Positions 1 through 64,000 of a stretch of DNA of 64,000 nucleotides are shown here, piece by piece (positions within the stretch are counted from its first letter, which is position 1; every line of letters starts with the position of its first letter). The notes under the pieces were generated by a model, which had not been told where the DNA came from, made no database searches, and was given only the letters and a program-made list of their open reading frames with translations. Origin of the DNA: Clostridia bacterium (GTDB lineage Bacteria; Bacillota; Clostridia; Christensenellales; DTU072). Both the position numbers and the translations under genes were made by a program. The stretch lies in contig JAFVRJ010000001.1 of assembly GCA_017504305.1 (NCBI GenBank), forward strand, positions 13,562 through 77,561. The letters run 5' to 3'.

Positions 1-238
1 CGCCACCTTGAACGTTTTCGATGGTGGGGTTAGCTTTGATTTCGCTATAAATATCATAGGGAATAGCTTCTCTATCTAAAATGTCGGTAACTTTTTGAGT
101 TACGTTAAACTTAATCAAATCGGGGTCGGAGCATACGAAAGCCTTCTTAAAGCCTCTTGCTTTGATTTCGGTGGCAACGGCTTCGATAGCGCCTTTGCCG
201 TGGTAACTTGTTTCATTTAAAACGAATCTGTTTGCCAT
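1..238 (-). CDS. iron-containing alcohol dehydrogenase (FucO/lactaldehyde reductase-like), N-terminal part; gene runs off the left edge
   Basis: Not in the ORF track because it is truncated by the window. Manual reverse translation from ATG 238-236 gives MANRFVLNETSYHGKGAIEAVATEIKARGFKKAFVCSDPDLIKFNVTQKVTDILDREAIPYDIYSEIKANPTIENVQGG. This parallels the FucO/Fe-ADH N-terminus as I recall it. AGGAG RBS lies at 246-250 (minus). Confidence 0.8.
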   Translation of the reverse strand, partial: MANRFVLNETSYHGKGAIEAVATEIKARGFKKAFVCSDPDLIKFNVTQKVTDILDREAIPYDIYSEIKANPTIENVQGG

Positions 239-317
239 TGATGGTCTCCTTAAGATTTAATAAATTTATTATATTACACCGCGCCCGCAAGGTCAATAGG
301 CATAGGAAAAGCTTTTT

Positions 318-346
318 AAACAAAAAAGCACTATTTAGTGCTTTTA
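318..346 (-). terminator. rho-independent terminator of the XRE gene
   Basis: Hairpin AGCACTA-TTT-TAGTGCT at 328-343. A T-run follows on the minus strand, and the hairpin abuts the stop codon at 344-346. Confidence 0.6.
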
Positions 347-544
347 TTTTGCGTAATCATCAAATAAATCGTTTGGTGTACACTCTAAAATATCACAAAG
401 TGATTTAAGGTTTTCAAACTTAATCCCTTGCGTTTGATTGTTGACAAGCTTGTTAAAGTTTTGATAGCTTAAGCCAAGTTGAATATAAAGCCAATACTTC
501 GTTTTTCCTTTTTGCTCCAAAATATCAAGTATACGTAGTCGCAT
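344..544 (-). CDS. XRE/Cro-C1 family helix-turn-helix transcriptional regulator (66 aa)
   Basis: The ORF has the typical HTH_3 pattern (LEQKGKTKYWLYIQLGLSYQNFNKLVNN...LKSLCDILECTPNDLF). AGAGG RBS is present. Confidence 0.85.
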   Translation of the reverse strand: MRLRILDILEQKGKTKYWLYIQLGLSYQNFNKLVNNQTQGIKFENLKSLCDILECTPNDLFDDYAK

Positions 545-555
545 TATATTACCTC

Positions 556-626
556 TACATTATATAATGCTTACATTATAATTATTTTATGCTATTGACA
601 AATAGACATGTACATTATATAATGTA
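556..626. promoter_or_regulatory. divergent promoter/operator region: repeated ACATTATATAATGT palindromes overlapping a consensus promoter
   Basis: A perfect 16-bp palindrome TACATTATATAATGTA lies at 611-626. A second copy ACATTATATAATG is at 557-569 and a half-site TTACATTATAAT at 571-582. A plus-strand promoter has TTGACA (595-600), a 17-nt spacer and TATAAT (618-623) inside the palindrome. Confidence 0.7.
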
Positions 627-651
627 TACATTAGATATGGTGGAGGCGTTT

Positions 652-1005
652 ATGCAAATCAACAAGGTTAACGAGTTGCTTTTGTTCTACAAAAACCAAG
701 TACCCGACGATCGATTGCTTTTTTTAAAGAAGTGTTTTCTTGAACTCAATGAAGATACCGCAAACGAAATACTTGCGACCCGTTTAAAATCACCAAGAAT
801 CACCTTGCTTTATGCCATAACTTTAGGCTTTTTCGGAGCGGATAGGTTTTATATTGGTGACATTATAGGTGGAATTCAAAAACTACTATTCGGTTGGCTG
901 ACGCTCGGTATTTGGCCTTTAGTAGATATATTTTTGACCCAAAATCTATGCAAAGAGGCCAATTTCGAAATATTGAAAGAAAAACTAAGACAATTGGAGG
1001 AATAA
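652..1005 (+). CDS. TM2 domain-containing membrane protein
   Basis: TM2 signature LYAITLGFFGADRFYIGDIIGGIQKLLFGWLTLGIW. I chose the ATG at 652 (GGAGG 5 nt upstream) rather than the track start at 589, which lies inside the promoter. Confidence 0.75.
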   Translation: MQINKVNELLLFYKNQVPDDRLLFLKKCFLELNEDTANEILATRLKSPRITLLYAITLGFFGADRFYIGDIIGGIQKLLFGWLTLGIWPLVDIFLTQNLCKEANFEILKEKLRQLEE

Positions 1006-1006
1006 T

Positions 1007-1525
1007 ATGGACAAAATTCAAACCGGTATGTTTTTAGAGCAGATTAAATTTAAAGTTCCTGTCGAGTTACTCCCTCGCGCTAAAGAAGCCTTGCTTAATG
1101 CATCTTCCTCTGCATCTTTTAAAGTATTTAGCCTCAAGTTCAAATCCCCCATCCTTGCTACTTTATGGGCAATATTTTTCGGCTGGTGCGGTATAGATTG
1201 TTTTTACATTAAAAAAATAGGGGCAGGCATTAAGAGGATTATTGTTACGCTCATCAGCGTGCTTATAGACATCGGAGCTTATTTCTTAACCACCTATGTA
1301 ACAAATCCTTGGCACGTCAACCTATTTCAATCGTTATCTTTCGATCTTCAGCCAAAGGTAATACATGCTATCGGTATTGGTGTTGCGTTGTGCTTTGCCA
1401 TCATCTACGTCGTGTCCTTAATTAAGAATATCACACTTGTTGCTGATAAGACTAAGACATATAATTTTAGCTTGCTTGGTATTAAAGAGAAGCGTCCGGC
1501 GGTGGTATCATCTTGGGAGCTTTAA
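1007..1525 (+). CDS. TM2 domain-containing membrane protein (second paralog)
   Basis: TM2 signature LWAIFFGWCGIDCFYIKKIGAGIKRIIVTL. It starts 1 nt after the previous stop, with GGAGG upstream. Confidence 0.75.
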   Translation: MDKIQTGMFLEQIKFKVPVELLPRAKEALLNASSSASFKVFSLKFKSPILATLWAIFFGWCGIDCFYIKKIGAGIKRIIVTLISVLIDIGAYFLTTYVTNPWHVNLFQSLSFDLQPKVIHAIGIGVALCFAIIYVVSLIKNITLVADKTKTYNFSLLGIKEKRPAVVSSWEL

Positions 1526-1546
1526 TGTGAGTTATAAATCAATTTT

Positions 1547-1572
1547 TAAAAGCACTCTTAAGAGTGCTTTTA
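1547..1572. terminator. bidirectional rho-independent terminator
   Basis: Perfect palindrome AGCACTCTT/AAGAGTGCT at 1551-1568, flanked by an A-run and a T-run. It sits between convergent genes. Confidence 0.7.
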
Positions 1573-2424
1573 TTCTTCTATATCGAATTCAGGTATGTAC
1601 TCTTCTTCCGCCGAGGCAATCTCTTGGGTAAAGAGGTTTTCGAGCCCCCTCTTTAGGGCGTGGGAAATTACCATTTTGTACTCTATCGGCTTAAGTCGCC
1701 TATTGGGATCATCACAAAACGGCATCGGTGTAAATTGGGACATAAGGCTAACCGTTATATCCGCGCCCAATCTATCGACCAAATTATCTACCGCCGATAT
1801 GCTGTTTTTAACGTATCCGGGCAGTACCAAGTGCCTTATTATTACACCTTGCTTAAGCAAATTATCCTTATACACCATTGGCTTGTTCTTTACCATTACC
1901 TCGATGGCGTTTAGGGCGGTTTCGGGGTAGTTTTTGCGTGCAGATAACTTTAATCCCAGTTCTTTGTCCGAATATTTATAGTCGGGTAAAAAGATATCTA
2001 CGTACGGCAAAAGCCCTTTTATAACCTCCACCTTCTCGTAGCCCGAAGTGTTGTAAAGAATAGGTATATTGGGACGATATATATCAAGAGTTCTCTTTAT
2101 TTGGTCGCTATACTGCGTGGGAGTAACAAAGTTAATATTATGTACTCCTTCGTCTTCCAACCTTTTAAGCTCATCCGCAAGAGCTTGCGGAGTATACTTT
2201 TTGCCACGAGGCGCCCTGCTGATTAACGCGTTTTGGCAAAAGGCACATCTCATTACGCATCCGCCAAAAAAGACCGTTCCGCTACCGCGCTCTCCGCTTA
2301 TGGGGGGTTCTTCAAAAAAATGCGGAGCTATACGGTTAACAACCATATCTTCTCCGCATAAACAAATTCCTAATTTTTCGCTACGATCTACTCCGCAGTC
2401 GTTGGGACAAAGATTACACTTCAT
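1570..2424 (-). CDS. radical SAM protein, PflX-like (putative pyruvate formate-lyase activating enzyme family)
   Basis: N-terminal Cys cluster CNLCPNDCGVDR plus the radical SAM motif CVMRCAFCQN. Length is 284 aa. Confidence 0.75.
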   Translation of the reverse strand: MKCNLCPNDCGVDRSEKLGICLCGEDMVVNRIAPHFFEEPPISGERGSGTVFFGGCVMRCAFCQNALISRAPRGKKYTPQALADELKRLEDEGVHNINFVTPTQYSDQIKRTLDIYRPNIPILYNTSGYEKVEVIKGLLPYVDIFLPDYKYSDKELGLKLSARKNYPETALNAIEVMVKNKPMVYKDNLLKQGVIIRHLVLPGYVKNSISAVDNLVDRLGADITVSLMSQFTPMPFCDDPNRRLKPIEYKMVISHALKRGLENLFTQEIASAEEEYIPEFDIEE

Positions 2425-2427
2425 ATT

Positions 2428-3312
2428 TTAAAAGAACGGTACTTCTCCCGTAACGATAAGCGTTATTACAAAGAGTAACGCAACTGCAAGTACCTGTAAA
2501 GCAAGATAAATATATAACGAATATCTACCGGGTATGGTAAATATCTTATTCCACTTGCCGTCGAGTTTAGGTAAAAGCGACTTTTTGTTGGGGTACGCTA
2601 TCGGCGATAAACTTGCACCAAGCATAAAGAAGCCAAAGAACGGGAGTAACGGGAAGTAGTCCGCCGTCCACCAATCGTTGGTGTAGAAGAACATGCCCGT
2701 GAATTTACCGGTGCTTTCTACAACTGCCCCCGATGCGTTGGCATCGTATAAAGTTACGTTGCAAGTGTAGTTTACTACGAGAAGTGCAACCGCAATTAAA
2801 AAGTACGTTCCCGCTTTAATAAAACGATAGTGCTTAAATCTGCCGGCTATAAGTTTAGTGGTGATTTCGATTAGCGCAAACGCCAATATACATACGGCAA
2901 GACAATGCAATACGCCGAACAAAATGAAGGTTCCGCTCATTGCAAAATACTCCTCGATAACCCAAGTTATCACCGAAACCAATACCGCAACAACCGCAAG
3001 TTTTAGTCCTCTTAAAAAGTTGTTGCGACTAAACTCCGTACAAGTGCCGGAAACAAAAAAGAATATAAATACGAAGACCGGCCAAAAGATATTGCGTAGC
3101 ATGCCGAACTCGTAGGCACGAGCAAACTCCGATATCTTCAAAAGCCCTTCGGTGCCCTCCATGTATCTCCACTCATAGTAGAACATAAAGGCAAAGTCGT
3201 ACATGATGTGATCCCATACGACGGCAAGTATCGCAAGACCGCGGAGTGCGTCAAGCTCCCATGCGCGAGCTTTTTTGTTGGCTCTAAAGTTGTCCTTTTT
3301 GACTTTTGCCAT
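2428..3312 (-). CDS. DUF1624/heparan-alpha-glucosaminide N-acetyltransferase-like membrane protein
   Basis: Polytopic membrane protein with the N-terminal motif ELDALRGLAILAVVWDH typical of this family. TAATG overlap with the upstream gene. Confidence 0.6.
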   Translation of the reverse strand: MAKVKKDNFRANKKARAWELDALRGLAILAVVWDHIMYDFAFMFYYEWRYMEGTEGLLKISEFARAYEFGMLRNIFWPVFVFIFFFVSGTCTEFSRNNFLRGLKLAVVAVLVSVITWVIEEYFAMSGTFILFGVLHCLAVCILAFALIEITTKLIAGRFKHYRFIKAGTYFLIAVALLVVNYTCNVTLYDANASGAVVESTGKFTGMFFYTNDWWTADYFPLLPFFGFFMLGASLSPIAYPNKKSLLPKLDGKWNKIFTIPGRYSLYIYLALQVLAVALLFVITLIVTGEVPFF

Positions 3313-4181
3313 TACGCCCCCTTGTACTCGATGCGGTCGAGCTTCTTGATGCCACCATCCAATACGTATACTTCAAACCTATCGCTATACTCGTGTATGA
3401 GCGTATTTGGTTCGACGGCAGACATATAAATTTTAGGTTCTTCTTTGGGCACTTGGACCTCCCTTTCCGATTGCATATAGTCGAATTTGGGTGTTCCGTA
3501 TGCTCCGTTTAGGTTTCCTAAATAATCGTTTTGCGATGATCTAACGGGAGAGTATCCGTCATCGTAAACTTCTTCCGACAGATCGAGCGTAGGGTTATAT
3601 TCACCCCTATAACCGCTTCCTGCGCGGTCGTACGGCGCGCTACTATATGCACGCTCTATCGCTTGATCACGGAGCTTTTCTTCGAGTTTACGTTCCGCCC
3701 TTATTTCATAAAGGCGTTGTTCTTCCTCTCTTACGCGTTCCTCTCGCTCGAGCTCCTCTTGCTTGAGTTCTTCGCGCCTTCTTTCATACTCCTTGCGGGT
3801 TTCGTCGCCAAGTTGGGCGTAACGACGGCTTTCTTTGCGGTAGTTTTCCTCCGCCTTTTTAGCTTCCTTTTCGCTCGACTTGAGCTTTTCCTTTTTCTTC
3901 TTGCGGTGTTCTTTGGTGCTTATCCTATGCGCTATTACAAACGACAGCAACACCGAAAAACCAAATCCGATAAGGTACAACGTGGGATATAATCCGCCTG
4001 CAAAGGGGTTGAAATCCCATATCAAATTGAGTATTGCGCCAAACGCTGCGTACACCAAGGCAACGGAAAATAGCTTACCTATGGTAAGTACTATTTTCGC
4101 TATTATCTTTGCAATCATAATGATAACTTCCGTTACCGCTTTGAGTGCGCCGAGAATTATGCCTGATTGTACCGGTAGCAT
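3312..4181 (-). CDS. hypothetical membrane protein with a long charged (K/E/R) coiled-coil segment
   Basis: Two or three N-terminal TM helices are followed by about 100 aa of an EKLK/EERR-rich region. I recognise no family. Confidence 0.5.
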   Translation of the reverse strand: MLPVQSGIILGALKAVTEVIIMIAKIIAKIVLTIGKLFSVALVYAAFGAILNLIWDFNPFAGGLYPTLYLIGFGFSVLLSFVIAHRISTKEHRKKKKEKLKSSEKEAKKAEENYRKESRRYAQLGDETRKEYERRREELKQEELEREERVREEEQRLYEIRAERKLEEKLRDQAIERAYSSAPYDRAGSGYRGEYNPTLDLSEEVYDDGYSPVRSSQNDYLGNLNGAYGTPKFDYMQSEREVQVPKEEPKIYMSAVEPNTLIHEYSDRFEVYVLDGGIKKLDRIEYKGA

Positions 4182-4184
4182 TTA

Positions 4185-5471
4185 CTATTTCTTGGTGATA
4201 ACCTCGATACCGCCCATGTACTTGCGGAGTACTTCGGGTACGGTAACAGAACCGTCTGCGTTTTGATATTGCTCTACGATTGCGGGGATAACACGGCTGG
4301 TTGCAAGACCACTACCGTTGAGGGTGTGAACGTATTGCGGTTTGCCGGTTGCGCTATCGCGATAGCGGGTGTTGTTACGACGTGCTTGGTAGTCGTTTGC
4401 GTTGGATACGGAAGATACTTCCTTATAGATGCCCATGCTGGGGATCCATACTTCGATATCATAGGTACGTGCCATCGATGCACTGCAATCGCCTGCTGCG
4501 AGCTTGGATACGCGGAAGTGTAAGCCAAGTTTTTCAACAAGGCTTGCAGCCTTGCCGAGAAGCTCCTCAAAAGCTACCATGGATTCGCCGGGCTTTGCGT
4601 ATTGTACCATTTCAACTTTGTTGAATTGGTGTCCGCGGATCATACCGCGCTCTTCGCTACGATAGCTACCTGCTTCCTTACGATAGCAAGGAGTATATGC
4701 GAATAACTTTAAGGGGAGCATGCTTTCGTCCATGATTTCGTTAGCGTAAACGTTAACGAGTGCGGTTTCAGCGGTGGGAAGCATAAAGCGGTTCTTCTTC
4801 CTATCCTCTTCGCCTTCAAGCCAATATACCTCGTCTGCAAACTTGGGGAATTGTCCTGCACCGAGTCCGCAGTTGTAACCGAGTTGGTGAGGGGGAAGGA
4901 TAAACTCGTAACCATCCTTGATGTGCTCGTCAATAAAGAAGTTGAGGAGCGCCCACTCAAGTCTTGCACCAAGACCTCTATAGAGCCAGAATCCGCCACC
5001 GGAAAGCTTTACGCCACGCTCGTAATCGATGATACCGAGATCTACGCAAAGGTCAACGTGATTCTTGGGAGTAAAATCGTAGCTCGGTTTTTCGCCAACA
5101 AGCTTAATAACTTCGTTATTTTCCTTTTCACCGCCTACCAAATCATCGTCGGGCATGTTGGGTAGAGCAAGTAAAAAGTCGTTGATCTTGCCTTCAAGTT
5201 CAGCTACTTCCTTGTCGCTTTCGGTGATTTTGTCGCCGAGCTCGCGCATCGCTTGGAAGATGTGATCAACAGGTTGTCCTTGCTTCTTGAGCTTGGGGAT
5301 TTCACCGCTTACCTTGTTGCGCTCTGCCTTGAGTGCTTCGACGCTTTGCTTTTTAGCTTTGCGTTCTTGATCCCATTGTAGAAGCTCGGTAAAGTCTACG
5401 GTATGGCCCTTCTTTTGAAGAGCGTCTACGACTTTTTGAGTGTCGTTTCTGATTAAATTAAGGTCTAACAT
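4185..5471 (-). CDS. serS: serine--tRNA ligase
   Basis: 428 aa. It has the N-terminal coiled-coil arm and class II motifs (FMLPTAE, YTPCYRKEAGS, GSGLATSRVIPAIVEQYQ). Confidence 0.95.
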   Translation of the reverse strand: MLDLNLIRNDTQKVVDALQKKGHTVDFTELLQWDQERKAKKQSVEALKAERNKVSGEIPKLKKQGQPVDHIFQAMRELGDKITESDKEVAELEGKINDFLLALPNMPDDDLVGGEKENNEVIKLVGEKPSYDFTPKNHVDLCVDLGIIDYERGVKLSGGGFWLYRGLGARLEWALLNFFIDEHIKDGYEFILPPHQLGYNCGLGAGQFPKFADEVYWLEGEEDRKKNRFMLPTAETALVNVYANEIMDESMLPLKLFAYTPCYRKEAGSYRSEERGMIRGHQFNKVEMVQYAKPGESMVAFEELLGKAASLVEKLGLHFRVSKLAAGDCSASMARTYDIEVWIPSMGIYKEVSSVSNANDYQARRNNTRYRDSATGKPQYVHTLNGSGLATSRVIPAIVEQYQNADGSVTVPEVLRKYMGGIEVITKK

Positions 5472-5501
5472 AAAAGCCTCCGCTTAAAATGAATATTTTT
5501 C

Positions 5502-6605
5502 TTATGAGTTGGATTTTACGAGATAATCGTATATAAATCCTTCTATGTCGCCGTCCATTACGACGGTTACGTTGGTGTTTTCATACCCCGTACGGTGATC
5601 CTTAACAAGGGTGTACGGACAGAATACGTAGCTCCTTATTTGCGAGCCCCACTCTATCTTTTTGATTTCGCCCTTTATGGATTGCGCCTCCTCCATCTGC
5701 TCGCGCTCCTTGAGCTCGGCAAGCTTGGAGTATAACATACGCATGGCGGTTTCCTTGTTTTGCACTTGGCTCCTTTCGCTTTGACACCAAGTAATTATGC
5801 CCGTAGGCAGGTGCGTTATTCTAACAGCACTTTCCGTTTTGTTAACGTGCTGTCCGCCTGCGCCCGACGATCTGCAAGTATCTATCTTAAGATCTTCAGA
5901 GCGAATTTCGATTTCGGAGTTATCAATGATTTCCGGCATAACCTCGAGCGATGCAAAGCTCGTGTGTCTACGTTTGTTGGCATCGAACGGACTTATCCTT
6001 ACAAGTCTGTGTACCCCTTTTTCCGCCTTTAGGAACCCATATGCGTTAGTTCCTTCCAGCTTGAAGGTTACGCTCTTTATGCCGGCTTCGTCGCCTGCTT
6101 GGTAATCTATTTCACTCACCGCGTAACCCGCGCGCTCCGCGTAGCGCCTGTACATGCGGTATAACATCTCCGCCCAGTCTTGCGCTTCGGTACCGCCCGC
6201 GCCTGCGTGTAAGGTCAAAATAGCGTTCAAACCATCGTACTTGCCCTTAAGAAGCGACTCTAAAAAGAGCTTCTCCGAGTCCTTTTCAAGCGCCAAAAGC
6301 ATGCTACGGATTTCTTCCTCGATGCCCTCTTCTTCCATCATCTCGGCCATGTCCATAAGTTCTCTTACGTTTTGGCAGGTGGCTTTAAGAGCTTCGACGG
6401 TTTGCTCCTTGCGCTCGATTTCCGCAATACGTTGGTTTACCCTTTTTGCCTTTTCAACGTCCAACCAAAAGCCATCTTCCTCTTGCTTTTTGCGAAGCTC
6501 TATTAGCTCAACTTTAAGTTGAGGAAGATTCAATGCTTCCTCCGAGGTCTTAACCTCGGCGGTAAGCTCTTCAAGCTTTAATTTTTCGTTATAAAAGTCT
6601 ATCAT
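5502..6605 (-). CDS. prfB: peptide chain release factor 2 (uninterrupted, no programmed frameshift)
   Basis: SPF motif (RISPFDANKRRHTSF) and GGQ motif (SGAGGQHVNKTESAVRITH). A single 367-aa ORF. Confidence 0.95.
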   Translation of the reverse strand: MIDFYNEKLKLEELTAEVKTSEEALNLPQLKVELIELRKKQEEDGFWLDVEKAKRVNQRIAEIERKEQTVEALKATCQNVRELMDMAEMMEEEGIEEEIRSMLLALEKDSEKLFLESLLKGKYDGLNAILTLHAGAGGTEAQDWAEMLYRMYRRYAERAGYAVSEIDYQAGDEAGIKSVTFKLEGTNAYGFLKAEKGVHRLVRISPFDANKRRHTSFASLEVMPEIIDNSEIEIRSEDLKIDTCRSSGAGGQHVNKTESAVRITHLPTGIITWCQSERSQVQNKETAMRMLYSKLAELKEREQMEEAQSIKGEIKKIEWGSQIRSYVFCPYTLVKDHRTGYENTNVTVVMDGDIEGFIYDYLVKSNS

Positions 6606-9265
6606 TATTTACCGCAACAGTTCTTGTATTTTCTTCCGCTACCGCAGGGGCAAGGATCGTTACGACCTACCGACTTCGCCGGATCAGTGTTGCGGATGGT
6701 TACGCGACGTAGTTGCTCTTGAATAAAAATGTTCTTGCGCTCGATAACCGCTTCGATATCAATTTTTGCAAGGATGGTTGCCGTTCTATCTTGGATGTCC
6801 TCGATCATGCTATCGAACATTTCGAAGCCCTCTCTACGGTACTCCATAACGGGATCGCGTTGACCGAGTCCGCGTAGACCGATACCCTTGCGGAGTTGAT
6901 CCATCGCCGCAATATGATCCTTCCAATGGCTGTCTACTTGACGTAAAAGAAGGTTGCGCTCGGTGGATTTGAAGTCGATTTGTTCCTCCTCGGCACGCTT
7001 GATCTTCGCTTCATATTGCTCTACTACCGTTTCATAAACGTAATCTTCGATGCGTTGGTCGCTCATTTCGCTTATCAATTCCGCGGTAATAAGGTTGGTG
7101 TCTTTATTAAGAAGTCTGTTTTCAAGCTCATTGTTGAATGCAGCAATACGGCTTTCATCCATCTCTTCATCGGTTTCAAGATATTTGTCTACGATTTCCG
7201 ATACGATGGGCTCGAAGTATTTTAATACTTGTTCGTGAACGTCCTTTCCGCCCAAAACTTCGTTACGCTCTGCATAAATCATTTGGCGTTGCTTGTTCAT
7301 AACGTCGTCGTAATTCAAAACGCGCTTACGGATAGCATAGTTGTTTTCTTCACAACGCTTTTGAGCGGTTTCGATCAAACGGGAAAGTATACCCATTTGG
7401 ATGTTTCCGCCACCAAGCTCTACGGTTGCCTTTAGCTTATCGCCACCGAATAAACGTGCGATATCGTCCTCGCAAGAAAGATAGAAACAGCTCGAGCCCC
7501 TATCGCCTTGACGTCCGCTACGACCACGGAGCTGGTTGTCAATACGTCTTGCTTCGTGACGCTCGGTGCCGATTACGCGCAATCCGCCACGCTCAATAAC
7601 TTCAGCCTTTTCATCGGCGATTTGCTCTTTAGCTTTAGCTAAAAGTTCGGTGTAACGTGCGCGAGCCTTTACTTCGGCTTCCTCCTCTACTGCGTAGAAG
7701 GCGGTTGCAATTTCGATAAGTTCGGGTGCATAACCCTCTTTTGCCATTTGGGCGCGAGCAATAAACTCGGGGTTTCCGCCAAGCAAGATGTCCGTACCAC
7801 GACCTGCCATGTTGGTGGCGATGGTAACGGCATTGAGCCTACCGGCTTGTGCAATTACTTCCGCTTCTTCGGCGTGAAGCTTTGCGTTAAGAACGTTATG
7901 CTTGATGCCCTCTTTGCGGAGCTTTGCGGAAAGCTCTTCAGATGCTTGAACGCTGGTGGTACCAACAAGTACAGGTTGTCCCACTGCGTAGCATGCTTTG
8001 ATATCTTCAATAACAGCTTCGATTTTATCTTCACGCTTTGCGTAAACTTTATCGGGCTCGTCGAAACGAACTACCGGTTTGTTCGGGGGGATCGGTACTA
8101 CGTCAAGGTTATAGATACCGCGGAATTCCGCTTCTTCAGTAACCGCAGTACCCGTCATGCCCGAAAGTTTTGCGTACATACGGAAGTAGTTTTGGAAGGT
8201 GATGGTCGCGATGGTAACGCTTTCGCGCTTGATCTTGACGTTTTCCTTGGCTTCGATAGCTTGGTGCAAGCCTTCAGAGTAGCGACGACCTATCATTTTA
8301 CGTCCGGTGAACTCGTCAACGATAACGATTTCGCCGTTTTCAACGATGTAGTCTTTGTTGGCATGCATTAAGAAGTTTGCGCGAAGTGCAGTGTTGATGC
8401 GAGTGCCGAGCTCTGCTTGCTCGCTATCGGAAAGGCTGGATTGGTTAAAGTAGCGGTCGGCCTTTTCAAGACCTTCTTCCGATAGGAAGGCGTGATTGTC
8501 CTTTTCTTCCAAAACAACGTCTTCTTCAAGGTTAAGGCGCTTTACGAAGCGATCGACCTTAACGTACTCGTCGGAAGATTGTCCGCTCATGCCGGAAATG
8601 ATAAGAGGAGTACGAGCTTCGTCGATCAAGATGGAGTCAACTTCGTCGACGATAGCGTATGCGTGTCCGCGTTGAACAACGTGATCGAGCTCGACTTCCA
8701 TGTTATCACGGAGGTAGTCGAAACCGATTTCGTTATTGGTCGCGTAAGTGATGTCTGCTGCGTATGCGGCTTTACGTTCCTCTTTTGACATTTCGCGAGT
8801 AACGACGCCTACGGTAAGACCAAGGAAGCGGAAGATTTTACCCATCCACTCCGCGTCACGTTTTGCAAGATACTCGTTGACGGTAACGATGTGAACACCC
8901 TTACCGTTCAAAGCGTTAAGATATGCAGGGAGCGTTGCAACCAAAGTTTTACCTTCACCGGTTTGCATTTCGGCAATACGGCCTTGATGCAAAACGATAC
9001 CGCCAATGAGTTGTACGCGATAATGGCGCATGTTGAGAACTCTCTTGCCTGCCTCGCGAACTACTGCGAAAGCTTCGGGGATAAGATCGTCAAGCTTGGT
9101 GCCGGCAGCAACTCTTTCTTTGAACTCTGCGGTTTTAGCGCAAAGAGCTTCGTCGGAAAGAGCGGAAATTTCCGGCTCCAATGCCTCGATTTTATCGGCA
9201 ATAACTTCTAATTTTTTAAGCTGTTTTTTCTTTTCATTTACAAATAAGAAATCAAGAAAACCCAT
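6605..9265 (-). CDS. secA: preprotein translocase ATPase SecA
   Basis: 886 aa. DEAD-like motor motifs (MQTGEGKTL, DEVDSILIDEARTPLIISG, TNMAGRGTDI) and a C-terminal zinc finger CPCGSGRKYKNCCGK. Confidence 0.97.
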   Translation of the reverse strand: MGFLDFLFVNEKKKQLKKLEVIADKIEALEPEISALSDEALCAKTAEFKERVAAGTKLDDLIPEAFAVVREAGKRVLNMRHYRVQLIGGIVLHQGRIAEMQTGEGKTLVATLPAYLNALNGKGVHIVTVNEYLAKRDAEWMGKIFRFLGLTVGVVTREMSKEERKAAYAADITYATNNEIGFDYLRDNMEVELDHVVQRGHAYAIVDEVDSILIDEARTPLIISGMSGQSSDEYVKVDRFVKRLNLEEDVVLEEKDNHAFLSEEGLEKADRYFNQSSLSDSEQAELGTRINTALRANFLMHANKDYIVENGEIVIVDEFTGRKMIGRRYSEGLHQAIEAKENVKIKRESVTIATITFQNYFRMYAKLSGMTGTAVTEEAEFRGIYNLDVVPIPPNKPVVRFDEPDKVYAKREDKIEAVIEDIKACYAVGQPVLVGTTSVQASEELSAKLRKEGIKHNVLNAKLHAEEAEVIAQAGRLNAVTIATNMAGRGTDILLGGNPEFIARAQMAKEGYAPELIEIATAFYAVEEEAEVKARARYTELLAKAKEQIADEKAEVIERGGLRVIGTERHEARRIDNQLRGRSGRQGDRGSSCFYLSCEDDIARLFGGDKLKATVELGGGNIQMGILSRLIETAQKRCEENNYAIRKRVLNYDDVMNKQRQMIYAERNEVLGGKDVHEQVLKYFEPIVSEIVDKYLETDEEMDESRIAAFNNELENRLLNKDTNLITAELISEMSDQRIEDYVYETVVEQYEAKIKRAEEEQIDFKSTERNLLLRQVDSHWKDHIAAMDQLRKGIGLRGLGQRDPVMEYRREGFEMFDSMIEDIQDRTATILAKIDIEAVIERKNIFIQEQLRRVTIRNTDPAKSVGRNDPCPCGSGRKYKNCCGK

Positions 9266-9297
9266 CTAAATACCTCGTAATTTTTATTTCAACGCAT

Positions 9298-9327
9298 ATT
9301 ATAGCACACATACGCGCGCTTACGCAA
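9298..9327 (-). promoter_or_regulatory. putative sigma-A promoter for secA-prfB-serS
   Basis: On the minus strand: TTGCGT (9327-9322), an 18-nt spacer, and an extended -10 TGCTATAAT (9306-9298). It lies about 35 nt upstream of the secA ATG. Confidence 0.55.
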
Positions 9328-9330
9328 TAG

Positions 9331-9455
9331 TTAAAACTCGCAAATTGGCGACCTCCTTAAAAAAGCGTACTTATTGCTCGGTCATTTACATAGGTAAACT
9401 CTCGTCGCAATTTCGCACGCCTTTTGTCGTATCTCATCCAATTTGCGAGTTTTAA
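9331..9455. repeat. 125-bp element bounded by perfect 18-bp inverted repeats (MITE-like; related to the array units)
   Basis: TTAAAACTCGCAAATTGG at 9331-9348 is the exact reverse complement of 9438-9455. The interior contains AGCGTACT and GGTCATTTAC, which resemble the conserved loop words of the repeat family. Confidence 0.7.
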
Positions 9456-9585
9456 AACGCTATGATATTGCTTTTTTGCCTCATAATACAAGTAAAAATG
9501 TTTTGTTGAAGTTTGTCGATTAAAAACTATGTTTTTAGGGTAACGCTTGTTGTGTTTTGGGTGTGTATGCATTATATGCTTGAGC

Positions 9586-9958
9586 ATATGGACCACAAAG
9601 AAGCAAGCAAGACGAATAAATACAAAAAACCACAACGAGAGCGTGTTTGACGTACGTGACTTGTAGAGGGCTTTGATTTTGTGGTGTATTGCGGTGCCCA
9701 TGCGTGGGATTAGACCGCGTAGAAGCAAGCAAGACAAATAAATACAAAACCCCACGACGGGAGTGTACTTGAACGTACATGACCGAGTGAGGTTTTTCTT
9801 GTTTGGGAAGATTGCGAGGTTTGTGCGTGGTATTAAACCGCGTAGAAGCGAGCAAGACGAAGAAAACGGCGCACTCCCCGATATGAGCGTACTTGGTCGT
9901 ACGTGATTGAGGGGGTGCGCCTGTTTGATGCAGTATTGCGAAGCTTATCCGCGGTTTA
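9586..9958. repeat. tandem array A of the ~123-bp hairpin repeat family (3 units plus degenerate remnants upstream to about 9500)
   Basis: Unit starts are TGGACCACA 9589, TAGACCGCG 9711 and TAAACCGCG 9834. All share GAAGC(A/G)AGCAAGAC and GAG(C/T)GT(A/G)(C/T)T-N4-CGTAC(A/G)TGA(C/T) cores. The array ends in the inverted copy CCGCGGTTTA at 9949-9958. Confidence 0.9.
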
Positions 9959-11777
9959 AAACGGCTTTGATACGACGCACACCCGCCGAAGAACTTTGCT
10001 CTTTTTGAATTTTGAACTTGCCGAGTTCGGAAGTCTTGGATGCATGAGGTCCGCCACAGATTTCCTTGCTGTAGGTGCCGATGGAGTAAACTTTTACGAG
10101 CTCGCCGTAACGATCACCGAATACGCCGATAGCGCCTTGTTCACGAGCCTTTTCAACAGGCATTTCTTCGCAAGTAACGGGGATATCGGATGCGATAACT
10201 GCGTTAACTTCATCTTCAACGGCCTTGATTTCTTCAGGAGTCAAGGGGCGAGAGAAGTTAAAGTCTACACGGAGTCTTTCAGAGGTGATGTTACTACCCT
10301 TTTGCATAACGGTTTCGTCGTTCAAAACCTTGCGGAGAGCTGCAAGCAAAATATGGGTTGCGGTGTGGTAGTTGGTGGTTGCTTCGTTTTGCTCGGTAAG
10401 ACCGCCCTTTGCAGCTTGAGCTTGTGCCTTGGAAAGTTCTTGGTGTGCTTTGAATGCTTCGTTAAATCCCTTTTCATCAACGGTCAAACCTCTTTCGTCT
10501 GCAAGCTCGATGGTTAGCTCGAGGGGGTATCCGAAGGTGTCGTATAATCTAAAGGCTTGTTTGCCGGAAATCTCGGTTTCGGGTACGTAACTCGGGTCTT
10601 TTTGGGACATAAACTCGTTCTTACGTTGCATACCGGAAATAATTTTTTCGAACTCTTTCATACCGCCGGCAAGGGTAACTTCGAACTTTTTAATCTCTTT
10701 GGTGATCTCATCTAAAATGTAATCTTCCTTTTCTACAAGGAGGGGATAGGCTTCGTCGTAAATCTTTTCGATAAAGATTTTAGCAACTTCACACATCTCG
10801 GTTGCGGGGATGCCGAGATTCTTTGAGTATCTGATAGCACGGCGAAGAAGTCTTCTCAAAATGTAGCCTGCACCGGTGTTGGAAGGAACGATTCCGTTGA
10901 CGTCACCGATAAGCATAACAGCAGTTCTCGTGTGGTCCGCGATAATTCTCATCGCCTTGGTATCCGCTTCGTTTACGCCGTATGCTTTGCCCGATGCGCT
11001 CTCTAAATGAGCGATAGCACCTGCAAAAAGGTCGGTCTTGTAACCATCGTCCAATCCGTTTAAGAAGAGAAGCAATCTATCAAGACCGAAGCCGGTATCA
11101 ACGTTTTTGTTCTCGAGTTCTTCGTACTTACCGCCTTCAAGTTTCTTGTATTGCATGTAAACGTCGTTGCCGATTTCAACGTATCTGCCACAATCACAGT
11201 TAACGTCGCAAGTGTCACAGCAAGGATTATCGTGACGGGGATAGAACCACTCGTTATCAGGTCCGCAAGGAGTGCCTACGGTACCTTCGAGTTCCCACCA
11301 GTTATTGGATTTATCTAAATAGAAAATGTTTTCGTCCTTGATGCCGAGTTCTTTGAGGTAGGATGCCGTTTCTTCATCGCGAGGAGCAGCGTTATTGCCC
11401 TCGAAAACGGTGGAGCAAATCTTGTCCTTATCAAATCCGAATACTTTTGTCAAAAGTTCAAACGACCAAGCGGTTTTTTCCTTTTTGAAATAATCGCCCA
11501 AACTCCAGTTACCCATCATTTCAAAAAAGGTAAAGTGGGTAGCATCGCCAACGGAGTCGATATCAACCGTTCTTACGCAACCTTGAACGTTGCAAAGTCT
11601 GGTGCCCATGGGGTGCTTTTTACCAAGAAGATAGGGCATGAGCGGTTGCATGCCGGCAACGTTAAACATTACGCCGGTAGTACCGTCGCCAATAAGCGAA
11701 ACTGCACCGATATTGGTGTGGCCTTTGCTTTCGTAAAACTTAATCCATTTTTCTCTTAATTCTTTTGATGTAATCAT
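9945..11777 (-). CDS. alaS: alanine--tRNA ligase, short form (610 aa; catalytic, tRNA-recognition and editing domains; no C-Ala domain)
   Basis: Motifs FTFFEMMGNWSLGDYFK, DTGFGLDRL, editing HTATHILLAAL and CGGPH. The protein ends ...AGVRRIKAVLNRG right after the editing domain. Confidence 0.9.
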   Translation of the reverse strand: MITSKELREKWIKFYESKGHTNIGAVSLIGDGTTGVMFNVAGMQPLMPYLLGKKHPMGTRLCNVQGCVRTVDIDSVGDATHFTFFEMMGNWSLGDYFKKEKTAWSFELLTKVFGFDKDKICSTVFEGNNAAPRDEETASYLKELGIKDENIFYLDKSNNWWELEGTVGTPCGPDNEWFYPRHDNPCCDTCDVNCDCGRYVEIGNDVYMQYKKLEGGKYEELENKNVDTGFGLDRLLLFLNGLDDGYKTDLFAGAIAHLESASGKAYGVNEADTKAMRIIADHTRTAVMLIGDVNGIVPSNTGAGYILRRLLRRAIRYSKNLGIPATEMCEVAKIFIEKIYDEAYPLLVEKEDYILDEITKEIKKFEVTLAGGMKEFEKIISGMQRKNEFMSQKDPSYVPETEISGKQAFRLYDTFGYPLELTIELADERGLTVDEKGFNEAFKAHQELSKAQAQAAKGGLTEQNEATTNYHTATHILLAALRKVLNDETVMQKGSNITSERLRVDFNFSRPLTPEEIKAVEDEVNAVIASDIPVTCEEMPVEKAREQGAIGVFGDRYGELVKVYSIGTYSKEICGGPHASKTSELGKFKIQKEQSSSAGVRRIKAVLNRG

Positions 11778-12976
11778 ATCCTCTCCAACATAGTTGTTAT
11801 TATACTTTGTCCGTCCGCCAAATAAATGCCGTTTTGGGCATCCGACTCGGCGTATTTGAGCCCCATATCCTTGTGGTCATAGCTCTTGTAAATCATATAA
11901 GGAACCGGCTCGGGGGTATGGGTTTTTCTTACTATCGGGGTGCGGTGATCGGGTAGAACGGCTATGGTAAAGTCACCCTTATCCTTTAGGTAATCGTATA
12001 GTCTACCCACGACGTAATCAACCTTTTCGATGGCCTTTATCTTGCCTTCAAGGTCGCCTTGGTGGCCACACTCGTCGGGAGCTTCAAGGTGAACGTAAAC
12101 GTAGTCTGCGCCCCCTTCAAAGCAGTTGATAGCCGCTTGAATTTTACCTTCCCAATTGGTGTGTAAAGTACCGGTTGCGCCTTCGACGTCGGGGGATGCC
12201 ATACCGCTTCCTTTGGCGATGCCCTTTAGGAGGTCGACCGCGGAAATGATAGCGCCGTTTAAGCCGTACTTTTCATAAAAGTCGTCAAGACGGGGCTTGG
12301 TGCCTGCTCCCCAAAACCATACGTGGGTTGCAGGGTTCTTGCCTTCGCTTATTCTTTTGAGGTTTACGGGGTGGTTTTTGAGAATTTCGCCCGAGCGCTC
12401 AATGAGGTCGATAAGAGCTTCCGCGCCCTCGCCGTGAGGAAGATATTCCCCTATTACTTTACCGCTTATATCGTGTGGCGGAGTTAGCTCGGTGGCGGTA
12501 GTGCCCTCTTTAATAATCAAACAATGGCGATAGCTTACGCCCGCATAAAAGCTGTATTTAGAGGTAGATAGCGCCTCTTTTACCGCAAAGATTAGTTCTT
12601 TAGCCTCTTGGGTGGAGATTTCACCTGCGGAGTAATCCACCATGGTTTTATTGCATAAATCGGGTTCGTCCGAAAGGGTTACGAGGTTGGTGCGCACTGC
12701 AACGTCGTCGATTGCCATGTCGACGCCGATAGAAAGAGCTTCCAAGGGGCTTCTGCCGGTATAATAACGGTCGGGCGCGTATCCGATAACGCTCAAGTTA
12801 GCGACGTCGCTACCGGGCTTCATGCCCTCGGGAACGGTAAGAACCAAACCTATTTGACTTTTGGAGGCGAGCATATCGATATTGGGGGTATTAGCCTTTT
12901 CGATTGGGGTAAGACCACCAAGGGAATCGAGCTTATAATCCGCCATACCATCGCCTAAAACAACGAGATGTTTCAT
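11774..12976 (-). CDS. cofactor-independent phosphoglycerate mutase, ApgM-type (family also annotated as proposed homoserine kinase)
   Basis: MKHLVVLGDGMAD...NTPNIDMLA...GSDVANLSVIGY...HLEAPDECGHQGD. I chose the start at 12976 because the predicted promoter (13004-13033) lies inside the longer track ORF. ATGA overlap with alaS. Confidence 0.8.
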   Translation of the reverse strand: MKHLVVLGDGMADYKLDSLGGLTPIEKANTPNIDMLASKSQIGLVLTVPEGMKPGSDVANLSVIGYAPDRYYTGRSPLEALSIGVDMAIDDVAVRTNLVTLSDEPDLCNKTMVDYSAGEISTQEAKELIFAVKEALSTSKYSFYAGVSYRHCLIIKEGTTATELTPPHDISGKVIGEYLPHGEGAEALIDLIERSGEILKNHPVNLKRISEGKNPATHVWFWGAGTKPRLDDFYEKYGLNGAIISAVDLLKGIAKGSGMASPDVEGATGTLHTNWEGKIQAAINCFEGGADYVYVHLEAPDECGHQGDLEGKIKAIEKVDYVVGRLYDYLKDKGDFTIAVLPDHRTPIVRKTHTPEPVPYMIYKSYDHKDMGLKYAESDAQNGIYLADGQSIITTMLERI

Positions 12977-13003
12977 ACAATTACCCATACGGAATTTTTT
13001 AAC

Positions 13004-13033
13004 ATTATACCCTAAAAGTTGATAATAAGTCAA
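13004..13033 (-). promoter_or_regulatory. putative sigma-A promoter for apgM-alaS
   Basis: On the minus strand: TTGACT (13033-13028), a 18-nt spacer and TATAAT (13009-13004). Confidence 0.6.
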
Positions 13034-13042
13034 AGAATTAGA

Positions 13043-13071
13043 TTGACAAAAGGCATTTTGTGTGATAATAT
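13043..13071 (+). promoter_or_regulatory. putative sigma-A promoter for the tRNA-Ser transcription unit
   Basis: TTGACA (13043-13048), a 17-nt spacer and TAATAT (13066-13071). It is back to back with the apgM promoter. Confidence 0.6.
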
Positions 13072-13139
13072 CATTAAGTGCTAAAGGGCGCGAGCCACAA
13101 AAGCGACAAAAACAACTAAATAGTTCAATAATAAACTAC

Positions 13140-13213
13140 GGAGAAATACCCAAGAGGCCGAAGGCCGACTATGTCGGGACTCAGCCTGATAAACATCCAC
13201 TGGAAGTTTCTCC
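13140..13213 (+). other. tRNA-Ser-derived fragment: identical 25-nt 5' end and matching 3' acceptor strand, but no valid cloverleaf
   Basis: GGAGAAATACCCAAGAGGCCGAAGG (13140-13164) is identical to 13297-13321 of the real tRNA. TTTCTCC recurs 74 nt downstream of the fragment start. The interior has a 3-nt-loop hairpin (CCGAC-TAT-GTCGG) and no T-arm. Confidence 0.5.
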
Positions 13214-13296
13214 AAGACGGCTTCGTCCCCCTGCTTCGGGATACTCCCTTAGCATTGGAGCCAAAATACAACTCAATACTTTATTTATATATCTAC

Positions 13297-13388
13297 GGAG
13301 AAATACCCAAGAGGCCGAAGGGGCTCCCCTGCTAAGGGAGTAGTACGTGAGAAGCGTAGCCAGGGTTCAAATCCCTGTTTCTCCGCCA
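13297..13388 (+). tRNA. tRNA-Ser (anticodon GCU), CCA-encoded
   Basis: Acceptor GGAGAAA/TTTCTCC, anticodon arm CTCCC-CTGCTAA-GGGAG, a long variable arm, T-arm CAGGG-TTCAAAT-CCCTG, discriminator G and CCA. Confidence 0.92.
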
Positions 13389-13394
13389 ACAAAA

Positions 13395-13424
13395 GTCTTA
13401 ACCTAATTGGTTAAGGCTTTTTTG
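13395..13424 (+). terminator. rho-independent terminator after tRNA-Ser
   Basis: Hairpin GTCTTAACC-TAATT-GGTTAAGGC followed by TTTTTT. Confidence 0.75.
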
Positions 13425-13668
13425 TTGCAAAAAACAGTGAGGTGTACCCTTTTGCAAAGCAAACGGGTGCACAAGTTTGGCAGTCTGATCACTTTGTGAA
13501 ATGATAGTTCGCCTTGCTCGCATTATAGCCAATAAATTGGCATTGGCTCTAAAGCCAAACCTGGCGAAAGTACAAACTTGTTTTGTATGTTTTTAACCAA
13601 CTAACAATTTTACGTGCATATTGCTTTGAAATGCCTTTTATCTTTGAGCGAGAATTTCTTTCGCGATA

Positions 13669-13683
13669 CTGTTTCTCCGCCAA
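13669..13683 (+). repeat. 15-nt direct duplicate of the tRNA-Ser 3' end (att-like scar)
   Basis: CTGTTTCTCCGCCAA at 13669-13683 is identical to 13375-13389, the 3' end of the tRNA. The copies are about 294 bp apart. Confidence 0.7.
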
Positions 13684-13685
13684 AC

Positions 13686-13726
13686 ATAACCTAATCCGAA
13701 CTCAATTCGGGTTAGGTTATTTTCTT
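13686..13726 (+). terminator. second terminator-like hairpin after the duplicated tRNA 3' end
   Basis: ATAACCTAATCCGAA-CTCAA-TTCGGGTTAGGTTAT followed by TTTTC. It mirrors the arrangement after the genuine tRNA. Confidence 0.55.
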
Positions 13727-13900
13727 TATATAAAGTCCTTTCGTAAGGGCTTTTTTCTTTTTATTCAATACAGGAACACGCCATAGTGCCAAAGATTAAA
13801 TTTTAGTTCATTTTATGTTGTTGTAATATCTAAAGAGATTGAAATTAATTAAAACTTATACTATAATTAAAAAAACCAAATAGATAATAGCGGTGTATAA

Positions 13901-14043
13901 ATGCGTTTTTTAGGAAATAAAACGAGAATGTTGTAAAATATCCAATTTGTATAGATGACAATAATATAAATGGTGAGGTGTTTTGCGACTTATTTGCAGG
14001 CTCTGGTTCTGTTGGCGATTATTACAATAAGGGTAGTATATGA
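13901..14043 (+). pseudogene. N-terminal remnant of a DNA methyltransferase (frameshifted and truncated)
   Basis: ATG 13901 encodes MRFLGNKTRML then stops. The +1 frame continues KYPICIDDNNINGEVFCDLFAGSGSVGDYYNKGSI then stops. DLFAGSGSVG is an SAM-binding motif I, and the reading frame ends at the ATG of the next gene. Confidence 0.6.
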
Positions 14044-15479
14044 AGAAAACATATGTAACTAAAATGCCTAATCATATTGGTGCTTTTCTTAAAGCAAGTA
14101 AATGTTTTTCCGAACTTGGCATTAATATTACAAGAGTAAGTTATAATAAAGCCGTTGATTCTCACACACTATTTATTGAAGTTGACGGTGAAAAAACACG
14201 TTTAGATCAAGCAAATAAAAAATTAAAAGAAATCGGTTATCTTTCTAATGCGGAAGAAAATAGCAAAATTGTTTTGTTGTCTTTTTATTTAAAGGACGTT
14301 CCTGGGAGCGTCACTAACGTTTTAGAACTAATTAGTAAGTTTAATTTTAATATTTCATATATAAGCTCTCAAGAAAACGGTAGTGAATATCAACAATTCA
14401 AAATGGGATTATACATCAACGATGTAAATAGTTTGACTGAGTTTTTAACTCAAGCCGAAAAGCTTTGTGAGGTTAAAGTTATAGACTACAATAATACTGA
14501 AAAAGTCTATGACAATAGTATTTTCTACAATTCATATGTCGACGGCTTAATAAAAACATTAACGCTTCCATTAGATAAGAAAGAAAAGCTTTTAGTAAAT
14601 GTGAATTTAGCGATGCAAACGCTTGACGAACAAGGTCTTTCTCCTTATATAACTTTTGATAGCATTAGTAAATTTGCAGAACTTTTAGCAGAATGTAAGG
14701 GAGATAACTTTCATCCGAGAGTAACTGAACATTACATAACTGAAACAACTAAAATTATACTTATAGAACCTGATTGCGGTAGTAATACCACAATAATAGA
14801 AAGCAAAGGAGAAAGACTTTTTATTGATTCGGGCTACGCTTGTTATAAAAAAGAAATGCTTGAACTAATAAAAACGCTTGTTCCCGATTTTAAAAAACAA
14901 AAAGAAAAATTACTAATTACTCACGTAGACGTTGACCATACAGGTCTTATTAATGAATTTGACGAAATTATACTTAGTCAAAGAAGCGCTGAAAGTTTAT
15001 TACTCGAAGCAAACAAATTGCCTGGATTTAGAGAGAAAAACCATTTGCATCTCCCTTACGTTAACATCTGCAAAATATTAACAGAATATGAAGTTGCAGA
15101 TAAAAAGAAACTATGCCCGATGTGGAAAAAATCCAGTTTAACTGCGCCTATAGAACAAATCGGCTTTTATAATATAGGAGAACTTAATTTTGAGGTTTAT
15201 GAAGGAAAGGGAGGCCATTTATCTGGTGAAATATTATTAATTGATTATGAAAACAAAATAGCCTTTTCGGGTGATATTTTTATCAATCTTTCGGAATTAA
15301 CTAAAAAACAAGCCGAATATAATAAATACGCACCGATACTAATGACTTCAGTTGATACCGATTCGAAACTTTGTTCAAAAGAACGCGCTACTTTTTTGCA
15401 AAGATTAGGCATTGGAGAATGGAATATTTTTGGTGGACATGGACAAATGAAAGTTTATGCGCCTCAAGTAAAGAAATAA
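14040..15479 (+). CDS. ACT-domain (x2) plus MBL-fold metallo-hydrolase fusion protein
   Basis: The N-terminal ACT-like halves are HIGAFLKASKCFSELGINITRVSY and VPGSVTNVLELISKFNFNISYISS. The C-terminal MBL-like motifs are ITHVDVDHTG (a variant of HxHxDH), GGHLSGE and GGHG. The gene is markedly AT-rich. Confidence 0.6.
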   Translation: MKKTYVTKMPNHIGAFLKASKCFSELGINITRVSYNKAVDSHTLFIEVDGEKTRLDQANKKLKEIGYLSNAEENSKIVLLSFYLKDVPGSVTNVLELISKFNFNISYISSQENGSEYQQFKMGLYINDVNSLTEFLTQAEKLCEVKVIDYNNTEKVYDNSIFYNSYVDGLIKTLTLPLDKKEKLLVNVNLAMQTLDEQGLSPYITFDSISKFAELLAECKGDNFHPRVTEHYITETTKIILIEPDCGSNTTIIESKGERLFIDSGYACYKKEMLELIKTLVPDFKKQKEKLLITHVDVDHTGLINEFDEIILSQRSAESLLLEANKLPGFREKNHLHLPYVNICKILTEYEVADKKKLCPMWKKSSLTAPIEQIGFYNIGELNFEVYEGKGGHLSGEILLIDYENKIAFSGDIFINLSELTKKQAEYNKYAPILMTSVDTDSKLCSKERATFLQRLGIGEWNIFGGHGQMKVYAPQVKK

Positions 15480-15668
15480 AAATATAATTTCTGTTAAATT
15501 CCCATCGTAATTATAAGAAAAAACGCTAAGAATTGATTGATTCTTAGCCAAAAATAATTAACTCTTTTGCGTAGACTAACTTACCTTATCTTTTCCTATT
15601 AATTTTACGTTTTACACGCTCCGCCAAGAGAAGCACGAATGCACCCCTTTGGGGTCGTCAAAATAAAG

Positions 15669-15690
15669 AAGCGGCGAATCATCGCCGCTT
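15669..15690 (-). terminator. rho-independent terminator of the 175-aa lipoprotein gene
   Basis: Hairpin AAGCGGCGA-ATCA-TCGCCGCTT with a T-rich tract on the minus strand. Confidence 0.6.
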
Positions 15691-15720
15691 AAACTTATTT
15701 GTTTTATCTTTTATATCTTA

Positions 15721-16248
15721 TTATCTGACGTAACCGGTACCGGTAAACATTCCCCTTATGCGAGCCTTTACCTCTACTTGACTACCGGAGTGGAAATCAT
15801 TCTTATCATCTGCTTTAATTAGAACGGACATATATATTGTATCTTGGTTTGCATAATCTGCGAACCTGTCTAACGCATCTTTGCCAACTATTCCTTGCTT
15901 TTCTAAAACTAAAGCGATACTTCCTTTATAGAAACCTCCTTCTGATCTCTTATAAGTCAAAGTAGAGTAGCCTAAAGAGATCCCGTCTCCCCATTTCTTT
16001 TCCCAAATAGCGCGCGAAGCCCTATCGACGATTTGGGCATTTGTGATTACGACTTCACCATCTTGATAGTAACCCGAGATAGTTACTTGCATGGAATCAC
16101 CAGTATCTGCGTAATAATGGTCGTATATTGTTACAGTAGCGCCAAAACTTGTTTTCGGTGGGTTATCGCATCCTGATGCAACAAAAACTGCAGAAACTAA
16201 AACTATGATTAACGTTAAAATGGATATTATTCTCGTTGCCTTTTTCAT
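15721..16248 (-). CDS. hypothetical lipoprotein (175 aa)
   Basis: Signal peptide plus lipobox MKKATRIISILTLIIVLVSAVFVASGC. I recognise no family. The gene is AT-rich. Confidence 0.65.
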   Translation of the reverse strand: MKKATRIISILTLIIVLVSAVFVASGCDNPPKTSFGATVTIYDHYYADTGDSMQVTISGYYQDGEVVITNAQIVDRASRAIWEKKWGDGISLGYSTLTYKRSEGGFYKGSIALVLEKQGIVGKDALDRFADYANQDTIYMSVLIKADDKNDFHSGSQVEVKARIRGMFTGTGYVR

Positions 16249-16316
16249 TTCCTTTTTTCTCCAAATTTCTTTTATGATATATTATTATCGTAAAATTACA
16301 CAAAAAATAAAGATGT

Positions 16317-16355
16317 GGCAAAGTTAGTAGCTTTTTTGGCAAAGTTAGTAGCTTT
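16317..16355. promoter_or_regulatory. two identical 18-nt direct repeats at 21-bp phasing upstream of the lipoprotein gene
   Basis: GGCAAAGTTAGTAGCTTT occurs at 16317-16334 and 16338-16355, which is 70-107 bp upstream of the ATG at 16248. Confidence 0.45.
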
Positions 16356-16598
16356 AAGCTTTATCCATATACTTACTGTACAAAAGATAACTCCGTTGCG
16401 CCTGCCGAATATACAACGCTTGCTATCGGCGCAAATGACGCACATTAATCGTTTCGAAAAGAGGAACTTGTTTTTAACCTATTCAAAAAGCACCAATATG
16501 GTGCCCTTTTGCTTTTAAATGGATTGAAAATTTTTATAATATGGGTTTATCTTTCGCTGTTGAGAGTGGCGTTTAAAACTTGTAACTCTGCTATCTAT

Positions 16599-16637
16599 CA
16601 AAAAAAGGGTTAAAAGCCGATGCCTTTAACCCCTTTG
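16599..16637 (-). terminator. rho-independent terminator of the 691-aa surface protein gene
   Basis: On the minus strand: AAAGGGGTTAAAGG-CATCGG-CTTTTAACCCTTT followed by TTTTTT. Confidence 0.7.
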
Positions 16638-16651
16638 GCTGTTTGTTTTTA

Positions 16652-18727
16652 TTATGTTGCCGGTTTTGCGACCATAATTTCGCCAGCCTTGGTTGCACTC
16701 ACTTCTTCGTCGTTTAACGTATATAACTTCCAGCCTTCGGGAAGAAGGATGTTTGAAAGCTCTAAATTGTCGTACGAAGGCATAATATTGAAGCTACTTC
16801 CGGCATAATCCCATATGACGATAAAGGCGTCGTTTGTTCCAAAAACAACGGGGATTTCTTGATAAGAGCCTGCAAACGCATATTCCGTGCCCTCAAACTT
16901 TACGGTGTCGGCAGATGCATAAATGGCAACGCCATAGTTTACGCCTTCGAGCGTTCCGCCTTTTATCGTAAGCGTGCCGGAGTTGTTAACGGCAACGTCG
17001 TTAATGCCTATGAGTTTACCTCCGTTCATCGTGAAGACTGATGCTTCTTCGTTGGCAACGGTCATATATCCGGCGCCAGTTATGGTTCCGCCGTTCAAGA
17101 TGAGCGTGCCTTGATTTTTGATGGTGGTATTGTTGGTGCTTGTAATCGTTCCGCCGTCAACGGTTATGGTGCCGTCTAAATTGTGTATTGCGTTACTCGT
17201 GCCGTCGATAGTTCCGCTCTTGAGGGTTAGCTCTCCGTAGTTCATTATTGCCCAATCGCCCGTGCCTTTGATTGTACCGCCACCAATAGTAATGTTAGCG
17301 TTATTTTGCATTACGTATGAGCCCGTACCCGAAAGGGTATAGCCTGCAAGGTCAAAGTTGATGGGTTGATCTGCCGTGGCGTGAACGATGCTTGCGCCGA
17401 TATTAATATTTGCACCGAGGGTTACGTTACCGCCCTTTTGTAAAGCTTTTTGAAGCTCTTCGTAGGTATCGATAACTCCGTCGTCAACGATTTCCTCTTT
17501 AGCTATTATAGTTTCCTCTGCTTGGACCGTTTCGATGGCTTCGTCGTCATAATCATAGAGCGCCCAGCCCTCGGGGAGTATTACGTTAGAAAGAGGCATG
17601 AAGCTCGTTGCCGGTACGATTTTAAAGCTTTCGCCCTCAAATTGAGATATGTCGATACGCGCCTCGTTTGCATACCAACGTACGGGAGCGGTAAGACTAA
17701 TAAGATTTAGGTTGCCACCGACAAATTTTACCTTGCCACTAATTGCAAGAACGGCATAAGAACCGCTGATAGTTCCGTTAGCAACTGTCAACTCGCCTTC
17801 GTTGATGATTAAAGTGGTTGCGGTGCCCGAAAGAGTATAACCGGCTAAATTGAAGTTTGCCACAACGCCTGAAGGCACGTGAGCGCTTTCTATACCGAGA
17901 TTGATATTTGCGCCGAGGGTTACGTTACCGCCCAGCTCAAGTGCCGCTTGCAAGCCCTCGGCCGTCAAAACGAGGTAGGTATTGGTATCTCTATAGTAAA
18001 TATAACCGAACGAATACGGGCAGTTATCGCAAACGCCGTCTTCGTTGAAGTCTTCGTGGTTGGGTTTAGCCTCAATTGCTATTTGGCTACATGAGATACA
18101 ATATTCTGCAGTGGTGCAATCATCGTCTCCTACTTGAGGAGTGTGGGCTGGCTTCGCCTCAATCAGTACCGTGGGACAGTAAACGCATACTACCGCGGTA
18201 GTACAATCGTCGTCATCGCTTTCTTCTACGTGTTGGGGCTTGGCATACGTTAAGATAGTGGGGCAGTGGCTACAAGTTATTGCCGTGGTGCAATCGCCGT
18301 CATCCTCGTTTGCAATGTGGTTGTCCTTTGCCGGAGTAATTACCGTATGGCAAACGTTACAAACGGTAGCAGTGGTGCAATCGCCATCGTCAAGTGTCGG
18401 GACGTGGTCGGGGTTTGCATGAACTATTACCTCACCACATTGCTTGCAAGTTATTGCCGTGGTGCAATCGCCGTCGTCATCCATCGGGGAGTGTCCGGAG
18501 GAAGGTTCCCCGACTGTACCACAATTATTGCAAATTGCAGGATTGTTGCAGTCTGCCGGCTTCCATTGGTGAGATACCGCTCTACCTTGACCGCAAGAGT
18601 TGCAAGTTTCATCGCAATCATTGTCGTATACGTGGCTACAATCGGTCTCGCCACAAGCCGTTAAGCATAACGTTATGCATAGCGCAATAGCGCACGCTAT
18701 AAAAAGTGCCTTTAGTGTCTTTTTCAT
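16652..18727 (-). CDS. Cys-rich surface lipoprotein: five ~29-aa C3H repeats plus two beta-helix-like Gly/Thr-rich modules
   Basis: Lipobox LCLTAC. Repeats follow the pattern H-x5-DDGDCTTA-x2-C-x2-C (for example DDGDCTTAITCKQCGEVIVHANPDH). This is followed by duplicated segments of the type GGNVTLGANINxG...LAGYTLSGT. Confidence 0.7.
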   Translation of the reverse strand: MKKTLKALFIACAIALCITLCLTACGETDCSHVYDNDCDETCNSCGQGRAVSHQWKPADCNNPAICNNCGTVGEPSSGHSPMDDDGDCTTAITCKQCGEVIVHANPDHVPTLDDGDCTTATVCNVCHTVITPAKDNHIANEDDGDCTTAITCSHCPTILTYAKPQHVEESDDDDCTTAVVCVYCPTVLIEAKPAHTPQVGDDDCTTAEYCISCSQIAIEAKPNHEDFNEDGVCDNCPYSFGYIYYRDTNTYLVLTAEGLQAALELGGNVTLGANINLGIESAHVPSGVVANFNLAGYTLSGTATTLIINEGELTVANGTISGSYAVLAISGKVKFVGGNLNLISLTAPVRWYANEARIDISQFEGESFKIVPATSFMPLSNVILPEGWALYDYDDEAIETVQAEETIIAKEEIVDDGVIDTYEELQKALQKGGNVTLGANINIGASIVHATADQPINFDLAGYTLSGTGSYVMQNNANITIGGGTIKGTGDWAIMNYGELTLKSGTIDGTSNAIHNLDGTITVDGGTITSTNNTTIKNQGTLILNGGTITGAGYMTVANEEASVFTMNGGKLIGINDVAVNNSGTLTIKGGTLEGVNYGVAIYASADTVKFEGTEYAFAGSYQEIPVVFGTNDAFIVIWDYAGSSFNIMPSYDNLELSNILLPEGWKLYTLNDEEVSATKAGEIMVAKPAT
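18050..18505 (-). repeat. in-frame 87-bp tandem coding repeats (C3H modules)
   Basis: GGTGCAATCGCC(G/A)TC recurs at about 18288, 18375 and 18462, an 87-bp period that corresponds to the DGDCTTA repeats. Confidence 0.7.
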
Positions 18728-18798
18728 AATTTCCCTCTTTTTATTAATTAGCTTTAACTATTATAGAACACCAATCTATAAAACTCAATCAATTTGGG

Positions 18799-19326
18799 CT
18801 ATTGGTTATTTAATCTACTTATCTCAAAGAGCTTTAAAAGCGGTCTAAAAAATACCGAAAGAGTTATAATCGCAAAGATAACTTGCGGTAACGTAGCATA
18901 AAGCGAGGTAGTAGCGTAGCCAATGGCGGAATTACGATCAAGCCCATAGTAAAGTGGGGTAATAAGGTTATCGAGAGCGGTAAACAACACTACGCAGAGG
19001 ACGGCAACCATTATTACCAAAACGTGGTGTTTGGGGGTTGCTTTGTGCTTAAAGCGGTTACCTATAAGCCCGAATATCGTAACAAACAGCGGATAGTAAA
19101 TAAGGTATAAAATTATTACGCTTGGCATAAAGCCAAACAAAAAACATCTTAATATCGAAAAGGCTACCGCGACTATTAACGATCTCTTAATACCAAAGTA
19201 AAAGGCAAAGCTTGCAAGGAGTACGGTAACGACCTCTATGCCGGATATTGCAGATAGCGCAACCTGCCCACCTATAAGGAGGGCTACGTAAACGCCTATT
19301 AAAGCTATCTCTTTGGTCTTACTCAT
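18799..19326 (-). CDS. ECF-transporter S-component-like membrane protein (putative cobalamin-specific, CbrT-like)
   Basis: About 175 aa with six hydrophobic helices. TAATG coupling to the upstream DUF4430 gene, and it lies downstream of a cobalamin riboswitch. I chose the start at 19326 rather than the track start at 19347. Confidence 0.55.
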   Translation of the reverse strand: MSKTKEIALIGVYVALLIGGQVALSAISGIEVVTVLLASFAFYFGIKRSLIVAVAFSILRCFLFGFMPSVIILYLIYYPLFVTIFGLIGNRFKHKATPKHHVLVIMVAVLCVVLFTALDNLITPLYYGLDRNSAIGYATTSLYATLPQVIFAIITLSVFFRPLLKLFEISRLNNQ

Positions 19327-19715
19327 TAAAACGATTGATATACCCAAATATAAAGGTAGTCTTTGTTGATTTTTAAGCTTTCGGCGCCGAGGGTGGCAGA
19401 GCCCAAAGTTTTATCTTTATATTGATACGTACCCCAAGCGGAATTTGAAAAGTTAGGATCATCGGTATAAAGCATCCAATAGCTATTGAGGGAGTTGTGG
19501 ATATCGTTAATTTCGGTAATCATACCGTTTTCGACCTCATAATCGAGCTTATCCTTTTCGTCGAGATACTCCATATAATCGATAAGAGTATCGCCGGAAG
19601 CGAGGTCGTAGTTATTGTCAATGGTAATAACGACTTCGTTTTTATTTTTGGAACATCCTGCAATCCCTGCGGTAAGGATAACGGCGATAAGCAACAATAC
19701 GGCGAATTTCTTCAT
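19326..19715 (-). CDS. DUF4430-like lipoprotein (transcobalamin-like fold family)
   Basis: MKKFAVLLLIAVILTAGIAGC lipobox. The pattern LxDYM...NGMITEINDIHN...YWMLY...LGA is typical of DUF4430 as I recall it. Start at 19715 with a GGAGG RBS. Confidence 0.6.
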   Translation of the reverse strand: MKKFAVLLLIAVILTAGIAGCSKNKNEVVITIDNNYDLASGDTLIDYMEYLDEKDKLDYEVENGMITEINDIHNSLNSYWMLYTDDPNFSNSAWGTYQYKDKTLGSATLGAESLKINKDYLYIWVYQSF

Positions 19716-19728
19716 AAATGCCTCCAAA

Positions 19729-19905
19729 CAAAAAATTGCGCGGAAATCTCGCACGCAAAAGAAAAGTATTGCTACTTAATGCCCTATTCTTCCTTGTCCA
19801 AGATATCAGCATGCTACGGGCGGATAGGTAATCGGACTTTAACCGTAATGACTGTTGCGACGGATTTCTACCGTGCTTCCCCTACTTTTAGTAAAAACAA
19901 TTCGC
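19729..19905 (-). promoter_or_regulatory. cobalamin riboswitch (class-II/AdoCbl-variant-like) with terminator expression platform
   Basis: The minus strand reads GUAGGGGAAGCACGGUAGAAAUCCGUCGCAACAGUCAUUACGGUUAAAGUCCGAUUACCUAUCCGCC. This closely parallels the env8-type Cbl riboswitch core as I remember it (GGGAA, GUGAAAUUCGUC, ACGGUUAUACUCCGAAUGCCACC). It is followed by hairpin TTGCGTGCG-AGATTTC-CGCGCAA and a T-run (19757-19729). Confidence 0.65.
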
Positions 19906-19965
19906 GCCCTGTATTAATTTACCTAATTGTACCACGATATAAAATACTTTTCAATGGTTATCGCC

Positions 19966-19996
19966 AACAAAAAAGGCACTCTTGCGAGTGCCTTTT
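19966..19996 (-). terminator. rho-independent terminator of the 1238-aa surface protein gene
   Basis: On the minus strand: AAGGCACTC-GCAA-GAGTGCCTT followed by TTTTTTGTT. Confidence 0.75.
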
Positions 19997-20013
19997 GAGA
20001 ATTATTGATTGGG

Positions 20014-23000
20014 CTAAACCGTTTCGTAAACAACTTCTATTGCCGTAACTTTTGCTTGACCATTGGTTTTTGTTCCCGTATTACCAACGCCAAACGTAAT
20101 AGATGTTGAATTTACCTCCACTATGGTTCCAGAGCTTACATTAGAACCATTATACGTTAAACACCCTGTGTTTGAAACGTTATATGTTATTTTAACCGAA
20201 ACTATTTTATATCCTTCCGCGACTTCTATTTTGAAACTCGGTGATTCCGTTTGGTATAGCCTGTACTCAGAACCACTATCGTAGTACTTACCAGTATTAT
20301 CTTTGCCACTTGAGGTTACGGTTACAACATCATCTAATTTAAATGAACTATATTTATTAGAATTAGACCAACCGTTTTCCGTCTTTAAAGTTGCGATGGT
20401 TTTGTTTACGGTTGTCTTTACCCCGGCGGGTGTTTCAGGTTCAGACGATCCCATATCCTTATCGCAAGTATCGCACTTGTTGTCGGAATCGTTATCTGCG
20501 TGCTCGCCGGTTGCAGGGATTTCTTCGCCACCTGAAATATAGTTTCCGCAATCATTACACCAAATACCAGCGGTTATGCCAGCCTCAATACAGGTAGGTG
20601 CAACTTCTTCCTTTTCTTCGGTGTTTTCGTGTTCGCCGGTTGCAGGGATTTCTTCGCCACCTGAAATATAACTTTCACAATCATTACACCAAGTACCGGC
20701 CTCTCTTCCTTCTTCAGCGCACGTGGGAGCTTTATAGGCATCTTCTCTTACGTCAGTATGCTTGCAAGGTGGAGCAATATAAATTACTTCGATTGCGGTA
20801 ATACGAACTTGACCATTTGTTGCCGTGCCGGTATTACCTACTCCAAAGGTAATAGTTGTATTGTTAACGTTAACTACACTTCCCGACGTTACGTTGTTAC
20901 CATTGAGCGTTAGGATGCCGGTCTTGTCTCTGCTATACGTTATCTTAACCGAAACGATACTACCACTACCACCCTCTGCCACAGATAGCGTTAAGGCAGG
21001 ATTTTCGGTTTGATAAAATCTCCAGTTGGTACCGCTTGTATAATATTTACCGGTATTTCCACCGCCTTTAGCCGTTGCTGTAATGTTTTTATCAATATTT
21101 ACAGCTTCGTATTTTGTGTCGTTTGCCCAACCAGTGGCATCGGCATAGTCTGCGATAGTTACGTTTACCGTCTTCTTCGTCGAGGCACAAGTGGGGCAAA
21201 CGTTACCTTGAGTAAAGTCGTGGTCTTTTTTACTATCAGCTACAACGTGGCCACAGCCTTCGCGCTTGCAATAAGCATCTTGCATGCAAGTTGCTTCAAC
21301 CATATCGTGACCAAGAGCAGAGTCTTCTTCAACGTAACCACAGCCTTCGCGTTGACACTTGGCATCTGTAACACAGTCGCCAGTTGTCATATCGTGACCA
21401 AGTGCGGGAATCTCGGTTTGAGCGACTAAAACCTCGTTGCATACCGAGCAGTGCTTGCCTTCGGTAAGACCGCTTTCAGTACAAGTTGCGGCTACGGCTT
21501 GGTCGACAACTTCAGAGTGACCATTCTTTGGAACTACGTTGTCCGTCTTTGTTCCATTACATAAAGTGCAAGTATAAGTGGTGTAGCCGTCTGCAGTACA
21601 AGTAGGTGCGGTTACTACGCCATCATCATACTCGTGATCGCTTACTATGTAAGCGCCCTCAACAAGCAAGCTGTGAACACCTTCTACAAGCTTATTGGTA
21701 TAGGTGCCGTCTCCTTGATGGTTTGCAGGGTTGAACGCTACGTACTCACCGCCGTATACGTTGATTTCTGCCCAAATCTCTTCATCTTCACCTTCCCAAA
21801 TATCAAGGGTGTAAAGGTATCCGTAGCTATTATCTTCCGCAACGAACTTGCCATCGAAAACGTTGATTACGGAGTTGGTGCGTGCGTAAATAGTGGTGCA
21901 TCCGGATGATACGTATTCGCCACCATAGATGTTGACGGTTGCGCCGTCAATAGCGGAAAGTACGCATACCGTTTGGGCTTCACTGTGTGTTGCCAAGAGT
22001 TTGCCGTCGCCGTTAATATTAAACGTTACGTCGCCTTGTACGAGGAATACGTCACAAACGGACTTTGTGCCGACTACAGACTCGGTGCTCTTTGCAACGT
22101 TAGATGTAATGGTCTTACCATTGAGGTATAAGGTTGCATCTTTAGTGATGGTAATAACGCCATTGTCAAGAGTGATATTGTCTTCCAAAATAACCGCGTA
22201 GCCACCACCGTTGAGGACGGCCTCAAGGTCGGATGCATTGGATACTGCAATGGTTGCAGTGTTATCAACGTCATCTAATACTTGAGAAGTTCCGCAGGCG
22301 CACTCTCTAACGAGCTTTAATACGCCGTCGATGATTTGATAAGACTTGATATTGTGGTTGTGATTGAGTTTAGAAATAGGACGGGTTACAACGTGGGTTG
22401 CATCGTTTGCGCAAACTTGCTTTTCTTCACCTTCTGAAGTGCAGGTTGCAGGGGTTACTACTTCCCATGCGCCATATTCGTGAGCATTTTCATCGACGTC
22501 AACGTAATTGTCTTTTATTTCGTGACCACAACCACAAGTATAAGTGGTATAACCTTGTGCCATACAGGTGGGTGCGGTTACTACGCCAGTATCGTAATTA
22601 TGACCAGTAGCATCAATAGGCTCGGTCTTGGTGTGTGCGCTATCGTTTGCGCACTCGTAACCCATAGTGCCTTCAGTAGTACAGGTAGGCTCTAAAATAA
22701 CGCCGGTTTCTTGCCAATCGTGACCGAGCTTTGCTTCGGTGTAATCACAATTATCGCGCTTGCAATAACCATCATTTTCGCAATCAGCTTCTACCATATC
22801 GTGGCCAAGAGGATCACCAAAAGTAAAGGTGCTGGAAAGGTTTTCGTCATGTTCGCCACATACGCAAGAAGTGTAATATACGGCTCCCGATTCGCAAGTT
22901 GCCGGAGCCTTAAGGTGCTTTTCTTCTGCATTTCTATTCTCGTAGTTGTGGCCTGCAGGCTCGCCTACTTCAAAGGTTTTCGAAAGGGTTTCATCAAAAG

Positions 23001-23730
23001 CTCCGCAAACGCAAGACTTGTAGTAGATTGCACCGAAAGTGCAGTTTGCTCCGCTCTTTAAGTACTCGTCGTCAACCTTTTCTTGATCGTAAACGTGGTC
23101 TTTAAGTTCACCGTATGCGTTACCGCAAACAGCGCAAATTGCAAGCTCATCACAACGGTTACTGCCACCTGAACAAGCTTCGGTTATTACGTGGCTATCA
23201 TCGTTAGCGCATACCTTTTTGTGGTTGCCGTTTTCGCCTTGAATCCACTCGCCGTATGCGTGTCCTACCGCACTCACTTCTTCAGTCTTTGTATGGCTAC
23301 CGTCGTTTAAGCAGGTATAGGTTTTAACGCCCGTTCCCTCACAGGTTGGTGCGGTGGTTACCTTGCCTTCATCCCAACTGTGTCCAAGAGCAGGTATTAC
23401 CGTACCTTCCTCTTGATAATCACAACGAGAGCATCCTAGCTTGCCAGTGAATCCTTCCCCTTCGCAAGTAGCGCTAATACCGCTATTGTCTTTAACAACG
23501 AGATCGTGACCAAGAGGCTCGATATCAACTTGTTGGCTCTTTCCACATACCGAACATCTTTGGAGTGCTTTGCCGGACTCTGTGCAAGAAGCCCCTCCCA
23601 TTACTATCTCGTTTTCCCAAACGTGCTCGGTGCATTGTTCTCCCTCTAAATCAACGGGGGAACAGGCACTAATAGTAAGTGCGAGCGCGCCAATTAGAAC
23701 GACTACCAAGATAATTAAGCGACGTGACAT
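20014..23730 (-). CDS. giant Cys/His-rich surface lipoprotein (about 1238 aa) with many GH-x-C-x-C modules, a beta-helix-like middle and two C-terminal ~125-aa repeats
   Basis: Start at 23730 (AAGGAGAA RBS; MSRRLIILVVVLIGALALTISAC lipobox). Modules of the type LGHSWDEGKVTTAPTCEGTGVKTYTCLNDGSHTKTEEVSAVGH recur. There is a duplicated domain TVN(V/K)TIA...NTGKYY.SG...R.YQTE.P...V.(S/G)VKITY. Confidence 0.7.
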   Translation of the reverse strand: MSRRLIILVVVLIGALALTISACSPVDLEGEQCTEHVWENEIVMGGASCTESGKALQRCSVCGKSQQVDIEPLGHDLVVKDNSGISATCEGEGFTGKLGCSRCDYQEEGTVIPALGHSWDEGKVTTAPTCEGTGVKTYTCLNDGSHTKTEEVSAVGHAYGEWIQGENGNHKKVCANDDSHVITEACSGGSNRCDELAICAVCGNAYGELKDHVYDQEKVDDEYLKSGANCTFGAIYYKSCVCGAFDETLSKTFEVGEPAGHNYENRNAEEKHLKAPATCESGAVYYTSCVCGEHDENLSSTFTFGDPLGHDMVEADCENDGYCKRDNCDYTEAKLGHDWQETGVILEPTCTTEGTMGYECANDSAHTKTEPIDATGHNYDTGVVTAPTCMAQGYTTYTCGCGHEIKDNYVDVDENAHEYGAWEVVTPATCTSEGEEKQVCANDATHVVTRPISKLNHNHNIKSYQIIDGVLKLVRECACGTSQVLDDVDNTATIAVSNASDLEAVLNGGGYAVILEDNITLDNGVITITKDATLYLNGKTITSNVAKSTESVVGTKSVCDVFLVQGDVTFNINGDGKLLATHSEAQTVCVLSAIDGATVNIYGGEYVSSGCTTIYARTNSVINVFDGKFVAEDNSYGYLYTLDIWEGEDEEIWAEINVYGGEYVAFNPANHQGDGTYTNKLVEGVHSLLVEGAYIVSDHEYDDGVVTAPTCTADGYTTYTCTLCNGTKTDNVVPKNGHSEVVDQAVAATCTESGLTEGKHCSVCNEVLVAQTEIPALGHDMTTGDCVTDAKCQREGCGYVEEDSALGHDMVEATCMQDAYCKREGCGHVVADSKKDHDFTQGNVCPTCASTKKTVNVTIADYADATGWANDTKYEAVNIDKNITATAKGGGNTGKYYTSGTNWRFYQTENPALTLSVAEGGSGSIVSVKITYSRDKTGILTLNGNNVTSGSVVNVNNTTITFGVGNTGTATNGQVRITAIEVIYIAPPCKHTDVREDAYKAPTCAEEGREAGTWCNDCESYISGGEEIPATGEHENTEEKEEVAPTCIEAGITAGIWCNDCGNYISGGEEIPATGEHADNDSDNKCDTCDKDMGSSEPETPAGVKTTVNKTIATLKTENGWSNSNKYSSFKLDDVVTVTSSGKDNTGKYYDSGSEYRLYQTESPSFKIEVAEGYKIVSVKITYNVSNTGCLTYNGSNVSSGTIVEVNSTSITFGVGNTGTKTNGQAKVTAIEVVYETV

Positions 23731-23949
23731 ACCCTTTTCTCCTTTGTGAGTATTAAAAAACCACAGGCGCAGTGTGCCTGTGGTCATAGAGTTAGTTTTG
23801 TGCGGTTGAAAGAGTATCCATTTGGAAACGGAAACAATGCATGCGTTTTAATCGTAAAAAGCAATGCTTACCCACCTCGATACTCCTTCCTCAACGATGT
23901 ACTATATAAAGTATAACAACTATAGTATTATAAAGCAAGTAAAAGTTAC

Positions 23950-23992
23950 TTTTATTTTGCGCACGCTCGCTTAAAAAAAATTGATATATTTG
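23950..23992 (+). repeat. ~40-bp direct repeat, copy 1 (flanks the small XRE gene)
   Basis: TTTTATTTTGCGCACGCTCGCTTAAAAAAAATTGATATATTT. Compare with the copy at 24375-24414. Confidence 0.65.
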
Positions 23993-24078
23993 CTCCCCTC
24001 TATGCGTATAACTGCCCTATCTCTACGTTAAAAGATTGTTGCATAGCGCCCTCCATCGATTTTATTGATTATATTTTA

Positions 24079-24124
24079 TACGAGTGTTGCTCGTAAGTCA
24101 ACATAATTACGAGATTGGCTCGTA
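24079..24124. promoter_or_regulatory. two TACGAG-N5-CTCGTA palindromes (putative operator pair) just upstream of the XRE gene
   Basis: TACGAGTGTTGCTCGTA at 24079-24095 and TACGAGATTGGCTCGTA at 24108-24124, with centres 29 bp apart. The second ends 10 nt before the ATG at 24135. Confidence 0.6.
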
Positions 24125-24134
24125 CAATAATGGT

Positions 24135-24344
24135 ATGAAAGATACTATTGGTAATCGCATAAAGGAAATACGTCAAGAAGCTAAACTTAATCAGTCGGAG
24201 TTTGGCAAATTGCTAAACGTCTCACAAGACACCGTTTCCCTTTGGGAAAACGGCAAAAGTTTACCACTTGTCGAACACGTTATCACGATTGCAAATACCT
24301 TTAACGTTTCGAGTGATTTTATCTTATGTATTAAGGATTTTTAA
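24135..24344 (+). CDS. XRE family helix-turn-helix transcriptional regulator (69 aa)
   Basis: MKDTIGNRIKEIRQEAKLNQSEFGKLLNVSQDTVSLWENGKSLP is a canonical HTH_3 pattern. The track start at 24084 would run through the operator palindromes. Confidence 0.85.
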   Translation: MKDTIGNRIKEIRQEAKLNQSEFGKLLNVSQDTVSLWENGKSLPLVEHVITIANTFNVSSDFILCIKDF

Positions 24345-24348
24345 TATA

Positions 24349-24385
24349 AAAGGAACGGCATCCCGTTCCTTTTGTTTTATTTTTA
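24349..24385 (+). terminator. rho-independent terminator of the XRE gene
   Basis: AAAGGAACGG-CATC-CCGTTCCTTT followed by a TGTTTTATTTTT tract. Confidence 0.7.
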
Positions 24386-24414
24386 CGCACGCTCGCTTAA
24401 AACATTGATATTTA
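24375..24414 (+). repeat. ~40-bp direct repeat, copy 2
   Basis: TTTTATTTTTACGCACGCTCGCTTAAAACATTGATATTTA. It shares the core CGCACGCTCGCTTAAAA and ATTGATAT with copy 1. Confidence 0.65.
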
Positions 24415-24885
24415 TTACGCTTCGTTAACAAGTTTGCCCGTCATAGATTCAATTTCTAAACAAAGAACTACCGTATTCCTTTTGTATTGGGCAATCTCGT
24501 TAAAAATATACTCCGTATCGCTTGTAAACCGTTTGGAAAAGGCTACCATTAACTCCTCCGTCCAGTCGTTTACAACCCGAATACGTCCAAAAATTACAAC
24601 GCTTTTGACGTTCAAAGACCAATGTCCCTCCTTTTGAACGCCCTTGTCGTAAACACAAAAGGATACCTTGTCGCTCGTTGCAATCGCATCCATCTTGTGC
24701 CCGACCTTTCCGCTGTGAAAATAAATCTTATTGCTTTCTTCGTCAAAATAATAATTGATGGGTAATGCGTACGGGTAGCCACCCTCTCCGTTGACGGCAA
24801 GCACCCCTCTTAACTCATTATTAAGTATCGCCTTGCACTCTGCAATAGATAGTTGTTGCTTCTTTCTCGTTAATTCTCTAAACAC
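24415..24885 (-). CDS. pyridoxamine 5'-phosphate oxidase family protein (Pyridox_ox_2 type)
   Basis: The 156-aa protein has RGVLAVNGEGGYPYALPINYYFDEESNKIYFHSGKVGHK, typical of this flavin-binding split-barrel family. Confidence 0.75.
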   Translation of the reverse strand: MFRELTRKKQQLSIAECKAILNNELRGVLAVNGEGGYPYALPINYYFDEESNKIYFHSGKVGHKMDAIATSDKVSFCVYDKGVQKEGHWSLNVKSVVIFGRIRVVNDWTEELMVAFSKRFTSDTEYIFNEIAQYKRNTVVLCLEIESMTGKLVNEA

Positions 24886-24970
24886 TACGCCCTCTTAAAC
24901 GGTTGTTTGATTCTTCGTTAGTTATAACAAATAAATGGGAAAATTTCAAGACCTTTTCTTTTTTAAAAGA

Positions 24971-24997
24971 AAAACTCGACCTTTTAAGTCGAGTTTT
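24971..24997 (-). terminator. terminator hairpin downstream of the MFS gene (bidirectional shape)
   Basis: AAAACTCGAC-CTTTTAA-GTCGAGTTTT with flanking A and T runs. Confidence 0.65.
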
Positions 24998-25019
24998 AGG
25001 TGGTTTAGTTTTCTATGGC

Positions 25020-26396
25020 TTACGCTTCTTGTTCGCTTGATACGTACAAGGTTTCGGGATGCTTCTTTTGGTAGAGATATGCGCCGATAATCGGGATAAG
25101 GGTAAGTAGAGCTACGCAAGCTGCAATAAGGAATAAGTGCCACGAGGGAGTGTAACCGGGAACGACCGCGCCGTTTTGCTCCATCTCGGCAATATAGATG
25201 CCGAGGTTATTGACGATAGGCTCGGCAATAACGGGGCCGGAAATCATCGGTACGAGCACGTAGAACACAAGTCTTACGCCCTCAAGCTGTCCGCGTTGGG
25301 ATTCAGGATAGAGGTTTTTACACCAAATCATAAGCGCTTGATAGATGCACATATATCCACCGCCGACAAAGATAACGCCGAGTATTACTACTGCGGTCAT
25401 GGCAGCACCCGTTCCACTCAACGCGCCGGTGATACTAATTATACCCAAGCCTACAATGTTCATAAGCAATGCAACGATTAGCACGGGAACAAACTTTTGT
25501 TTGTTGATAAACTTGCCTGCGATGAGGGTGAAGGGGATAGCAATAACAAGACCAACACCAAGCCATACACCGGCGATACCGGTATCATATCCCAAGGAGT
25601 GGATGAAGTAAATGGTCATGTAAGGGAAGTAGATGTTAAAGCTAATGAAGAACATTGCAAAGATGCAAAGAACTATAAGGAGTAGCTTATTTTGCCAGAG
25701 TAATTTAAAGTTAAAGGCTTGAGCGAATTGATGCCAAAAGCCCTTTTCATCAACGTTGGGGCGGAGGGTGGGAGCATCTTTAACCGCCCACATGCAGTAA
25801 ACGCCTACCAAAATAACGAAGGTGCCCATGATGAGGAAGAAGGCGAAGTAGCCTACCGCATCGATGATGATACCGCCGATAAGAGTTCCTACGATGGTTG
25901 CAAGAACGGGTTGAACTGCAATAACAGCGCCGAGAGGTCCACGGTTTTCGGGGGTGGTGATATCGGTAAGGTGGGGGTTGAAGCCGGCATCGTTACCGAG
26001 AGATCCGAAGAAGGACATAAGAGCATCTGCAACAACGACCATCAAGCCGAGAGCTACGACGTTGCCTGCAAGGGAGCTACTTTCTGCGGTAAAGAAATCT
26101 ACAACGCCGAAAAGTATAGTGAATATACCCCAGAAGATATAACCCCAAACGATAAAGGGTTTACGTTTACCGAGGCGATCGCTCCACGTGCCGGAAAGGA
26201 AGGTGGAGAAGGTGGTAACGATTGCAGAAACGGAAACCATTGCGGTAATAATCCACGGAACTGCACCGATTTTACCATAAACGAAGGTGTTAAACCATTG
26301 GTTTTCGATATTCCAAGCGAGCTGACCTGCAAGGCCTGCAACCCAAATAACGATCCACGTTTTAGCACCGAGGCCGGATTTCTTTTTTTCGGACAT
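25020..26396 (-). CDS. MFS-type transporter (458 aa)
   Basis: About 12 TM helices. It has the loop motif WSDRLGKRKPF (D-R-x-G-R-R-like) typical of MFS/GPH transporters. Confidence 0.75.
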   Translation of the reverse strand: MSEKKKSGLGAKTWIVIWVAGLAGQLAWNIENQWFNTFVYGKIGAVPWIITAMVSVSAIVTTFSTFLSGTWSDRLGKRKPFIVWGYIFWGIFTILFGVVDFFTAESSSLAGNVVALGLMVVVADALMSFFGSLGNDAGFNPHLTDITTPENRGPLGAVIAVQPVLATIVGTLIGGIIIDAVGYFAFFLIMGTFVILVGVYCMWAVKDAPTLRPNVDEKGFWHQFAQAFNFKLLWQNKLLLIVLCIFAMFFISFNIYFPYMTIYFIHSLGYDTGIAGVWLGVGLVIAIPFTLIAGKFINKQKFVPVLIVALLMNIVGLGIISITGALSGTGAAMTAVVILGVIFVGGGYMCIYQALMIWCKNLYPESQRGQLEGVRLVFYVLVPMISGPVIAEPIVNNLGIYIAEMEQNGAVVPGYTPSWHLFLIAACVALLTLIPIIGAYLYQKKHPETLYVSSEQEA

Positions 26397-26512
26397 AGCA
26401 TTATCCTCCTTGCTTTATGATTTCATTGTAATACAAGAGGATATTTAAGTCAATATTGATTTAGCTCGACATCCCACCGTGGGAGCATGTCGACGTCTTC
26501 GTTCTTCCTGCA

Positions 26513-26893
26513 TATAAGACCGCGGAGAAGCGAGCAAGACAAACAAAAATAAAAAGCCCCCAATGGGAGCGTACTAATACGTACGTGACCTGCAGGGTGC
26601 TTTTATTTGGTTATGATATACTGCGATAATCATATGCCGTCGGTTAGACCGCGGAGAAGCAAGCAAGACAAAGAAAAGGGCGCAGCCACGACACGAGCGT
26701 ACTTGACGTACGTGACCTGCAGGGAGCTTTTATTTTGTGAAGTATTGCGATGGTTATATCGGCCGATTAGACCGCAGAGAACCGAGCAAGACAAACAAAT
26801 ACAAAACCCCACGACGGGAGTGTACTACGACGTACATGACCGAGTGGGGCTTCTGTTTATTTGTGAAGTATTGCGATGGTTATATGCGGTCTA
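26513..26893. repeat. tandem array B of the hairpin repeat family (3 units; periods 129 and 123 bp)
   Basis: Unit starts are TAAGACCGCGG 26515, TAGACCGCGG 26645 and TAGACCGCAG 26768. The array ends with the inverted GCGGTCTA at 26886-26893, whose CTA is the complement of the M20 gene's TAG stop codon. Confidence 0.9.
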
Positions 26894-28324
26894 CTTGTAA
26901 GAGCGTATAAACTCTTTATAAAAACAAACACACTCGCCTACGTTCCAAACCTTAATATGCTCGTTGGCATTGTGGATGGTGGCGTATTGCTTGGAATCAA
27001 GGTCTATGGGAGCAAAACGAAGGATGGCGTCGGCTACGTCGCCAAGGTGGCGAGCATCGGTGCCGGCAGTTAAGATGAAGGGCGAAACTATTACGTCGGG
27101 GAAGTTTTTGTTAAGGACGGCTTTAAGCTTCTTAAACTGCTCGGAATCCACCTTTGAGGGCACGCAATAGTCACGTTCGGTTTCCCTAACTTCGACATTG
27201 TACTTCTTGGCAATCTCTTTAAAAGCTTCGATTTCCTTGTATAGAGTATCTTCCCTAATGCATCTGAAGAAGGCGGTTGCCTTTGCTTCAAGCGAAGTGC
27301 CTTCGATCTTTGTAAAGCTCATGGTCGTCGATAGCATTGCGCCTGCAACGGGGCTTACTTTACCCATAAGGTTAAGGAGTAGCTTTTTGAAAATGCAGAA
27401 GTTACTAAAGACAATCCTTAACGGATAAGGCATATACGGGGCGTGGGTGCGGAAGGTCGCTTCCACCTCGGGAGCAAAGCCCTTTTTGAATATCTTGCTA
27501 TCTTTGACTTCAGAAATGAAAGCGGAAAGATTATCGATAGCGTTTTCTTTGGTGGGGTTGAGACCTACGTGGCCCTTTTCACGCTTGGTGGCAACGCACT
27601 CGTAACGATGACGTCCCTTTTCGTGGACGGCTACCATTGCGCTCTTTTCCTTGACACCGGGCATCATCTTCTCGGTGATAGCTCCGCCCTCGTCAAGAAC
27701 TACGTCAAAGTGAAGACCTCTTTCCAAAAAGTATTTGTGGACCTTGGGGAATCCGTCACCGGCAACTTCTTCGTTGTTGGACGATCCTATAAAGACGTTA
27801 ATACCCTCAAAGTCGTATCCCTCTTTGAGAAGCTCCTCAACCGCCATAAGCTCTGCAAAAAGCGGTGTCTTGGTGTCGATGGTCCCCCTGCCGTACATCG
27901 CTCCGTCAACGACTTTAGCTTCAAATGCGGGATGCTCCCACTCCCCTTCATCGATTACTACGTCGTGGTGGGACATCAAAAGAATATTCTTTACGGCGTT
28001 TTTACCGCTTATTTCGTATAGAAAACAGCCGTCAAAATCGTGCTTAACTGCCTTTGCGGTTAAAGTGGGAAAACGATCTTCCAATACTTTATAGAATTTT
28101 TTGTACTCATCGGCATAAGTTCCTTGCTCGTCGTAAACGGTTTTGCAACGGATCATGTCGGCAAGAACTTCAGTATATTCTTTGAGTTTTTCTTCCGAAA
28201 CGTTTTTGCGGGTAGCGTTTACCGTGACGCGAGCTCTACTCGAAAGAAGGGCTTTTATGAGGATATACGCTAAAAATATAACGGTGCATCCGCCAATAAC
28301 GGAGCCGACAATTATACCGCCCAT
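26891..28324 (-). CDS. M20 family metallopeptidase with N-terminal membrane anchor
   Basis: LLMSHHDVV, GRGTIDTKTPL and SSNNEEV(A)GDG motifs match the ArgE/DapE/CPG2-like family. An N-terminal TM helix is present. Confidence 0.8.
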   Translation of the reverse strand: MGGIIVGSVIGGCTVIFLAYILIKALLSSRARVTVNATRKNVSEEKLKEYTEVLADMIRCKTVYDEQGTYADEYKKFYKVLEDRFPTLTAKAVKHDFDGCFLYEISGKNAVKNILLMSHHDVVIDEGEWEHPAFEAKVVDGAMYGRGTIDTKTPLFAELMAVEELLKEGYDFEGINVFIGSSNNEEVAGDGFPKVHKYFLERGLHFDVVLDEGGAITEKMMPGVKEKSAMVAVHEKGRHRYECVATKREKGHVGLNPTKENAIDNLSAFISEVKDSKIFKKGFAPEVEATFRTHAPYMPYPLRIVFSNFCIFKKLLLNLMGKVSPVAGAMLSTTMSFTKIEGTSLEAKATAFFRCIREDTLYKEIEAFKEIAKKYNVEVRETERDYCVPSKVDSEQFKKLKAVLNKNFPDVIVSPFILTAGTDARHLGDVADAILRFAPIDLDSKQYATIHNANEHIKVWNVGECVCFYKEFIRSYK

Positions 28325-28325
28325 A

Positions 28326-29726
28326 TTATTCGGCCTCCTTTTGTGCTTTTAGCCTATCGATATTTTCAGTAACCTTTTTGTCATTATATTTATGGAAGAA
28401 TATGATGGAAATCACCGTAAATACGCAAGCAAAGATGCCTGTGAGCTTAATGCCGAGTAAGCCGACCTCCTCTCCTTCCTTTGCACCGATAGCAAGAACG
28501 CTGGAAACAATAACCATTGCAACTGCATAGGCAATTTTTTCGATGAAGGTTTTGGTCGCGGAGAAGATACCCTCGCGGTTAACGCCCGATACCAAGCAAT
28601 CCTCTTGGATGATGTCGGAAACGATGGATTGGGGTAAAACGTTGATTGCTGCAAAGGGGAAGGCTACCAACAATCCCATTATGATACCTATAACAAGCTC
28701 GTAACCGGGAGCAAGCGCTGCGATTTGGTCGCCGAAGAAGATAAATGCAAACACTACTGCAAAGATATAGCTACCGATCAAAAGCGGGAGTTTTTTATTG
28801 AACTTTTTGCTGATTTTAACAATGAGGGGGAAGCAACCTATTGCAACGCCTATTGCTACCGCCATAACTATGAAGGATTGACTTTCCTCAACGCCAAGAA
28901 GGGTGGTTATGTAATAGAGCATCGCCGTTTGGAAGAAGGCCATCGAAATATAGCTTGCGAGGTCGCCTATGGTGAAGATGAGGAAGTTCTTATTCTTCAA
29001 AACGGTAACAAAGGACTTAAAGATGGAGTCGGAGGGTACCGATTGCTTTTTGACGTAATCGTTTTCACGGAAGGCGAAAGCCGATGCGAGCAAGCAAGCC
29101 ATACCGACGGCTGCAAATATAGTAAAGACCAAGCGCCAAGAGGTAATGGCGTCAAATCCTGCCTTTTTGAAGAAGCTAACGAACAAAGTGGTTGCGTACA
29201 TAACGGCACTTGAGCCCATAAAGAGCGCGGTACTTACTGCGTAGTAGCCTACTCTTTTTTTGGCATCGGGGATGATTTCCGGAATTAGTGCGCGTTGCGG
29301 AATATAATATAAGGTATAGGAAACGTAGTAAAGAACAAGGAAAACTCCTACCCAAACTGCGTTAGCCGGACTACCTGCAGGGAAGGGTGCAAGGAAGATT
29401 AGTAGCACCGAAAGCGCATACGGTATTGCAGAGATGCGCATAAAGGACATACGTCTGCCGTACTTACTTTTGAGCTTATCGCTCCAGTTTGCAACGAGCG
29501 GATCGGTTACTGCGTCGACAACCTTGCTGATACCGGTAAGGAGCGCCATGATGGTAATAAAGCCCAAAAGCTTATTGCTCGGCAACAGCGCGGTAATACC
29601 GGACTTAACTGTCGGCTGATAGAAATACAAAAGATAGTTACCTATCATACCGTTGAACAATCCCTTTGCTACGTCACAAAGGAAAAACTGATAAACCTTA
29701 CCACGTCTTAATTCTTTAGTATCCAT
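28326..29726 (-). CDS. GPH/MFS family transporter (glycoside-pentoside-hexuronide:cation symporter-like)
   Basis: 466 aa and polytopic. The DPLVANWSDKLKSKYGRRMSF motif is characteristic of the GPH family. Confidence 0.75.
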   Translation of the reverse strand: MDTKELRRGKVYQFFLCDVAKGLFNGMIGNYLLYFYQPTVKSGITALLPSNKLLGFITIMALLTGISKVVDAVTDPLVANWSDKLKSKYGRRMSFMRISAIPYALSVLLIFLAPFPAGSPANAVWVGVFLVLYYVSYTLYYIPQRALIPEIIPDAKKRVGYYAVSTALFMGSSAVMYATTLFVSFFKKAGFDAITSWRLVFTIFAAVGMACLLASAFAFRENDYVKKQSVPSDSIFKSFVTVLKNKNFLIFTIGDLASYISMAFFQTAMLYYITTLLGVEESQSFIVMAVAIGVAIGCFPLIVKISKKFNKKLPLLIGSYIFAVVFAFIFFGDQIAALAPGYELVIGIIMGLLVAFPFAAINVLPQSIVSDIIQEDCLVSGVNREGIFSATKTFIEKIAYAVAMVIVSSVLAIGAKEGEEVGLLGIKLTGIFACVFTVISIIFFHKYNDKKVTENIDRLKAQKEAE

Positions 29727-29747
29727 ACTTTTCCCCTTTTAAAAATG

Positions 29748-29954
29748 TTATCCGCGTTCTTTATAGTACAAAAGGCAGTGACAGTATCCCTCGAACTCGG
29801 GGTCTTGAATCTGCGCTTTGAACTCGTCGCATATACACTTGTATTCTTCTTTTTTACCTATACGGCAAGGGCAGTAGCCACCCTTTGCTTTGAGGCCTTC
29901 TTTGATGCGTGCAACAACTTCTTTATCTTCGTTTAAGCGAATTTTAGGTGCCAT
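29748..29954 (-). CDS. ferredoxin:thioredoxin reductase catalytic-subunit-like small protein
   Basis: The 68-aa protein has the CPC...CxC...CHC pattern (GGYCPCRIG, KCICDEF, GYCHCLLY) of FTR catalytic domains. Confidence 0.7.
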   Translation of the reverse strand: MAPKIRLNEDKEVVARIKEGLKAKGGYCPCRIGKKEEYKCICDEFKAQIQDPEFEGYCHCLLYYKERG

Positions 29955-29978
29955 AATATACTCCTTCGAGAGCCTAAA

Positions 29979-30641
29979 CTATTTAACAACCGACGAGGTC
30001 ATCTTTTCTTGTTTTACCTTTTTATCGATGACGTGACGGGATGCAAGCTCTCTATGTATTTCTTCAAGACTGATGCCCATTTGTAGCATAAGCACCATGG
30101 TGTGGTAGGTAAGGTCTGCTATTTCGTAAACGGTTTCCGCCTTGTCGTTAGACTTTGCGCCAATAATAACTTCAGTACATTCTTCGCCAACCTTTTTAAG
30201 AATTTTATCCAATCCCTTTTCAAACAAATAGGTGGTGTACGAGCCTTGTGGCATCAAGCGTTTGCGCTCCTCAAGCATGGCGTATAAGCCTTCAAGCGAA
30301 AATTCCTTGAGCTCCTCGCTTTCCCATAAAGGCTTGTGGAAGCAACTTACCTCGCCTAAGTGACAAGCCGGTCCTTGAGGCTCTACCATTACTACAAGCG
30401 CATCGTTGTCGCAGTCGGCGGTTATAGATACTATACGTTGATAGTTTCCGCTGGTTTCGCCTTTCAACCAAAGCTCTTGCCTTGAGCGTGACCAAAAACA
30501 AGTAAGTCCCTTTTCAATGCTGATTTTAAGGCTTTGCTCGTTCATGTAAGCAAGGGTAAGAACCTTTTTGGTTATAGCATCTACGACTATAGCCGGTATC
30601 AAACCTTTCTCGTCAAACTTTAAATCTTTAATATCTATCAT
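29979..30641 (-). CDS. hisIE: bifunctional phosphoribosyl-AMP cyclohydrolase / phosphoribosyl-ATP pyrophosphatase
   Basis: The HisI part has WSRSRQELWLKGETSGN...DCDNDAL. The HisE part has LEERKRLMPQGSYTTYLFEKG...KVGEE. Confidence 0.93.
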   Translation of the reverse strand: MIDIKDLKFDEKGLIPAIVVDAITKKVLTLAYMNEQSLKISIEKGLTCFWSRSRQELWLKGETSGNYQRIVSITADCDNDALVVMVEPQGPACHLGEVSCFHKPLWESEELKEFSLEGLYAMLEERKRLMPQGSYTTYLFEKGLDKILKKVGEECTEVIIGAKSNDKAETVYEIADLTYHTMVLMLQMGISLEEIHRELASRHVIDKKVKQEKMTSSVVK

Positions 30642-30649
30642 ACGTCCTC

Positions 30650-31408
30650 CTAAATTCTCATAGGAATACCCTCTCGGGCAAGTTGTTTTTTAAGTTCCAT
30701 AATGTTGACTTCACCAAAGTGGAATATCGATGCGGCAAGACCTGCATCAACCTTGGGAAGGGTATTGAATAAGGTGATAAAATCTTCTGCTTTGCCGGCT
30801 CCGCCCGATGCGATAACCGGTACCGATACGATTTTGCAAACTGCATCCAACATTTCGAGGTCAAAGCCCTTTTTGACTCCGTCGGTATCGATAGAGTTGA
30901 GGACTATTTCGCCGGCTCCGTTATCTACGCCACGCTTAATCCAAGAAAGTGCTTCCATGCCGGTGTCTTCTCTACCGCCCTTTGCAAAAACGCGAAACTC
31001 TCCGCCCACTCTTTTGACGTCTGCAGAAAGTACAACGCATTGGTCGCCGTAACGCTTTGCCGCTTGATAGATAAGGTCGGGGTTTCGTATGGCGCCAGAA
31101 TTAACCGATACCTTGTCCGCACCACATTTAAGCACTCTGTCGAAGTCGTCGAGGGAGTTGATCCCGCCACCAACGGTAAGCGGTATAAAGATGGTTGAAG
31201 CGACCTCTTTGAGTATGTCGGTAAAAAGAGCTCTGCCTTCCGCCGATGCGGTAATATCGTAAAAGACAAGTTCGTCCGCGCCGTTTTCGCTATAATACTT
31301 ACCGAGTTCTATGGGGCTGGATACGTCCGAAAGACCTTGGAAGTTTACTCCCTTTACCACTCTACCGTTTTTGACGTCCAAGCAAGGAATTATACGCTTC
31401 GTAATCAT
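30650..31408 (-). CDS. hisF: imidazole glycerol phosphate synthase cyclase subunit
   Basis: KRIIPCLDVKNGRVVKG...DELVFYDITAS...GGGI...ADKVSVNS. Confidence 0.95.
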   Translation of the reverse strand: MITKRIIPCLDVKNGRVVKGVNFQGLSDVSSPIELGKYYSENGADELVFYDITASAEGRALFTDILKEVASTIFIPLTVGGGINSLDDFDRVLKCGADKVSVNSGAIRNPDLIYQAAKRYGDQCVVLSADVKRVGGEFRVFAKGGREDTGMEALSWIKRGVDNGAGEIVLNSIDTDGVKKGFDLEMLDAVCKIVSVPVIASGGAGKAEDFITLFNTLPKVDAGLAASIFHFGEVNIMELKKQLAREGIPMRI

Positions 31409-32118
31409 TTTGCCACCTCGATTGCCTCTTGGAGCGATATCGCCTTGACGTAATACGCCTTGCCGATAATGGCACCGTATACACCGCGTGCCGATAGCTT
31501 CTTGACGTCGTCAATGGAGCTTACTCCGCCGGATGCTATTAAATCAATGGAAAGCTCCTCCGATATCTTTTTATATAAGTCGTGATTGGTCCCTTGCATC
31601 GCGCCGTCTTTGGAAATATCGGTGCATATAACCGTTTTTACGCCAAGGGCTTTGAGCTCCTTAAGGAAGCTAAACGCCTCGTAAGCGGATTTTTCCGTCC
31701 AGCCTTTGATTGCCACAAATCCGTCTTTGATATCCACTCCAACGGCTATATGGTGCCCAAACTCGCGGATTGCTTCTTTTAAAAACTCGCGGTCGGTAAC
31801 TGCCGCCGTGCCGAGAATTACCCTTTGAACACCTATGCTCAAATACTTTTTTATAACCTCGATACTGCGTATGCCTCCGCCAACTTCAACAAAAAGACCG
31901 CTCTCTTTAACCAACTTGCTGATGGTATTAAGGTTGGGAGTATCGCCTGTCTTTGCCCCTTCGAGGTCGACCACGTGCATATACTCCGCGCCCGCTTTCT
32001 TAAAGTCCAAAGCTATTTCGACGGGATTATCGCTATACACCGTCATCTCGTTATAGTTGCCTTTGTAAAGGCGTACCGCCTTGCCTCCAAAGAGGTCTAT
32101 TGCAGGAAAAATTTTCAT
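31405..32118 (-). CDS. hisA: ProFAR isomerase (1-(5-phosphoribosyl)-5-[(5-phosphoribosylamino)methylideneamino]imidazole-4-carboxamide isomerase)
   Basis: MKIFPAIDLFGGKAVRLYKG...VVDLEGA...VGGGIRS...ASGGVSS. Confidence 0.93.
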   Translation of the reverse strand: MKIFPAIDLFGGKAVRLYKGNYNEMTVYSDNPVEIALDFKKAGAEYMHVVDLEGAKTGDTPNLNTISKLVKESGLFVEVGGGIRSIEVIKKYLSIGVQRVILGTAAVTDREFLKEAIREFGHHIAVGVDIKDGFVAIKGWTEKSAYEAFSFLKELKALGVKTVICTDISKDGAMQGTNHDLYKKISEELSIDLIASGGVSSIDDVKKLSARGVYGAIIGKAYYVKAISLQEAIEVAK

Positions 32119-32736
32119 CTAAACCTCCCTTTCGCAGAAAGCGCGCAGTATTTTAAGACCTACTTCACCGCTCTTTTCGGGATGGAATTGGCATCCGTAT
32201 ACGTTACCGCTTGCTACTGCCGCAGTAAGTTCCTCACCGTATTCAGCGGTTGCAATTACGCTCTCGGCGCAATTTGCGCCATAAAAACTATGTACAAAAT
32301 AGGCGTGGTCGCCTTCGTTAAGATACTTAAAAAGCGGATGTTTTTTTTCGCCGAAATGCAAGGCGTTCCAACCGATGTGCGGAATCTTATACTCTTTGGG
32401 TATCACTTTGGATATAGGCTCTATTTCGCCTTTTATTAACGATAACCCTTTATGTTCGCCATACTCGTAACTCTTGTCGAACAATAGTTGCATGCCAAGA
32501 CAAATCCCTAAAAGAGGTTTGCCCTTTTGGGCTTCTTCTATAATTACCTTATCAAGTCCTGTTGCGCGGAGTTTGTTGACGGCATCCTCAAACGCCCCCA
32601 CTCCCGGTAGCACTATTTTGTCGGCATTTCTTATAACGGCTTTTTCTCCGCTAACAATAACTTCGGCACCGATTGCCTTAAAAGATTGTGTTAGCGAATA
32701 TAGATTACCTACGCCGTAATCAATAATAACAATCAT
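32119..32736 (-). CDS. hisH: imidazole glycerol phosphate synthase glutamine amidotransferase subunit
   Basis: IVIIDYGVGNLYS...LPGVGAF...GICLGMQLL...HSFY...QFHPEKS. Confidence 0.95.
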   Translation of the reverse strand: MIVIIDYGVGNLYSLTQSFKAIGAEVIVSGEKAVIRNADKIVLPGVGAFEDAVNKLRATGLDKVIIEEAQKGKPLLGICLGMQLLFDKSYEYGEHKGLSLIKGEIEPISKVIPKEYKIPHIGWNALHFGEKKHPLFKYLNEGDHAYFVHSFYGANCAESVIATAEYGEELTAAVASGNVYGCQFHPEKSGEVGLKILRAFCEREV

Positions 32737-33323
32737 TAAAGTACTCCTTTGGTGGAGGGGACTTCCCCTTGAAGCTCGGGGTCGACACTCACTGCTTTCT
32801 TAAGGCTACGAGCAACCGATTTGAAAACACACTCTAAAATGTGGTGAGCGTTTTTGCCGGCAAGTTGCCTTACGTGTAAGGTAATGCCTGCATTGGCAGT
32901 AAACGCTACCCAGAACTCATCGTTGAGTTCAGTATCAAAATCGCCTACTTTATCAGCTTTAATTTCGATTGCGCCCACGTAATAACTGCGTCCGCTTATA
33001 TCAACCGCACTCAAAATCAAGGTTTCGTCCATAGGTAACGCGGTATCTCCATAACGAGTAATACCCTTTTTGTCGCCAAGTGCTTCCTTGAACGCTTGAC
33101 CAAGCGCAATACCGATATCTTCAACAGTATGATGATAGTCAACTTCAACGTCACCTACGCATTTAACGGTCAAATCAAATCTGCCGTGCTTGCTAAAAAG
33201 AGTTAGCATGTGATCTAAAAATCCACATCCGCTATCTATTTTGCTTACACCTTTTCCATCTAAATTTAAGGTGAGAGCTATATCTGTTTCGGCCGTCTTT
33301 CTCGTTATTTCAGAGTATCTCAT
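32736..33323 (-). CDS. hisB: imidazoleglycerol-phosphate dehydratase
   Basis: RKTAETDI...GCGFLDHML...DYHHTVEDIGIALG...NAHHILECVFKSVARSL. Confidence 0.95.
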   Translation of the reverse strand: MRYSEITRKTAETDIALTLNLDGKGVSKIDSGCGFLDHMLTLFSKHGRFDLTVKCVGDVEVDYHHTVEDIGIALGQAFKEALGDKKGITRYGDTALPMDETLILSAVDISGRSYYVGAIEIKADKVGDFDTELNDEFWVAFTANAGITLHVRQLAGKNAHHILECVFKSVARSLKKAVSVDPELQGEVPSTKGVL

Positions 33324-33325
33324 TT

Positions 33326-34384
33326 TTACTTCTCCAATATGGTTTTTACTGTGTCGATATAGGCTTGCATTTCTTCCATGCTACCAATAGTTATCCTATT
33401 ATAGTCTTTGATAGGCGCCTTGTTAAAGTGTCTGACAAGTATACCGCGTTCTTTTAGCTTTAAATATAATTCCTTGCCGTCAATATGTTCGCATCTTGCA
33501 AAAATAAAGTTGGCTTTGGAATCGGTCGTCGTAAATCCGAGCTTTTTCAGCTCTCCTACCGTCCACTCGCGGTTTGCGATGATGGTGCGACAGTTGTTCT
33601 CAAAATACTCGGCGTCTTCGAGAGCTCCCACGCCCGCATACTCCGACATACGATTTACGTTATACGGATTAGTAGAGTAACGTATGCGATTAAGATCGTC
33701 GATTATCGCCTTACTGCCTATACCGAATCCCAACCTTGCTCCCGCCATGGAGCGTGATTTGGAAAAGGTTTGCGTAACTAAAACGTTGTCGTATTTCTTT
33801 ATAAGTTTAACCGCCGACTCGGTGCCGAAATCAACGTACGCCTCGTCAACGACCACCACTCTATCGGGATTGGCTTTTATAAGAGTTTCGATCTCATCGA
33901 TAGATAGCGCGATACCGGTGGGGGCGTTGGGGTTTGCAATAAATATTGTACCGCGCTTATCTAAATAATCGTTTATATCCAAGGTAAAATCCTCTTTTAG
34001 AGGAATTTCCTTATACGGAATCCCGTTGACGGATGCAAATACTTTATAAAAGCCATAGGTGATATCTGCAAAAAGCGCGGGGGTTTGAGCGTTACAATAT
34101 GCCATAAACGCAAAGTTCAAAACTTCGTCCGAACCGTTTGTTACTATAACGTTTTGAGGCAATACGTCATAGGTTTTTGCAAGAGCTTTTACAAGATCGG
34201 TAACGTCCGGATCGGAGTAGCGCATCACCTTTTGCGCCTCGCGACAGGCGTACTCTACCGCCTTTTTAGAGGGCGGAAAGGGTGACTCGTTGGTGTTGAG
34301 TTTAACGTACTTCCTTTCCTTGGGTTGCTCGCCGGGAACGTAGGGAGTAAGGCTATTAAACTTATCGACTAAAAACTTACTCAT
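33326..34384 (-). CDS. hisC: histidinol-phosphate aminotransferase
   Basis: KLNTNESPFPPS...VVDEAYVDF...TFSKSRSMAGARLG (the PLP lysine motif). Confidence 0.93.
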   Translation of the reverse strand: MSKFLVDKFNSLTPYVPGEQPKERKYVKLNTNESPFPPSKKAVEYACREAQKVMRYSDPDVTDLVKALAKTYDVLPQNVIVTNGSDEVLNFAFMAYCNAQTPALFADITYGFYKVFASVNGIPYKEIPLKEDFTLDINDYLDKRGTIFIANPNAPTGIALSIDEIETLIKANPDRVVVVDEAYVDFGTESAVKLIKKYDNVLVTQTFSKSRSMAGARLGFGIGSKAIIDDLNRIRYSTNPYNVNRMSEYAGVGALEDAEYFENNCRTIIANREWTVGELKKLGFTTTDSKANFIFARCEHIDGKELYLKLKERGILVRHFNKAPIKDYNRITIGSMEEMQAYIDTVKTILEK

Positions 34385-35660
34385 ATTGCTCCTCTATTCT
34401 TACTACGGCGCTCTTTGCGTGAGCGGTTAGACCTTCCTTTTTTGCAAAGTATTCCACCTCTCTTGCGACTTTAGCAAGAGCCTCTTTGTCGTAATAAATG
34501 TATTGCGTTTTTTTAATAAAATCGTCTACCGATAGTGGGCTCGAAAACCTTGCCGTACCACTTGTGGGTAGAGTGTGGTTGGGACCAGCATAGTAGTCGC
34601 CGAGTGCTTCGGGACAATATCTACCGAGGAATACCGAACCTGCGTTACGAATAAGCGGTAGATAATCCATTGCGTTATCTATAGATACCTCGAGATGCTC
34701 GGGCGCTATAGCGTTGGCAACCTCGATTGCTCCCGTTAAATCCTTTGTTACAATTATTTTGCCGTTATTGTCTATGGATGCGCGAGCGATTTCCGACCTT
34801 TCAAGTAAGGGTATCTGCTTTTCGAGTTCTTGGGATACTAAAGTGGCAAATTCATAACTATCGGTTACCAAAACCGCCGATGCCATCTTGTCGTGTTCGG
34901 CTTGTGAAAGCAGGTCCGCCGCAATTACTTTTGCGTTGGATTTATTGTCCGCAATAACCATAATTTCGCTTGGTCCTGCGATCATATCTATACTTACCTT
35001 GCCGTAAACTTGTTTTTTGGCTTCTGCTACAAAAGCGTTGCCGGGGCCGACTATAACGTCAGCTTGCGGAATAGTTTCGGTACCGTATGCAAGAGCGGCG
35101 ATGGCTTGAGCGCCACCCACTTTATATATTTCATCCACTCCCGCAACGTAGGCTGATGCAAGTATAACGGGATTAACTTTACCATCCTTGCCGGGAGGCG
35201 TTACCATAACGATACGACCAACTCCTGCAATTTTTGCAGGTATTGCGTCCATAAGAACGGTGGAGGGGTACGCCGCCGTTCCACCCGGCACATATATGCC
35301 GGCTACCGCCATCGGTATTACCTTTTGCCCGACTATTACGCCACCCTCTTTTTTAAGCTCAAATCCCTCTCTTTTTTGGCAAGAGTGGTACTCCTTAATG
35401 TTGTTAGCAGCCTTTTTGAGTATCTCTAAAAACTTGGGTTCCGTTTGGGCAAGCGCTTCATCTATTTCCGCGCCCGTTACCTTAATATCCTCAAGTAACA
35501 CTTTATCAAACTTTAAAGTGTACTCCTTAATCGCTTTATCGCCACCGCTCCTAACGTTTGCGATTATTTCCGCAACTATAGCCGATAGGTCTTTCTTTTC
35601 CTCTACCGCAGTAAATATTTCCTTACGGTTGGTTAAGTTGTCGTTGTAAATTTTTATCAT
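34377..35660 (-). CDS. hisD: histidinol dehydrogenase
   Basis: YVPGGTAAYPSTVLM...GPGNAFVAEAK...GPSEI...SQAEHD...APEHLE...GDYYAGPNHTLPT. Confidence 0.95.
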   Translation of the reverse strand: MIKIYNDNLTNRKEIFTAVEEKKDLSAIVAEIIANVRSGGDKAIKEYTLKFDKVLLEDIKVTGAEIDEALAQTEPKFLEILKKAANNIKEYHSCQKREGFELKKEGGVIVGQKVIPMAVAGIYVPGGTAAYPSTVLMDAIPAKIAGVGRIVMVTPPGKDGKVNPVILASAYVAGVDEIYKVGGAQAIAALAYGTETIPQADVIVGPGNAFVAEAKKQVYGKVSIDMIAGPSEIMVIADNKSNAKVIAADLLSQAEHDKMASAVLVTDSYEFATLVSQELEKQIPLLERSEIARASIDNNGKIIVTKDLTGAIEVANAIAPEHLEVSIDNAMDYLPLIRNAGSVFLGRYCPEALGDYYAGPNHTLPTSGTARFSSPLSVDDFIKKTQYIYYDKEALAKVAREVEYFAKKEGLTAHAKSAVVRIEEQYE

Positions 35661-36292
35661 ACGTTCTCCGTTTGCTCCTTTAAGCTTAAACGAATCTTCT
35701 CTATTAGATCTCCCTTGAATTTGTATCCCGCTTTGTTCGCTATAAGCCTTGCGCTTATCGCCTCGAACTTGTCGATAACTTCAAGGTCGTTTTCTTTGAG
35801 GGTGGTACCCGTTTCCACTATATCGACTATTACGTCCGACAACCCGAGTATAGGTGCAATTTCAATCGAACCGTTTAGCGTTATGATGTCGATATCTCTG
35901 CCCTGCGCCGAATAATAACTCTTTGCTACGTTGGTAAATTTGGTAGCTACCGTCAACGTGCGATTGCGATCGTCTACAAAATCCTTTTTGCCGGCTACCG
36001 CCATATGACACTTGCCTACCTTAAGATCAAGAAGCTCGTATACGTCGGGATTGTATTCCATAAGAATATCCTTGCCTACTACCCCCACGTCAGCAGCTCC
36101 ACGCTCTACGTAAATAGCTACGTCCGAGGGCTTAACCCAAAAGTATCTTACTCCCTTTTCTTCATTTTCAAATATAAGCTTGCGACTCCCTTCTTTTATG
36201 GACGGACACTCGAAGCCCGCCTTCTCGAACATCGCATATACCTTTTCGCCAAGCCTGCCTTTGGGAAGTGCTACGTTTAAAGTTTTTGCCAT
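35657..36292 (-). CDS. hisG: ATP phosphoribosyltransferase, short (HisZ-dependent) form
   Basis: MAKTLNVALPKGRL...DVGVVGKD...DIVETGTTLKEN. I chose the start at 36292 (GGAGGTG RBS); the track ORF start at 36340 is inside hisZ. Confidence 0.92.
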   Translation of the reverse strand: MAKTLNVALPKGRLGEKVYAMFEKAGFECPSIKEGSRKLIFENEEKGVRYFWVKPSDVAIYVERGAADVGVVGKDILMEYNPDVYELLDLKVGKCHMAVAGKKDFVDDRNRTLTVATKFTNVAKSYYSAQGRDIDIITLNGSIEIAPILGLSDVIVDIVETGTTLKENDLEVIDKFEAISARLIANKAGYKFKGDLIEKIRLSLKEQTENV

Positions 36293-36293
36293 A

Positions 36294-37223
36294 TTACACC
36301 TCCTTGCCAAGCTTAAACAGCTCGTCGAGATATACCGCAAAACCTATCGCTTTGGATTTGCGTCCCATCTTCTTCATAAGATTGTCGTACTCTCCGCCGG
36401 AAAGAACACTCTGCGGAATACCCTCTACAAAACCGTTGAACGCCACTCCGTTATAGTACTTTAGGGTGTTGATAACGGAAAAATCTATTACCAATCTATC
36501 ACCGTACCCTCTATCTTCAAGGGTTTTTACAACCTCTTTGAGTTCTTCAACGGCAATCGAAGTGGCATCGTTGATTTTGAACGCATCGAGCGTGCTTAAA
36601 ACTTTATTGGGAGCTCCGCATACGTTAACAAGGTTTAAGATTACCTCCGTTTGCTCGGCGGTTAAACCTGCTTGCTCGCAAATCTTTAAGATGCCTCCAC
36701 GGTTTTTTGCGCCAAGATATCTGGTCAGCTCTTTAGCAAGCGTTCCATTGATGCCGTACTCGTCCAACACGCCCTTTATGACGTCAAGGTGAGATACCGC
36801 AAGAGCAACGTTTTTGCCTATTACCTCAAGACTCTTTAACGCAAGTTCCAACACCTCGGTAACCGATGCTTGATCAATAGCACCTTGACACTCTATGCCA
36901 ACTTGCATAATCTCTTTGAACGAGCGAGTTCCCTTGGATACTCTATAAACGTTCTCGTTATAGTAAACCTTCATTAACCCATCGCCGTCTTTGCCGTTTT
37001 TGATAATCGATAAGGTTACGTCCGGCTTAAGAGCCATCAACCTACCATCCGTGTCGGTAAAAGTGATTACCGAGTCGGATACCAAAAAATCTTTGTTGCG
37101 GACGTATAGGTCGTACTCCTCGAACTTGCTCATTTTATATTGTGCGTATCCAAACTTTGCATATAAAGAACGCAAGGTCAAAGCAACGACTTCTTCTTTG
37201 GATAAAACGGATTGAAAGTCCAT
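36294..37223 (-). CDS. hisZ: ATP phosphoribosyltransferase regulatory subunit
   Basis: A 309-aa HisRS-like paralog lacking an anticodon-binding domain. It sits immediately upstream of the short hisG. Confidence 0.85.
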   Translation of the reverse strand: MDFQSVLSKEEVVALTLRSLYAKFGYAQYKMSKFEEYDLYVRNKDFLVSDSVITFTDTDGRLMALKPDVTLSIIKNGKDGDGLMKVYYNENVYRVSKGTRSFKEIMQVGIECQGAIDQASVTEVLELALKSLEVIGKNVALAVSHLDVIKGVLDEYGINGTLAKELTRYLGAKNRGGILKICEQAGLTAEQTEVILNLVNVCGAPNKVLSTLDAFKINDATSIAVEELKEVVKTLEDRGYGDRLVIDFSVINTLKYYNGVAFNGFVEGIPQSVLSGGEYDNLMKKMGRKSKAIGFAVYLDELFKLGKEV

Positions 37224-37501
37224 TACTTATTTTCCTCCAAAACCAATTTATAACCGCCCTTGCCATAGTTAACGCATTTGCTAACACGGCTGATAGTTGC
37301 CGTCGATGCGCCGGTAGTCTTTATTATTTCTTGATAGTTTGCCCCTTTTGACAAAAGCTTTGCAACCTCAAGACGTTGGGAAATCGACTCGATTTCCTTG
37401 ATAGTAAAAACGTCTTCAAAAAACTTACGGCAGTCGTCAACGTCTTTGAGCTTCAAAATTGCTTCAAAAAGTTCGTCGTATTTTTCAATTGAAAATCCCA
37501 T
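37223..37501 (-). CDS. TrpR-like YerC/YecD family protein, probable his-operon repressor (HisR-like)
   Basis: The 92-aa protein has SQRLEVAKLLSKGANYQEIIKTTGASTATISRVSKCVNYGKGGY, the YerC/YecD signature. TAATG coupling to hisZ, with a GAGG RBS. Confidence 0.75.
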   Translation of the reverse strand: MGFSIEKYDELFEAILKLKDVDDCRKFFEDVFTIKEIESISQRLEVAKLLSKGANYQEIIKTTGASTATISRVSKCVNYGKGGYKLVLEENK

Positions 37502-37531
37502 GTTTTACCTCACTAAAGTGGATTGAGTTTA

Positions 37532-37560
37532 AGTTTAGCACGCTAAAGCATAAAAGTCAA
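37532..37560 (-). promoter_or_regulatory. his operon promoter with overlapping palindromic operator
   Basis: On the minus strand: TTGACT (37560-37555), a 17-nt spacer and TAAACT (37537-32). The palindrome TTTAGC-NN-GCTAAA (37534-37547) spans the spacer and the -10. A second CACTTTAGTG is next to the RBS. Confidence 0.55.
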
Positions 37561-37598
37561 CACTTTTTATATAATTTGTCGCGCGTGCGAGCGTGATA

Positions 37599-37627
37599 TT
37601 GATTTATAGGTCAATCTATGTTAAAAT
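37599..37627 (+). promoter_or_regulatory. putative sigma-A promoter of the flavoprotein gene
   Basis: TTGATT (37599-37604), a 17-nt spacer and TAAAAT (37622-37627). Confidence 0.5.
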
Positions 37628-37648
37628 GGTTTGGTCAGGAGGCAAATT

Positions 37649-39001
37649 ATGAAGATTTTAGTATTAAACGGCAGTCCTAAAGGTAAATGGAGCGTAACGT
37701 TACAAACTACTCGATTTTTAAAGCTCACTTACCCCGAGCACGAGTGGGAAGTACTTAACGTAGGCGCACAAATCAAAGCTCTCGAAAAGGATTTTTCGCG
37801 CGCAAAAGAAGCCCTCGAAAACGCCGAGCTTATAGTGTTTTCCTACCCTGTATACACCTTTATCGCGCCCTATCAACTACACCGCTTTATTGAGCTTATT
37901 AAGCTAAATGAGGTATCCGTTGGCGGTAAGATAGCTACCCAAATTAGCACGTCAAAGCATTTTTACGACGTTACCGCACATAGGTATATCGAAGATAATT
38001 GCGCTGACCTTGGCTTAAATTACGTTCGCGGTTTAAGTGCCGATATGGACGATCTTTTGACCACAAAAGGTCAAGGGGAAGCTAAAGCCTTTTTCGAGCG
38101 CGTTTTATGGTCTATCGAGCAAGGCGTATACGAAAAACCTTCCGTTCAAAATCTGCCCTTTACCCCCGTCAAGGCGACCTTCCCCGAAGCTTGCACCTTG
38201 GAAGCGCGCCCCGGTGACGTGGTTGTTATTACCGATGCGACCGAAAAGGATGAGAACTTAAATAATATGATCACTCGGTTACGCGTCAACTGCAAAAAGG
38301 CGGTGCGCGTTGTAAATATTTCGGAGTATCCTTTTAAGGGCGGTTGTCTTGGTTGCTTCAACTGCGCTGTAAGCGGTAAGTGTATCTACAAGGACGGCTT
38401 TGACGAGTTCTTGCGTAACACCATCCAAAAGGCCGATGCCATCGTTATTGCGTTTGGCATCAAGGACCACTCGATGGGCACCACCTTTAAGCTGTACGAT
38501 GACAGACAGTTCTGCAACGGCCACCGCACCGTAACTATGGGCATGCCCATGGGTTATCTTGTAAGCGGTAACCTCCAAAATGAAGAAAACCTAAAGACCA
38601 TTATCGAAGCTCGCGCTCAGGTTGGCGGTAACTTCCTTGCCGGAGTCGCAACCGACGAGGTAAATCCCGATAAGGAAATCGATGATCTTTGCCGTTCGTT
38701 AGAGCATGCTCTCGACACCAAATACTGCCCTCCCCAAAACTTCTACGGCATCGGTGGCATGAAGATCTTCCGCGACCTTATCTACCAAATGCAAGGATTA
38801 ATGAAGGCCGACCATAAATTCTACAAGGCACACGGCCAATACGACTTCCCGCAAAAGAAAAAAGGCAGGATGATAGCTATGTACTTTGTCGGCTGGTTGC
38901 TATCAAGCGAAAAAATCAAATCAAAAATGGGCAACGCCATGAACGAAGGTATGTTAATGCCCTATGAAAAGCTGTTTAAGAAGCTCGAAAAGACAAAATA
39001 A
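37649..39001 (+). CDS. flavodoxin-fold NAD(P)H-dependent oxidoreductase / iron-sulfur flavoprotein-like, duplicated-domain protein
   Basis: MKILVLNGSPKGKWSVT...LIVFSYPVY is the flavodoxin-like FMN reductase pattern. The second half has GGCLGCFNCAVSGKC and ADAIVIAFG. Start at 37649 (AGGAGG RBS). Confidence 0.65.
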   Translation: MKILVLNGSPKGKWSVTLQTTRFLKLTYPEHEWEVLNVGAQIKALEKDFSRAKEALENAELIVFSYPVYTFIAPYQLHRFIELIKLNEVSVGGKIATQISTSKHFYDVTAHRYIEDNCADLGLNYVRGLSADMDDLLTTKGQGEAKAFFERVLWSIEQGVYEKPSVQNLPFTPVKATFPEACTLEARPGDVVVITDATEKDENLNNMITRLRVNCKKAVRVVNISEYPFKGGCLGCFNCAVSGKCIYKDGFDEFLRNTIQKADAIVIAFGIKDHSMGTTFKLYDDRQFCNGHRTVTMGMPMGYLVSGNLQNEENLKTIIEARAQVGGNFLAGVATDEVNPDKEIDDLCRSLEHALDTKYCPPQNFYGIGGMKIFRDLIYQMQGLMKADHKFYKAHGQYDFPQKKKGRMIAMYFVGWLLSSEKIKSKMGNAMNEGMLMPYEKLFKKLEKTK

Positions 39002-39111
39002 AGAGTTTTACTCTTTAAATCGGATGCAGTAGCTCCAAATTATATTGACTTAAAGTGCACTTTAATGTAATATTTATATGGTGCGCTTTTTTTGCGCCCT
39101 TAAGAGGTAAT

Positions 39112-39996
39112 ATGAACAAATTATTTACTACAAACTACACCGAAGAACGTCGAAAGATCGTTAGGATCGCACATATTGTTTACGGTGCTTTGCTAACGCT
39201 ATGGACGATTGCGGTAGGCGTGCTGTTTATCGTATCTTGCGTAGGCGTTTTTAAGTCGGCGGAAGTATCCCCCTTTACCGTGGAGGCTATAGACGCTCAC
39301 TTTACCAAAATCGCCGTACCGGTAATAATACTGCCTTGCCTAATCGTTGCGGGCTTTATCCTCAACCTTTTATTCCCCTTGGAACAAAAGAGCAAAACCG
39401 GTACCGATACCAAAAAAGCACTTGCTTCTCTTGCACAAAAGGTAAACCTTGAAAATGTAGATTCGGGTGCCAAAAAGTGTGCAATTAGGGAACGTAACTT
39501 CCGTTTGATAGTATCCGTTGCCGTTGTCGTTGTCGCGATATGCGCTATAGTTATATCGTGTGTATTCGCCTTTGATGCAAGTCGCTATAGTGGCGAGGAG
39601 GTAAATAAGTCGGTTGCCAACCTTACCCTTGTAGTATTACCTTCCGCTATTGTCGCTTTCCTATTTTATTACGGTGCGGAAATCGCTAAAAAGGTAAGTA
39701 GACAAAGGGAGCTTGCGCTTCTCAAAGAGTGTGTAAAAAAGGATAGCTCTTGTCTTGCGAAAAAGGGCGAAAACGTACCTACTTACGAACATAAGATTGT
39801 TGCTAAAACGCGTGAAATTTACAATAAGGTTTTCTCCTTCTTTATCCGCAACGGTAAGTGGACTTTGCTTGCTACTCGCGTAGTTGTTTTGGTTGTCGCG
39901 GTAGTATTTATCGCGCTCGGCATCGTTAACGGCGGTATGGCCGACGTTCTTGGTAAGGCGGTGCGTATTTGCACAGAGTGTATAGGATTGGGTTAA
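39112..39996 (+). CDS. polytopic membrane protein with C-terminal CXXC tail (CTECIGLG)
   Basis: It has several TM helices and ends ...GGMADVLGKAVRICTECIGLG. This tail resembles the small clostridial CD1871A-type CXXC proteins as I recall them. Start at 39112. The stop is 4 nt before the next gene. Confidence 0.5.
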   Translation: MNKLFTTNYTEERRKIVRIAHIVYGALLTLWTIAVGVLFIVSCVGVFKSAEVSPFTVEAIDAHFTKIAVPVIILPCLIVAGFILNLLFPLEQKSKTGTDTKKALASLAQKVNLENVDSGAKKCAIRERNFRLIVSVAVVVVAICAIVISCVFAFDASRYSGEEVNKSVANLTLVVLPSAIVAFLFYYGAEIAKKVSRQRELALLKECVKKDSSCLAKKGENVPTYEHKIVAKTREIYNKVFSFFIRNGKWTLLATRVVVLVVAVVFIALGIVNGGMADVLGKAVRICTECIGLG

Positions 39997-40000
39997 TATT

Positions 40001-40930
40001 ATGAAGGAAAAATTATTAGGTTTTTATCAAAAGATTAAAAAATATTTGCCCAGCAAGCGTAGACTTATACAAATTTATTCTATGCTTTTGTTCAATGCAA
40101 ATATCAAGGGCTTTGTTACCGGCACCATTTACCAAGGTCCCCTTAAAAACGTTTGTACCCCCGGTTTAAACTGCTACTCTTGCCCCGGAGCAAGTATGGC
40201 TTGCCCCTTGGGTGCTTTGCAAAACGCTCTTATAGCGTCCGACAAGACCGTCCCCTATTATATGATAGGCATAATCTTGTTATACGGCTTTTTGTTCGGC
40301 AGATGGATTTGCGGTTTCCTTTGCCCCTTCGGCTTGGTGCAAGACCTTGTATATAAGATTAAATCACCCAAAGTTAAAAAAGGTCGCGTTACTCGCGCCT
40401 TTAGCGGTTTGAAATACGTCCTTTTACTACTTTTTGTAGTGGTTATCCCGCTCGCGTTTATCATTGAGGATAGTATTATTCCCGCTTTCTGTAAGTATAT
40501 TTGCCCGGCCGGTACGCTTGGCGGTGCAATAGGTTTACTTTCTAACCCCGCAAACACCAATCTATTGACCATGCTCGGCGGATTATTCACTTGGAAGTTT
40601 GCAGTTCTTGTTGTAATAATGGTAGCTTGCGTGTTTATGTACCGCTTCTTCTGCCGTTTTATTTGCCCTCTCGGCGCATTATATAGCTTGTTTAATAAGA
40701 TCGCTCTGTTTGGTATTACCTACGATAAATCGAGCTGTATCGACTGCGGAAAGTGCGTAACACATTGTAAAATGGATATTCATCACGTAGGCGATCGCGA
40801 GTGTATCAACTGCGGTGAATGCATACCCGTTTGCCCCACCAAGGCTATACAATGGAAAGGTGGTAAGTTCTTGCTACACAAAAACGAAATTGATGCTCCC
40901 GTAGCTCAAAAGGAGGCCGAAAATGACTAA
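40001..40930 (+). CDS. membrane-bound 4Fe-4S polyferredoxin (NapH/MauN/YccM-like)
   Basis: Four CxxxCP-type motifs sit in or near TM helices (CYSCPGASMACPLG, CGFLCPFG, CKYICPAG, CRFICPLG). Two ferredoxin motifs follow: CIDCGKCVTHC and CINCGECIPVCP. Confidence 0.8.
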   Translation: MKEKLLGFYQKIKKYLPSKRRLIQIYSMLLFNANIKGFVTGTIYQGPLKNVCTPGLNCYSCPGASMACPLGALQNALIASDKTVPYYMIGIILLYGFLFGRWICGFLCPFGLVQDLVYKIKSPKVKKGRVTRAFSGLKYVLLLLFVVVIPLAFIIEDSIIPAFCKYICPAGTLGGAIGLLSNPANTNLLTMLGGLFTWKFAVLVVIMVACVFMYRFFCRFICPLGALYSLFNKIALFGITYDKSSCIDCGKCVTHCKMDIHHVGDRECINCGECIPVCPTKAIQWKGGKFLLHKNEIDAPVAQKEAEND

Positions 40931-41561
40931 ACAACGCATTTTACAAATTGTTGTAATAGTACTTATGGTTGCCCTTTTGACCGGCGCATTGGTTTACTAT
41001 AACGCTATCGATAAAATACCGACCACAGATTTTGAAGAAGATAGTGGTGACGATACTACCGATACTCCCCCCGGTCCTGACGACGACTTTATACAACCGC
41101 CCACCGGCAATACCGTTGGAAAAACCTGCATTACTTACACCATGCGTAACGTCTTTGGAAGCGAAACTACCAATATTTCAGACCTTCGCGGTAAAGTGGT
41201 TGTACTTAACTTCTGGGGCACTTGGTGTGGCCCTTGCAAGGCGGAGCTTCCCTATTTTAACCAGCTTGCATCGGAGTATCCTGATGACGTTGCGGTAATA
41301 GCCGTACATACCAAATATCTTGAAAATACCGCCGAAGATTACGTTACAACCACCTATCCGGGCTCTAAAATGATATGGACTTTTGACGATACTTTAAGCG
41401 GTAACGTTGATAAGTATTACACTCGCCTTGGCGGGGTTGGGACCTATCCTATGACGGTAATAGTTGATGCCCGCGGTGTTATCACACACCATATCGTAAA
41501 ATCCATCCACTCCTACGACGAGCTTAAAGGCTACGCTTTGGAGGCAATGGCGCAAGAGTAA
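40923..41561 (+). CDS. membrane-anchored TlpA/ResA-family thiol:disulfide oxidoreductase
   Basis: N-terminal TM anchor, an acidic linker, VVVLNFWGTWCGPCKAELP (WCGPC active site) and YPMTVIVD. It overlaps the polyferredoxin gene by 8 nt. Confidence 0.85.
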   Translation: MTKQRILQIVVIVLMVALLTGALVYYNAIDKIPTTDFEEDSGDDTTDTPPGPDDDFIQPPTGNTVGKTCITYTMRNVFGSETTNISDLRGKVVVLNFWGTWCGPCKAELPYFNQLASEYPDDVAVIAVHTKYLENTAEDYVTTTYPGSKMIWTFDDTLSGNVDKYYTRLGGVGTYPMTVIVDARGVITHHIVKSIHSYDELKGYALEAMAQE

Positions 41562-41584
41562 ACACCGGATAGGTTTTAAGGCAC

Positions 41585-41616
41585 AAAAAAAGCAAGGCTC
41601 TACGCCTTGCTTTTTC
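41585..41616. terminator. bidirectional rho-independent terminator between convergent genes
   Basis: AAAAAA-AGCAAGGC-TCTAC-GCCTTGCT-TTTT. Confidence 0.75.
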
Positions 41617-41631
41617 ATTGTGTGGTTGCGC

Positions 41632-44130
41632 TTATTGCGGTAACTCTACAGCACACTCCATTTGGAAGGAGTCTGCTTCGCCGTTAGCGGTGGTTACTGC
41701 GATAAGAGTGCTGGTGGATACAGGGATCTCGATGTAGTAAACGCCATTTGCAAGCGTACCTGAAGTAACTTGGTCGGCAAGCGTTGCTTCGTAATCTTCA
41801 TTGGTATCCGTATAGAAACTGATGACTGCGTTAGCATCGCTGATATATACGTAGTATGTTTCAATTTTACTACCTGTTTCAACACCTGCGTTTAAGCTAT
41901 AGTATACGGTTGCGCCTGCATTAACGTTGACGGTTACGCCTGCTTGGGGAGGTGCTTTTATGCCTGCTTCCCAAACGTAAGGAGCGTTTGCAGAGCCGTT
42001 ACGAACAAGTTTAAAGTTGTAGGAGCAATCATAGAATTCTTCGTAGTCGTTCTTACTAAAGCTTACGTACTCTTCCATTTTGGTGTAGCCTTGAGGAACG
42101 GCACCGTTATCAACGCCTACTACATAGTAACCGATGGGACGCTCGTTGAGAGTAAAGATTGCATAACCTTCGGCATTGGTTAAAGCGGTTTCGTGGATGG
42201 TGTAGGTACCACCGTTTGCAATATAAACGGTTACCTCTACGTTAGCAATGGGGGTGCCCTCTGCTGCTACCAATACCTTATGTTCCGCGGTGGTATCTTC
42301 ATAGGTAATGGAGAAGTTGACAATACCATCGCCAACAACTACTACTTCGATAAGATCCTCTGCAAAGAATACGCCGGAAGCCTTTTCTTCGCCGTTGATT
42401 TTGAAGGAAACGTCATCGGTGCTTGCAAGGGTAACTCTGCCGTTAGCGGGCATTGTAAAGGTATAGTAAACTTCACCGGTCTTGATGTTTGGTGAAACAC
42501 TGGTGGGATCACTATCGTTAACGCTTACTTCATAAGGATAAGCTTTAGTGCCCTCTTTAATTACTACTAAATCGATACCGTCAACGCCTAAATCGGCAAG
42601 AGCGGTAATCTTGAGGATGGCGGTTTCGCCTGCATCTTCTTCGAGCGAGATTTGGAACTCGTCGTTTACAACGTCGTACTCGTAGGTGTCGCCGTTGTAA
42701 AGGATGCTAATGAGGTTGGTCGCGGTCTTAACGTGGGTATCTACTGCATTGGGGATAGCAACGTAGACCACTTCGCCCTCGTTGAGTTTAACGTTAAACT
42801 CGCCGTACTCGGTAAGATACAAGGGAGCGTTTGCGCTGGAGCCTTGATCTAAAGCGTCGTTAATATTGATAATACCGGTGATGATGGTGTTCTTGGTGAA
42901 GTTGATAGCGGAGTAGCTGGATCCGTCTTGGAGACCGTTAAGGACTGCTATGTAGTTGCCGTAGGGAGCCAAGATGGTTGCAACACCTGCTTCAACGTCC
43001 GCAGAAGCAACTTCGTTCAAGCTATAATCGTATAGGGAAACGGAAAGTCCATTGTAACCGAGTTGGGGGTTGGTACGAGATACGTTTACAACGTAGCTAA
43101 CTTGAAGCATCTTCATGAATTGAACGCTTACGTTAGTGGTGGTAATTTGTTGAGTGCCTTGATCGTTCTTACCTAACCAAAAGTACTCGGGGTTGCCATC
43201 TTTGTGAGTTGCTACGAGGTAATAGCTATCTTTTACCATACTTAAAGTGAAGGTACCGCTTGCATCGGTGATTTCTTCTTCAACGAGGGTGCCTTGCTTA
43301 TTGTAGACGGATATTTTAATATCAGCCATAGGATCACCACCGAACATATTGGTTACAGAGAAGGTGTAGTTCTCTAAAAAGCCTGCAACGGTAAGGGTTT
43401 CTTCATAGTCGCCCTCATCAAAGTTGAAGTGGGTAACGCCAAGCTCGATGCCGGGAAGAACGGTGTATACGTTGGGGAGGGAGTTGATGGTAATGTAACC
43501 GGCTCCGTTAAGTTGTGTTTTAAAGGTGGTAACGCCGTTTTGGTCGGTAACTTGGGGAAGTAAGCAGTTTCCGCCGATACATACTTGAACTTCTGCGCCT
43601 TCAACGCCGTAGCCGTCGGTATCCTTGAGGATTACTTTGTAATTGTAGTAAACCACTTTAACGATATCGTCAATTACGAGGGAAGTAGAGTTTTTAGCAA
43701 ATTGATAGGGAGCATCGTCGTAATCGTAATCTTCTGGGGCGCTTAAAATAAGAACCTCTTGGAGCTTACCGGGAACGATGCGGAAGGTAGCTTTACCTTG
43801 AGCATCGGTGGTTTTGGTTTCGCCGTTTTTGGTGTCGACTCTGATTTGAACGGAAGCGCCGACTACGGGATTGCCGGAGGTGTCCTTGAGGGTAACGAGG
43901 TACTCGGTTTTGCCGTCGCCTGCGCCGGTATTGCCACCGTCGGTGTTACCGCCGTCAGTGTTACCGCCGTCGCCGGCAGGGGTCATATCGGTAGAACAGT
44001 TATCGCATTTAAGATCGCCGTTAGCGTCAACGTGCTCGGTGCATTTATTGGAGCAAGCAACGAGAGCACACGCCATAACGACTACTAATAAAAGAGAAAC
44101 TATTAAACTGCACTTTTTGAAAGATTTCAT
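41632..44130 (-). CDS. paralogous surface lipoprotein 1 (832 aa): EHVDANGDLKCDNC module, (GGNTD)n linker and multiple CarboxypepD_reg-like beta-sandwich repeats
   Basis: Start at 44130 (AGGAGG RBS). Lipobox ALVAC. N-terminal CTEHVDANGDLKCDNCSTDMTPAGDGGNTDGGNTDGGNT. Segments of the type YxVxLKDTxGxPVxGAxVQ recur. Confidence 0.7.
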   Translation of the reverse strand: MKSFKKCSLIVSLLLVVVMACALVACSNKCTEHVDANGDLKCDNCSTDMTPAGDGGNTDGGNTDGGNTGAGDGKTEYLVTLKDTSGNPVVGASVQIRVDTKNGETKTTDAQGKATFRIVPGKLQEVLILSAPEDYDYDDAPYQFAKNSTSLVIDDIVKVVYYNYKVILKDTDGYGVEGAEVQVCIGGNCLLPQVTDQNGVTTFKTQLNGAGYITINSLPNVYTVLPGIELGVTHFNFDEGDYEETLTVAGFLENYTFSVTNMFGGDPMADIKISVYNKQGTLVEEEITDASGTFTLSMVKDSYYLVATHKDGNPEYFWLGKNDQGTQQITTTNVSVQFMKMLQVSYVVNVSRTNPQLGYNGLSVSLYDYSLNEVASADVEAGVATILAPYGNYIAVLNGLQDGSSYSAINFTKNTIITGIININDALDQGSSANAPLYLTEYGEFNVKLNEGEVVYVAIPNAVDTHVKTATNLISILYNGDTYEYDVVNDEFQISLEEDAGETAILKITALADLGVDGIDLVVIKEGTKAYPYEVSVNDSDPTSVSPNIKTGEVYYTFTMPANGRVTLASTDDVSFKINGEEKASGVFFAEDLIEVVVVGDGIVNFSITYEDTTAEHKVLVAAEGTPIANVEVTVYIANGGTYTIHETALTNAEGYAIFTLNERPIGYYVVGVDNGAVPQGYTKMEEYVSFSKNDYEEFYDCSYNFKLVRNGSANAPYVWEAGIKAPPQAGVTVNVNAGATVYYSLNAGVETGSKIETYYVYISDANAVISFYTDTNEDYEATLADQVTSGTLANGVYYIEIPVSTSTLIAVTTANGEADSFQMECAVELPQ

Positions 44131-44287
44131 AATGGTGCCTCCTATATAATAGTAGTGAGTAATAATATTAAGATTATAATACAAAATTGATAATGTCAAG
44201 ATAAAATTAAGTAATCCACCCTACCATTATCTGAAAAATGCGCATTTTTTAGTACATTTTTGCAAAAACACAGCATGGTTTATGAGG

Positions 44288-44557
44288 ATATAGACCGCGA
44301 AGAAGCAAGCAAGAGGAATACAAATAAAAAGCCCCCAATGGGAGTGTACTTTGCGTAAATGACCAAGTGGGATTTGCTTGTTTGTGAAGTATATCGCTAA
44401 AATTATTAAACTGCTAAACCGCATAGTTTAGATGATAGACGAACAAAAATAAAAATCCCCCAATGGGAGCGTACTACATCGTACGTGACCTGCAGGGGGA
44501 TTTTATTTTGTGATGGATATCGCTAAAATATGCGGTTTAGCTAAAATATGCGGTTTA
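44288..44557. repeat. array C of the hairpin repeat family (one full unit, one 5'-deleted unit, duplicated terminal segment)
   Basis: TAGACCGCGAAGAAGCAAGCAAGAG begins at 44291. The second unit has a perfect stem AAAATCCCCC/GGGGGATTTT. The terminal CTAAAATATGCGGTTTA is duplicated (44524-44539 and 44541-44557). The final TTA is the complement of the TAA stop of the 466-aa gene. Confidence 0.85.
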
Positions 44558-45955
44558 ATTGAAGTAATAGCAGGCAAACAACCACGCATCCTCCTCCACA
44601 ATACCTAAAGCGTTAGTGCCGAAAATGTGGGTTTCGGATTCAAGATCCCACCAGCCGTAATAGTCGCCGTAGAGTTGGATGCCATCTTTTAAGCCTTGAG
44701 TGAGGGGGTAAAGACCGTCTTCACCAACTACTTCCAAAATATCTAAAAGGTATTGGTGATAGGATTGCTTGCGAACGAAGTTACCTTCTTCATCGTAAAC
44801 GTAACAGCCAAAGCGGGTATTGGCGGTGAGGTGCTCAAACGATACCCAGCCACCTTCAGGGATGTTGTCGGGGATGTCGTTTAACAATACGTAAAGGATG
44901 GGACCGTCTATAGAATTAAGGTGATAGTAGCCGTCGTTCTCGTTATACACTGCGGTTACGTTGGTGTGAATATCTACGTTGGTGAGGGTTCCACTCTCGT
45001 TTATAACAACTTCGGTGGGAGCGGTTTCGGGTACGTATTCAATCCACGGTTCAGTCGAAGGATCCCATGCAAGGTCACCCACTCTTTCAATCAAAAGGGT
45101 GCCCGTTCCGTTACCTATGATACCCTGAACAGAGAAAACTAATTTTGTGGTGGATGCTTCGATTTCTGCATCGGTAACGCCGGAACCAATGTATTGAGCT
45201 TTAACGGTATAGTTGAAAGACGCCCTATCAATGCGGTCTTCTTCTTCGCAAATATCCTCTTGAACGTAATCGGTTATTCCGCATGAATTAAGCTTTACGC
45301 CGGTGTTTGCAACGTAGCTTATTTTATATTCGCCGGACTCGGAGGGAATCCATACAAAGTAGGTTTTAGCTGTAGTTGTAAACGTCGAGCGGAAGCCACC
45401 GATGCCTCTTACAATATAGCCGTTCGGGCGCTCGTCACCAATACCTGCGAGCATTAGCGATACGGTTTCATCTTCCGATACCTCGCCGTAAAGGGTAACG
45501 GTGGACTCTACTACATCTGCAGTAAGAGTGCAAGCACTTTCGTCATAGTAATAGGTGTCGCCGGTAAAAGTTAAAGTATAGGTGTAGCTATCCTTTACCA
45601 ATCTGATTTGAGCTTTGCCTTCGTTATTGGTGGGCTTGCTTCCCGCCTTCACTTCGCCTTTATAGAAAGATACTATAACGTTAGGCATAACGTTGCCGAC
45701 TGCATCTTTGACGGTTACGGTGTAAGAGGTTTTGCCGTCGTCTACGTCGGTGTTTCCGCCATCGGTATTGCCACCGTCAGTGTTTCCGCCATCGCCTGTA
45801 GGGGTCATGTCGGCAGTGCAGTTGTCGCACTTAAGATCGCCGTTAGCGTCAACGTGCTCGGTGCAAGGCTCGTCGGCATTACAACCGATAAGTGCAAAAC
45901 TCAAGGTGCTAACTACCAATAGGATAACTAATATCTTGGTTAATTTTTTGCTCAT
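44555..45955 (-). CDS. paralogous surface lipoprotein 2 (466 aa)
   Basis: Lipobox ALIGC. N-terminal CTEHVDANGDLKCDNCTADMTPTGDGGNTDGGNTDGGNT. One beta-sandwich segment, then a C-terminal module (DGYYHLNSIDGPILYV...WLFACYYFN) shared with the 958-aa paralog. Confidence 0.7.
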   Translation of the reverse strand: MSKKLTKILVILLVVSTLSFALIGCNADEPCTEHVDANGDLKCDNCTADMTPTGDGGNTDGGNTDGGNTDVDDGKTSYTVTVKDAVGNVMPNVIVSFYKGEVKAGSKPTNNEGKAQIRLVKDSYTYTLTFTGDTYYYDESACTLTADVVESTVTLYGEVSEDETVSLMLAGIGDERPNGYIVRGIGGFRSTFTTTAKTYFVWIPSESGEYKISYVANTGVKLNSCGITDYVQEDICEEEDRIDRASFNYTVKAQYIGSGVTDAEIEASTTKLVFSVQGIIGNGTGTLLIERVGDLAWDPSTEPWIEYVPETAPTEVVINESGTLTNVDIHTNVTAVYNENDGYYHLNSIDGPILYVLLNDIPDNIPEGGWVSFEHLTANTRFGCYVYDEEGNFVRKQSYHQYLLDILEVVGEDGLYPLTQGLKDGIQLYGDYYGWWDLESETHIFGTNALGIVEEDAWLFACYYFN

Positions 45956-46039
45956 TTTTATATCTCCTTGGCAAACCGTAGCTCGCCATTTTGTTTGAGT
46001 TTAGGTTACTTTTATCGCGCTTTAGGTGCGCTAAATTGG

Positions 46040-47014
46040 TTATTGTTGTTGTAGCTCTATTATTTGCTCAACGCTTGTAAAGGTGCGTTGAACGTAGTTC
46101 TCGGCGGTAAAATAACTAAAGATTGCTTCCACTTCTTCTTGGCTGTCAAGTGTTCCAAATATACCGCAAACCACACCGTAACGGTCAACCAATACCGAGG
46201 TGGGATATCCTGTTCCGTTGAACACGTTAAAGTAAGAGGTATCTGCTTTTGCTACGTCGAAGGTCAAGCCCTTTTGCGCTTTAAAAGAGGTGATTTCCGA
46301 TAAAGTATCGCCACTCGAAGTATCGAGTGCGATAATGGATACTTTGTCGGAATAATTTGCGTACGCCGAATTGATATAGGGGAATTCCTTTACACAGAAG
46401 GTGCAGTTGATATACCAGAAGTTTATGAGTACGAAGTCCTTGCTCTCAAGTTCCTCGCTTAATTTGAAGCTACTGCCGTCCGTTGTGATAAAGCTAAAGT
46501 CGTGCATTACGTCACCGAGGCGGTAGCGGGTGGGTAGGGTTGTATCGCTTATAACTTTAGAGGTTAATACGACGTCCGCGCGTTTGTTGGTAAAGGTGTA
46601 ATAATCTTCAACAACGTATCCCTCGGGCGCGCCTTCTGCTATCTTGATGCAGTAACTGTCGCTTACTAAAATCTCGGCGGAATCTTCTCCGTTAGCATCT
46701 GTGGTAAACGGTCTTATTACCTTACTGAAGGTGTTGTCGGCATAAAGTTCTACGATGGCGCCTACTACGGGCTTGCCCCCTATCGTCTTGATACTTACGG
46801 TGTAGGTCGCTTTGGTGGGTGCGTCGTCTTTACTTGCAGTATCGTCGTTACCGTCGGTATCGCTATCGGGCGCAGTCAGCTCGATATCGCACTCGTCGCA
46901 CTTCAAATCGCCGTTAGCATCAACGTGGGTGTGTTCCTTTTCGCATGCACAAAGTGCTAAAGTCATCGCTAAAGCAAGTATTGCAATTATAATTGTTGTT
47001 AGAAGTCTTTTCAT
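46040..47014 (-). CDS. paralogous surface lipoprotein 3 (324 aa) with C-terminal thioredoxin-fold (TlpA-like) domain, atypical CTFC active site
   Basis: Lipobox LALCAC. HTHVDANGDLKCDECD. A beta-sandwich segment, then FVLINFWYINCTFCVKEFPY...GYPTSVLVDRYG, the redoxin fold pattern. Confidence 0.75.
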   Translation of the reverse strand: MKRLLTTIIIAILALAMTLALCACEKEHTHVDANGDLKCDECDIELTAPDSDTDGNDDTASKDDAPTKATYTVSIKTIGGKPVVGAIVELYADNTFSKVIRPFTTDANGEDSAEILVSDSYCIKIAEGAPEGYVVEDYYTFTNKRADVVLTSKVISDTTLPTRYRLGDVMHDFSFITTDGSSFKLSEELESKDFVLINFWYINCTFCVKEFPYINSAYANYSDKVSIIALDTSSGDTLSEITSFKAQKGLTFDVAKADTSYFNVFNGTGYPTSVLVDRYGVVCGIFGTLDSQEEVEAIFSYFTAENYVQRTFTSVEQIIELQQQ

Positions 47015-47065
47015 TTTGTCTCCGATTGAGAGGGCCTTGCGACCCTCTCATCAGTAGTATTTTTA

Positions 47066-49942
47066 TTAAGCTTCGGGTCCGATGGTCTCGTAGTAGTAGC
47101 AAAGCTTTGTCCAGCTGTTTACTACGTTTTTGAAGGTATATTTATCCATAAGCTTTTGGAGTATTGTTGCAAGCTCGGCGTTAACCTTAACGCAACCGCG
47201 AATATTTGCATCTTCGGTATAGTAAGGACTATCGGTAGAGCCACCTTCGCCTTCTCCAACGTAAATTTGAGCGTAGTAGCTTAACATGGTTGCGGTATAA
47301 TCGCCACCGCCGTTAACGGGGTTGCCGTCCTCGTCCACACCAAAGTTAAACGCACCACGACCGATTAAGGTGTGGAGGTTTTGAGAGAAGATGCCGGTTG
47401 GTAAGCTTAAATCAAGATAGAGCTCGTTGCCGGGAGCTACGGTTTCGGCGTACCAGCAATCGGTTGCTTGGTCGTAAACAGCCTTAACGCCACCTGCAAT
47501 AATGGTGTTGGTCATTTGCTCATTCTCATCAGTGGTGGTGGTAAATACGCCGGGAGATGCATAACGGAAGATCTTTGCGGTTTCGCCAAGATACTCGACC
47601 TTGAAGTAGAAGGTTCCTACTGCGTATACGTCATAGTACGCGATGTCAATATAATAGGTTTGACCGGCTTCCATATAATAGTACATTTCGACGTTCTTAT
47701 CGTCTACGTCAAGGAGTCTCTTGTAATGATCGTACTCGTATAATTGGATAGATTCGTTCTTATCATAGTCATATTGGAAAATCCAGCCGTCTACTTCTTG
47801 ATCGCTCTTGGATTCAATGCGATATGCGCCGGATACCGTGGGCGTAAATGCATACCAATAACCACGAGGCATTACAACTCGATCGTAGGTAACTTCGTTG
47901 GGGAACTCATCAAGACCTGCCGTTGCATTTGCAATGGTGGGATATGCCGAGAAGGGAGCAAGACCAACGATGGGATCTTGGAGTTCTTCTTCGGTGCCGT
48001 ATGCATCGTAGTAAGAACAGAATTGCAACCAAGTGTTTGCTTCATTATTCTTGTTAACGCGAGCAACTATTTCCAAGAGCTCTTTCAAGCGTTGGTTTAC
48101 TGTACAGAAGCCGTTAATCTTTGCGTTAGAAGAATAGTTGCAGTAGTAGTTGATAATTTCGGGACCATAGTTAACGCCACCTTCGATAACCTTATCGTTA
48201 TAAGCGTAAGTGTATACCGATTCGGTTGCGCTAAAGTTGGAGTAACCCATCATGTTAGCAAGGAGCAAAGGTCCGTTTGCGCTTCCTACGTGATAGTATC
48301 CGTCTTCATTGTTGAATACCGGAGTAATATAGTTTTGGAATCCCAAACCGTATTTATCGGGATGCGTAGCAGCCTCTCTCGGGATGTAGGTGGCAACGTC
48401 GATATCGTCCGCGTCAACAATGCGGAGGTCGTCGATAAATACGTTATCAAGGGTGTTTTTATCAGCGTATGCTTGGTCGCTGTCTTTTAAGAAAATCAAG
48501 GTTACTTTGTAGGTGCCGTCCTCGTTTGCAACGTAGGGATAGCAGGTTTCCCACTCGGTGGACTCACCGGAAATTTGAAGGATGTCGTCACCGTTTACAA
48601 GAACGTAAAGGATGTCGGAGCTTATCTCTGAAGAACAGAAATAATCCATACCGATTGCTTGTCCTGCAGTTAGCGGAATATCCATATGGATAATAGCGTA
48701 CGAGCTATCCATATCGTGGATGGGGGTGGTAAGAACGGTTCTGTCGCCATCGATGGCTACGATAAAGGGCCATGCATATTCTGCATCGTCGGTGCCCGTT
48801 TCGGGATAGAAAGTTACTTCGAAAGCGCTACCCTCTTTTACAAATGCATCTGCAATAACGGAAGACTCCGCTTGGGTGATGTTGGGCTTCGGTATGGGGG
48901 TAAGCTCGCCGATACCGCTCAAAAGTTTTTGCTCGTAATCGTCACCGATAAAGTGATCGAAGGCGGCTTTGAAGGGTTTGGTTGAGGTCATACCACCGAT
49001 TTCGATACAGCAGATAACGCCGTAACGGTCAACAAATATCGAGGTGGGATAGCCGTCGGTGGGGAAGGCGTTGAAGTATGCGGGATCGGCTTTTGCTACG
49101 TCAAAATTCAAACCGTGATTGTATTTGAACAATTGAACGTCTTCTTCGCTATCTTCACTAAAAGTATTTAGACCAATGATCGATACGTCGTCGCTATAAA
49201 GAGCGCCGTCAACTCCGTTTTGATATGCGCCGTATTGCTCTACCATGTAGGGGAACTCCGCTACGCAGTAAGTACAAGTGGTGTACCAGAAGTTGATCAA
49301 AACGAGATCGTGAGTCTTTAGCTCTTCGGAAAGAGTATAGGTTCCGCCGTCGGAAGTGGTTACGGTGAAGTCTTGCATAATATCACCGAGTTTATAGGGC
49401 AAAGGCAAACTATTGTTGGGGTTAGCTATGACGGAAGATGCCAAGGTAACGTTAGCCGTTCTGCCGGTGAATTGATAACCGTCTTCGTCAACTACGTAAC
49501 CATCCGGTACGCTTTGTAAAGTTACTTTGTATCCGGTACTGATAGGTAGCGAAATGGTTGCCTTACCTTCGGCGTTTGTCTTCCCATAGTCCATATATTC
49601 TTCACCTTTCCAAACGTAAGTAAGTACGTCTTTCAAGGGCATTCCGCCTATGGTTTTTACGTTTACGGTATAGGTGCCCGTCGTGGTGCCGTCACCGGTG
49701 CTACCACCATCGTTACCACCGTCGTTGCCACCATCGTTACCACCGTCGTTGCCACCGCCATTGTTACCGCCGTCGGTGTTACCACCGTCGGTAGAGGGGG
49801 TAACTTCTACTCCGCAGTTGTCGCACTTCAAATCGCCGTCTGCATCAACGTGCTCGGTGCATTTATCGTTACATGCAACAAGCATCGCTGTAAGGATTAC
49901 GGCGAAAACGAGGAGTACTGCTATCACCTTGTTTCTCTTCAT
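47066..49942 (-). CDS. paralogous surface lipoprotein 4 (958 aa): thioredoxin-fold domain (CTYC) plus large C-terminal region with duplicated module
   Basis: Start at 49942 (AAGGAG RBS). Lipobox MLVAC. CTEHVDADGDLKCDNC, a (GGND)n linker, LVLINFWYTTCTYCVAEFPY...GYPTSIFVDRYG. The C-terminal DGYYHVGSANGPLLL...W.(Q/K)(F/L)C(S/Y)YY pattern occurs twice. Confidence 0.75.
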   Translation of the reverse strand: MKRNKVIAVLLVFAVILTAMLVACNDKCTEHVDADGDLKCDNCGVEVTPSTDGGNTDGGNNGGGNDGGNDGGNDGGNDGGSTGDGTTTGTYTVNVKTIGGMPLKDVLTYVWKGEEYMDYGKTNAEGKATISLPISTGYKVTLQSVPDGYVVDEDGYQFTGRTANVTLASSVIANPNNSLPLPYKLGDIMQDFTVTTSDGGTYTLSEELKTHDLVLINFWYTTCTYCVAEFPYMVEQYGAYQNGVDGALYSDDVSIIGLNTFSEDSEEDVQLFKYNHGLNFDVAKADPAYFNAFPTDGYPTSIFVDRYGVICCIEIGGMTSTKPFKAAFDHFIGDDYEQKLLSGIGELTPIPKPNITQAESSVIADAFVKEGSAFEVTFYPETGTDDAEYAWPFIVAIDGDRTVLTTPIHDMDSSYAIIHMDIPLTAGQAIGMDYFCSSEISSDILYVLVNGDDILQISGESTEWETCYPYVANEDGTYKVTLIFLKDSDQAYADKNTLDNVFIDDLRIVDADDIDVATYIPREAATHPDKYGLGFQNYITPVFNNEDGYYHVGSANGPLLLANMMGYSNFSATESVYTYAYNDKVIEGGVNYGPEIINYYCNYSSNAKINGFCTVNQRLKELLEIVARVNKNNEANTWLQFCSYYDAYGTEEELQDPIVGLAPFSAYPTIANATAGLDEFPNEVTYDRVVMPRGYWYAFTPTVSGAYRIESKSDQEVDGWIFQYDYDKNESIQLYEYDHYKRLLDVDDKNVEMYYYMEAGQTYYIDIAYYDVYAVGTFYFKVEYLGETAKIFRYASPGVFTTTTDENEQMTNTIIAGGVKAVYDQATDCWYAETVAPGNELYLDLSLPTGIFSQNLHTLIGRGAFNFGVDEDGNPVNGGGDYTATMLSYYAQIYVGEGEGGSTDSPYYTEDANIRGCVKVNAELATILQKLMDKYTFKNVVNSWTKLCYYYETIGPEA
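49703..49792 (-). repeat. in-frame 12/15-nt tandem repeats encoding the (GGND/GGNTD)n linker
   Basis: (A/G)CCACC(A/G)TCGTT occurs four times at 49703-49750, followed by 15-nt variants. Analogous 15-nt triplets are at 43930-43974 and 45752-45796 in the paralogs. Confidence 0.8.
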
Positions 49943-50257
49943 ATTTCGTTCTCCTTTATGCGCATAAATTATATCGTTTTCGGGTACGTTATGCGCAGGG
50001 TAAATTTTCACGTGATTATCATATCACGCGCTAAAATAAAAAGCAATCTTAATAAATATTTTAATTAAAATTTTAATTTTTATTTATATTTTTAGATTAC
50101 TAAATTTTTACTGCACTATTTATATTATTTTTTTAAATATTAATAATATGGGCTTGCTCTTGCCACCTTTTTTGTGGTAACATTACCCTGCCACCTTTCG
50201 ACGTGGGAACCCGATAAAAAACTACCCGATCAACTCGGCAAAATTAAGGAATATCGT

Positions 50258-53200
50258 ATGAAAAAATCAAAGTCTTTATCCCCTATCTTGCTCACCGCAG
50301 TCACCGTGATACTCGTATTTATGATGGCTTTCAGCATCTCTTGCACAGAGATCGATGCACCCGGCGGTCAACTTAACGTTACCCCCACCGCAAAGCCCTT
50401 CATAAACAAGTTAACCGACCTCAAGCTCGACTCGACGGCATACTTTAACGACGACGTAGTTCAACAACTACCCTCTACCGTTAAAAACTCCGATCGCCTT
50501 TCGTTGATTATCCGCACCAAAAACCAAACCGTAGTGGATAGCTACGACGCTACCCCCACCGGCAAAACTCTTTTACAATACGCGGGCTCGCCCGAGGCTC
50601 AAAGCATCCGCGCGGAAATTAACCAAGACTCCGCTTCCCTCTTGAACGAGCTTAAAGATAGCGGTATCGATTACACCATAGGTAAATCCTATTACACCCT
50701 TTTGAGTGGCGTTGAAATCTACGCTCAAGCAGAGGACTTCTACAAAATTTGCAACGTTATCGGCAACCGCGCTGACGTTATCGTCGGTGAAGTTTACAAC
50801 ACCTGCGAAACCAAAGTCGTCGAAAACGCCGTTGACGTTTACGATACCGGTATATTCGATAGCTCCGACTTCGCTTACGACGGCACCGGCACTGTTGTTG
50901 CCGTACTCGACACCGGCCTCGATTACTACCACTCCGCTTTTTCAATATCCAACTTCGGTGCAGCTAACACCCCCGAAAAATTAGCTCTTGATTTAAACGA
51001 TATTCAAGCCCTCGTAGCCGACACCGCAGCAAGCCAATTGGTACAAGGCTTAACCGCAGAGGACGTTTACATTAACGAAAAAGTCCCCTTCGCTTTCGAC
51101 TATGCCGATTACGACAGCGACGTTTATCCCATCGCTCAAGATCACGGCACTCACGTTGCAGGTATTATCGCAGGTAAAGACGACACTATCACCGGCGTAG
51201 CAGTCAATGCACAGCTGGCTATTATGAAGATTTTCTCAGACGTAGAGCAATACTCCCGTACCTCTTGGATTTTGGGCGCTCTCGAAGACTGCGTTGTTCT
51301 CGGCGTTGACGTTATCAATATGTCAATCGGTACTACCGCCGGCTTTAGCCGTGAAACCGATAAAGAAACCATCTCCGGCGTTTACGACGACATCCGTGCA
51401 AGAGGCATTAACCTCGTCGTTGCCGCATCCAACTCCTACAACTCAACCTACAGCTCCGAGAAAAACGGTAACCTCGGTCTTACCTCTAATCCCGATAGCG
51501 CAACCGTTGGCTCGCCCTCCACTTATAAAGGTGCTCTTTCCGTTGCTTCTATCGAAGGCGCAAAAACCTTCTATCTCGATTACAACGGCACCATCATTTA
51601 CTTCGAAGAATCCTCCGACAGAGTCGGTGAGGAAAGAGAATTCGTCAAAGGTTTGTTAGACGGACGTCAACAAGATACCCTCTCTATCGAGTATATTAAA
51701 ATCCCCGGCGTAGGCCGTACCGCCGACTATACCGGCATCGACGTTCGCGGTAAGATTGCTCTCGTAAGCCGTGGCTCCAACACCTTCGAAGAAAAAGCTA
51801 ACATCGCTGAAAAACAAGGCGCCGCCGCAGTTATTATTTACAACAACGTATCGGGCGACATCAAAATGAACGTTGGCGATACCACCATCCCCGCTTGTTC
51901 AATCTCTCAAGACGACGGCGAACTCCTCGCTGAAGCAGGTCGCGGTTCCATTACCATCGGCCTCACCCAAGCGGCCGGTCCGTTTATTTCCGACTTCTCC
52001 TCTTGGGGGCCCTCTCCCGACCTCGAAATTAAGCCGGAAATCACCGCTCACGGTGGCTCGATTCTTTCCTCTGTTCCGGGACAAGATTACGATCGCATCT
52101 CCGGTACCTCGATGGCTACCCCCAACGTATCGGGCGTTACCGCACTTTTACGCCAATACGTAAAGGCTAACTTCCCCTCTATTGCAAATGACAGCGTTGA
52201 AGTAGCCGCTATGGTTAACAAGCTCTTAATGAGCACCGCCGATATCGTTTACAACAAGAACGGCTTACCCTACTCCGTACGTAAACAAGGTGCAGGTCTT
52301 GCAAACCTCAACGACTGCGCCGATACCTCCGCCGTTATCGTAACCTATGATAAGAACGGTAACGCTATGGATAAATCCAAGGTTGAGCTCGGCGACGACC
52401 GTCAAAGAAAGGGTGTTTACGAACTCAACTTCGATATCGATAACTTCGGTACCACCGCACTTTCTTACGACCTCTCTTACTACGTAATGACCGAAGGCGT
52501 TAGCGAAACCAAAACCAACGACGGCAAAACCACCGTTACCGAAACCGCATACATCCTCGACGGCGCAAAAATTGATATCAACTCTGTTGTAGGCGGAACG
52601 TTAAACGGCACCAAAATAAGCGTTCCCGCAGGTCAAAAAGCAAGCGTAACCTTGACTTTAACCCTTTCGAATAAAGATAAAGCTTACCTCGATAGCTCCT
52701 TCGCAAACGGTATGTACGTTGAAGGCTTCATTATTTTGGATGGCGAAGGCGATACCACCGACCTCGGCTTCCCCTACCTCGCTTTCTACGGCGACTGGAC
52801 GGTTGCTCCCATCTTCGACCTTGATTACTACGCAACCAATAAGGACGAGCTTGACGACTCCATCGACCTCCTCGACAAAACCTTGCCCGACGCTTACGCA
52901 TCCCGTCCCATCGGCGGAACCTATGCTGACTACGTAAGCTACCTCGGCGCATATTACTTCGACCAAAAACCCGGCACCAAAATGATAGCCGCGGATAGAA
53001 AATATATCTCCCTTTCCAACCAAACCGATACTATCAACTCCGTTCGTTTTGCTTGGATGGGAATGCTCCGCAACGCAGCTAAAATCGATATCGTTATTAC
53101 CGACGACGCTACCGGCGAGGTAGTATACTCCACCACCGACTACGATATACGTAAGTCTTACGGCGACGGCGGTCCTATTGCTCCCGCTAACGTAGATATC

Positions 53201-56200
53201 GAGTTTAGCGCAATCGAACACAACTTGAAAAACAACACCTCTTACACCGCAACCTTAACCGGTTATCTCGATTACGCGGACGGCGGTATCAATACCAACT
53301 TGAACAATACCTTCACCTTCCCCATCGTAACCGACTTCGAAGCTCCTATCGTTGAGGACGTAGAGTTCTACACCGAATACGATCGCGCTGAAAAGAAAAA
53401 TCGCCTCTTTGCAAAGATGGCTATTTACGATAACCACTTCTCTATGGGTGCTCTCGTTGGATACGTAGGTACCGTTTACAACAGCACCACCGGTAAGTAC
53501 GAGTTCTTACTCAACGGATTCGACCAATACGTTACGCCTATCTACTCCGAGCGCAACTCCACTTCCTACGTAATTTACGAGCTTACCGACCACCTCGACA
53601 CCATTAAGGGCGCTAACGGCAGTTACTTCAAAAACACCTTTACCGTAACCGCTTACGACTACGCCTTGAACCAAGCAACCTATCAAATCGAACTCCCCGA
53701 CGAGTATTTGGATTTCTACTTTACCGAAACCGAAATCACCTTAAGCCCCAACGAGCTTTACGACCTTGCTCCCCTCGTCTATCCCGACACCGAGTGGGCA
53801 GAGTTTATCGAGTACGAATCCAACCGTCCCGATATCGCAAGAGTTGTTGGCGGTAAACTGCTTGCAGTTAAGTCCGGTGCTTGCGTTATCACCGCAAAAG
53901 CTACCTTAAAGGACGGCTCCGTAAAGACCACCCAACTCCTCGTTGAAGTTTTGGCAAAGGGCGATGCCGGCTATAAGACTTATACCGAGCCCGTAGTATC
54001 TCGCTTTGCTCTTACCGGATACTACACCAACAAGGCTTATTATATGCTCGATAACACCGAAAGAAAGATAGGTCTTACCGGCGACGAGCGTAAATTTGCG
54101 GGTAACTATTCTTTGAGCTTATATCCCTCCGAATCCGTAACCTTACGCTACGACCTACTCGCATACTTCCCCGACGTTACCAAGGTAGAGTTTACCACCT
54201 CTAACGACTCCATCGTAACCGTTAACACCAACGGTACCTTGATAGCTCAAAAGGAAGGTCTTGCCACCGTAACCGCAAAGGTTTACAAGAACAATAAGAG
54301 CACCTTCTATTCTCAAGCAGTCAGAATTGAAGTCAAAGACCCCTACGTCAACAGCGGTCCCAGCTTAACACATTACTACGGCTTGGGCGGTTTGGTAACC
54401 ATCCCCTCCACCCTCGCTATCAAAGATATAGGTTCCTTCGCCTTCTCTAACTTCGATTACATCGAAAAAGGACCTGACGACCTTATCAACGAAGAAGTTC
54501 CCGAGCTTACCAAACAATGGTACATCGGCGACAACACCATCGAGGAAGTTATTATTCCCGAGGGCGTCGAAACCATCGGCTCTTACGCCTTTGCTAACCT
54601 CACCGCTCTTAAGAAGGTAACCTTCCCCTCCACCTTGAAGAATATCGCGAACGGCGCATTCTACGGTTGCACCAAGTTGAAGACCCTCGTTGGCTTACAA
54701 CACGTTAAGTTCATCAACCAACAAGCCTTCTACGGTTGCGCTCTCGAAGGTACTATTACCTTTGGTAATACCATCGCTATCGGCGACTACGCATTTGCAG
54801 AAAATAAAGCTATAACCAAGGTTGTTCTTTCCGCAAATACCCAATCGGTAGGACAATTCGCCTTCGAAAACAATACCGCACTCACTACCCTTACCATTAA
54901 TGCCGAAAAATTAAAACTCGGTCAATACGTATTCTCCGGTTGCTCCGAGCTCACCTCTGTAAACGTAAACGCAGCAGTTATACCCACCGCGGCATTTAAC
55001 GACTGCTCAAAACTCGCAAGCGTAACTTTAGGTAAAGATGTAGCCGTTATTGGTCAATACGCCTTCCGCAACACCAAAGTTAACAACTTTACCGTTGCAA
55101 ACGGCAATACCACCTATAAACCCGTTCAAGGTGCATCCTACCTCACCAACGCAGAAGGCGACACCTTACTACTCTGCGCTCCCAACGCCAGCGGTATCAT
55201 AGCAGTTCCCAACACCGTAAAGACCATAGCTATGGGCGCATTTAGCGGAAACGCCAACGTAACCGAAGTTATTGCACCCGGCGTTACCAGCGTTAAAGAC
55301 TATGCTTTTGCAGAGTGCAACAAGCTCCAAAACGTAAGCTTTGCTATCTTAACCGAAATCGGCAACTACGCTTTCTATAAGACCGCTATAAGCACTATGC
55401 CCCTATTCAGCACAAAAGAAATCGGTAACTACGCATTTGCCGCAACCAAGTTAACCACCCTCACCTTTGGTGACGATATAGTTATAGGCGACTGTGCATT
55501 TGAGGAGTGTCAAGAGTTAAGTAGCGTAACCATCGGCGATAACGCAACTATCGGCAGATACGCCTTCAGATTACACCGCGAATTGAACTTCGAAGAACTC
55601 TTCTACACCGTAGACGAAGTACAATACTTCTATTACCGTTACACTTCCGCCCTTGATAGCTTGACTATCGGCGACAACGCAACGCTTAATAGAGGTGCTT
55701 TCTACGGCGCGTCTGAAATCACTTCCGTAACCATCGGCGAAGGCGCTTATATCGGCGACGAAGCCTTCTTTAACGCAGACGAGCTCACCACTATCGACCT
55801 CTCCAAGGCAACCTATATCGGTAATAACGCTTTCAGCGGTGACATCGTTTACGAATTTAAGGACCAATCCTTCAGCGAACCCGCCCTCAATGACGATAAG
55901 AGTGATTATATCTATAGATATTACGCTTCCGACTTAACTACTTTAGACCTATCCGCCGCCACCTATCTCGGTGATTACGCTTTTGCATATAACTTCGACC
56001 TCGCAAACGTAACCCTCGGCGCTGACGTTAAGAAGATTGGTGATTACGCCTTCTATATGGACGAAAACCTCACTTCTATCGACATAAGTAAGGTTGAAGA
56101 AATCGGTGAATATGCATTTATGGATAGCAACCTTATCTCCGCTACCTTAACCAACGTAGTTAACGTAGGTAAGTACGCGTTTATGAACAGCGCACATCTT

Positions 56201-57478
56201 GCAAGCGTAGCATTTGGAGTAAACGTTCAAAAGATTGACGAAGGTGCATTTGCTTACACCCCCGCTCTTACCACCGTCCAAGGTCTTGATAAGGTATCTT
56301 ACGTAGGCGATTACGCATTTGCTTACTCCGCTCTCACTTTAGCAGATTTGAGTGGCGCTACCTACGTAGGCACTTACGCGTTCATTAAAGAAACCTATAC
56401 CGCCTTCACTCTCACCCTCGGTAATAAGCTCCAAGAAACGGGCGACGCTCCCTTTGCTTTCTTAAACGTTCAACCCTTCAGCAAGGTTGTAACCGAAAGC
56501 TTCAACGAAAAGGATTACGACACCGTAACTTTGGACTACGATATTAACGATAAGTTTGTCGTTCGTGACGGCTCGTTGTACAAGAAGGTCGTTAAGGGCT
56601 TGGAACTCATCCTCAACTGCTCTAAAGAAAGCGTAATCGAGGTTGCAGAAGGTACCGTAAGAATCGGTGCGTACGCATTTGCAGGCAGTGACGTAGTCAA
56701 CGTAATCTTCCCCTACACCGTTGCTTCTATCGGACATAAAGCACTATACGGATGCGATAAGCTCGCTATAGTAAACTTCAACTCCTTTGAAGCTCCCATC
56801 TTGGAAGAAGAATACGACCCCGAGTACTTCTATAGCTACGAGAACTTGCCCACTACCGAAGAGCATCTCTCCGAAACCCCCGACTTCCATGGTCTTGGCA
56901 TCACCAAGTACTATATGTGGAACGCTGCAAGTATCCCCTCCAACGTTTACTACGGAGCAAACTTTAGTAACTACGTTGGTAAAGTCGATGCAAATATCGT
57001 ATTGGTACGCCCCTCTAACGGCAAGTATTACGATAGCTTCATCTTCGACCAATACTTTGCTCTTACCATCGAGGGCGCAAGCGCTGCCGACGAAGTAACC
57101 CTTAAAGCTATTGCTGCAATCGCCGCTCTCCCCGACAGAGTTGCCCTTAAGGATAAAGCCTTGGTAGAAGCTGCTCGTGCCGCTTACGACCAAATCGCAA
57201 GCTTGGAGCAAAAAGCCCTCGTTCTCGATTACGCAAAGCTTACCACCGCTGAAAAGAGAATTAAGGACCTCGAGTATCTCGAAAATGAAGAAAATCCCTC
57301 CGCTCCCGTAGAGCCTCCTATCGAAACCCCTGAAGAAACTCCCGACGAAGGTATCGATAACATAGCTCCCGTAAACAACACCCCGAGCATGATACTTGCA
57401 ATAGTATTTACCGCTCTCGGCGTTTTAGGCGCAGGCGTATTCGTAGCACTTTACTTTGTAAAGAAGTTCAAAAAATAA
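50258..57478 (+). CDS. giant cell-envelope S8 subtilisin-like serine protease (2406 aa) with PA domain, Big_2-like domains, a long BspA-type leucine-rich-repeat region and a C-terminal TM anchor
   Basis: Start at 50258, lipobox FSISC. Catalytic triad VVAVLDTGLD, HGTHVAGIIAG, SGTSMATPNVSG. PA insert GKIALVSRGSNTFEEKA. LRRs of the type IGxYAFxxCxxLxSVT. C-terminal MILAIVFTALGVLGAGVFVALYFVKKFKK. Confidence 0.9.
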   Translation: MKKSKSLSPILLTAVTVILVFMMAFSISCTEIDAPGGQLNVTPTAKPFINKLTDLKLDSTAYFNDDVVQQLPSTVKNSDRLSLIIRTKNQTVVDSYDATPTGKTLLQYAGSPEAQSIRAEINQDSASLLNELKDSGIDYTIGKSYYTLLSGVEIYAQAEDFYKICNVIGNRADVIVGEVYNTCETKVVENAVDVYDTGIFDSSDFAYDGTGTVVAVLDTGLDYYHSAFSISNFGAANTPEKLALDLNDIQALVADTAASQLVQGLTAEDVYINEKVPFAFDYADYDSDVYPIAQDHGTHVAGIIAGKDDTITGVAVNAQLAIMKIFSDVEQYSRTSWILGALEDCVVLGVDVINMSIGTTAGFSRETDKETISGVYDDIRARGINLVVAASNSYNSTYSSEKNGNLGLTSNPDSATVGSPSTYKGALSVASIEGAKTFYLDYNGTIIYFEESSDRVGEEREFVKGLLDGRQQDTLSIEYIKIPGVGRTADYTGIDVRGKIALVSRGSNTFEEKANIAEKQGAAAVIIYNNVSGDIKMNVGDTTIPACSISQDDGELLAEAGRGSITIGLTQAAGPFISDFSSWGPSPDLEIKPEITAHGGSILSSVPGQDYDRISGTSMATPNVSGVTALLRQYVKANFPSIANDSVEVAAMVNKLLMSTADIVYNKNGLPYSVRKQGAGLANLNDCADTSAVIVTYDKNGNAMDKSKVELGDDRQRKGVYELNFDIDNFGTTALSYDLSYYVMTEGVSETKTNDGKTTVTETAYILDGAKIDINSVVGGTLNGTKISVPAGQKASVTLTLTLSNKDKAYLDSSFANGMYVEGFIILDGEGDTTDLGFPYLAFYGDWTVAPIFDLDYYATNKDELDDSIDLLDKTLPDAYASRPIGGTYADYVSYLGAYYFDQKPGTKMIAADRKYISLSNQTDTINSVRFAWMGMLRNAAKIDIVITDDATGEVVYSTTDYDIRKSYGDGGPIAPANVDIEFSAIEHNLKNNTSYTATLTGYLDYADGGINTNLNNTFTFPIVTDFEAPIVEDVEFYTEYDRAEKKNRLFAKMAIYDNHFSMGALVGYVGTVYNSTTGKYEFLLNGFDQYVTPIYSERNSTSYVIYELTDHLDTIKGANGSYFKNTFTVTAYDYALNQATYQIELPDEYLDFYFTETEITLSPNELYDLAPLVYPDTEWAEFIEYESNRPDIARVVGGKLLAVKSGACVITAKATLKDGSVKTTQLLVEVLAKGDAGYKTYTEPVVSRFALTGYYTNKAYYMLDNTERKIGLTGDERKFAGNYSLSLYPSESVTLRYDLLAYFPDVTKVEFTTSNDSIVTVNTNGTLIAQKEGLATVTAKVYKNNKSTFYSQAVRIEVKDPYVNSGPSLTHYYGLGGLVTIPSTLAIKDIGSFAFSNFDYIEKGPDDLINEEVPELTKQWYIGDNTIEEVIIPEGVETIGSYAFANLTALKKVTFPSTLKNIANGAFYGCTKLKTLVGLQHVKFINQQAFYGCALEGTITFGNTIAIGDYAFAENKAITKVVLSANTQSVGQFAFENNTALTTLTINAEKLKLGQYVFSGCSELTSVNVNAAVIPTAAFNDCSKLASVTLGKDVAVIGQYAFRNTKVNNFTVANGNTTYKPVQGASYLTNAEGDTLLLCAPNASGIIAVPNTVKTIAMGAFSGNANVTEVIAPGVTSVKDYAFAECNKLQNVSFAILTEIGNYAFYKTAISTMPLFSTKEIGNYAFAATKLTTLTFGDDIVIGDCAFEECQELSSVTIGDNATIGRYAFRLHRELNFEELFYTVDEVQYFYYRYTSALDSLTIGDNATLNRGAFYGASEITSVTIGEGAYIGDEAFFNADELTTIDLSKATYIGNNAFSGDIVYEFKDQSFSEPALNDDKSDYIYRYYASDLTTLDLSAATYLGDYAFAYNFDLANVTLGADVKKIGDYAFYMDENLTSIDISKVEEIGEYAFMDSNLISATLTNVVNVGKYAFMNSAHLASVAFGVNVQKIDEGAFAYTPALTTVQGLDKVSYVGDYAFAYSALTLADLSGATYVGTYAFIKETYTAFTLTLGNKLQETGDAPFAFLNVQPFSKVVTESFNEKDYDTVTLDYDINDKFVVRDGSLYKKVVKGLELILNCSKESVIEVAEGTVRIGAYAFAGSDVVNVIFPYTVASIGHKALYGCDKLAIVNFNSFEAPILEEEYDPEYFYSYENLPTTEEHLSETPDFHGLGITKYYMWNAASIPSNVYYGANFSNYVGKVDANIVLVRPSNGKYYDSFIFDQYFALTIEGASAADEVTLKAIAAIAALPDRVALKDKALVEAARAAYDQIASLEQKALVLDYAKLTTAEKRIKDLEYLENEENPSAPVEPPIETPEETPDEGIDNIAPVNNTPSMILAIVFTALGVLGAGVFVALYFVKKFKK

Positions 57479-57502
57479 ACACCTCGAAAGAAGGAAAATA
57501 TA

Positions 57503-58816
57503 ATGAGTAAAAGAAAATTAACTTTAGTCATCTTGATTTTGGTCGCTTTGATTGCGGTACTCACCCTATCGGCTTGCAAAAGCGATACCCCTTTTAAAGG
57601 TCTTGACAAGAGCGGATACACCGTTAGCGTAAAGTTTTTAGCTAACGGCGGTACCGTCAAGGGACAACAAGATATCTCTATGCTTGACGTCTATAATTTA
57701 GCTACCGCTAAAACCGACGAGAACGGCAATAAGCTTATCAAAGTTCTCGCCAACGATGACGCTCAACGTGGTCAAAACGCCTTTACAATCCAACACCTCT
57801 ATTCCGATAGATATTACTTCGGCGGTTGGTATAAAGTGGAGTCCTTTGACGAAAACGGCAACCCGGTACTCGGCGAAAAGTGGAACTTTGATAGCTATCT
57901 CACCATTGATCCAAGCAAAGAGTATTCTTCCGACAGTCCCGTTTTATATCTTGCTGCAAAATGGGAGCCCTACTTTACTTTTAATATTTACGTTCTTAAC
58001 GACCAAAATCAATTTGAACTTAAGAGCACCTCTCAACAACTTATATTGGATTATCCCACTTGGGATACTTCAAAAGGTGTTTTAAAGTATAACGATTACC
58101 CCACCATAACCGGCAAGAGCTTTGATAAAGCGTACACTTCTGCGGAAATGACCACCGAAATCACCGCTAACCTTACCGAAGCAGACATTACCTTTGTAGA
58201 CGGCGTATCTCAACCTTACAACGTATACGTTACCTACAAGGACGGCGAGTGGTTTAACGTTTATAGCGCAAAGCAATTAAAGAGCCCAAAAGCTAACGCA
58301 CACTACGTACTCATGGCTGACCTTGACTTCAGCGAAAGAGGCTCTACTTGGGCATTTGGCACAATGACCTTTAACGGCTCTATTTACGGCAACGGACATA
58401 AGATTAAAAACGTCGAAGGTGCATCTATAACCACCGCAACCTACGGCGGATTGTTCGGTAAGCTCGGTGCAAGTGCTAAAATTGATAACGTTGTATTCGA
58501 AAACGTAACCTTTACCGCAAACGGTACCATCAAGAACGAATCTGATATCGGCTTCTTTGCCGGTACTTACGAAGCGGGCACAACCTTTACTAACCTTACC
58601 TTTACGAACTGTAAGTTACTGCTTGCTAAAGGGTTATATAACGACTTTTTAACCAAGTGGACTAACGAAGATATCGTAATCGGTAAGTTTAGCGCAAGCG
58701 GTACCCCTAACGGCGTAGATACCACCGGTATCACTGTAGAACTTGACGAAACGATAACCGATGCCGACTTCAGAGTGGATGAAGACGACTTCGTTTACCC
58801 TGCATTTAACGGATAA
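57503..58816 (+). CDS. lipoprotein with Listeria-Bacteroides-repeat-like and GLUG-motif-like regions
   Basis: Lipobox LTLSAC. YYFGGWYKVESFDENGNP is a Flg_new-like repeat. YGGLFGKLG...IGFFAG is GLUG-like. Confidence 0.6.
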   Translation: MSKRKLTLVILILVALIAVLTLSACKSDTPFKGLDKSGYTVSVKFLANGGTVKGQQDISMLDVYNLATAKTDENGNKLIKVLANDDAQRGQNAFTIQHLYSDRYYFGGWYKVESFDENGNPVLGEKWNFDSYLTIDPSKEYSSDSPVLYLAAKWEPYFTFNIYVLNDQNQFELKSTSQQLILDYPTWDTSKGVLKYNDYPTITGKSFDKAYTSAEMTTEITANLTEADITFVDGVSQPYNVYVTYKDGEWFNVYSAKQLKSPKANAHYVLMADLDFSERGSTWAFGTMTFNGSIYGNGHKIKNVEGASITTATYGGLFGKLGASAKIDNVVFENVTFTANGTIKNESDIGFFAGTYEAGTTFTNLTFTNCKLLLAKGLYNDFLTKWTNEDIVIGKFSASGTPNGVDTTGITVELDETITDADFRVDEDDFVYPAFNG

Positions 58817-58865
58817 AATAAAACAAAATATATATAAAACACTAATTTAGGAGGTAAATTCCCAA

Positions 58866-61490
58866 ATGAAAAAGAAGTTGATTTCTTTTATCATCTGCTT
58901 CGCTTTGATTGCAACGATGGTTCTTCCCCTCGTTGCTTGCGCTGACAAGGGCGGAGAAGATGGCGGAGACAACGGCGGCGGAGATAACGGCGGTACTACT
59001 ACCACCACTCGTCCCGACGCTCTCGTTTTAATGAGTGAAGAGTTGGACGGTTTATTCAACCCCTTCTTCTCCACTACTGCACCTGACGCTACTATCGTAT
59101 CGATGACTCAAATCGGCATGATTACTTCGGGTTATGCTAACGGTGACGTAACCATCGCTTACGGCGATAACGAAGCAGTTGTAGTTAAAGACCTTAAACA
59201 AGAGTTCGACGGAACCAATACCACTTATACCTTTGTTCTTAAGAACGGTATTCGCTTCTCCGACGGTCATCCCCTCACCATGGAAGACGTTCTCTTTAAC
59301 CTCTACGTATACCTCGATCCTGTTTACTTCGGTTCCAACACCATGAAATCGACCGATATCGTAGGCTTAAAGAACTACAGCACCCAAACCATCGCTTCCG
59401 GCAACGATGACACCGACGCTGCTCTTAACAACAGTGCTTTAGCTCTTGCACGTAGCCGTGTTGACGAGCTCATCAACTGCTTCAAAATTACCGCTCAAAC
59501 CCAAACCGAGGGCACTTACGACACCACTTACAACGAGATGGTTTCGGCTATCGAAGGTTGGAAGGTTTCCAGCGACTATAAAAACGCTATCTCCAACGAT
59601 ACCGATTCCGTAACAAGTGCTAACTTAAAGGCTGACTACGACCGTACTCTCGAAGAGTTCCGCAAAGAACTTACCAGAGACTACGCAAGTGCAAAAGACG
59701 CTTACAGCGAAGAGCCCTTTAAATCTCGCAACGAGTTCCAAAGCGACGTAACCAAGTTCATGCACTACGAAGGTTACGTAGACGTTAAGTATGCTAAAGA
59801 CGAGTTCAACAAGGATATTAAGAGCCAAATCGACACCGTAACCCTCCAATACAACACCGAGGTAGTTACCGATATGGAAAGCGCTATCAACTACGTTTAC
59901 AATGACAAAGTTAACAGCGAGCTCCACATGATTTTACAATACTGGGCAACCGGTACCACCCTCTTAAACGATTATATTGCTCAAGCAAAGGAAGTTATCC
60001 TCCACGCAAACGTTGGCACCGGAGACCTTGTAGTACCCAACATCAGCGGTATCAAGTCCCTTGGCCACACCACCGACGTTCAATCCGTTACCATCGGCAA
60101 CAACACCTATAACGTTGCTCACAACCACAATAGCGACGGTACTCCCTCCGATAACAACACCTACGACGTATTGGAAATCACCATCAACGGCGTTGACCCC
60201 AAAGCTATTTGGAACTTCGCTTTTGCAGTTGCTCCCCAACACTACTATGGTGAAGGATCTTCCGTTGGCGTAGATATTGCTAACAACAAGTTCGGCGTTG
60301 AATGGGGTACAAACGAGTTTATGGACGATATCGTTCAATCTCCCCGTAACGTTAAAGTTCCCGTTGGCGCAGGCGCTTACAAAGCAACCGACCGTAACAA
60401 CAACGACAACCCCGATCGTAACGAGTTCTACCGTAACAACGTTGTTTACTTCAAGGCAAACAACAACTTCTTGCTCGGTACTCCCAACATCGAAAAGGTT
60501 CGTTACCAAGTAATCAGCGCAACCAACGCTATCGGCGCTCTCGATTACGGCACTATCCACTTTGCATCTCCCCAATTCACCCAATTCAACATCGACCAAC
60601 TCAACGGCATGAAGTCCAAGGGCATCGAAACCACCTACACCGATCAACTCGGTTACGGCTACATCGGTATCAACGCAGGTAAAGTACCGGATATCAACAT
60701 CCGTAAGGCTATTATGTGCGCTATGAACACCAAACTCGCCCTCCAATTCTACTCCCCCGGCATGGCTGAAAACATCTATTGGCCCATGTCCACCGTAAGC
60801 TGGGCTTACCCCAAAACAGAAACAGGCGATAACCTCCGTGACAACGGTCACGACTATCCCGCATTGGTTTACGATGAAGAAACCGCAAAACAACAAATTT
60901 TAGACTATATGGCCGCTGCAGGCGTTTCCGCAGGCGACAGCGCTCTTAAGATCGACTTCACCATCGCAGGTGCAAACGTAGCCGATCACCCCACTTACAG
61001 AGTATTCGATAACGCGCGCAATCTTCTTAACAACCTCGGTTGGGAAATCACCGTTCGCTCCGACACTCAAGCACTCTCCAAGCTCTCCACCGGTTCTTTA
61101 GCAGTTTGGGCAGCAGCATGGGGCTCCACCGTAGACCCCGACCTCTATCAGGTCTACCACAAGAACTCCTCCGCTACCAGCGTTATCGCTTGGGGTTACA
61201 GAGAAATCTTAAACCAATCTGCATTATATCCCATCGAAAACGGCATCCTCGAAGACTTGAGTGAAGTTATCGACGACGCTCGCGAAACCGAAGACCGCGC
61301 AACCCGTACCACTCTTTACGAAGAGGCTATGGGTTACATCCTCGACCTTGCAGTAGAACTCCCCGTATATCAAAGAAAGGTTCTTTACGCTTATAACGCA
61401 AACGTTATCGATAAGAACTCCTTACCGCAAGAAATCAACCCCTATTCCTCTCCCTTAGATAAAATTTGGGAAATTAAATTTGCTCAATAA
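58866..61490 (+). CDS. ABC transporter substrate-binding lipoprotein, family 5 (peptide/Opp-Dpp type), unusually long (874 aa)
   Basis: Lipobox PLVAC with a GGEDGGDNGGGDNGG linker. SBP_bac_5-like segments are LFNPFFSTTA, FVLKNGIRFSDGHPLT, GAGAYK and GYGYIGINA. Large insertions are present relative to the ~550-aa norm. Confidence 0.8.
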   Translation: MKKKLISFIICFALIATMVLPLVACADKGGEDGGDNGGGDNGGTTTTTRPDALVLMSEELDGLFNPFFSTTAPDATIVSMTQIGMITSGYANGDVTIAYGDNEAVVVKDLKQEFDGTNTTYTFVLKNGIRFSDGHPLTMEDVLFNLYVYLDPVYFGSNTMKSTDIVGLKNYSTQTIASGNDDTDAALNNSALALARSRVDELINCFKITAQTQTEGTYDTTYNEMVSAIEGWKVSSDYKNAISNDTDSVTSANLKADYDRTLEEFRKELTRDYASAKDAYSEEPFKSRNEFQSDVTKFMHYEGYVDVKYAKDEFNKDIKSQIDTVTLQYNTEVVTDMESAINYVYNDKVNSELHMILQYWATGTTLLNDYIAQAKEVILHANVGTGDLVVPNISGIKSLGHTTDVQSVTIGNNTYNVAHNHNSDGTPSDNNTYDVLEITINGVDPKAIWNFAFAVAPQHYYGEGSSVGVDIANNKFGVEWGTNEFMDDIVQSPRNVKVPVGAGAYKATDRNNNDNPDRNEFYRNNVVYFKANNNFLLGTPNIEKVRYQVISATNAIGALDYGTIHFASPQFTQFNIDQLNGMKSKGIETTYTDQLGYGYIGINAGKVPDINIRKAIMCAMNTKLALQFYSPGMAENIYWPMSTVSWAYPKTETGDNLRDNGHDYPALVYDEETAKQQILDYMAAAGVSAGDSALKIDFTIAGANVADHPTYRVFDNARNLLNNLGWEITVRSDTQALSKLSTGSLAVWAAAWGSTVDPDLYQVYHKNSSATSVIAWGYREILNQSALYPIENGILEDLSEVIDDARETEDRATRTTLYEEAMGYILDLAVELPVYQRKVLYAYNANVIDKNSLPQEINPYSSPLDKIWEIKFAQ

Positions 61491-61505
61491 TCCTTAATTA
61501 AACTT

Positions 61506-61531
61506 GCTACCCGGGCGCAAGCTCGGGTAGC
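61506..61531 (+). promoter_or_regulatory. intercistronic stem-loop between the SBP and permease genes (no T-run)
   Basis: GCTACCCGGGC-GCAA-GCTCGGGTAGC, an 11-bp stem with one mismatch. It may be an mRNA-stabilising or attenuating hairpin, as is common after ABC SBP genes. Confidence 0.45.
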
Positions 61532-61566
61532 ACTGCTCAAAAAAATACATATAAAGAGGCAATTAT

Positions 61567-62556
61567 ATGCTTAAATACATTCTAAAAAGATTAGGTCTTG
61601 CAATACTTATTTTGCTCGGCGTAAGTCTTATAATCTATGTTTTAGTAAGGTGCATGCCCGTAAACTTCGTTGTGACTAAAGTTACTTCTCTGCCTAACGC
61701 AATATTTGATGAAGAAGCCCTTAAAGGAATGCTTGTAAAGTACGGGCTTGAAGATAACTCCTTCCTCGGTATCTTGAAAGGATACTTTAAGTGGCTTGGC
61801 AACCTTTTAATATTCGATTTCGGTGACAGCTTCGTATACGGCTCTCCCGTTATCGAAGTTATCAAGAGCCACATGGGAGTTAGCTTTATGGTTGCACTTA
61901 TTGCTACCGTCTTCGAGTTTTTGATTGCTATACCTTTAGGCATTACCGCAGCTACCCACCAATACTCCATACGCGACTACGTCGTTACCGTTTTGGTTAT
62001 GATAGGTATTTCACTACCCTCCTTCTTCTTCGCGCAAATACTAAAATACGTATTTAGCACCGAACTCGGTTGGCTACCCACCGCAGGCGGAGAGGACGCA
62101 ACTCAAAGCACGACCGGTATCGCTGCAGTATTTAGTCAATTTAAATTCTACGTATTACCAATTTTAACCGTTGTTATATTAAGTATCGGCGGTCGTATGA
62201 GAATGACTCGTACCGAAATGCTCGAAGTTATGAACTCCGACTATATCCGTACCGCTCGCGCAAAAGGTTTGGGCGAAGGTAAGGTAATATATAAACACGC
62301 TTTCCGCAACACCCTTATCCCCCTTGTTACCAGCCTTGCAGGCTTGTTGCCTTCATTGTTCTCCGGTGCAATTATCACCGAGCAAATCTTTAACCTCCCC
62401 GGTATCGGTAACAAAGCTTTTGCCGCTTTAACAAAGGGCGATATCCCGTTTATTATGGGCTACAACATGTTCCTTGCAATGCTTTCGGTATTGGGCGTAT
62501 TGCTCGCCGACCTTATGTACGCCGTCGTTGACCCGCGCGTAAAACTTACCGATTAG
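61567..62556 (+). CDS. ABC transporter permease (OppB/DppB-like)
   Basis: MLKYILKRL... and the EAA-like motif DYIRTARAKGLGEGKVIYKHAFRNTLIP. Confidence 0.9.
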   Translation: MLKYILKRLGLAILILLGVSLIIYVLVRCMPVNFVVTKVTSLPNAIFDEEALKGMLVKYGLEDNSFLGILKGYFKWLGNLLIFDFGDSFVYGSPVIEVIKSHMGVSFMVALIATVFEFLIAIPLGITAATHQYSIRDYVVTVLVMIGISLPSFFFAQILKYVFSTELGWLPTAGGEDATQSTTGIAAVFSQFKFYVLPILTVVILSIGGRMRMTRTEMLEVMNSDYIRTARAKGLGEGKVIYKHAFRNTLIPLVTSLAGLLPSLFSGAIITEQIFNLPGIGNKAFAALTKGDIPFIMGYNMFLAMLSVLGVLLADLMYAVVDPRVKLTD

Positions 62557-62565
62557 GAGGCTACT

Positions 62566-63660
62566 ATGAATAAAGATTTATTGCAACAAGAAAACCTCCC
62601 CGTTGAGGACGTTACCGTAGAAGACTCCGCTTTCGAAGCTCCCGAAGTAGTTATGCTCGAAAAAGCCGACGATTCCATCGAAAAGAACGTTCGCTTGATG
62701 AGCCCGTGGCGCATGGTCGTTAGAAGATTCTTCCGCTCCAAGTTAAGCGTTATCGGCCTCGTTATGCTCGTTAGCTTATTCCTTTTCTGCTGGGTTGGAC
62801 CTTTGTTCTATACCAAATGGGATTCCTCTATTCCGGATAACACCCCCTCTCTCGTTTACACTACCGTTGAAGTAGAGTTCGAAGATGGTGGCGAAAAACA
62901 AACCATGATTACGGTAACCGAAAAGCTCAACCCCGAATCATTACTTAAGGTACCCTCTAAAGATCACGTACTCGGCACCGATGGCGACGGCAGAGATATT
63001 CTCATACGCCTTATGGACGGCGGTCAAATTTCCTTGACTATAAGCTTCCTCGCAGTATTCGTTATAACCCTCTTGGGCGTTATATTCGGCGGTATTGCAG
63101 GGTACTTCGGCGGTGCGGTTGATAACGTTATTATGAGAATATGCGATATCTTAATGTGCCTACCCGGCTTCCCCATCCTTCTTATCGTTGGTTCTCTTAT
63201 CGATAGCTGGGGCATCCCGCTACAATATAAAATATACTTCCTTATGGGCTTCTTAACCCTCATCTCGTGGTCGGGCACCGCTCGTCTTGTTCGCGGACAA
63301 ATACTTTCCTTACGCGAACAAGAATATATGGTTGCCGCCGAAGCTATGGGTTACTCCACCGCTCGTAAGATATTTAAACACTTAATCCCCAACGTATTAC
63401 CCCAACTTATCGTAAGCATGACATTATCGCTCGGTAGCATGATCCTTTACGAAGCATCCCTCTCTTACTTGGGCATGGGTGCTCCTCCGGAGTACGCCGC
63501 ATGGGGTACTATGATCAACGCTGCAACCAACGCCGACATCCTACAAAACTACTTTAACGTTTGGGGCCCGCCCGGAATTTGCATCATTATTGCGGTTTTA
63601 GGCTTCAACTTCGTTGGCGACGGCTTGCGCGACGCTCTCGATCCCAAAGGCAGGAGGTAA
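62566..63660 (+). CDS. ABC transporter permease (OppC/DppC-like) with N-terminal extension
   Basis: GTDGDGRDILIRL and EYMVAAEAMGYSTARKIFKHLIPNVLP motifs. Confidence 0.9.
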   Translation: MNKDLLQQENLPVEDVTVEDSAFEAPEVVMLEKADDSIEKNVRLMSPWRMVVRRFFRSKLSVIGLVMLVSLFLFCWVGPLFYTKWDSSIPDNTPSLVYTTVEVEFEDGGEKQTMITVTEKLNPESLLKVPSKDHVLGTDGDGRDILIRLMDGGQISLTISFLAVFVITLLGVIFGGIAGYFGGAVDNVIMRICDILMCLPGFPILLIVGSLIDSWGIPLQYKIYFLMGFLTLISWSGTARLVRGQILSLREQEYMVAAEAMGYSTARKIFKHLIPNVLPQLIVSMTLSLGSMILYEASLSYLGMGAPPEYAAWGTMINAATNADILQNYFNVWGPPGICIIIAVLGFNFVGDGLRDALDPKGRR

Positions 63661-63663
63661 GAT

Positions 63664-64000
63664 ATGAACGATAAAATTAAAAATATAACCGAAAAGGTTC
63701 AAAAAGCTGCCTCCGACCTCGTCGATACCGTTAAAAACAAGCTCAAAAAGCAAGATAACGGCCACTACTTGAGCGGTAAAGAAATACGCCAAATCGCCAA
63801 AGAAAACAAAAAGGTTATGATGGCGCTCGAAAAACAAAAATACCGCAAAGCGGACGAGTCCGAATTTATTTCGGAAATGAAAGATAGCGCCAATATCTTG
63901 GAAATCGATAATCTCCACACCTACTTCTATACCGATCAAGGTATCGTTAAAGCGGTTAACGGCGTATCTATCAACGTTCCCCAAAACGCTACCGTAGGTA
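63664..64000 (+). CDS. ABC transporter ATP-binding protein (OppD-like), 5' part; continues past the right edge
   Basis: Not in the track because it is truncated. ATG 63664 encodes MNDKIKNITEKVQKAASDL...ILEIDNLHTYFYTDQGIVKAVNGVSINVPQNATVG. The last ~35 aa match the usual OppD N-terminus, preceded by an unusual ~75-aa charged extension. Confidence 0.75.
   Translation, partial: MNDKIKNITEKVQKAASDLVDTVKNKLKKQDNGHYLSGKEIRQIAKENKKVMMALEKQKYRKADESEFISEMKDSANILEIDNLHTYFYTDQGIVKAVNGVSINVPQNATVG

Follow-up and report, generated by a model that had tools for sequence, protein, structure and literature searches.

Repeated hairpins of bacteria have been described in several forms. Neisseria DUS pairs and mycobacterial TRIT are repeat-derived intrinsic terminators; ERIC sequences occur in both orientations; and integron attC sites, among them the 123–126 bp VCRs of Vibrio, have a better-structured bottom strand, which lies antisense to the ORF, with the base of the hairpin overlapping the stop codon. 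REPINs have ends that are conserved and, between them, a hairpin spacer that varies while undergoing compensatory changes, and they occur in tandem clusters (PMC3116915), while many bacterial repeats are located at the 3′ ends of genes, where they are co-transcribed and influence mRNA stability (PMC3184786).

Our analysis of a 64-kb stretch of Clostridia DNA (hereafter the window, meaning the whole stretch) revealed a genuine, strongly constrained and apparently undescribed family of long-hairpin repeats of Christensenellales, which behaves like the REPIN, ERIC and MITE types of repeat yet lacks defining hallmarks of each. Members of the Christensenellales are heritable and widespread in the gut, and most of them are known from MAGs alone; to our knowledge, neither a repeat family nor a structured motif has been described in this order, and we know of no RAYT system in the Gram-positive genomes concerned.

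The window carries eight units on its + strand, each ~123–133 bp long and grouped into three arrays (Table 1), in agreement with the eight to nine units counted by the first-pass annotation; in addition, we found a diverged copy on the − strand that had not been listed earlier. This inverted copy, whose outer stem of ~20 bp is formed by TTAAAACTCGCAAATTGG/CCAATTTGCGAGTTTTAA, is positioned between array A and the secA promoter-like site and is found in every strain contig that reaches that far. The earlier placement of array A in the alaS–secA spacer needs a small correction: the array overlaps the 3′ end of alaS and is not purely spacer, because the alaS stop codon (9945–9947) lies inside the last unit. 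All of the sequence blocks described for 9586–9958 were recovered, namely ATTA(G/A)ACCGCG, GAAGC(A/G)AGCAAGAC, an A-rich tract, GAG(C/T)GT..N4-5..CGTAC(A/G)TGA and GTATTGCG, and the stem arms in this stretch differ between units yet remain complementary, as had been claimed. The description of the whole unit as a long imperfect palindrome was likewise borne out, as every window unit folds as a single long imperfect hairpin (+ strand z −2.7 to −9.2 relative to shuffles).

Table 1. Repeat units, arrays and adjoining genes in the window
Feature	Position	Strand	Details
Array A	9587–9964	+	3 units, head-to-tail
Unit A1	9587–9714	+	Covariance-model match 47.9 bits; pattern match 9607–9659
Unit A2	9709–9840	+	Pattern match 9729–9782; fold −48.5 kcal/mol, z = −6.5
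Unit A3	9832–9964	+	Covariance-model match 115.2 bits; fold −61.5 kcal/mol, z = −7.1
Inverted diverged copy	9328–9454	−	Covariance model 30.5 bits, E ~2e-6; fold −55.3 kcal/mol
Array B	26514–26899	+	3 units
Unit B1	26514–26642	+	Covariance-model match 66.6 bits
Unit B2	26643–26765	+	Covariance-model match 70.4 bits; mid-stem GC-rich like that of A3
Unit B3	26766–26899	+	Covariance-model match 106 bits; fold −59.1 kcal/mol, z = −9.2
Array C	44283–44545	+	2 units
Unit C1	44283–44415	+	Pattern match 44309–44362; unit alignment
Unit C2	44413–44545	+	Covariance-model match 61.7 bits
18-bp tandem duplication	44522–44557	+	2 exact copies of GCTAAAATATGCGGTTTA; Tandem Repeats Finder, 100 % match
secA	6605–9265	−	NCBIfam PRK12904, 1134 bits; downstream of array A
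alaS	9945–11777	−	NCBIfam PRK01584, E 8.9e-230; stop codon anchored in A3
M20-family peptidase gene	26891–28324	−	NCBIfam M20 family, Pfam Peptidase_M20; stop in B3
ORF with weak Big_1 match	44555–45955	−	Stop at end of array C

Blocks common to all three arrays are evident in the eight-unit alignment, and Tandem Repeats Finder together with a repeat finder recovered the array A family also at 26.5 and 44.3 kb. A2 is 87 % identical to B3, and B1 is 89 % identical to C2 over 79 nt. Within array A, A1 is the most degenerate unit (left end ATATGGACCAC), while the mid-stems of A2 and A3 are formed by AAAACCCCAC/GTGAGGTTTT and GGCGCACTCCCC/GGGGGTGCGCC, respectively. A degenerate pattern derived from the window units (GCAAGAS-N22-40-GAGYGTRY-N4-5-CGTAMRTGA) returned seven matches in the window, exclusively on the + strand, and none in each of 100 shuffles; a covariance model scored the window units at 48–115 bits (E 1e-10 to 1e-31), with A2 masked in the window listing by an overlap rule and represented by an identical copy in locus L001 (73.1 bits). 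The units abut or overlap one another and thus lack the spacers of a CRISPR array.

Each array lies directly 3′ of a minus-strand ORF (alaS, the M20 peptidase gene and the ORF with a weak Big_1 match for arrays A, B and C, respectively), and the next minus-strand genes past the arrays are secA, an MFS transporter gene and a large ORF. In all three arrays, the last unit extends to the stop codon of the upstream gene. The end of the B3 outer stem, GCGGTCTA, provides the TAG stop of the peptidase gene (26891–26893), while the TAA stop of the ORF beside array C is the end of GCGGTTTA and lies in the second copy of the 18-bp duplication, which derives from the outer 3′ arm of C2. In A3, the outer-stem 3′ arm (CCGCGGTTTAA) encodes the final residues of AlaS (..LNRG) ahead of the stop; translation of alaS continues 9 nt into the unit because the junction motif is out of frame there. 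AlaS homologues terminate in RRIKA(V/I)L plus one to three residues, and the NRG tail found in the window is repeat-encoded. The contigs found to encode the genes beside arrays B and C all break off inside the arrays.

The outer stem (T)AGACCGCG is common to three unrelated loci. An origin of the unit by insertion of its core into the loop of a pre-existing host terminator, which the outer stem would represent, is unsupported in the window: a search for RACCGCR turned up no isolated outer-stem hairpin with paired arms beyond the arrays, and the alaS site of the sister lineage is without such a stem. A TA/TAA target-site model fits the three window junctions; it fails, however, since units that do not abut a stop codon share no TTA/TAA. 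Terminal TTA was present in only 23 of 73 such non-abutting units, and no terminal TA or TAA is shared among them.

We then scanned the degenerate pattern across one genome per bacterial and archaeal species, which returned at least 116 loci from at least about 80 assemblies (counted by accession prefix). Among the matches listed, almost all are gut MAGs named Christensenellales, Christensenella, Borkfalkia, Scatosoma, Coproplasma or Clostridia, and the listed loci come from rabbit, chicken, deer, goat and human sources. A covariance model derived from 49 diverse units gave 154 matches in 800 kb and 25 further matches in the remaining loci, so that these scans of relatives, which the first-pass annotation had suggested, bring the family to more than 150 copies in at least about 80 species. 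Tandem arrays of two to four units are also present in other genomes (L009, L019, L023, L081, L083 and L094).

The claim that the family is novel was upheld by the searches made. No unit matched Rfam 15 at the gathering threshold, nor was there any match of note at E≤10, and the interval 9250–10000 gave two weak Rfam matches (E>2), both to unrelated families; a known RNA family was therefore rejected. Plasmids, phages and viral contigs contained no match to the units, which argues against a phage or plasmid origin, and BLASTn of A2 and A3 against 5,426 complete E. coli genomes returned no match. A literature search found no description of such a repeat in Christensenellales.

Across the family, the unit (~125–135 bp) is a single imperfect palindrome with five parts. 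Outermost is a variable, locus-specific outer stem of 8–10 bp, which is followed by a 3×3 internal loop. A near-invariant basal module comes next (AGATGCGAGCAAGAC opposite GTATTGCGAnGnATATA), in which GCAAGAC and GTATTGC pair around a G·A mismatch, and a hypervariable middle stem separates it from an apical module that is also near-invariant (GGGAGCGTAC-loop-GTACGTGACC; GG-GA-GCGTAC / GTACGT-GA-CC). On the + strand, the apical module consists of GG, tandem G·A/A·G, a G·U pair, a CGTAC/GTACG stem and a loop of 5–6 nt.

From the complementary arms it had been argued that the hairpin itself is under selection, and the wider alignments bear this out. RNAalifold, run on a MAFFT-only alignment of 103 units, predicted 26 pairs, 21 of which display compensatory changes. 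In a model-based alignment (150 copies, ~80 species), 93.9 % of cells are paired compared with 70.8 % in shuffles, 28 of 32 pairs have changed on both sides and double-change cells number 1035 against 268 in shuffles; these counts lean towards structure, because the alignment is model-fitted and the sequences are related. The MAFFT-only result concurs with them, as does a control on the same 150 copies in which partners were slid along the alignment, leaving only 27–42 % of cells paired. The hairpin has thus been kept by compensatory change across ~80 species.

In these respects the family resembles the RAYT-mobilised REPIN/REP-BIME elements of Pseudomonas and Enterobacteria, which are also extragenic hairpins of ~100 bp with both arms conserved, have a spacer that drifts while its pairing is kept, are both dispersed and ordered in tandem clusters, and persist in a lineage (PMC3116915). 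The differences are, however, substantial. Boxes AGATGCGAGCAAGAC and GTATTGCGAnGnATATA are mutually inverted and neither is palindromic in itself, whereas REPs are; the family has a second conserved module at the hairpin tip and a locus-specific outermost stem; its units are anchored at stop codons in one orientation; and its host order is Gram-positive. Clustering of 807 ORFs from ~1 Mb of unit flanks revealed no RAYT and no enriched transposase, recombinase or conserved family, the only large cluster being the ABC ATPase superfamily; no conserved neighbouring gene was found in these flanks. The hallmarks of MITEs were not seen either: termini are not conserved, no target duplication was found, the conserved inverted boxes are subterminal and the outermost stem is specific to each locus.

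The behaviour of this outermost stem is instructive. At orthologous loci (L044, L071, L101 and L026), its 3′ arm coincides with the last three to four codons of the ORF (..CLFL*/..CLIL*), and the intergenic 5′ arm tracks synonymous Leu changes (CTG, CTA, TTG) in these codons. Being locus-specific and following synonymous changes at the ORF end, the outer stem looks like the product of in-place constraint or palindrome extension and not like a fixed transposon end.

The position of the units relative to genes is similarly constrained. Taking the + strand of the window as the forward strand of the family, we found the right-hand neighbour gene to be convergent in 93 of 117 cases and the stop codon of a convergent ORF to fall between −25 and +40 nt relative to the outermost 3′ base in 94 of 144 units; these distances peak sharply at −2 to +3, and a lesser peak is seen at −12. 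Under stricter ORF calls, a stop abuts the 3′ end of the unit in 63 units and the 5′ end in one. Where the local gene majority runs in the same direction as the unit, abutment is still 8 to 0 in favour of the 3′ end, suggesting that orientation is tied to the adjacent ORF and not only to the replichore, local majority of gene directions being a crude proxy for replication direction. Copies that share one long contig lie on one strand (5/5 contigs). TAA accounts for 81 % of abutted stops compared with a background of 64 %, a moderate enrichment.

The downstream gene typically starts 1–300 nt past the unit, so that most units are intercistronic or lie in a 3′ UTR; in many cases, the next gene is within 1–100 nt and apparently belongs to the same operon. 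As the orientation to the gene is fixed, the RNA normally made would be the reverse complement of the forward strand. The near-absolute, one-orientation anchoring at stop codons and the two-module architecture are distinctive of the family, and such anchoring is unusual among bacterial repeats.

Related in kind are the ~127-bp ERIC/IRU elements of Enterobacteriaceae and other MITE-like repeats such as Correia, RUP and bcr1, to which the family is close in size, imperfect palindromy and location at transcribed intergenic 3′-end sites (PMC3184786). ERIC is likewise conserved across a whole family or order, and the cis effect on mRNA reported for it would be expected here (PMC3184786). Unlike ERIC, the family has an almost absolute orientation to the upstream ORF, shows no sequence similarity in the E. 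coli genomes searched and has neither a consistent TA flank nor a target duplication. There is also a likeness to integron attC sites: these too are structure-conserved, sequence-variable hairpins of 60–140 nt at ORF 3′ ends, often over the stop codon, and of their two strands it is again the antisense one, relative to the ORF, that is more structured. In contrast to attC, we detected no cassette arrays, no integrase and no ORFs between tandem units, the flanks are syntenic housekeeping genes, and the R″ (RYYYAAC) and R′ (GTTRRRY) boxes occur together in none of 146 units in either orientation.

Examination of the two strands returned conflicting signals. The forward strand is the more stable in 122 of 127 units (mean −50.2 vs −40.9 kcal/mol), bears the invariant G·U and tandem G·A pairs, and has unpaired positions that are 71 % purine and 40 % A; these RNA-like asymmetries favour the strand antisense to the gene. 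Among the variable pairs, 160 cells are G·U and 89 are A·C out of ~4700, so that G·U makes up ~3 %, and the G·U cells gather at three positions. This scarcity suggests that pairing is kept on both strands or that it is maintained at the level of DNA, for instance through template switching inside the palindrome. The scarcity of G·U and the RNA-like features of the antisense strand pull in opposite directions, which is the main conflict of the analysis. Selection against an RNase III-prone orientation was considered as an explanation of the fixed orientation and is unsupported, as pair number and longest helix are almost equal between the strands.

The proposal that each unit acts as an intrinsic terminator when read on the gene strand was upheld in part. 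Terminator-like hairpins with U-tracts lie inside A2, B1 and B3 and are the sole terminator-like sites reported by a scan of 9200–10050 and 26350–26950; the mid-stem of the window lineage has A- and U-tracts on its flanks, and in a sister lineage the corresponding site is taken by a canonical terminator. Family-wide, however, five or more U within the 9 nt past the outer stem were found in only 31 of 146 units (~21 %). Repeat-derived terminators such as SPRITE of S. pneumoniae are comparable in being repeated conserved hairpins placed right after ORFs, but the hairpin described here is ten times the usual terminator length and mostly without a U-rich tail.

Copies tend to be most alike within a genome: in 35 of 68 cases, the nearest relative at another locus is in the same genome, compared with 1.8 expected. 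The alaS site varies even between strains, as contigs with identical AlaS carry one, two, two or three units in differing order, although some of this variation in array length could be an assembly effect because several contigs break off inside arrays. Units are missing at this site from a lineage whose AlaS is 95 % identical; its alaS–secA spacer of 218 nt instead carries an ordinary terminator (AAAACTCACTCGG-AATT-CCGTTGTGAGTTTT) upstream of the conserved secA promoter-like site; a lineage with 92 % identical AlaS has a single diverged unit at the alaS stop; and lineages with 83–86 % AlaS identity have another downstream gene and no unit. These differences among lineages and strains at the alaS site suggest that units are gained, lost and rearranged over short time scales. 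At loci other than alaS, units are kept across species.

We estimate a probability of roughly 0.55 that the family is a new REPIN/ERIC-like proliferating hairpin repeat that is transcribed as a 3′-UTR/intercistronic hairpin, with array A as one polymorphic tandem cluster. Under this model, the unit would multiply in trans within genomes, as REPINs or MITEs do, through an enzyme whose gene lies away from the units, and unequal recombination would lengthen and shorten the arrays. Because the orientation is fixed, transcripts of the upstream gene would carry the unit's reverse complement as their 3′-UTR or intercistronic hairpin, where it would most likely serve as a 3′-end structure: a terminator in the AT-rich window lineage and, elsewhere, an exonuclease barrier or processing site. 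In the window lineage, the repeat most likely acts in cis as the terminator or 3′-end hairpin of alaS and the other upstream genes. Several observations sit uneasily with this model. The RNA-like features belong to the strand antisense to the neighbouring gene, G·U at ~3 % of variable cells is unusual for a purely RNA-level constraint, and a U-rich tail follows only ~21 % of units. Its REPIN/MITE-like component, moreover, has to contend with ~1 Mb of flanks containing no accompanying transposase or conserved gene family, with the lack of a consistent terminal TA/TAA or target duplication, and with an outer stem that is locus-specific and, at orthologous loci, pairs with the final codons of the gene.

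Several of the same observations could be accounted for if the unit were not a selfish mobile repeat but an RNA element that acts in cis in 3′ UTRs and intercistronic regions and is selected by the host. The stop-codon hairpin would then be a protein-binding site or an RNase cleavage site and would set mRNA stability, termination or coupling to the downstream gene, and copies would arise via duplication and gene conversion. We regard this as possible and lean against it. Orientation strictly follows the adjacent ORF (63:1, and 8:0 where local genes are reversed), several species retain units behind the same orthologous genes, their intergenic and coding arms having changed in a compensatory way, two modules hardly vary throughout an order, the start of the downstream gene is usually 1–300 nt past the unit, and in the sister lineage this site is occupied by a canonical terminator, all of which speaks for such an element. 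Its gene-sense strand is, however, the less RNA-like of the two (G·U vs A·C counts, purine content), copies cluster by genome, unit number differs among strains, the units follow unrelated genes, and arrays of three to four units are hard to square with a tuned regulator. Rather doubtful, in our view, is another non-selfish reading, in which the unit is a new class of strand-specific nucleic-acid signal marking ORF ends across the whole order: a two-module hairpin closing over the stop codon, with an informative strand that is antisense and an outer stem rebuilt at each locus, which would be read by a putative protein (for example an HUH/Y1 enzyme or a recombinase, or else a factor that binds RNA or ssDNA).

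If the active strand is instead the one antisense to the ORF, the unit could be a strand-specific ssDNA hairpin site for a putative HUH/Y1 transposase or tyrosine recombinase, akin to an IS200/IS605 end, a RAYT-bound REP or attC. The better-structured antisense strand with a hairpin base overlapping the stop recalls the geometry of attC, and the unit size (120–135 nt), the conserved subterminal boxes inside variable ends and the shared strand of same-contig copies on all five long contigs are compatible with such a site; the scarcity of G·U also fits, and the conserved, position-specific G·T and G·A mismatches could be recognition marks. We nonetheless consider it unlikely, given that both attC R boxes are found in 0/146 units, that the flanks are syntenic housekeeping genes and not cassettes, that recombinase and transposase families are not enriched there, and that orientation tracks the adjacent gene and not the local gene majority used as a proxy for replication direction. 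The composition of the + strand, which is typical of structured RNA (40 % A among unpaired positions, conserved G·U, tandem G·A), and its more stable fold in 122/127 units might also be read as signs that each unit is an independent + strand small-RNA gene and each array a cluster of them. This is highly improbable: array units abut or overlap and leave no space for promoters, a scan of both strands of 9200–10050 found no promoter-like site, upstream flanks are unconserved, there is no conserved terminator, and transcription along the + strand would enter the upstream ORF in antisense direction.

For Christensenellales, the units offer a strain-typing marker and are also a cause of assembly breaks, several contigs ending within arrays, as well as a candidate terminator or mRNA-stability module. 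More broadly, the family provides a test case for the persistence of long hairpin repeats in Gram-positive genomes, and its one-orientation stop anchoring and antisense RNA-like features, both unusual among bacterial repeats, point to a specific mechanism.

Two minor observations remain. The alaS terminator of the sister lineage and the A2 mid-stem align with a local score of 29 against a null of 15.5±2.3 (maximum 23), a likeness that involves only the 5′ arm (18/20), comes from one of 16 comparisons made and is to be taken as a lead only. Finally, more distant relatives, at L019:888, L061:4687 and L073:289, share the apical CGTAC/GTACG hairpin.

Upstream of secA lies a promoter-like site (table), which scores under the threshold of a simple promoter scan and is kept in the sister lineage whose AlaS is 95 % identical to that of the window; the 92 % lineage has a similar site (TTGCGC ... 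TATACT). Together, these sites suggest that secA has its own promoter and that alaS would need its own terminator. Between the promoter-like site and array A, the hairpin-repeat array bordered by alaS and secA, sits a further copy of the repeat, diverged and in inverted orientation, which was found in every strain contig extending that far and which contains AAGGAGG when read on the secA strand.

The repeat unit is absent from the alaS–secA spacer of the 95 % lineage (L127:3320-3480), where a canonical terminator stands in its place. The 5′ arm of this terminator (ACAAGAAAACTCACTCGG) matches the mid-stem of A2, a unit of array A, at 18 of 20 positions; the terminator may be the relic of a unit that has lost its apical module, or else the match may be coincidental. 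In lineages with ~85 % identical AlaS (L130:4243-4827 and L135:4260-4830), genes for a PHP-domain protein and a resolvase take the place of secA after alaS, and this break in synteny falls exactly at the site of the repeat array in the window.

Coordinates of features around arrays A and C and of distant hairpins in other genomes
Feature	Position	Strand	Remarks
Promoter-like TTGCGT-N18-TATAAT	9298-9327	-	Upstream of secA
Diverged inverted repeat copy	9328-9454	-	Outer stem ~20 bp
173-nt segment, three copies	43871-44043, 45693-45865, 49689-49861		In neighbouring minus-strand ORFs
Exact 18-bp tandem duplication, GCTAAAATATGCGGTTTA x2	44522-44557		Copy of outer arm of unit C2 (array C)
More distant long hairpins	L019:888-1001, L061:4687-4797, L073:289-418		Apical CGTAC-loop-GTACG module and AAGAC...GTATT frame in common

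At array C, the second copy of the 18-bp duplication supplies the TAA stop of the ORF at 44555-45955. The 173-nt segments, which are 61–81 % identical, look like paralogous domains on the flanks of the array; two of the ORFs bearing them returned AhpC-TSA/Redoxin matches.

The features common to the distant hairpins suggest a broader superfamily of related repeats. Contig CANRJO010000044.1, binned as 'Alphaproteobacteria bacterium', has a unit that shares 98 % identity with the units of a Clostridia MAG recovered from the same series of rabbit samples; the label is probably a binning error.

Elsewhere in the window, direct repeats with 87-bp and 129-bp periodicity (18090-18481, 20489-20730 and 21260-22811) sit within large minus-strand ORFs (16652-18727 and 20014-23787) and probably encode repeated protein domains. 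A 2434-aa ORF on the plus strand (50174-57478) contains short internal repeats.

Follow-up and report, generated by a model that had tools for sequence, protein, structure and literature searches.

A probable family of palindromic intergenic repeats located at gene stop codons in uncultured gut Clostridia

This study revealed that the stop codons of three unrelated genes of a Clostridia bacterium lie within copies of a long palindromic repeat. Taking our explanation as a whole, we consider it likely that these copies belong to a previously undescribed family of intergenic elements of about 125 nt, of the REP, BOX or MITE kind, in an uncultured clade of gut Clostridia. The three genes, alaS, an M20 peptidase gene and the gene of a 466-residue protein, are located in the window, that is, the whole 64,000-nt stretch that was analysed (GCA_017504305.1, contig JAFVRJ010000001.1, positions 13,562-77,561, forward strand). 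That the stop codon is inside the repeat at all three genes had been stated in the initial annotation, and both the ORF calls and direct reading of the sequence bore this out. The family-wide count comprised a small sample of 21 independent loci from several MAGs, each locus coming from a MAG or a metagenome contig. A GTDB scan for repeat loci returned none from the window's own species, a metagenome scan found no repeat copy with a first pattern and one genuine copy (L043) among 18 matches with a second, nothing was found in two viral scans, and loci reached through a protein at one edge of the window extended hardly at all beyond it. With Rfam 15, there was no match in the window at gathering thresholds and none on units of L006, L012 and L029 at E values up to 1; searching the literature for the conserved boxes as strings returned no paper.

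Each repeat unit is an imperfect palindrome, or long hairpin, of about 125 nt (121-132 nt). The left arm carries the box AACCGCR-TATAAGC-NN-CGCAATAC and the right arm the box GTCTTGCTCGCTTCT-NN-GCGGTT, both conserved and about 26 nt long, and the apical hairpin, GGTCAYGTAC...GTACRCTCC, is likewise conserved. The inner stem is variable in sequence, but its pairing is preserved through compensatory changes: 94.9% of the helix cells are paired, and 76 cells are changed on both sides versus 24.4 in shuffles, a count that none of 500 shuffles equalled. Pairing falls to 31-49% when the helix partners are slid. Only four helix cells are G-U and nine A-C, and this near-absence of G-U, together with the compensatory changes, points to a palindrome that is probably kept at the DNA level or on both strands. 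The variation between units is compensatory in the helices rather than codon-like, and the units have no conserved ORF. Different species share the asymmetric internal loops and the sequence boxes, and perfect inverted terminal repeats of 9-18 nt are present in the intact units A1, B1 and C1 and in a solo copy.

In the subfamily found in the window, the palindrome starts with TA[AG], and a second conserved TAA, in a different frame, lies 9 nt further in; an abutting ORF therefore terminates inside the element. Bases 2 and 3 of the stop codon (columns 3/130 and 4/129) pair and covary with the right terminus, as TA-A...T-TA versus TA-G...C-TA, so the stop triplet belongs to the repeat, in agreement with the initial annotation. 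The RNA folds of B1 and C1 likewise place the UAG or UAA inside the basal helix. All intact units of this subfamily have TA at both ends, where it is indistinguishable from the bases of the inverted repeat.

The M20 peptidase gene (26891..28324, minus strand; Pfam Peptidase_M20) ends in ...TAC AAG TAG, and its stop codon, TAG at 26893-26891, forms the first three bases of TAGACCGC (26893-26886). Its orthologs likewise end in ...SYK*, and the native C-terminus is thus retained in the window. The gene is followed by three units on the minus strand. B1 (26767..26893) is an intact palindrome that scores 117 bits with the covariance model and folds at -52.7 kcal/mol (z -8.0). B2 (26644..26766; z -0.35) is a chimera, with a left half resembling B3 and C1 and a right half corresponding to unit 1 of L029; as its halves are of different origin, its inner stem is unpaired. 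The distal unit B3 (26515..26643; 71.7 bits) contains the terminator-like GCTCCCATTGGGGGC followed by a T-run, and downstream of it, at 26453-26425, the MFS transporter gene has a promoter-like site. Across strains, this array has three or two units. The repeats of L053 are 82-88% identical to array B, whereas the flanking coding sequence is only 72% identical, which suggests that repeats may have turned over at a fixed junction.

The 466-residue protein (44555..45955, minus strand), called a lipoprotein in the initial annotation, is Ig-like (Big_1), with weak Pfam matches to Big_1 and Big_3_5. Its gene ends in ...TTC AAT TAA, the stop codon (44557-44555) being the first three bases of TAAACCGC (44557-44550), and its orthologs end in ...CYYF[N/A]*, so that here too the native C-terminus is retained. 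The stop lies in TAAACCGCATATTTTAGC, an 18-nt second copy of C1's left terminus that precedes the unit (44540..44557, minus strand). The two copies of TAAACCGCATATTTTAGC form a tandem repeat at 44522-44557 (period 18, 2.0 copies, 100% matches); strains L049 and L051 are without this duplication. C1 itself (44414..44539, minus strand) is an intact palindrome with the 11-nt perfect inverted terminal repeat TAAACCGCATA (76.3 bits; -47.4 kcal/mol; z -7.8). In C2 (44290..44413, minus strand), the left end is degenerate, the model scores 44.2 bits over 44300-44406 and the fold has a z of +0.66. The array has two, three or at least four units across strains. In the window, the gene stops at TAA and is joined to a C-type unit, whereas an ortholog of 72% identity stops at TAG and is joined to a B-type unit.

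The alaS case is different in detail. This gene (9945..11777, minus strand) encodes a 610-residue AlaRS without a C-Ala domain, in which Pfam recognizes tRNA-synt_2c and tRNA_SAD only; nearly all of the AlaRS homologs among the matches listed (at least 120) have 607-619 residues. The stop codon, TAA at 9945..9947 (minus strand), is in the conserved ATAAGC box of unit A1, 9 nt inside the unit, and the 3' end reads GCC GTT TTA AAC CGC GGA TAA, with GCC where the initial annotation gave GCT. Of this, AAC CGC GGA (N-R-G) is element sequence, and the copy of TAAACCGC in A1 (9958-9951) is out of frame with alaS. The initial annotation had assigned the last five codons and the stop to the repeat. The stop is indeed inside it, but ortholog tails end in ...AVL[K/Q/E] or ...AVLVK versus NRG* in the window, so only N-R-G and the stop are derived from the element. 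We infer that alaS underwent a secondary frameshift onto the second conserved TAA of the unit.

Array A consists of three units on the minus strand. The gene-proximal A1 (9833..9959) is an intact 125-nt palindrome (113 bits; -52.5 kcal/mol; z -7.4), whose right end, GCGGTTTAA, finishes in TAA. A2 (9710..9832; 72.8 bits; z -3.0) has a degenerate left end, TACCACGCA, and A3 (9588..9708; 43.5 bits; z -0.44), with the right end TTGTGGTCCATA, is the most degenerate of the array. The solo copy (9334..9453, plus strand; 37.6 bits, E 4e-8) belongs to another subfamily and has the perfect 18-nt inverted terminal repeat TTAAAACTCGCAAATTGG. It has the opposite orientation, with the secA start about 70 nt downstream, and is not located at a stop codon. 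In strains, the alaS array has three, two or one units with identical outer junctions. In the sister species (L001), alaS is followed by ...GTA AAA TAA TCCCA and then by a single relic hairpin, the best match of which in array A is A2, with 78% identity over the aligned columns. A1 and the solo copy are absent from this species, and the flanks align too poorly to define an empty site. In relatives whose AlaRS is 83-85% identical, 22 kb each contained no repeat copy.

With regard to the family as a whole, an ORF of at least 145 residues, called mechanically from stop to stop, ends between -12 and +12 nt from the left end of the element at 15 of the 21 loci. The chance rate taken from all positions of the same loci is 0.03 (binomial P 7e-19), and the enrichment persists at a generous null of 0.15 (P 1e-8). 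The same end of the element faces the ORF at every one of the 15 stop-adjacent loci (two-sided P about 6e-5). The copies are thus enriched at stop codons, and the initial claim that three cases out of three exceeded chance is upheld. Six loci are not at stops, and several of those outside the 15 follow a terminator-like hairpin after a gene. In the other subfamilies, the ORF ends in TAA, TAG or TGA 5-9 nt outside the palindrome, which is 8-12 nt before the first position of the model; for the window subfamily, no comparison places the native stop outside the element. An effect of chance or of ORF calling, in which a motif beginning with TAA or TAG ends any ORF running into it, is refuted and has almost no probability left. 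As a stop triplet, the motif necessarily ends any ORF that meets it in frame; nevertheless, the M20 and lipoprotein genes stop at exactly the last residue of their orthologs, and neither the enrichment nor the fixed orientation agrees with such an effect.

The adjacency could instead result from selection on an RNA-level function rather than from insertion preference, with copies elsewhere being lost or never fixed. We give this explanation a real chance of being correct, although one that stays short of even. A stable hairpin whose base is 0-12 nt past the stop would be reachable by the terminating ribosome, and it could tune the upstream gene through ribosome stalling or trans-translation, or protect the 3' end of the upstream cistron. 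Liang, Rudd and Deutscher reportedly described in 2015 that E. coli REPs close to stop codons lead to ribosome stalling or trans-translation. Stop and helix are no more than 12 nt apart at all 15 stop-adjacent loci, regardless of subfamily or stop codon, which favours an RNA function, as does the fixed orientation towards the gene. Orthologous gene ends are all occupied in species with only 69-72% protein identity. The L012 copy, which has no U-tract, is followed on the same strand, after 20 nt, by an RBS-like AAGGAG and a GTG start, and the L014a copy is followed by an ATG after about 12 nt, both in keeping with a role in RNA. However, the sense strand lacks the enrichment in G-U pairs that a constraint on the sense RNA only would give (four G-U versus nine A-C), six loci lie away from stops, and selection alone leaves the spread of near-identical units to new gene ends unexplained.

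The arrays themselves show a gradient. The gene-proximal unit of each is intact (-47 to -53 kcal/mol, z about -7.4 to -8), and the distal units are degenerate (z +0.7 to -3). Arrays contain from one to at least four units depending on the strain, and chimeric units occur, as expected from unequal recombination. The arrays behave as variable-number tandem repeats, a point that is absent from the initial annotation. Five of the nine retrieved strain or ortholog contigs break off inside an array. The units could instead be ordinary, immobile terminators of the lineage, kept alike by gene conversion and multiplied at their sites through slippage; the overlap with stops would then be a matter of compact gene ends. 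The relic hairpin of the sister species, homologous to A2, the clear alteration of the arrays by recombination and the occupied orthologous sites in distant relatives all agree with immobile terminators. We nevertheless find this account improbable: at unrelated loci and in different species, units are 82-88% identical over about 125 nt next to coding sequence of 72% identity, the solo copy lies close to a promoter, at a site with no copy in the sister species, the relatives with 83-85% identical AlaRS are without a copy, and copies in other MAGs have no U-tracts.

In the mechanism that we propose instead for a mobile family, a unit would enter the TA of a native TAA or TAG stop codon, and the first purine of the element would restore the stop, so that the protein would be unchanged, which fits the M20 and lipoprotein genes. 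New units would join on the gene-proximal side while older ones would decay downstream, and arrays would be resized by unequal recombination within conserved cores. At alaS, a later junction deletion, reconstructed as 5 or 8 nt, would have moved the frame onto the second TAA and created the NRG* tail. In favour of insertion at a stop, the alaS TAA of the sister species aligns with the TAA now after A1 (9835-9833), as would fit entry of A1 at the TA(A) of the earlier stop. This alignment, with A2 as the best match of the relic hairpin, also speaks for addition of units on the gene-proximal side. The other subfamilies speak against a plain TA or TAA target: their stops are 5-9 nt away from palindromes without TA flanks, and copies from other MAGs show no visible target-site duplication. 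An apparent duplication, AAT[G/T]ACTGC in L025 (Lapin-032 and HAN106 copies examined), was rejected as part of a neighbouring repeat module. Alignment of orthologous 3' ends recovered the native C-termini of the M20 and lipoprotein genes but no clean pair of filled and empty alleles, so the TA flanks may be inverted-terminal-repeat sequence rather than a target duplication. Internal units also do not have the intact left terminus that nested insertion into TA predicts. The 17 window ORFs that were scanned included neither a transposase nor a parent IS, no RAYT (Y1 transposase) gene lies in the window, and the GTDB, metagenome and viral collection scans found no longer element.

In a bolder version, the hairpin would be mobile and would seek out stop codons, always in one orientation, entering the TA of TAA or TAG, or just 3' of any stop, and supplying its own first triplet as the new stop. 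Repeated entry at a given gene end would let arrays grow from the gene-proximal side. We regard this as doubtful. If true, it would make the element a portable "stop plus terminator" cassette with codon-level choice of target, and we know of no DNA-level mechanism for such a choice. The initial annotation had offered target-site preference and a combined stop and terminator cassette as alternatives; the association with stops stands, and neither of them is singled out.

With regard to the terminator part, in a Rho-independent terminator the ORF is directly followed by a GC-rich stem and then a U-tract. Units of the window genome resemble this, their GC stem being bordered by A-rich and T-rich tracts as in an intrinsic terminator, and differ from ordinary terminators in being 125-nt repeats whose arm boxes are common to several loci and species. 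Terminator-like sites occur on the gene strand in five of the eight array units (A2, B1, B3, C1 and C2), and the three regions contain 2, 3 and 2 terminator-like matches versus 1.1, 0.6 and 0.6 expected from shuffles. In the window genome, the inner GC stem between A-rich and U-rich tracts would make each unit a predicted bidirectional intrinsic terminator, and the arrays would therefore mark the ends of transcription units. The idea of a terminator cassette fits only the subfamily of the window genome, which has U-tracts; copies from other MAGs do not have this form.

Repeats anchored at stop codons are already known as GTAG-REPs, pneumococcal BOX and Coxiella QMITEs, and the behaviour itself is not new. 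GTAG-REPs, found in Proteobacteria and others, are extragenic palindromes that mostly follow ORFs, in the gaps between unidirectional or convergent genes, and are often clustered (Di Nocera et al. 2013, PMC3733652). REPs measure 20-40 nt, carry a GTAG or CGTC tag that is left unpaired and are associated with RAYT transposases (PMC3733652). Like REPs, the elements described here are extragenic, directly at ORF 3' ends at most loci, and clustered. Unlike REPs, they have units of about 125 nt with arm boxes of about 26 nt, the terminus TA[AG]ACCGC and an uncultured Clostridia host. They may yet be of the REP/REPIN type, recognized as single-stranded DNA hairpins and moved by a tyrosine transposase similar to RAYT, instead of being MITEs that derive from an IS and duplicate TA, and the fixed orientation would then reflect strand-specific transposition of single-stranded DNA. 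Maintenance of the palindrome without G-U pairs, the conservation of asymmetric loops and boxes, as in hairpins recognized by proteins, and the lack of a convincing target duplication outside the window subfamily are consistent with this. In addition, B-type left ends read GTAG (AAG TAG ACC, GCG TAG ACC), and GTAG-REP termini are known to supply TAG stops (PMC3733652). We consider this type unlikely, given that the units are several times longer than a REP, that GTAG occurs only at B-type left ends, because the preceding base is a G, while A- and C-type ends are TTAA, and that a published REP survey makes no mention of Firmicutes or Clostridia. Of the features of MITEs, the intact units have inverted terminal repeats, a small size (within 50-500 bp) and no coding capacity.

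BOX elements of pneumococcus are modular, with a variable number of tandem boxB modules, and 36 genes take their stop codon from a BOX repeat, with no sign that the protein is truncated (Croucher et al. 2011, PMC3049150). The same genomes contain SPRITE, which resembles a terminator and is over-represented at coding-sequence 3' ends, and RUP, with inverted terminal repeats like those of IS630-Spn1 (PMC3049150). The present family resembles BOX as a Firmicute repeat that has variable tandem units and supplies stop codons. In contrast to the A-B(n)-C arrangement of BOX, it consists of whole palindromes arranged head to tail, with no evident sequence similarity, and both the fraction at stops and the strictness of orientation appear stronger here. 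QMITE1 and QMITE2 of Coxiella are MITEs with copies that reach 1-50 bp into the 3' ends of functional genes and alter or supply the C-terminal residues and the stop with little change in protein size (PMC5896051). Unlike the repeats here, they are described as dispersed single copies in a gammaproteobacterium and not as tandem arrays, and some encode basic peptides (PMC5896051). Mycobacterial MIRUs are summarized as short intergenic repeats, often tandem and variable in number, that are in codon register with the flanking genes, insert at start codons and have an internal ORF translationally coupled to the next gene (PMC12548453). MIRU-like coupling was rejected for the present units, which are hairpins without a conserved ORF in arrays that end 90-320 nt before the next start.

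Several other candidates were also rejected. Integron attC sites do not apply, since the R''/R' consensus (RYYYAAC, GTTRRRY) is absent and there are no cassettes; a single junction only has the attC-like reading GTCTAAC/GTTAGAC. The genes flanking the arrays are alaS and secA, the M20 and MFS genes, and Big_1 genes. A type III toxin-antitoxin system or another RNA array acting on the downstream gene was dismissed, as the downstream genes encode SecA, the MFS transporter and a Big_1 protein. CRISPR-like arrays were dismissed because the units abut and have no spacers.

The results add a well-defined repeat family, with a covariance model, conserved boxes and subfamilies, to a little-studied group within the gut Clostridia, with stop-codon anchoring in a fixed orientation at about 70% of its loci. 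The units break metagenome assemblies, give rise to spurious ORF calls and alter C-terminal residues, as in the NRG tail of AlaRS, and they constitute strain-typing markers that are variable in copy number. REPs, BOX and QMITEs share the same unexplained anchoring at stop codons. A Firmicute family with such a sharp distribution of distances would be a good system in which to test insertion bias against selection on the distance from stop to hairpin.

This analysis revealed that the window (44.7% G+C) contains three intergenic arrays of units of about 123 nt, each located between co-directional minus-strand genes. Array A (9588-9959) is flanked by alaS and secA, array B (26515-26893) by the genes of an M20 peptidase and an MFS transporter, and array C (44290-44557) by two genes for Ig-like (Big_1) proteins; their units are numbered from the gene-proximal side. 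In gene orientation, the arrays start with TA[AG]ACCGC and units end with the inverse, GCGGT[CT]TA. The initial annotation placed the stop codons of alaS, the M20 peptidase gene and the gene of a 466-aa lipoprotein, here an Ig-like protein, inside the repeat, and the ORF ends, read directly, bear this out in all three cases. The M20 ORF ends ...TAC AAG TAG (TAG 26893-26891, minus) and that of the 466-aa protein ...TTC AAT TAA (TAA 44557-44555, minus), the stop being the first triplet of the terminus in both; in the latter, this terminus is an additional 18-nt tandem copy (TAAACCGCATATTTTAGC twice) ahead of unit C1. The alaS gene ends GCC GTT TTA AAC CGC GGA TAA (stop TAA 9947-9945, minus), where GCC replaces the GCT previously given and three codons, rather than five, derive from the element. 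Its TAAACCGC terminus (9958-9951) is out of frame, and the stop used is a second TAA that belongs to the unit's conserved ATAAGC box.

The association with stop codons extends across the family. The right-end pattern was scanned over one genome per GTDB species, yielding 23 stretches, 16 of which were real copies according to an HMM built from the window units; a covariance model later gave further copies in loci L008 and L014, and more came from the family model R1 and ortholog look-ups. The hosts include several uncultured Clostridia MAGs (Lapin-032 bin61, Lapin-001 bin15, HAN106 and Mgla_MAG_30) and two MAGs labelled Christensenella sp. With every orthologous site entered once, an ORF of at least 145 aa (stop to stop) ends -12 to +12 nt from the left end of the element at 15 of 21 independent loci, the chance expectation over all positions of the same loci being 0.03 (binomial P = 7e-19; 1e-8 with a null of 0.15). 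The first refuting outcome named in the initial annotation, a lack of enrichment at stop codons, was thus not observed. The identical arm faces the ORF at all 15 stop-adjacent loci. The stop-to-element offset is subfamily-specific, namely 0 to +1 nt in the window type and 8-12 nt in the Lapin-032, HAN106 and Christensenella-labelled types, in which the stop is TAA, TAG or TGA and a short conserved spacer (e.g. CTNCCG) precedes the palindrome. As a possible cause of this anchoring, selection that keeps a hairpin close enough to the stop for the ribosome to reach it would fit the 12-nt limit seen across subfamilies and the use of all three stop codons.

Six loci are exceptions. Three copies (L019, L028 and L021b) follow an ordinary terminator-like hairpin, one (L025a) follows other repeat sequence, and one (L014a) is preceded by a stop-adjacent copy and further repeats. 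The sixth is a solo copy at 9334-9453 (+), which is oppositely oriented and precedes the secA start by about 70 nt. This ninth window copy, missing from the earlier list, belongs to another subfamily and has a perfect 18-nt inverted terminal repeat (TTAAAACTCGCAAATTGG); it lies immediately before the secA promoter region and is lacking in the sister species L001.

With regard to structure, 16 well-formed copies from the window and other genomes share one long hairpin with 32 consensus pairs, in which 94.9% of the helix cells are paired. Changes on both sides of a pair occur in 76 cells as opposed to 24 in column shuffles (observed value reached in 0 of 500), and sliding the partners by 1-3 columns reduces pairing to 31-49%. 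Only four paired cells are G-U, whereas nine mismatches are A-C, equivalent to G-U on the opposite strand; this argues for maintenance of the palindrome as DNA or on both strands, and not as sense-strand RNA alone. Conservation is found in the left arm (AACCGCR-TATAAGC-NN-CGCAATAC), the right arm (GTCTTGCTCGCTTCT-NN-GCGGTT) and the apex (GGTCAYGTAC-loop-GTACRCTCC), and the inner stem is free to vary among copies. In the window subfamily, bases 2 and 3 of the stop triplet form the outermost helix pairs and covary with the right end (TA-A/T-TA and TA-G/C-TA; columns 3/130 and 4/129), which indicates that the stop codon is a physical part of the repeat.

The AlaRS of the window (9945-11777, minus) has 610 aa, ends directly past the tRNA_SAD editing-domain motif (GVRRIKAV) and is devoid of the C-Ala/DHHA1 domain. 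Almost all of the 120 homologs from related MAGs among the matches listed have 607-619 aa, so the short enzyme appears to be the native form of the whole clade and not a truncation caused by the repeat. The clade C-terminus reads ...RRIKA[VI]L followed by K, Q, E, R or VK; the AVLNRG* ending is restricted to the window species among the AlaRS homologs listed. In sister species, a unit lies directly behind the alaS stop, the gene ending GTA AAA TAA TCCCA... in L001 (AlaRS 95% identical) and ACT AAA TAA GGCCACGC... in L005 (92%). The L001 relic aligns best with unit A2, from the TAA after A1 of the window. The simplest history would comprise two steps: entry of A1 at the TA(A) of the old stop, giving a distal ...GCGGTT-TAA-TACCACGC, and loss of 5 or 8 nt within the run TTAAAATAAACC, which would move the frame to the second TAA. 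Stop anchoring by insertion into the TA of the stop fits this comparison, as well as the TA flanks found on all intact window-type units; insertion and selection for stop proximity are not mutually exclusive. The distribution of the family is patchy, since 22 kb from each of the relatives whose AlaRS is 83-85% identical contain no copy.

In the M20 and Ig-like genes, the element appears to substitute the stop in register, leaving the protein unaltered. The window M20 protein shares its ...FYKDF.KSYK* ending with orthologs of as little as about 55% identity, and Ig-like orthologs end ...AWLFACYYF[N/A]*. Gene ends of more distant species carry the element too, at TCG TAA TTTAGCGACC... in L030 (M20 69% identical) and at TTC GCG TAG ACCGC... 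in L053 (Ig-like protein 72% identical). The L053 units are nearer to array B (82-88% identity) than to array C, with coding sequences 72% identical, which indicates that units are replaced across loci with the junction kept at the stop, and that TAG or TAA goes with the unit type. At orthologous sites upstream of a guaA-like gene in the two Christensenella sp.-labelled MAGs, one genome has a full unit and the other a 55-nt derivative that has lost the central 70 nt and is reduced to the two arm boxes (L008 2953-3007 and L026 177-299).

The inner GC stem of the window subfamily carries an A-rich tract 5' and a U-rich tract 3', the units contain gene-strand terminator-like sites (2, 3 and 2 hits per region vs 1.1, 0.6 and 0.6 expected from shuffles), and a promoter-like site for the next gene lies behind array B. 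On this basis, the window arrays read as predicted hairpin terminators marking transcription-unit ends. This cannot be the defining function of the family, because copies in other MAGs have no U-tracts. On the same strand as one of these, the L012 copy, an RBS-like AAGGAG with a GTG start follows after 20 nt, an arrangement suggestive of co-transcription with the next gene. The observation made in the initial annotation is confirmed and its interpretation, target-site preference or a stop and terminator cassette, partly supported: the stop association stands, and the cassette stands as a prediction for the U-tract window subfamily but not as a family-wide function. Putative protein recognition, e.g. 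by a transposase or recombinase acting on DNA, is indicated by three features, namely conservation of the arm boxes, conservation of the apex and the near absence of G-U pairs; no transposase or recombinase recognising the units was identified.

Among strains of the window species, the alaS array has 3, 2 or 1 units with identical outer junctions, the M20 array 3 or 2, and the Ig-like gene array 2, 3, or 4 and more, suggesting that the arrays act as variable-number tandem repeats. Units are mosaics of one another: those of L029, a 98%-identical strain, combine halves of A1, B1, B2 and B3, and the two halves of B2, left and right, come from different types, so that B2 is unfolded (z -0.35). Such mosaics would be the expected product of unequal recombination inside the conserved cores. 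The gene-proximal unit is intact in all window arrays (predicted dG -47 to -53 kcal/mol, z about -7.4 to -8), and distal units are degenerate (predicted z +0.7 to -3). Short tandem duplications at the left junction, of 18 nt in the window (44522-44557) and 11 nt in L029 (AAGTAGACCAC twice, 3931-3952, taking in the last M20 codon), may have arisen by slippage at the base of the hairpin or may record a further insertion. Of the nine contigs of strains or orthologs, which stem from independent assemblies, five break off within an array (L029, L051, L053, L054 and L055), as expected because the repeat is multi-copy. A 40-aa gene is called on the opposite strand within an array in one assembly (L029 4080-4202), and ORFs of 106 and 132 aa run through array A. 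These repeats evidently break assemblies and seed spurious ORFs.

Other repeats were also observed. Intergenic regions of the Lapin-032 MAG are mosaics of several repeat families, the 125-nt element being followed by shared modules (X in L006 2497-2720, L027, L019 and L028; Y in L024, L011 and L025). One module of about 220 nt (cacttcgtaaacagttcacaaaaatctcgg...) ends in a second copy of the element right end (CTCGCTTCTCCGCGGTT), as if its insertion there had duplicated about 17 nt. Within this mosaic, some 300 nt past the element in L006, Rfam gives a match below threshold to the Rhizobiales sRNA Atu_C9 (2809-2981, +; 27.7 bits vs gathering 40; E 8e-4), which probably reflects chance similarity of a structured repeat. 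In the window, neighbouring minus-strand genes of 855, 466, 981 and 324 aa have a common conserved stretch near their 5' ends (43871-44043, 45693-45865, 49689-49861 and 46875-46927), with 12-15-nt periodic repeats (GTGTTACCGCCGTC-like) in three of the four; at least three appear to form a locally expanded paralogous surface-protein family. The 324-aa ORF has an ortholog with AhpC-TSA/Redoxin domains. Five 87-nt (29-aa) in-frame repeats (18090-18481) lie in a 691-aa ORF (16652-18727, minus), and the adjacent 1257-aa ORF (20014-23787, minus) has internal repeats of its own; neither ORF has a Pfam match.

An Rfam search returned no matching family, and a literature search for the conserved boxes no paper containing them. 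Identity of the units with attC sites or MIRUs, which are repeats in codon register at start codons (PMC12548453), was rejected. The family differs from REP elements in their defining size and tag. With MITEs it shares terminal inverted repeats and a small size with no coding capacity; the TA flanks of intact window-type units may be a target duplication or part of the inverted repeat, and no transposase, as a parent IS would carry, was found among 17 window ORFs scanned. Comparable positions are known elsewhere: the termini of GTAG-tagged REPs can provide TAG stops (PMC3733652), 36 pneumococcal genes take their stop codon from a BOX element and show no evident truncation, the SPRITE repeat, located at 3' ends, resembles a terminator (PMC3049150), and the copies of Coxiella QMITEs extend 1-50 bp into 3' ends (PMC5896051). 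The present family is best filed with the REP, BOX and MITE kind of element; as a sequence family it is new, and the supply of stop codons by a repeat is a phenomenon already documented in other systems.

Follow-up and report, generated by a model that had tools for sequence, protein, structure and literature searches.

The three head-to-tail units (array B, 26513-26895; unit size 123-132 nt) that lie between an M20 peptidase gene and an MFS transporter gene in an uncultured rumen Clostridia genome appear, as far as their sequence can tell, to be distant relatives of the ERIC elements of Escherichia coli. We think it likely that array B consists of diverged ERIC-like elements of the MITE kind on an old locus scaffold, in which the modules were converted and the number of units was changed by unequal crossing-over. 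The placement with ERIC/IRU follows from the combination of the apex, two internal-loop motifs, the unit size, the TA termini and a rule of orientation toward stop codons. The preliminary description of this DNA had recognised a repeat array but had missed its family identity. The ERIC / IRU / RU-1 elements are reportedly the subject of the work of Sharples & Lloyd in 1990 and of Hulton et al. in 1991. They have been reviewed repeatedly (PMC2759123, PMC2229807, PMC3184786, PMC10969869) and are described as mobile, with TA termini and duplication of a TA target (PMC2759123, PMC3184786). In the following, the window is the whole stretch of 64,000 nt that was analysed; its features are given in Table 1.

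Table 1. Repeat units, arrays and flanking genes in the window
Feature	Positions	Strand	Type or parts	Remark
Solitary rod wD	9330-9458	-	different sub-type	18-bp perfect terminal inverted repeats
Array A	9586-9960	+	A1 9586-9707, A2 9708-9830, A3 9831-9960	between AlaRS stop and secA
MFS transporter gene	25020-26396	-		downstream of array B
Unit B1	26513-26641	+	module type P (GCCCCCAATGGGAGCGTAC...)	3' end degenerate, rod incomplete
Unit B2	26642-26764	+	module type Q (GGGCGCAGCCACGAC...)	rod degenerate
Unit B3	26765-26895	+	module type R (CCCCACGACGGGAGTGTAC...)	rod intact
M20 peptidase gene	26891-28324	-		stop overlaps B3 end
Array C	44288-44557	+	C1 44288-44411, C2 44412-44541	plus 18-nt terminus duplication 44522-44557

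Array B lies, as had been described, between the stop of the M20 peptidase gene and the promoter of the MFS gene, the stop codon itself (TAG, 26891-26893) being inside the last unit, within the terminal GGTCTA of B3. A promoter-like TTGACT-17-TACAAT (26453-26425, minus strand) is found ahead of the MFS gene. Tandem Repeats Finder reports the array at 26533-26887 with a period of 127, 2.8 copies and 74% matches. The small ORFs called across the units do look like the repeat artefacts for which they had been taken, since a frame that spans 103 codons in the window is broken, in two related strains, into differing pieces 50-64 codons long. Relatives of the MFS gene at 90% identity have another gene neighbourhood, from which the array is absent.

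In addition to B1-B3, the window contains the units of arrays A and C, which makes eight units in three arrays, and the solitary ninth, wD; nine copies per 64 kb occupy about 1.8% of the window. The 23-nt 5' box has 7 matches in the window, where 0 are expected by chance. Toward the upstream gene, the closest unit adjoins or overlaps the stop of that gene, always in one and the same orientation, as do ERIC elements beside stop codons. For example, the AlaRS stop codon TAA (9945-9947) falls within A3, and the Ig-like gene upstream of array C has its stop codon in the duplicated terminus. The rod wD is found upstream of a promoter-like site of secA; in related strains its interior is inverted (locus L027) or the rod is missing (L026). 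The units have the traits of MITEs, being small and non-coding, with terminal inverted repeats and many dispersed copies. No autonomous insertion sequence or transposase sharing their termini was found among the loci compared, where the window ORFs are partly annotated.

An intact unit folds into one rod of roughly 125 nt, in which the basal stem (TAGACCGCG.../...CGCGGTCTA) is followed inward by conserved G/A-rich internal loops, a variable middle stem and the apical hairpin GGGAGYGTAC-loop-GTACRTGACC. The apex, in the form GGAGYGTAC-N4-9-GTACRTGAC, is present in every window unit but the decayed A1 and the variant C1. Folded as single rods, B3, A3 and the related Clostridia copies reach z values of -4.0 to -9.5 (B3: -58.6 kcal/mol, z = -9.3); B1 folds in part (z = -3.2), and the decayed B2 folds no better than shuffled sequence (z = +0.5). 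The rod structure is maintained by compensatory changes. In the alignment of ERIC with the rods 73.6% of the cells are paired, as compared with 54% after shuffling and about 37% when the partners are slid, and both sides have changed in 360 cells versus 153 after shuffling, with none of 500 shuffles reaching 360. The corresponding proportions of paired cells in the Clostridia set are 80.4%, 64.7% and about 35%. The stem of the apical hairpin GG-GA-GYGUAC/GUACRU-GA-CC varies by one compensated pair only, and from plain MAFFT alignments RNAalifold recovered the apex alone. The count of wobble pairs (G-T 95 vs A-C 82) is not decisive as to which strand is folded.

The relation to ERIC was assessed with a covariance model (R1), the seed of which included the E. 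coli ERIC consensus (Table 1a of PMC2759123) and neither window sequences nor related Clostridia sequences. R1 gives full-length matches in the window to A3 (58.8 bits, E 2.6e-14), C2 (57.4 bits, E 6.8e-14), B3 (39.8 bits, E 8e-9), B2 (26641-26762, 27.6 bits, E 2.5e-5) and wD (26.2 bits, E 6.4e-5), and a partial match to B1 (26547-26608, 30.7 bits). The published E. coli consensus also aligns end to end with rods from phages and metagenomes. Because the pairwise comparisons of window units with that consensus are not significant alone (z 0.3-3.0 with the units taken whole, about 0-2 with the arms minus the apex) and the Rfam family V_AS5 (see below) does not match the window, the link to ERIC rests on the apex, the architecture, the intermediates and the profile. 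The loop motifs CAAGG (ACAAGG) and (G/A)ACGCAG (GACRCAG) are kept in the related Clostridia copies and thus connect the window units with enterobacterial ERIC.

Like ERIC (about 127 bp), the window units are imperfect-palindrome rods of nearly the same length, have TA termini (TA-GACCGC...GCGGTC-TA in the window), are intergenic at the 3' ends of genes and share the orientation preference toward stop codons. The plan of the apical core is the same, GGAGCTTAC-ATAA-GTAAGTGAC in E. coli and GGAGYGTAC-loop-GTACRTGAC in the window, and the conserved central inverted-repeat core of ERIC (...CCCCAGGAGCTTACATAAGTAAGTGACTGGGG... in E. coli) is found in the window units other than A1 and C1; the E. coli variant of the apex also occurs in one Clostridia copy (L013). 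The differences are that the terminal sequence is TAGACCGCG... rather than the TATACCC... of ERIC, that the window units form head-to-tail arrays of 2-5, and that in the window lineage A-rich and T-rich tracts flank the middle stem. No description of tandem ERIC arrays was found in the ERIC reviews consulted.

The literature gives the host range of ERIC as Enterobacteriaceae and Vibrionaceae only (PMC10969869). This limit does not hold for the window, whose proteins NCBI lists under 'Clostridia bacterium', nor for the relatives described here, which are present in Clostridia and Christensenella genome bins and further in Porphyromonas, Bacteroidales and Oscillospiraceae (judged from the names of flanking proteins) and in phage contigs. 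When scanned with the apex motif, phage contigs yielded about 13 rods and metagenome contigs more than 100, and the architecture was the same throughout. The phage rods occur in structural-gene operons. In INPHARED the matches to the E. coli consensus are mostly unannotated fragments of two phage records, plus bacterial draft-genome records, and a GC-rich phage rod had no match there. A literature search with strings of the repeat sequence returned nothing relevant.

The sole Rfam family matching ERIC-type rods is RF02818, V_AS5 (Vibrio antisense RNA AS5), which is a narrow Vibrio model rather than one of the wider family. One of the scanned rods (L114, an enterobacterial copy) matches it over the full length with 46.5 bits, and so does a bona fide ERIC of E. 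coli found downstream of panC, with 49.8 bits; both are below the threshold of the family. The L114-type element is present in 5426 of 5426 E. coli genomes. Against window units, phage rods and Clostridia rods V_AS5 gave no match at E up to 10. Rfam as a whole had no match in the window at gathering thresholds, none that was meaningful in array B at E up to 10, and none in the phage and Clostridia loci.

What is common to the independently gathered sets is the apical hairpin, G-A loops included, together with the two internal loops, and what differs is the termini; it should be noted that the phage and metagenome sets were collected with the apex motif, so that the invariance of the apex is there by construction. 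A shared apex with differing termini is the reverse of what is expected of a MITE whose transposase reads the terminal repeats, and would imply a reader of the folded single strand, be it DNA or RNA. Conceivable readers are a mobilising enzyme specific for hairpins and a conserved factor of the host. We therefore put forward, tentatively and with more doubt than confidence, that ERIC may be one branch of a family extending over Bacillota, Bacteroidota, Proteobacteria and tailed phages, the folded single strand of which would be read by an enzyme or host factor.

The relationships among the units are not those of a simple array. As the preliminary description had it, the nearest relatives are mostly in other arrays: for 7 of the 8 units the nearest neighbour is outside its own array, and in the tree the units do not cluster by locus, with A2 grouped with B3 and B1 with C2, at bootstrap values of just 53-62%. 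Local duplication can thus not be the whole story. The likenesses that had been pointed out hold for the hairpin cores and not for the whole units. For example, B3 and A2, which had been called nearly identical, agree at 39 of 43 core positions, with the differences mostly in the loop, and are 76-82% identical by alignment over the whole unit; B1, which had been matched to array C, shares 43 of 47 core positions with C2, but is only 70% identical to it as a whole and is closest to B3 (73%). Within array B the whole units are 65-74% identical and the central modules 58-68%. The central modules do not group by locus (identity of 62.4% inside arrays vs 64.1% between them, p=0.72), whereas the 3' boxes do (61.5% vs 51.8%, p=0.01).

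The arrays are mosaic and polymorphic among strains. In a set of 41 units taken from the window plus related strains, no cluster of 3' boxes (at least 85% identity) extends beyond a single locus, whereas clusters of central modules occur across loci A, B and C. In array B of three strains the positional 3' boxes are kept and the modules differ, being P-Q-R, Q-P-S and R-Q-R. Variation in unit number, which the preliminary description had proposed to look for, is indeed found and ranges from 2 to 5 units: array C, with 2 units in the window, has 5 in both L179 and L180, and array A has from 2 to at least 4. One unit (L033_A2) is a chimaera of two sub-families, and array A of L026 contains a unit with the 5' box and module of the array-C type. 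Boxes that go with locus and position, together with modules that move, favour gene conversion plus unequal crossing-over over whole-unit transposition. On this view the arrays would be old scaffolds, each specific for its locus, in which the segment between the 5' and 3' boxes, the central hairpin module, may be replaced non-reciprocally from other positions or loci, and in which unequal crossing-over between units would change their number. Conversion of the central module would also account for the mixing of sub-families, for which transposition or gene conversion had been proposed; of the two, conversion of an internal segment fits the data better, as the 3' boxes stay put.

That the arrays were built up by whole MITE units of differing sub-families repeatedly transposing into the terminal TA of a copy already present appears unlikely to us. 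The reviews do call ERIC mobile with duplication of TA (PMC2759123, PMC3184786), the window units end in TA, and the same sub-families are present at loci 17-35 kb apart. Transposition would, however, carry the boxes along with the modules, which is not what is observed, and neither a transposase nor an empty site for the units was found in the related strains and loci compared.

Of the 119 rods surveyed, 45 are antisense and 5 sense to a gene whose stop codon is no more than 90 nt from the rod centre (p = 4e-9), and the distances from rod centre to stop cluster at 47-76 nt. Arrays A, B and C all follow this rule (3/3). Stop-codon placement in one orientation was seen in every lineage sampled. 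The single E. coli ERIC at panC has an ambiguous orientation, because it is located between convergent genes. De Gregorio is said to have found in 2005 the same stop-codon orientation preference in Yersinia ERICs. For the effect of ERIC on mRNA stability the orientation is crucial (PMC2229807). In the three arrays 7 terminator-like sites are on the minus strand, which is the mRNA-sense strand, and 0 on the plus strand, all of them being matches to a consensus only; the U run is absent from the Clostridia relatives in other genomes. The units are probably transcribed together with the upstream gene, and their probable role in the window lineage is that of 3' hairpins or intrinsic terminators by which the M20 gene is set apart from the MFS promoter. 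Relative to the flanking genes, it is the antisense strand that has the G-A loops and the conserved G-U pair, which makes a simple role in the sense mRNA a poor fit. GC skew was not decisive for the direction of replication.

We regard it as quite unlikely that the units are plus-strand structured-RNA genes or processing units, with a conserved factor reading the G-A-loop apex and the arrays being multi-copy RNA loci. The strong covariation would suit such genes, as would the mismatches in plus-strand orientation (395 purine-purine vs 73 pyrimidine-pyrimidine) with the conserved G-U pair, the apex common to independently gathered sets with differing termini, and the fact that the Vibrio relative V_AS5 is an antisense RNA family in Rfam. 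Against this, no plus-strand promoter-like site was seen in or beside the three arrays and between the units there is no room for a promoter, unit number and modules vary freely among strains, B1 and B2 are structurally decayed, and no protein gene is consistently associated with the element. When the window ORFs and those of 24 other loci were compared in an all-against-all BLASTP, no family of a shared partner gene emerged.

Plain local tandem duplication followed by divergence, with the likeness across loci reflecting retained ancestral types, is very unlikely as an account of array B. The process as such does take place: in one gut species of Oscillospiraceae, strains with identical DnaK have 1-4 near-identical units of 147 nt between dnaK and dnaJ, and in L179 three R-type units follow each other. 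The modules within arrays are, however, no more similar than those between arrays, and both the different modules at orthologous positions of close strains and the array-C-type unit in array A of L026 speak against duplication acting alone. Conversion of modules on a locus-bound scaffold, combined with unequal crossing-over, remains the reading we prefer.

It is extremely improbable that the units belong to an integron or attC cluster as attC-like recombination sites that act as folded single strands. In favour are a length close to that of the integron repeats of Vibrio cholerae, the presence of a stop codon in the first box, and a structured strand that runs antisense to the upstream gene. 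Against this, the rod bases vary across the family and have no conserved AAC/GTT R boxes (RYYYAAC...GTTRRRY), the units abut without cassettes, solitary copies are found beside housekeeping and phage structural genes, and no integrase was seen among the ORF families common to the window, with its partly annotated ORFs, and other loci.

A K-turn is ruled out on reading the sequence, as the G-A pairs come without a 3-nt bulge. Motif order, copy pattern and Rfam results likewise do not fit hammerhead, twister, hairpin and pistol ribozymes, domain V of group II introns, SRP RNA, tracrRNA/omega RNA, TIGR arrays, retron RNA, type III toxin-antitoxin repeats or single-strand origins/promoters.

ERIC-PCR has been in use for the typing of strains for more than 30 years. 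According to the ERIC reviews, the means by which ERIC is transferred has not been worked out. Relatives outside the enterobacteria with the same apex and the same orientation rule provide a far wider base for asking what reads the hairpin. Arrays with locus-specific flanks and exchangeable hairpins, present as 1-5 units in near-identical strains, are a natural experiment; they allow gene conversion and unequal crossing-over between short structured repeats to be measured, and can be employed as strain markers in metagenomes. Their practical cost is broken short-read assemblies and spurious ORF calls.

Other repeats resemble the arrays in part. BIMEs, the clusters of REP in E. coli, are also intergenic palindromic arrays downstream of genes with a strain-variable number of units, but REP units are 20-40 bp long, alternate in orientation and are tied to Y1 transposases (RAYTs). 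BOX elements are composed of the modules boxA, boxB and boxC of about 45-60 bp each, as compared with the single 125-nt rods. Those of Streptococcus pneumoniae (PMC3184786) are, like the window units, intergenic in a Firmicute and modular, with variable tandem sub-units and a predicted RNA structure, but no relation in sequence or architecture to the window units was seen. REP units bear a GTAG or CGTC tag (PMC3733652). A RAYT/REP identity is rejected, as the only transposase seen, a Y1_Tnp at L185, belongs to unrelated GTAG-tagged repeats; at this locus a true REP-plus-RAYT unit is inserted into an ERIC-like array.

The repeat units of arrays A, B and C are a distant ERIC-like family in Clostridia, ERIC (also IRU or RU-1) being an enterobacterial repeat family of ~127 bp. 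A hidden Markov model (HMM) made from the units finds eight copies in the window (A1–A3, B1–B3, C1–C2), all on the plus strand, and the 23-nt 5′ box GACCGCGGAGAAGCRAGCAAGAC has seven matches there at ≤3 mismatches (chance expectation 0). The three units of array B in the preliminary description were confirmed by unit boundaries and Tandem Repeats Finder (period 127, 2.8 copies, 74% matches), as was their location between the M20 peptidase stop codon and the MFS promoter-like site. Both flanking genes of all three arrays are on the minus strand. In the direction of transcription, array A follows the gene for alanine-tRNA ligase and precedes that for SecA; array B follows the M20 peptidase gene and precedes the MFS transporter gene; array C follows the gene for an Ig-like domain protein and precedes that for a second large protein, which has Ig-like and macroglobulin-type domains. 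The last unit of each array ends in GCGGTYTA, and the upstream gene has its stop codon in or at this terminal sequence.

ERIC-like elements and other features, with coordinates in the window or in the contig named (L-numbers are other loci or contigs carrying ERIC-like elements)
Feature	Contig	Position	Strand	Remarks
wD, ninth ERIC-like rod	window	9330-9458	minus	other sub-type; 18-bp perfect terminal inverted repeats TTAAAACTCGCAAATTGG / CCAATTTGCGAGTTTTAA
Array A	window	9586-9960	plus	3 units, HMM
Stop codon, array A end	window	9945-9947		TAA
In-frame ORF repeats	window	18090-18481; 43871-44043, 45693-45865, 49689-49861; 54750-56700	both
MFS promoter-like site	window	26453-26425	minus	TTGACT-17-TACAAT; just past B1
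Array B	window	26513-26895	plus	3 units, HMM
Unit B1	window	26513-26641	plus	head-to-tail with B2, B3
Unit B2	window	26642-26764	plus	middle unit
Unit B3	window	26765-26895	plus	last unit
Stop codon, array B end	window	26891-26893		TAG
Array C	window	44288-44541	plus	2 units, HMM
Tandem duplication, array C end	window	44522-44557		18 nt, GCTAAAATATGCGGTTTA x2
Stop codon, array C end	window	44555-44557		TAA
Duplication, array B end	L175	~3925-3950		11 nt, GGTCTACTTGT x2
Phage rods in gap after structural genes	L037	5932-6040 and 9983-10091
Phage rods in gap after structural genes	L039, L043, L048, L054; L044
Rod in rRNA operon	L092	~875-970
Rod in rRNA operon	L123	766-787
Interrupted dnaK-dnaJ array	L185	3480-4215

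The duplication at the end of array C takes in the stop codon of the Ig-like gene, and the 11-nt one in the orthologous array B of L175 is analogous; small duplications at the junction of element and stop codon seem to recur. Several large ORFs of the window contain in-frame internal repeats, including an 87-nt period present five times and 173-nt repeats common to neighbouring ORFs around array C, with further ones in a 2434-aa ORF; they are unrelated to the ERIC-like units.

Intact units are predicted to fold as a single rod of ~125 nt (B3: −58.6 kcal/mol, z = −9.3; A3: −57.0 kcal/mol, z = −5.7). The 3′ ends of B1 and B2 have decayed and their rods are no longer closed (B2: z = +0.5). From its base the rod consists of a basal stem ACCGCG/CGCGGT, a 3x3 internal loop, AAGC/GCTT, a G-A/G-A loop, GCAA/TTGC, a variable middle stem (with A-rich and T-rich tracts beside it in the window lineage), GG/CC, a second G-A/G-A loop and, as apex, a 6-bp stem GYGTAC/GTACRT, which contains a conserved G-T pair and is closed by a loop whose length varies.

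Rfam gave no match for the window, and plain pairwise alignments between window units and the E. coli consensus do not reach significance (z 0.3–3.0). Five features carry the link to ERIC: the apical hairpin, the design and size that the elements have in common, the loop motifs kept by related Clostridia copies, the TA at both ends, and the position and orientation relative to stop codons. A scan with the apex pattern GGAGYGTAC-N4-9-GTACRTGAC only yielded ~13 real rods in IMG/VR phage contigs, directly 3′ of genes for major head, tail sheath, tail tubular and small terminase proteins; related phages keep the rod at the same site with compensatory changes in the stems. Among the matches listed for metagenome contigs there were >100 rods of the same design, which share two motifs from outside the search pattern, CAAGG in the 5′ arm and (G/A)ACGCAG in the 3′ arm; related Clostridia copies keep the corresponding motifs ACAAGG and GACRCAG. 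It should be noted that the invariance of the apex in the gathered sets is by construction, the apex having been the search key. One metagenome copy (L114) adjoins istR, matches Rfam V_AS5 over its full length (46.5 bits, E 3e-7, under the family threshold) and has as its core GAATCCCCAGGAGCGTACATAGGTACGTGACTGGGGTGAG, the ERIC core. This type of element was found in 5426/5426 complete E. coli genomes, at a median of 10 places per genome, and V_AS5 is matched similarly (49.8 bits) by the E. coli copy that lies downstream of panC. The published E. coli ERIC (RU-1) consensus of 127 nt (Delihas, 2007, PMC2759123, Table 1a) aligns with the rods end to end.

The family was tested with an alignment of 32 sequences, namely the E. 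coli consensus together with rods from phage and metagenome contigs, free of sequences from the window or its Clostridia relatives, on a rod of 46 pairs. Standard pairs occupied 73.6% of the cells (54.3% after shuffling, 34–40% with the partners slid), 360 cells had changed on both sides (153 and 129–186, respectively) and the covariation score was 0.434 (0.161 and 0.117–0.171); the observed values of all three measures were reached by 0/500 shuffles. R1, the covariance model made from this alignment, matched five window rods over the full length: A3 (58.8 bits, E 2.6e-14), C2 (57.4 bits, E 6.8e-14), B3 (39.8 bits, E 8e-9), B2 (27.6 bits, E 2.5e-5) and the solitary rod wD on the minus strand (26.2 bits, E 6.4e-5); B1 (30.7 bits, E 3.3e-6), A2 (28.5 bits, E 1.5e-5) and C1 (17.5 bits, E 0.022) were matched in part, all E-values being rough (shortened calibration), and A1 gave no match to R1. 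When the Clostridia set was aligned to R1, 80.4% of the cells were paired, as compared to 64.7% after shuffling and ~35% after sliding.

The SecA, alanine-tRNA ligase, MFS and M20 proteins of the window are listed in NCBI as 'MAG: ... [Clostridia bacterium]'. A 5′-box scan of representative genomes gave 13 real copies, all in genome bins of uncultured Clostridia, Christensenella, Eubacteriales or Clostridiales; these are single and have boxes and apex as in the window units, and their middle stems differ widely, the two sides of each being complementary. Hosts of further ERIC-like rods, placed by exact look-up of the flanking proteins, were Porphyromonas (L058, L065), Bacteroidales (L099), Bacillota (L056) and Acutalibacteraceae or Oscillospiraceae (L104), and the G+C content of the rod-bearing phage contigs ranges from ~30% to ~68%. 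ERIC is stated to occur in Enterobacteriaceae and Vibrionaceae (2024 MITE review, PMC10969869), and a limited literature search found no paper describing so broad a host range. The units are of a known kind; three things are absent from the literature within reach, namely the breadth of hosts, the mosaic arrays in tandem, and the finding that sets of elements gathered independently have their centre in common and not their termini. ERIC-like rods also occur within ribosomal RNA operons, between the tRNA genes and the 23S gene (L092, L123). In the clostridial bin CANQNO (L001, L008, L014, L015) ERIC-like copies have a member of a second repeat family (~215 nt) inserted in their 5′ box, accompanied by an 18-bp duplication (AAACCGCGGAGAAGCGAG), and in L003 and L015 a 22-nt hairpin is inserted in the 3′ arm next to the apex.

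In nearly every one of the first loci the centre of the element lay 54–72 nt past the stop codon of an opposite-strand gene. Among 119 distinct phage and metagenome rods, the latter from among the matches listed, those with the nearest stop codon within 90 nt of the centre were antisense to the gene concerned in 45 cases and sense in 5 (two-sided binomial p = 4e-9), the distances clustering at 47–76 nt; at 91–400 nt, 16 were antisense and 24 sense. The window arrays obey this rule. De Gregorio and colleagues reportedly described in 2005 the same preference for Yersinia ERICs, the opposite orientation being favoured far from genes. ERICs are co-transcribed, and their effect on the stability of the upstream mRNA, ascribed to RNase E, depends on orientation (PMC2229807, PMC3184786, PMC10969869).

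A plausible role of the units in the window lineage is to terminate or stabilise the transcript from upstream and to insulate the promoter that follows, because a simple terminator scan of the arrays gave seven terminator-like sites on the minus (mRNA-sense) strand and none on the plus strand, P- and R-type units (named after their central hairpin module) having a G+C-rich hairpin followed by UUUUUAUUU. Against a purely sense-strand role counts that the conserved G-A loops and G-U pair, like the purine-rich mismatches (395 versus 73), are features of the opposite strand. No plus-strand promoter-like site was found in the three scanned array regions, and no partner gene common to the ERIC-like loci.

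The units of one array are mostly not each other's closest relatives. As had been proposed, the nearest unit lies in another array for 7/8 units; whole-unit identity within array B is 65–74%, and a neighbour-joining tree pairs A2 with B3 (53% bootstrap), B1 with C2 (62%) and A1 with B2 (37%). The near identity claimed for B3 and A2 applies to the central hairpin (cores 39/43), whereas the whole units are only 76–82% identical, the figure varying with the alignment; likewise B1 matches C2 in the core (43/47), but only 70% over the whole unit. Each unit was split into 5′ box, central module and 3′ box. The central modules do not cluster by locus (identity 62.4% within versus 64.1% between arrays, permutation p = 0.72; A2–B3 84%, B1–C2 83%), whereas the 3′ boxes do (61.5% versus 51.8%, p = 0.01). 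A tree of units strictly by locus, named beforehand as the contrary outcome, was not obtained.

Orthologous arrays were taken from strain contigs with flanking proteins ≥90% identical, many of which end at the arrays. Among 41 units there are four types of central module: R is present in all three arrays, S in A and B, P in B and C, and Q in B only; the 3′-box clusters at ≥85% identity each stay within one locus and largely at one position. For example, array B of the window has the module order P-Q-R, that of L175 has Q-P-S and that of L178 has R-Q-R, with the positional 3′ boxes largely kept. An array A unit of L026 combines a 5′ box of array-C type and a P-like module with the 3′ box of array A, and in the S/R chimaera L033_A2 the two halves of the stem have ceased to match. 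Unit number varies between strains in array A (2, 3 or at least 4) and array C (2 in the window, 5 in L179 and L180); array B has 3 units in all strains seen. The inter-locus spread proposed earlier is partly supported: exchange between loci stands, probably as conversion of the central module rather than as transposition of whole units. In the simplest reading the arrays would be old and specific to each locus, non-reciprocal exchange would overwrite unit interiors with the conserved boxes serving as homology, and unequal crossing-over would alter unit number.

The solitary rod wD lies just upstream of a secA promoter-like site (TTGCGT-18-TATAAT, read by eye). The interior of the rod has one orientation in the window, L030, L031, L032 and L033 and the opposite one in L027, which suggests a polymorphic inversion between the terminal repeats; L026 is without the rod.

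Local amplification alone also happens in the ERIC-like family: a gut species of Acutalibacteraceae or Oscillospiraceae (L104; L183–L192) has 1, 2, 3 or 4 near-identical 147-nt units in its dnaK-dnaJ spacer, DnaK being identical between strains, and unit number is here a possible strain marker. In one strain (L185) an IS200-like gene for a Y1 transposase (PF01797, 25.6 bits versus a cut-off of 23) interrupts this array, with copies of the GTAG-tagged palindrome GTAGGGGCGGATATCATCCGCCC upstream of the gene and its reverse complement inside it; the insertion resembles a REP-plus-RAYT unit and seems to have no relation to the ERIC-like units.
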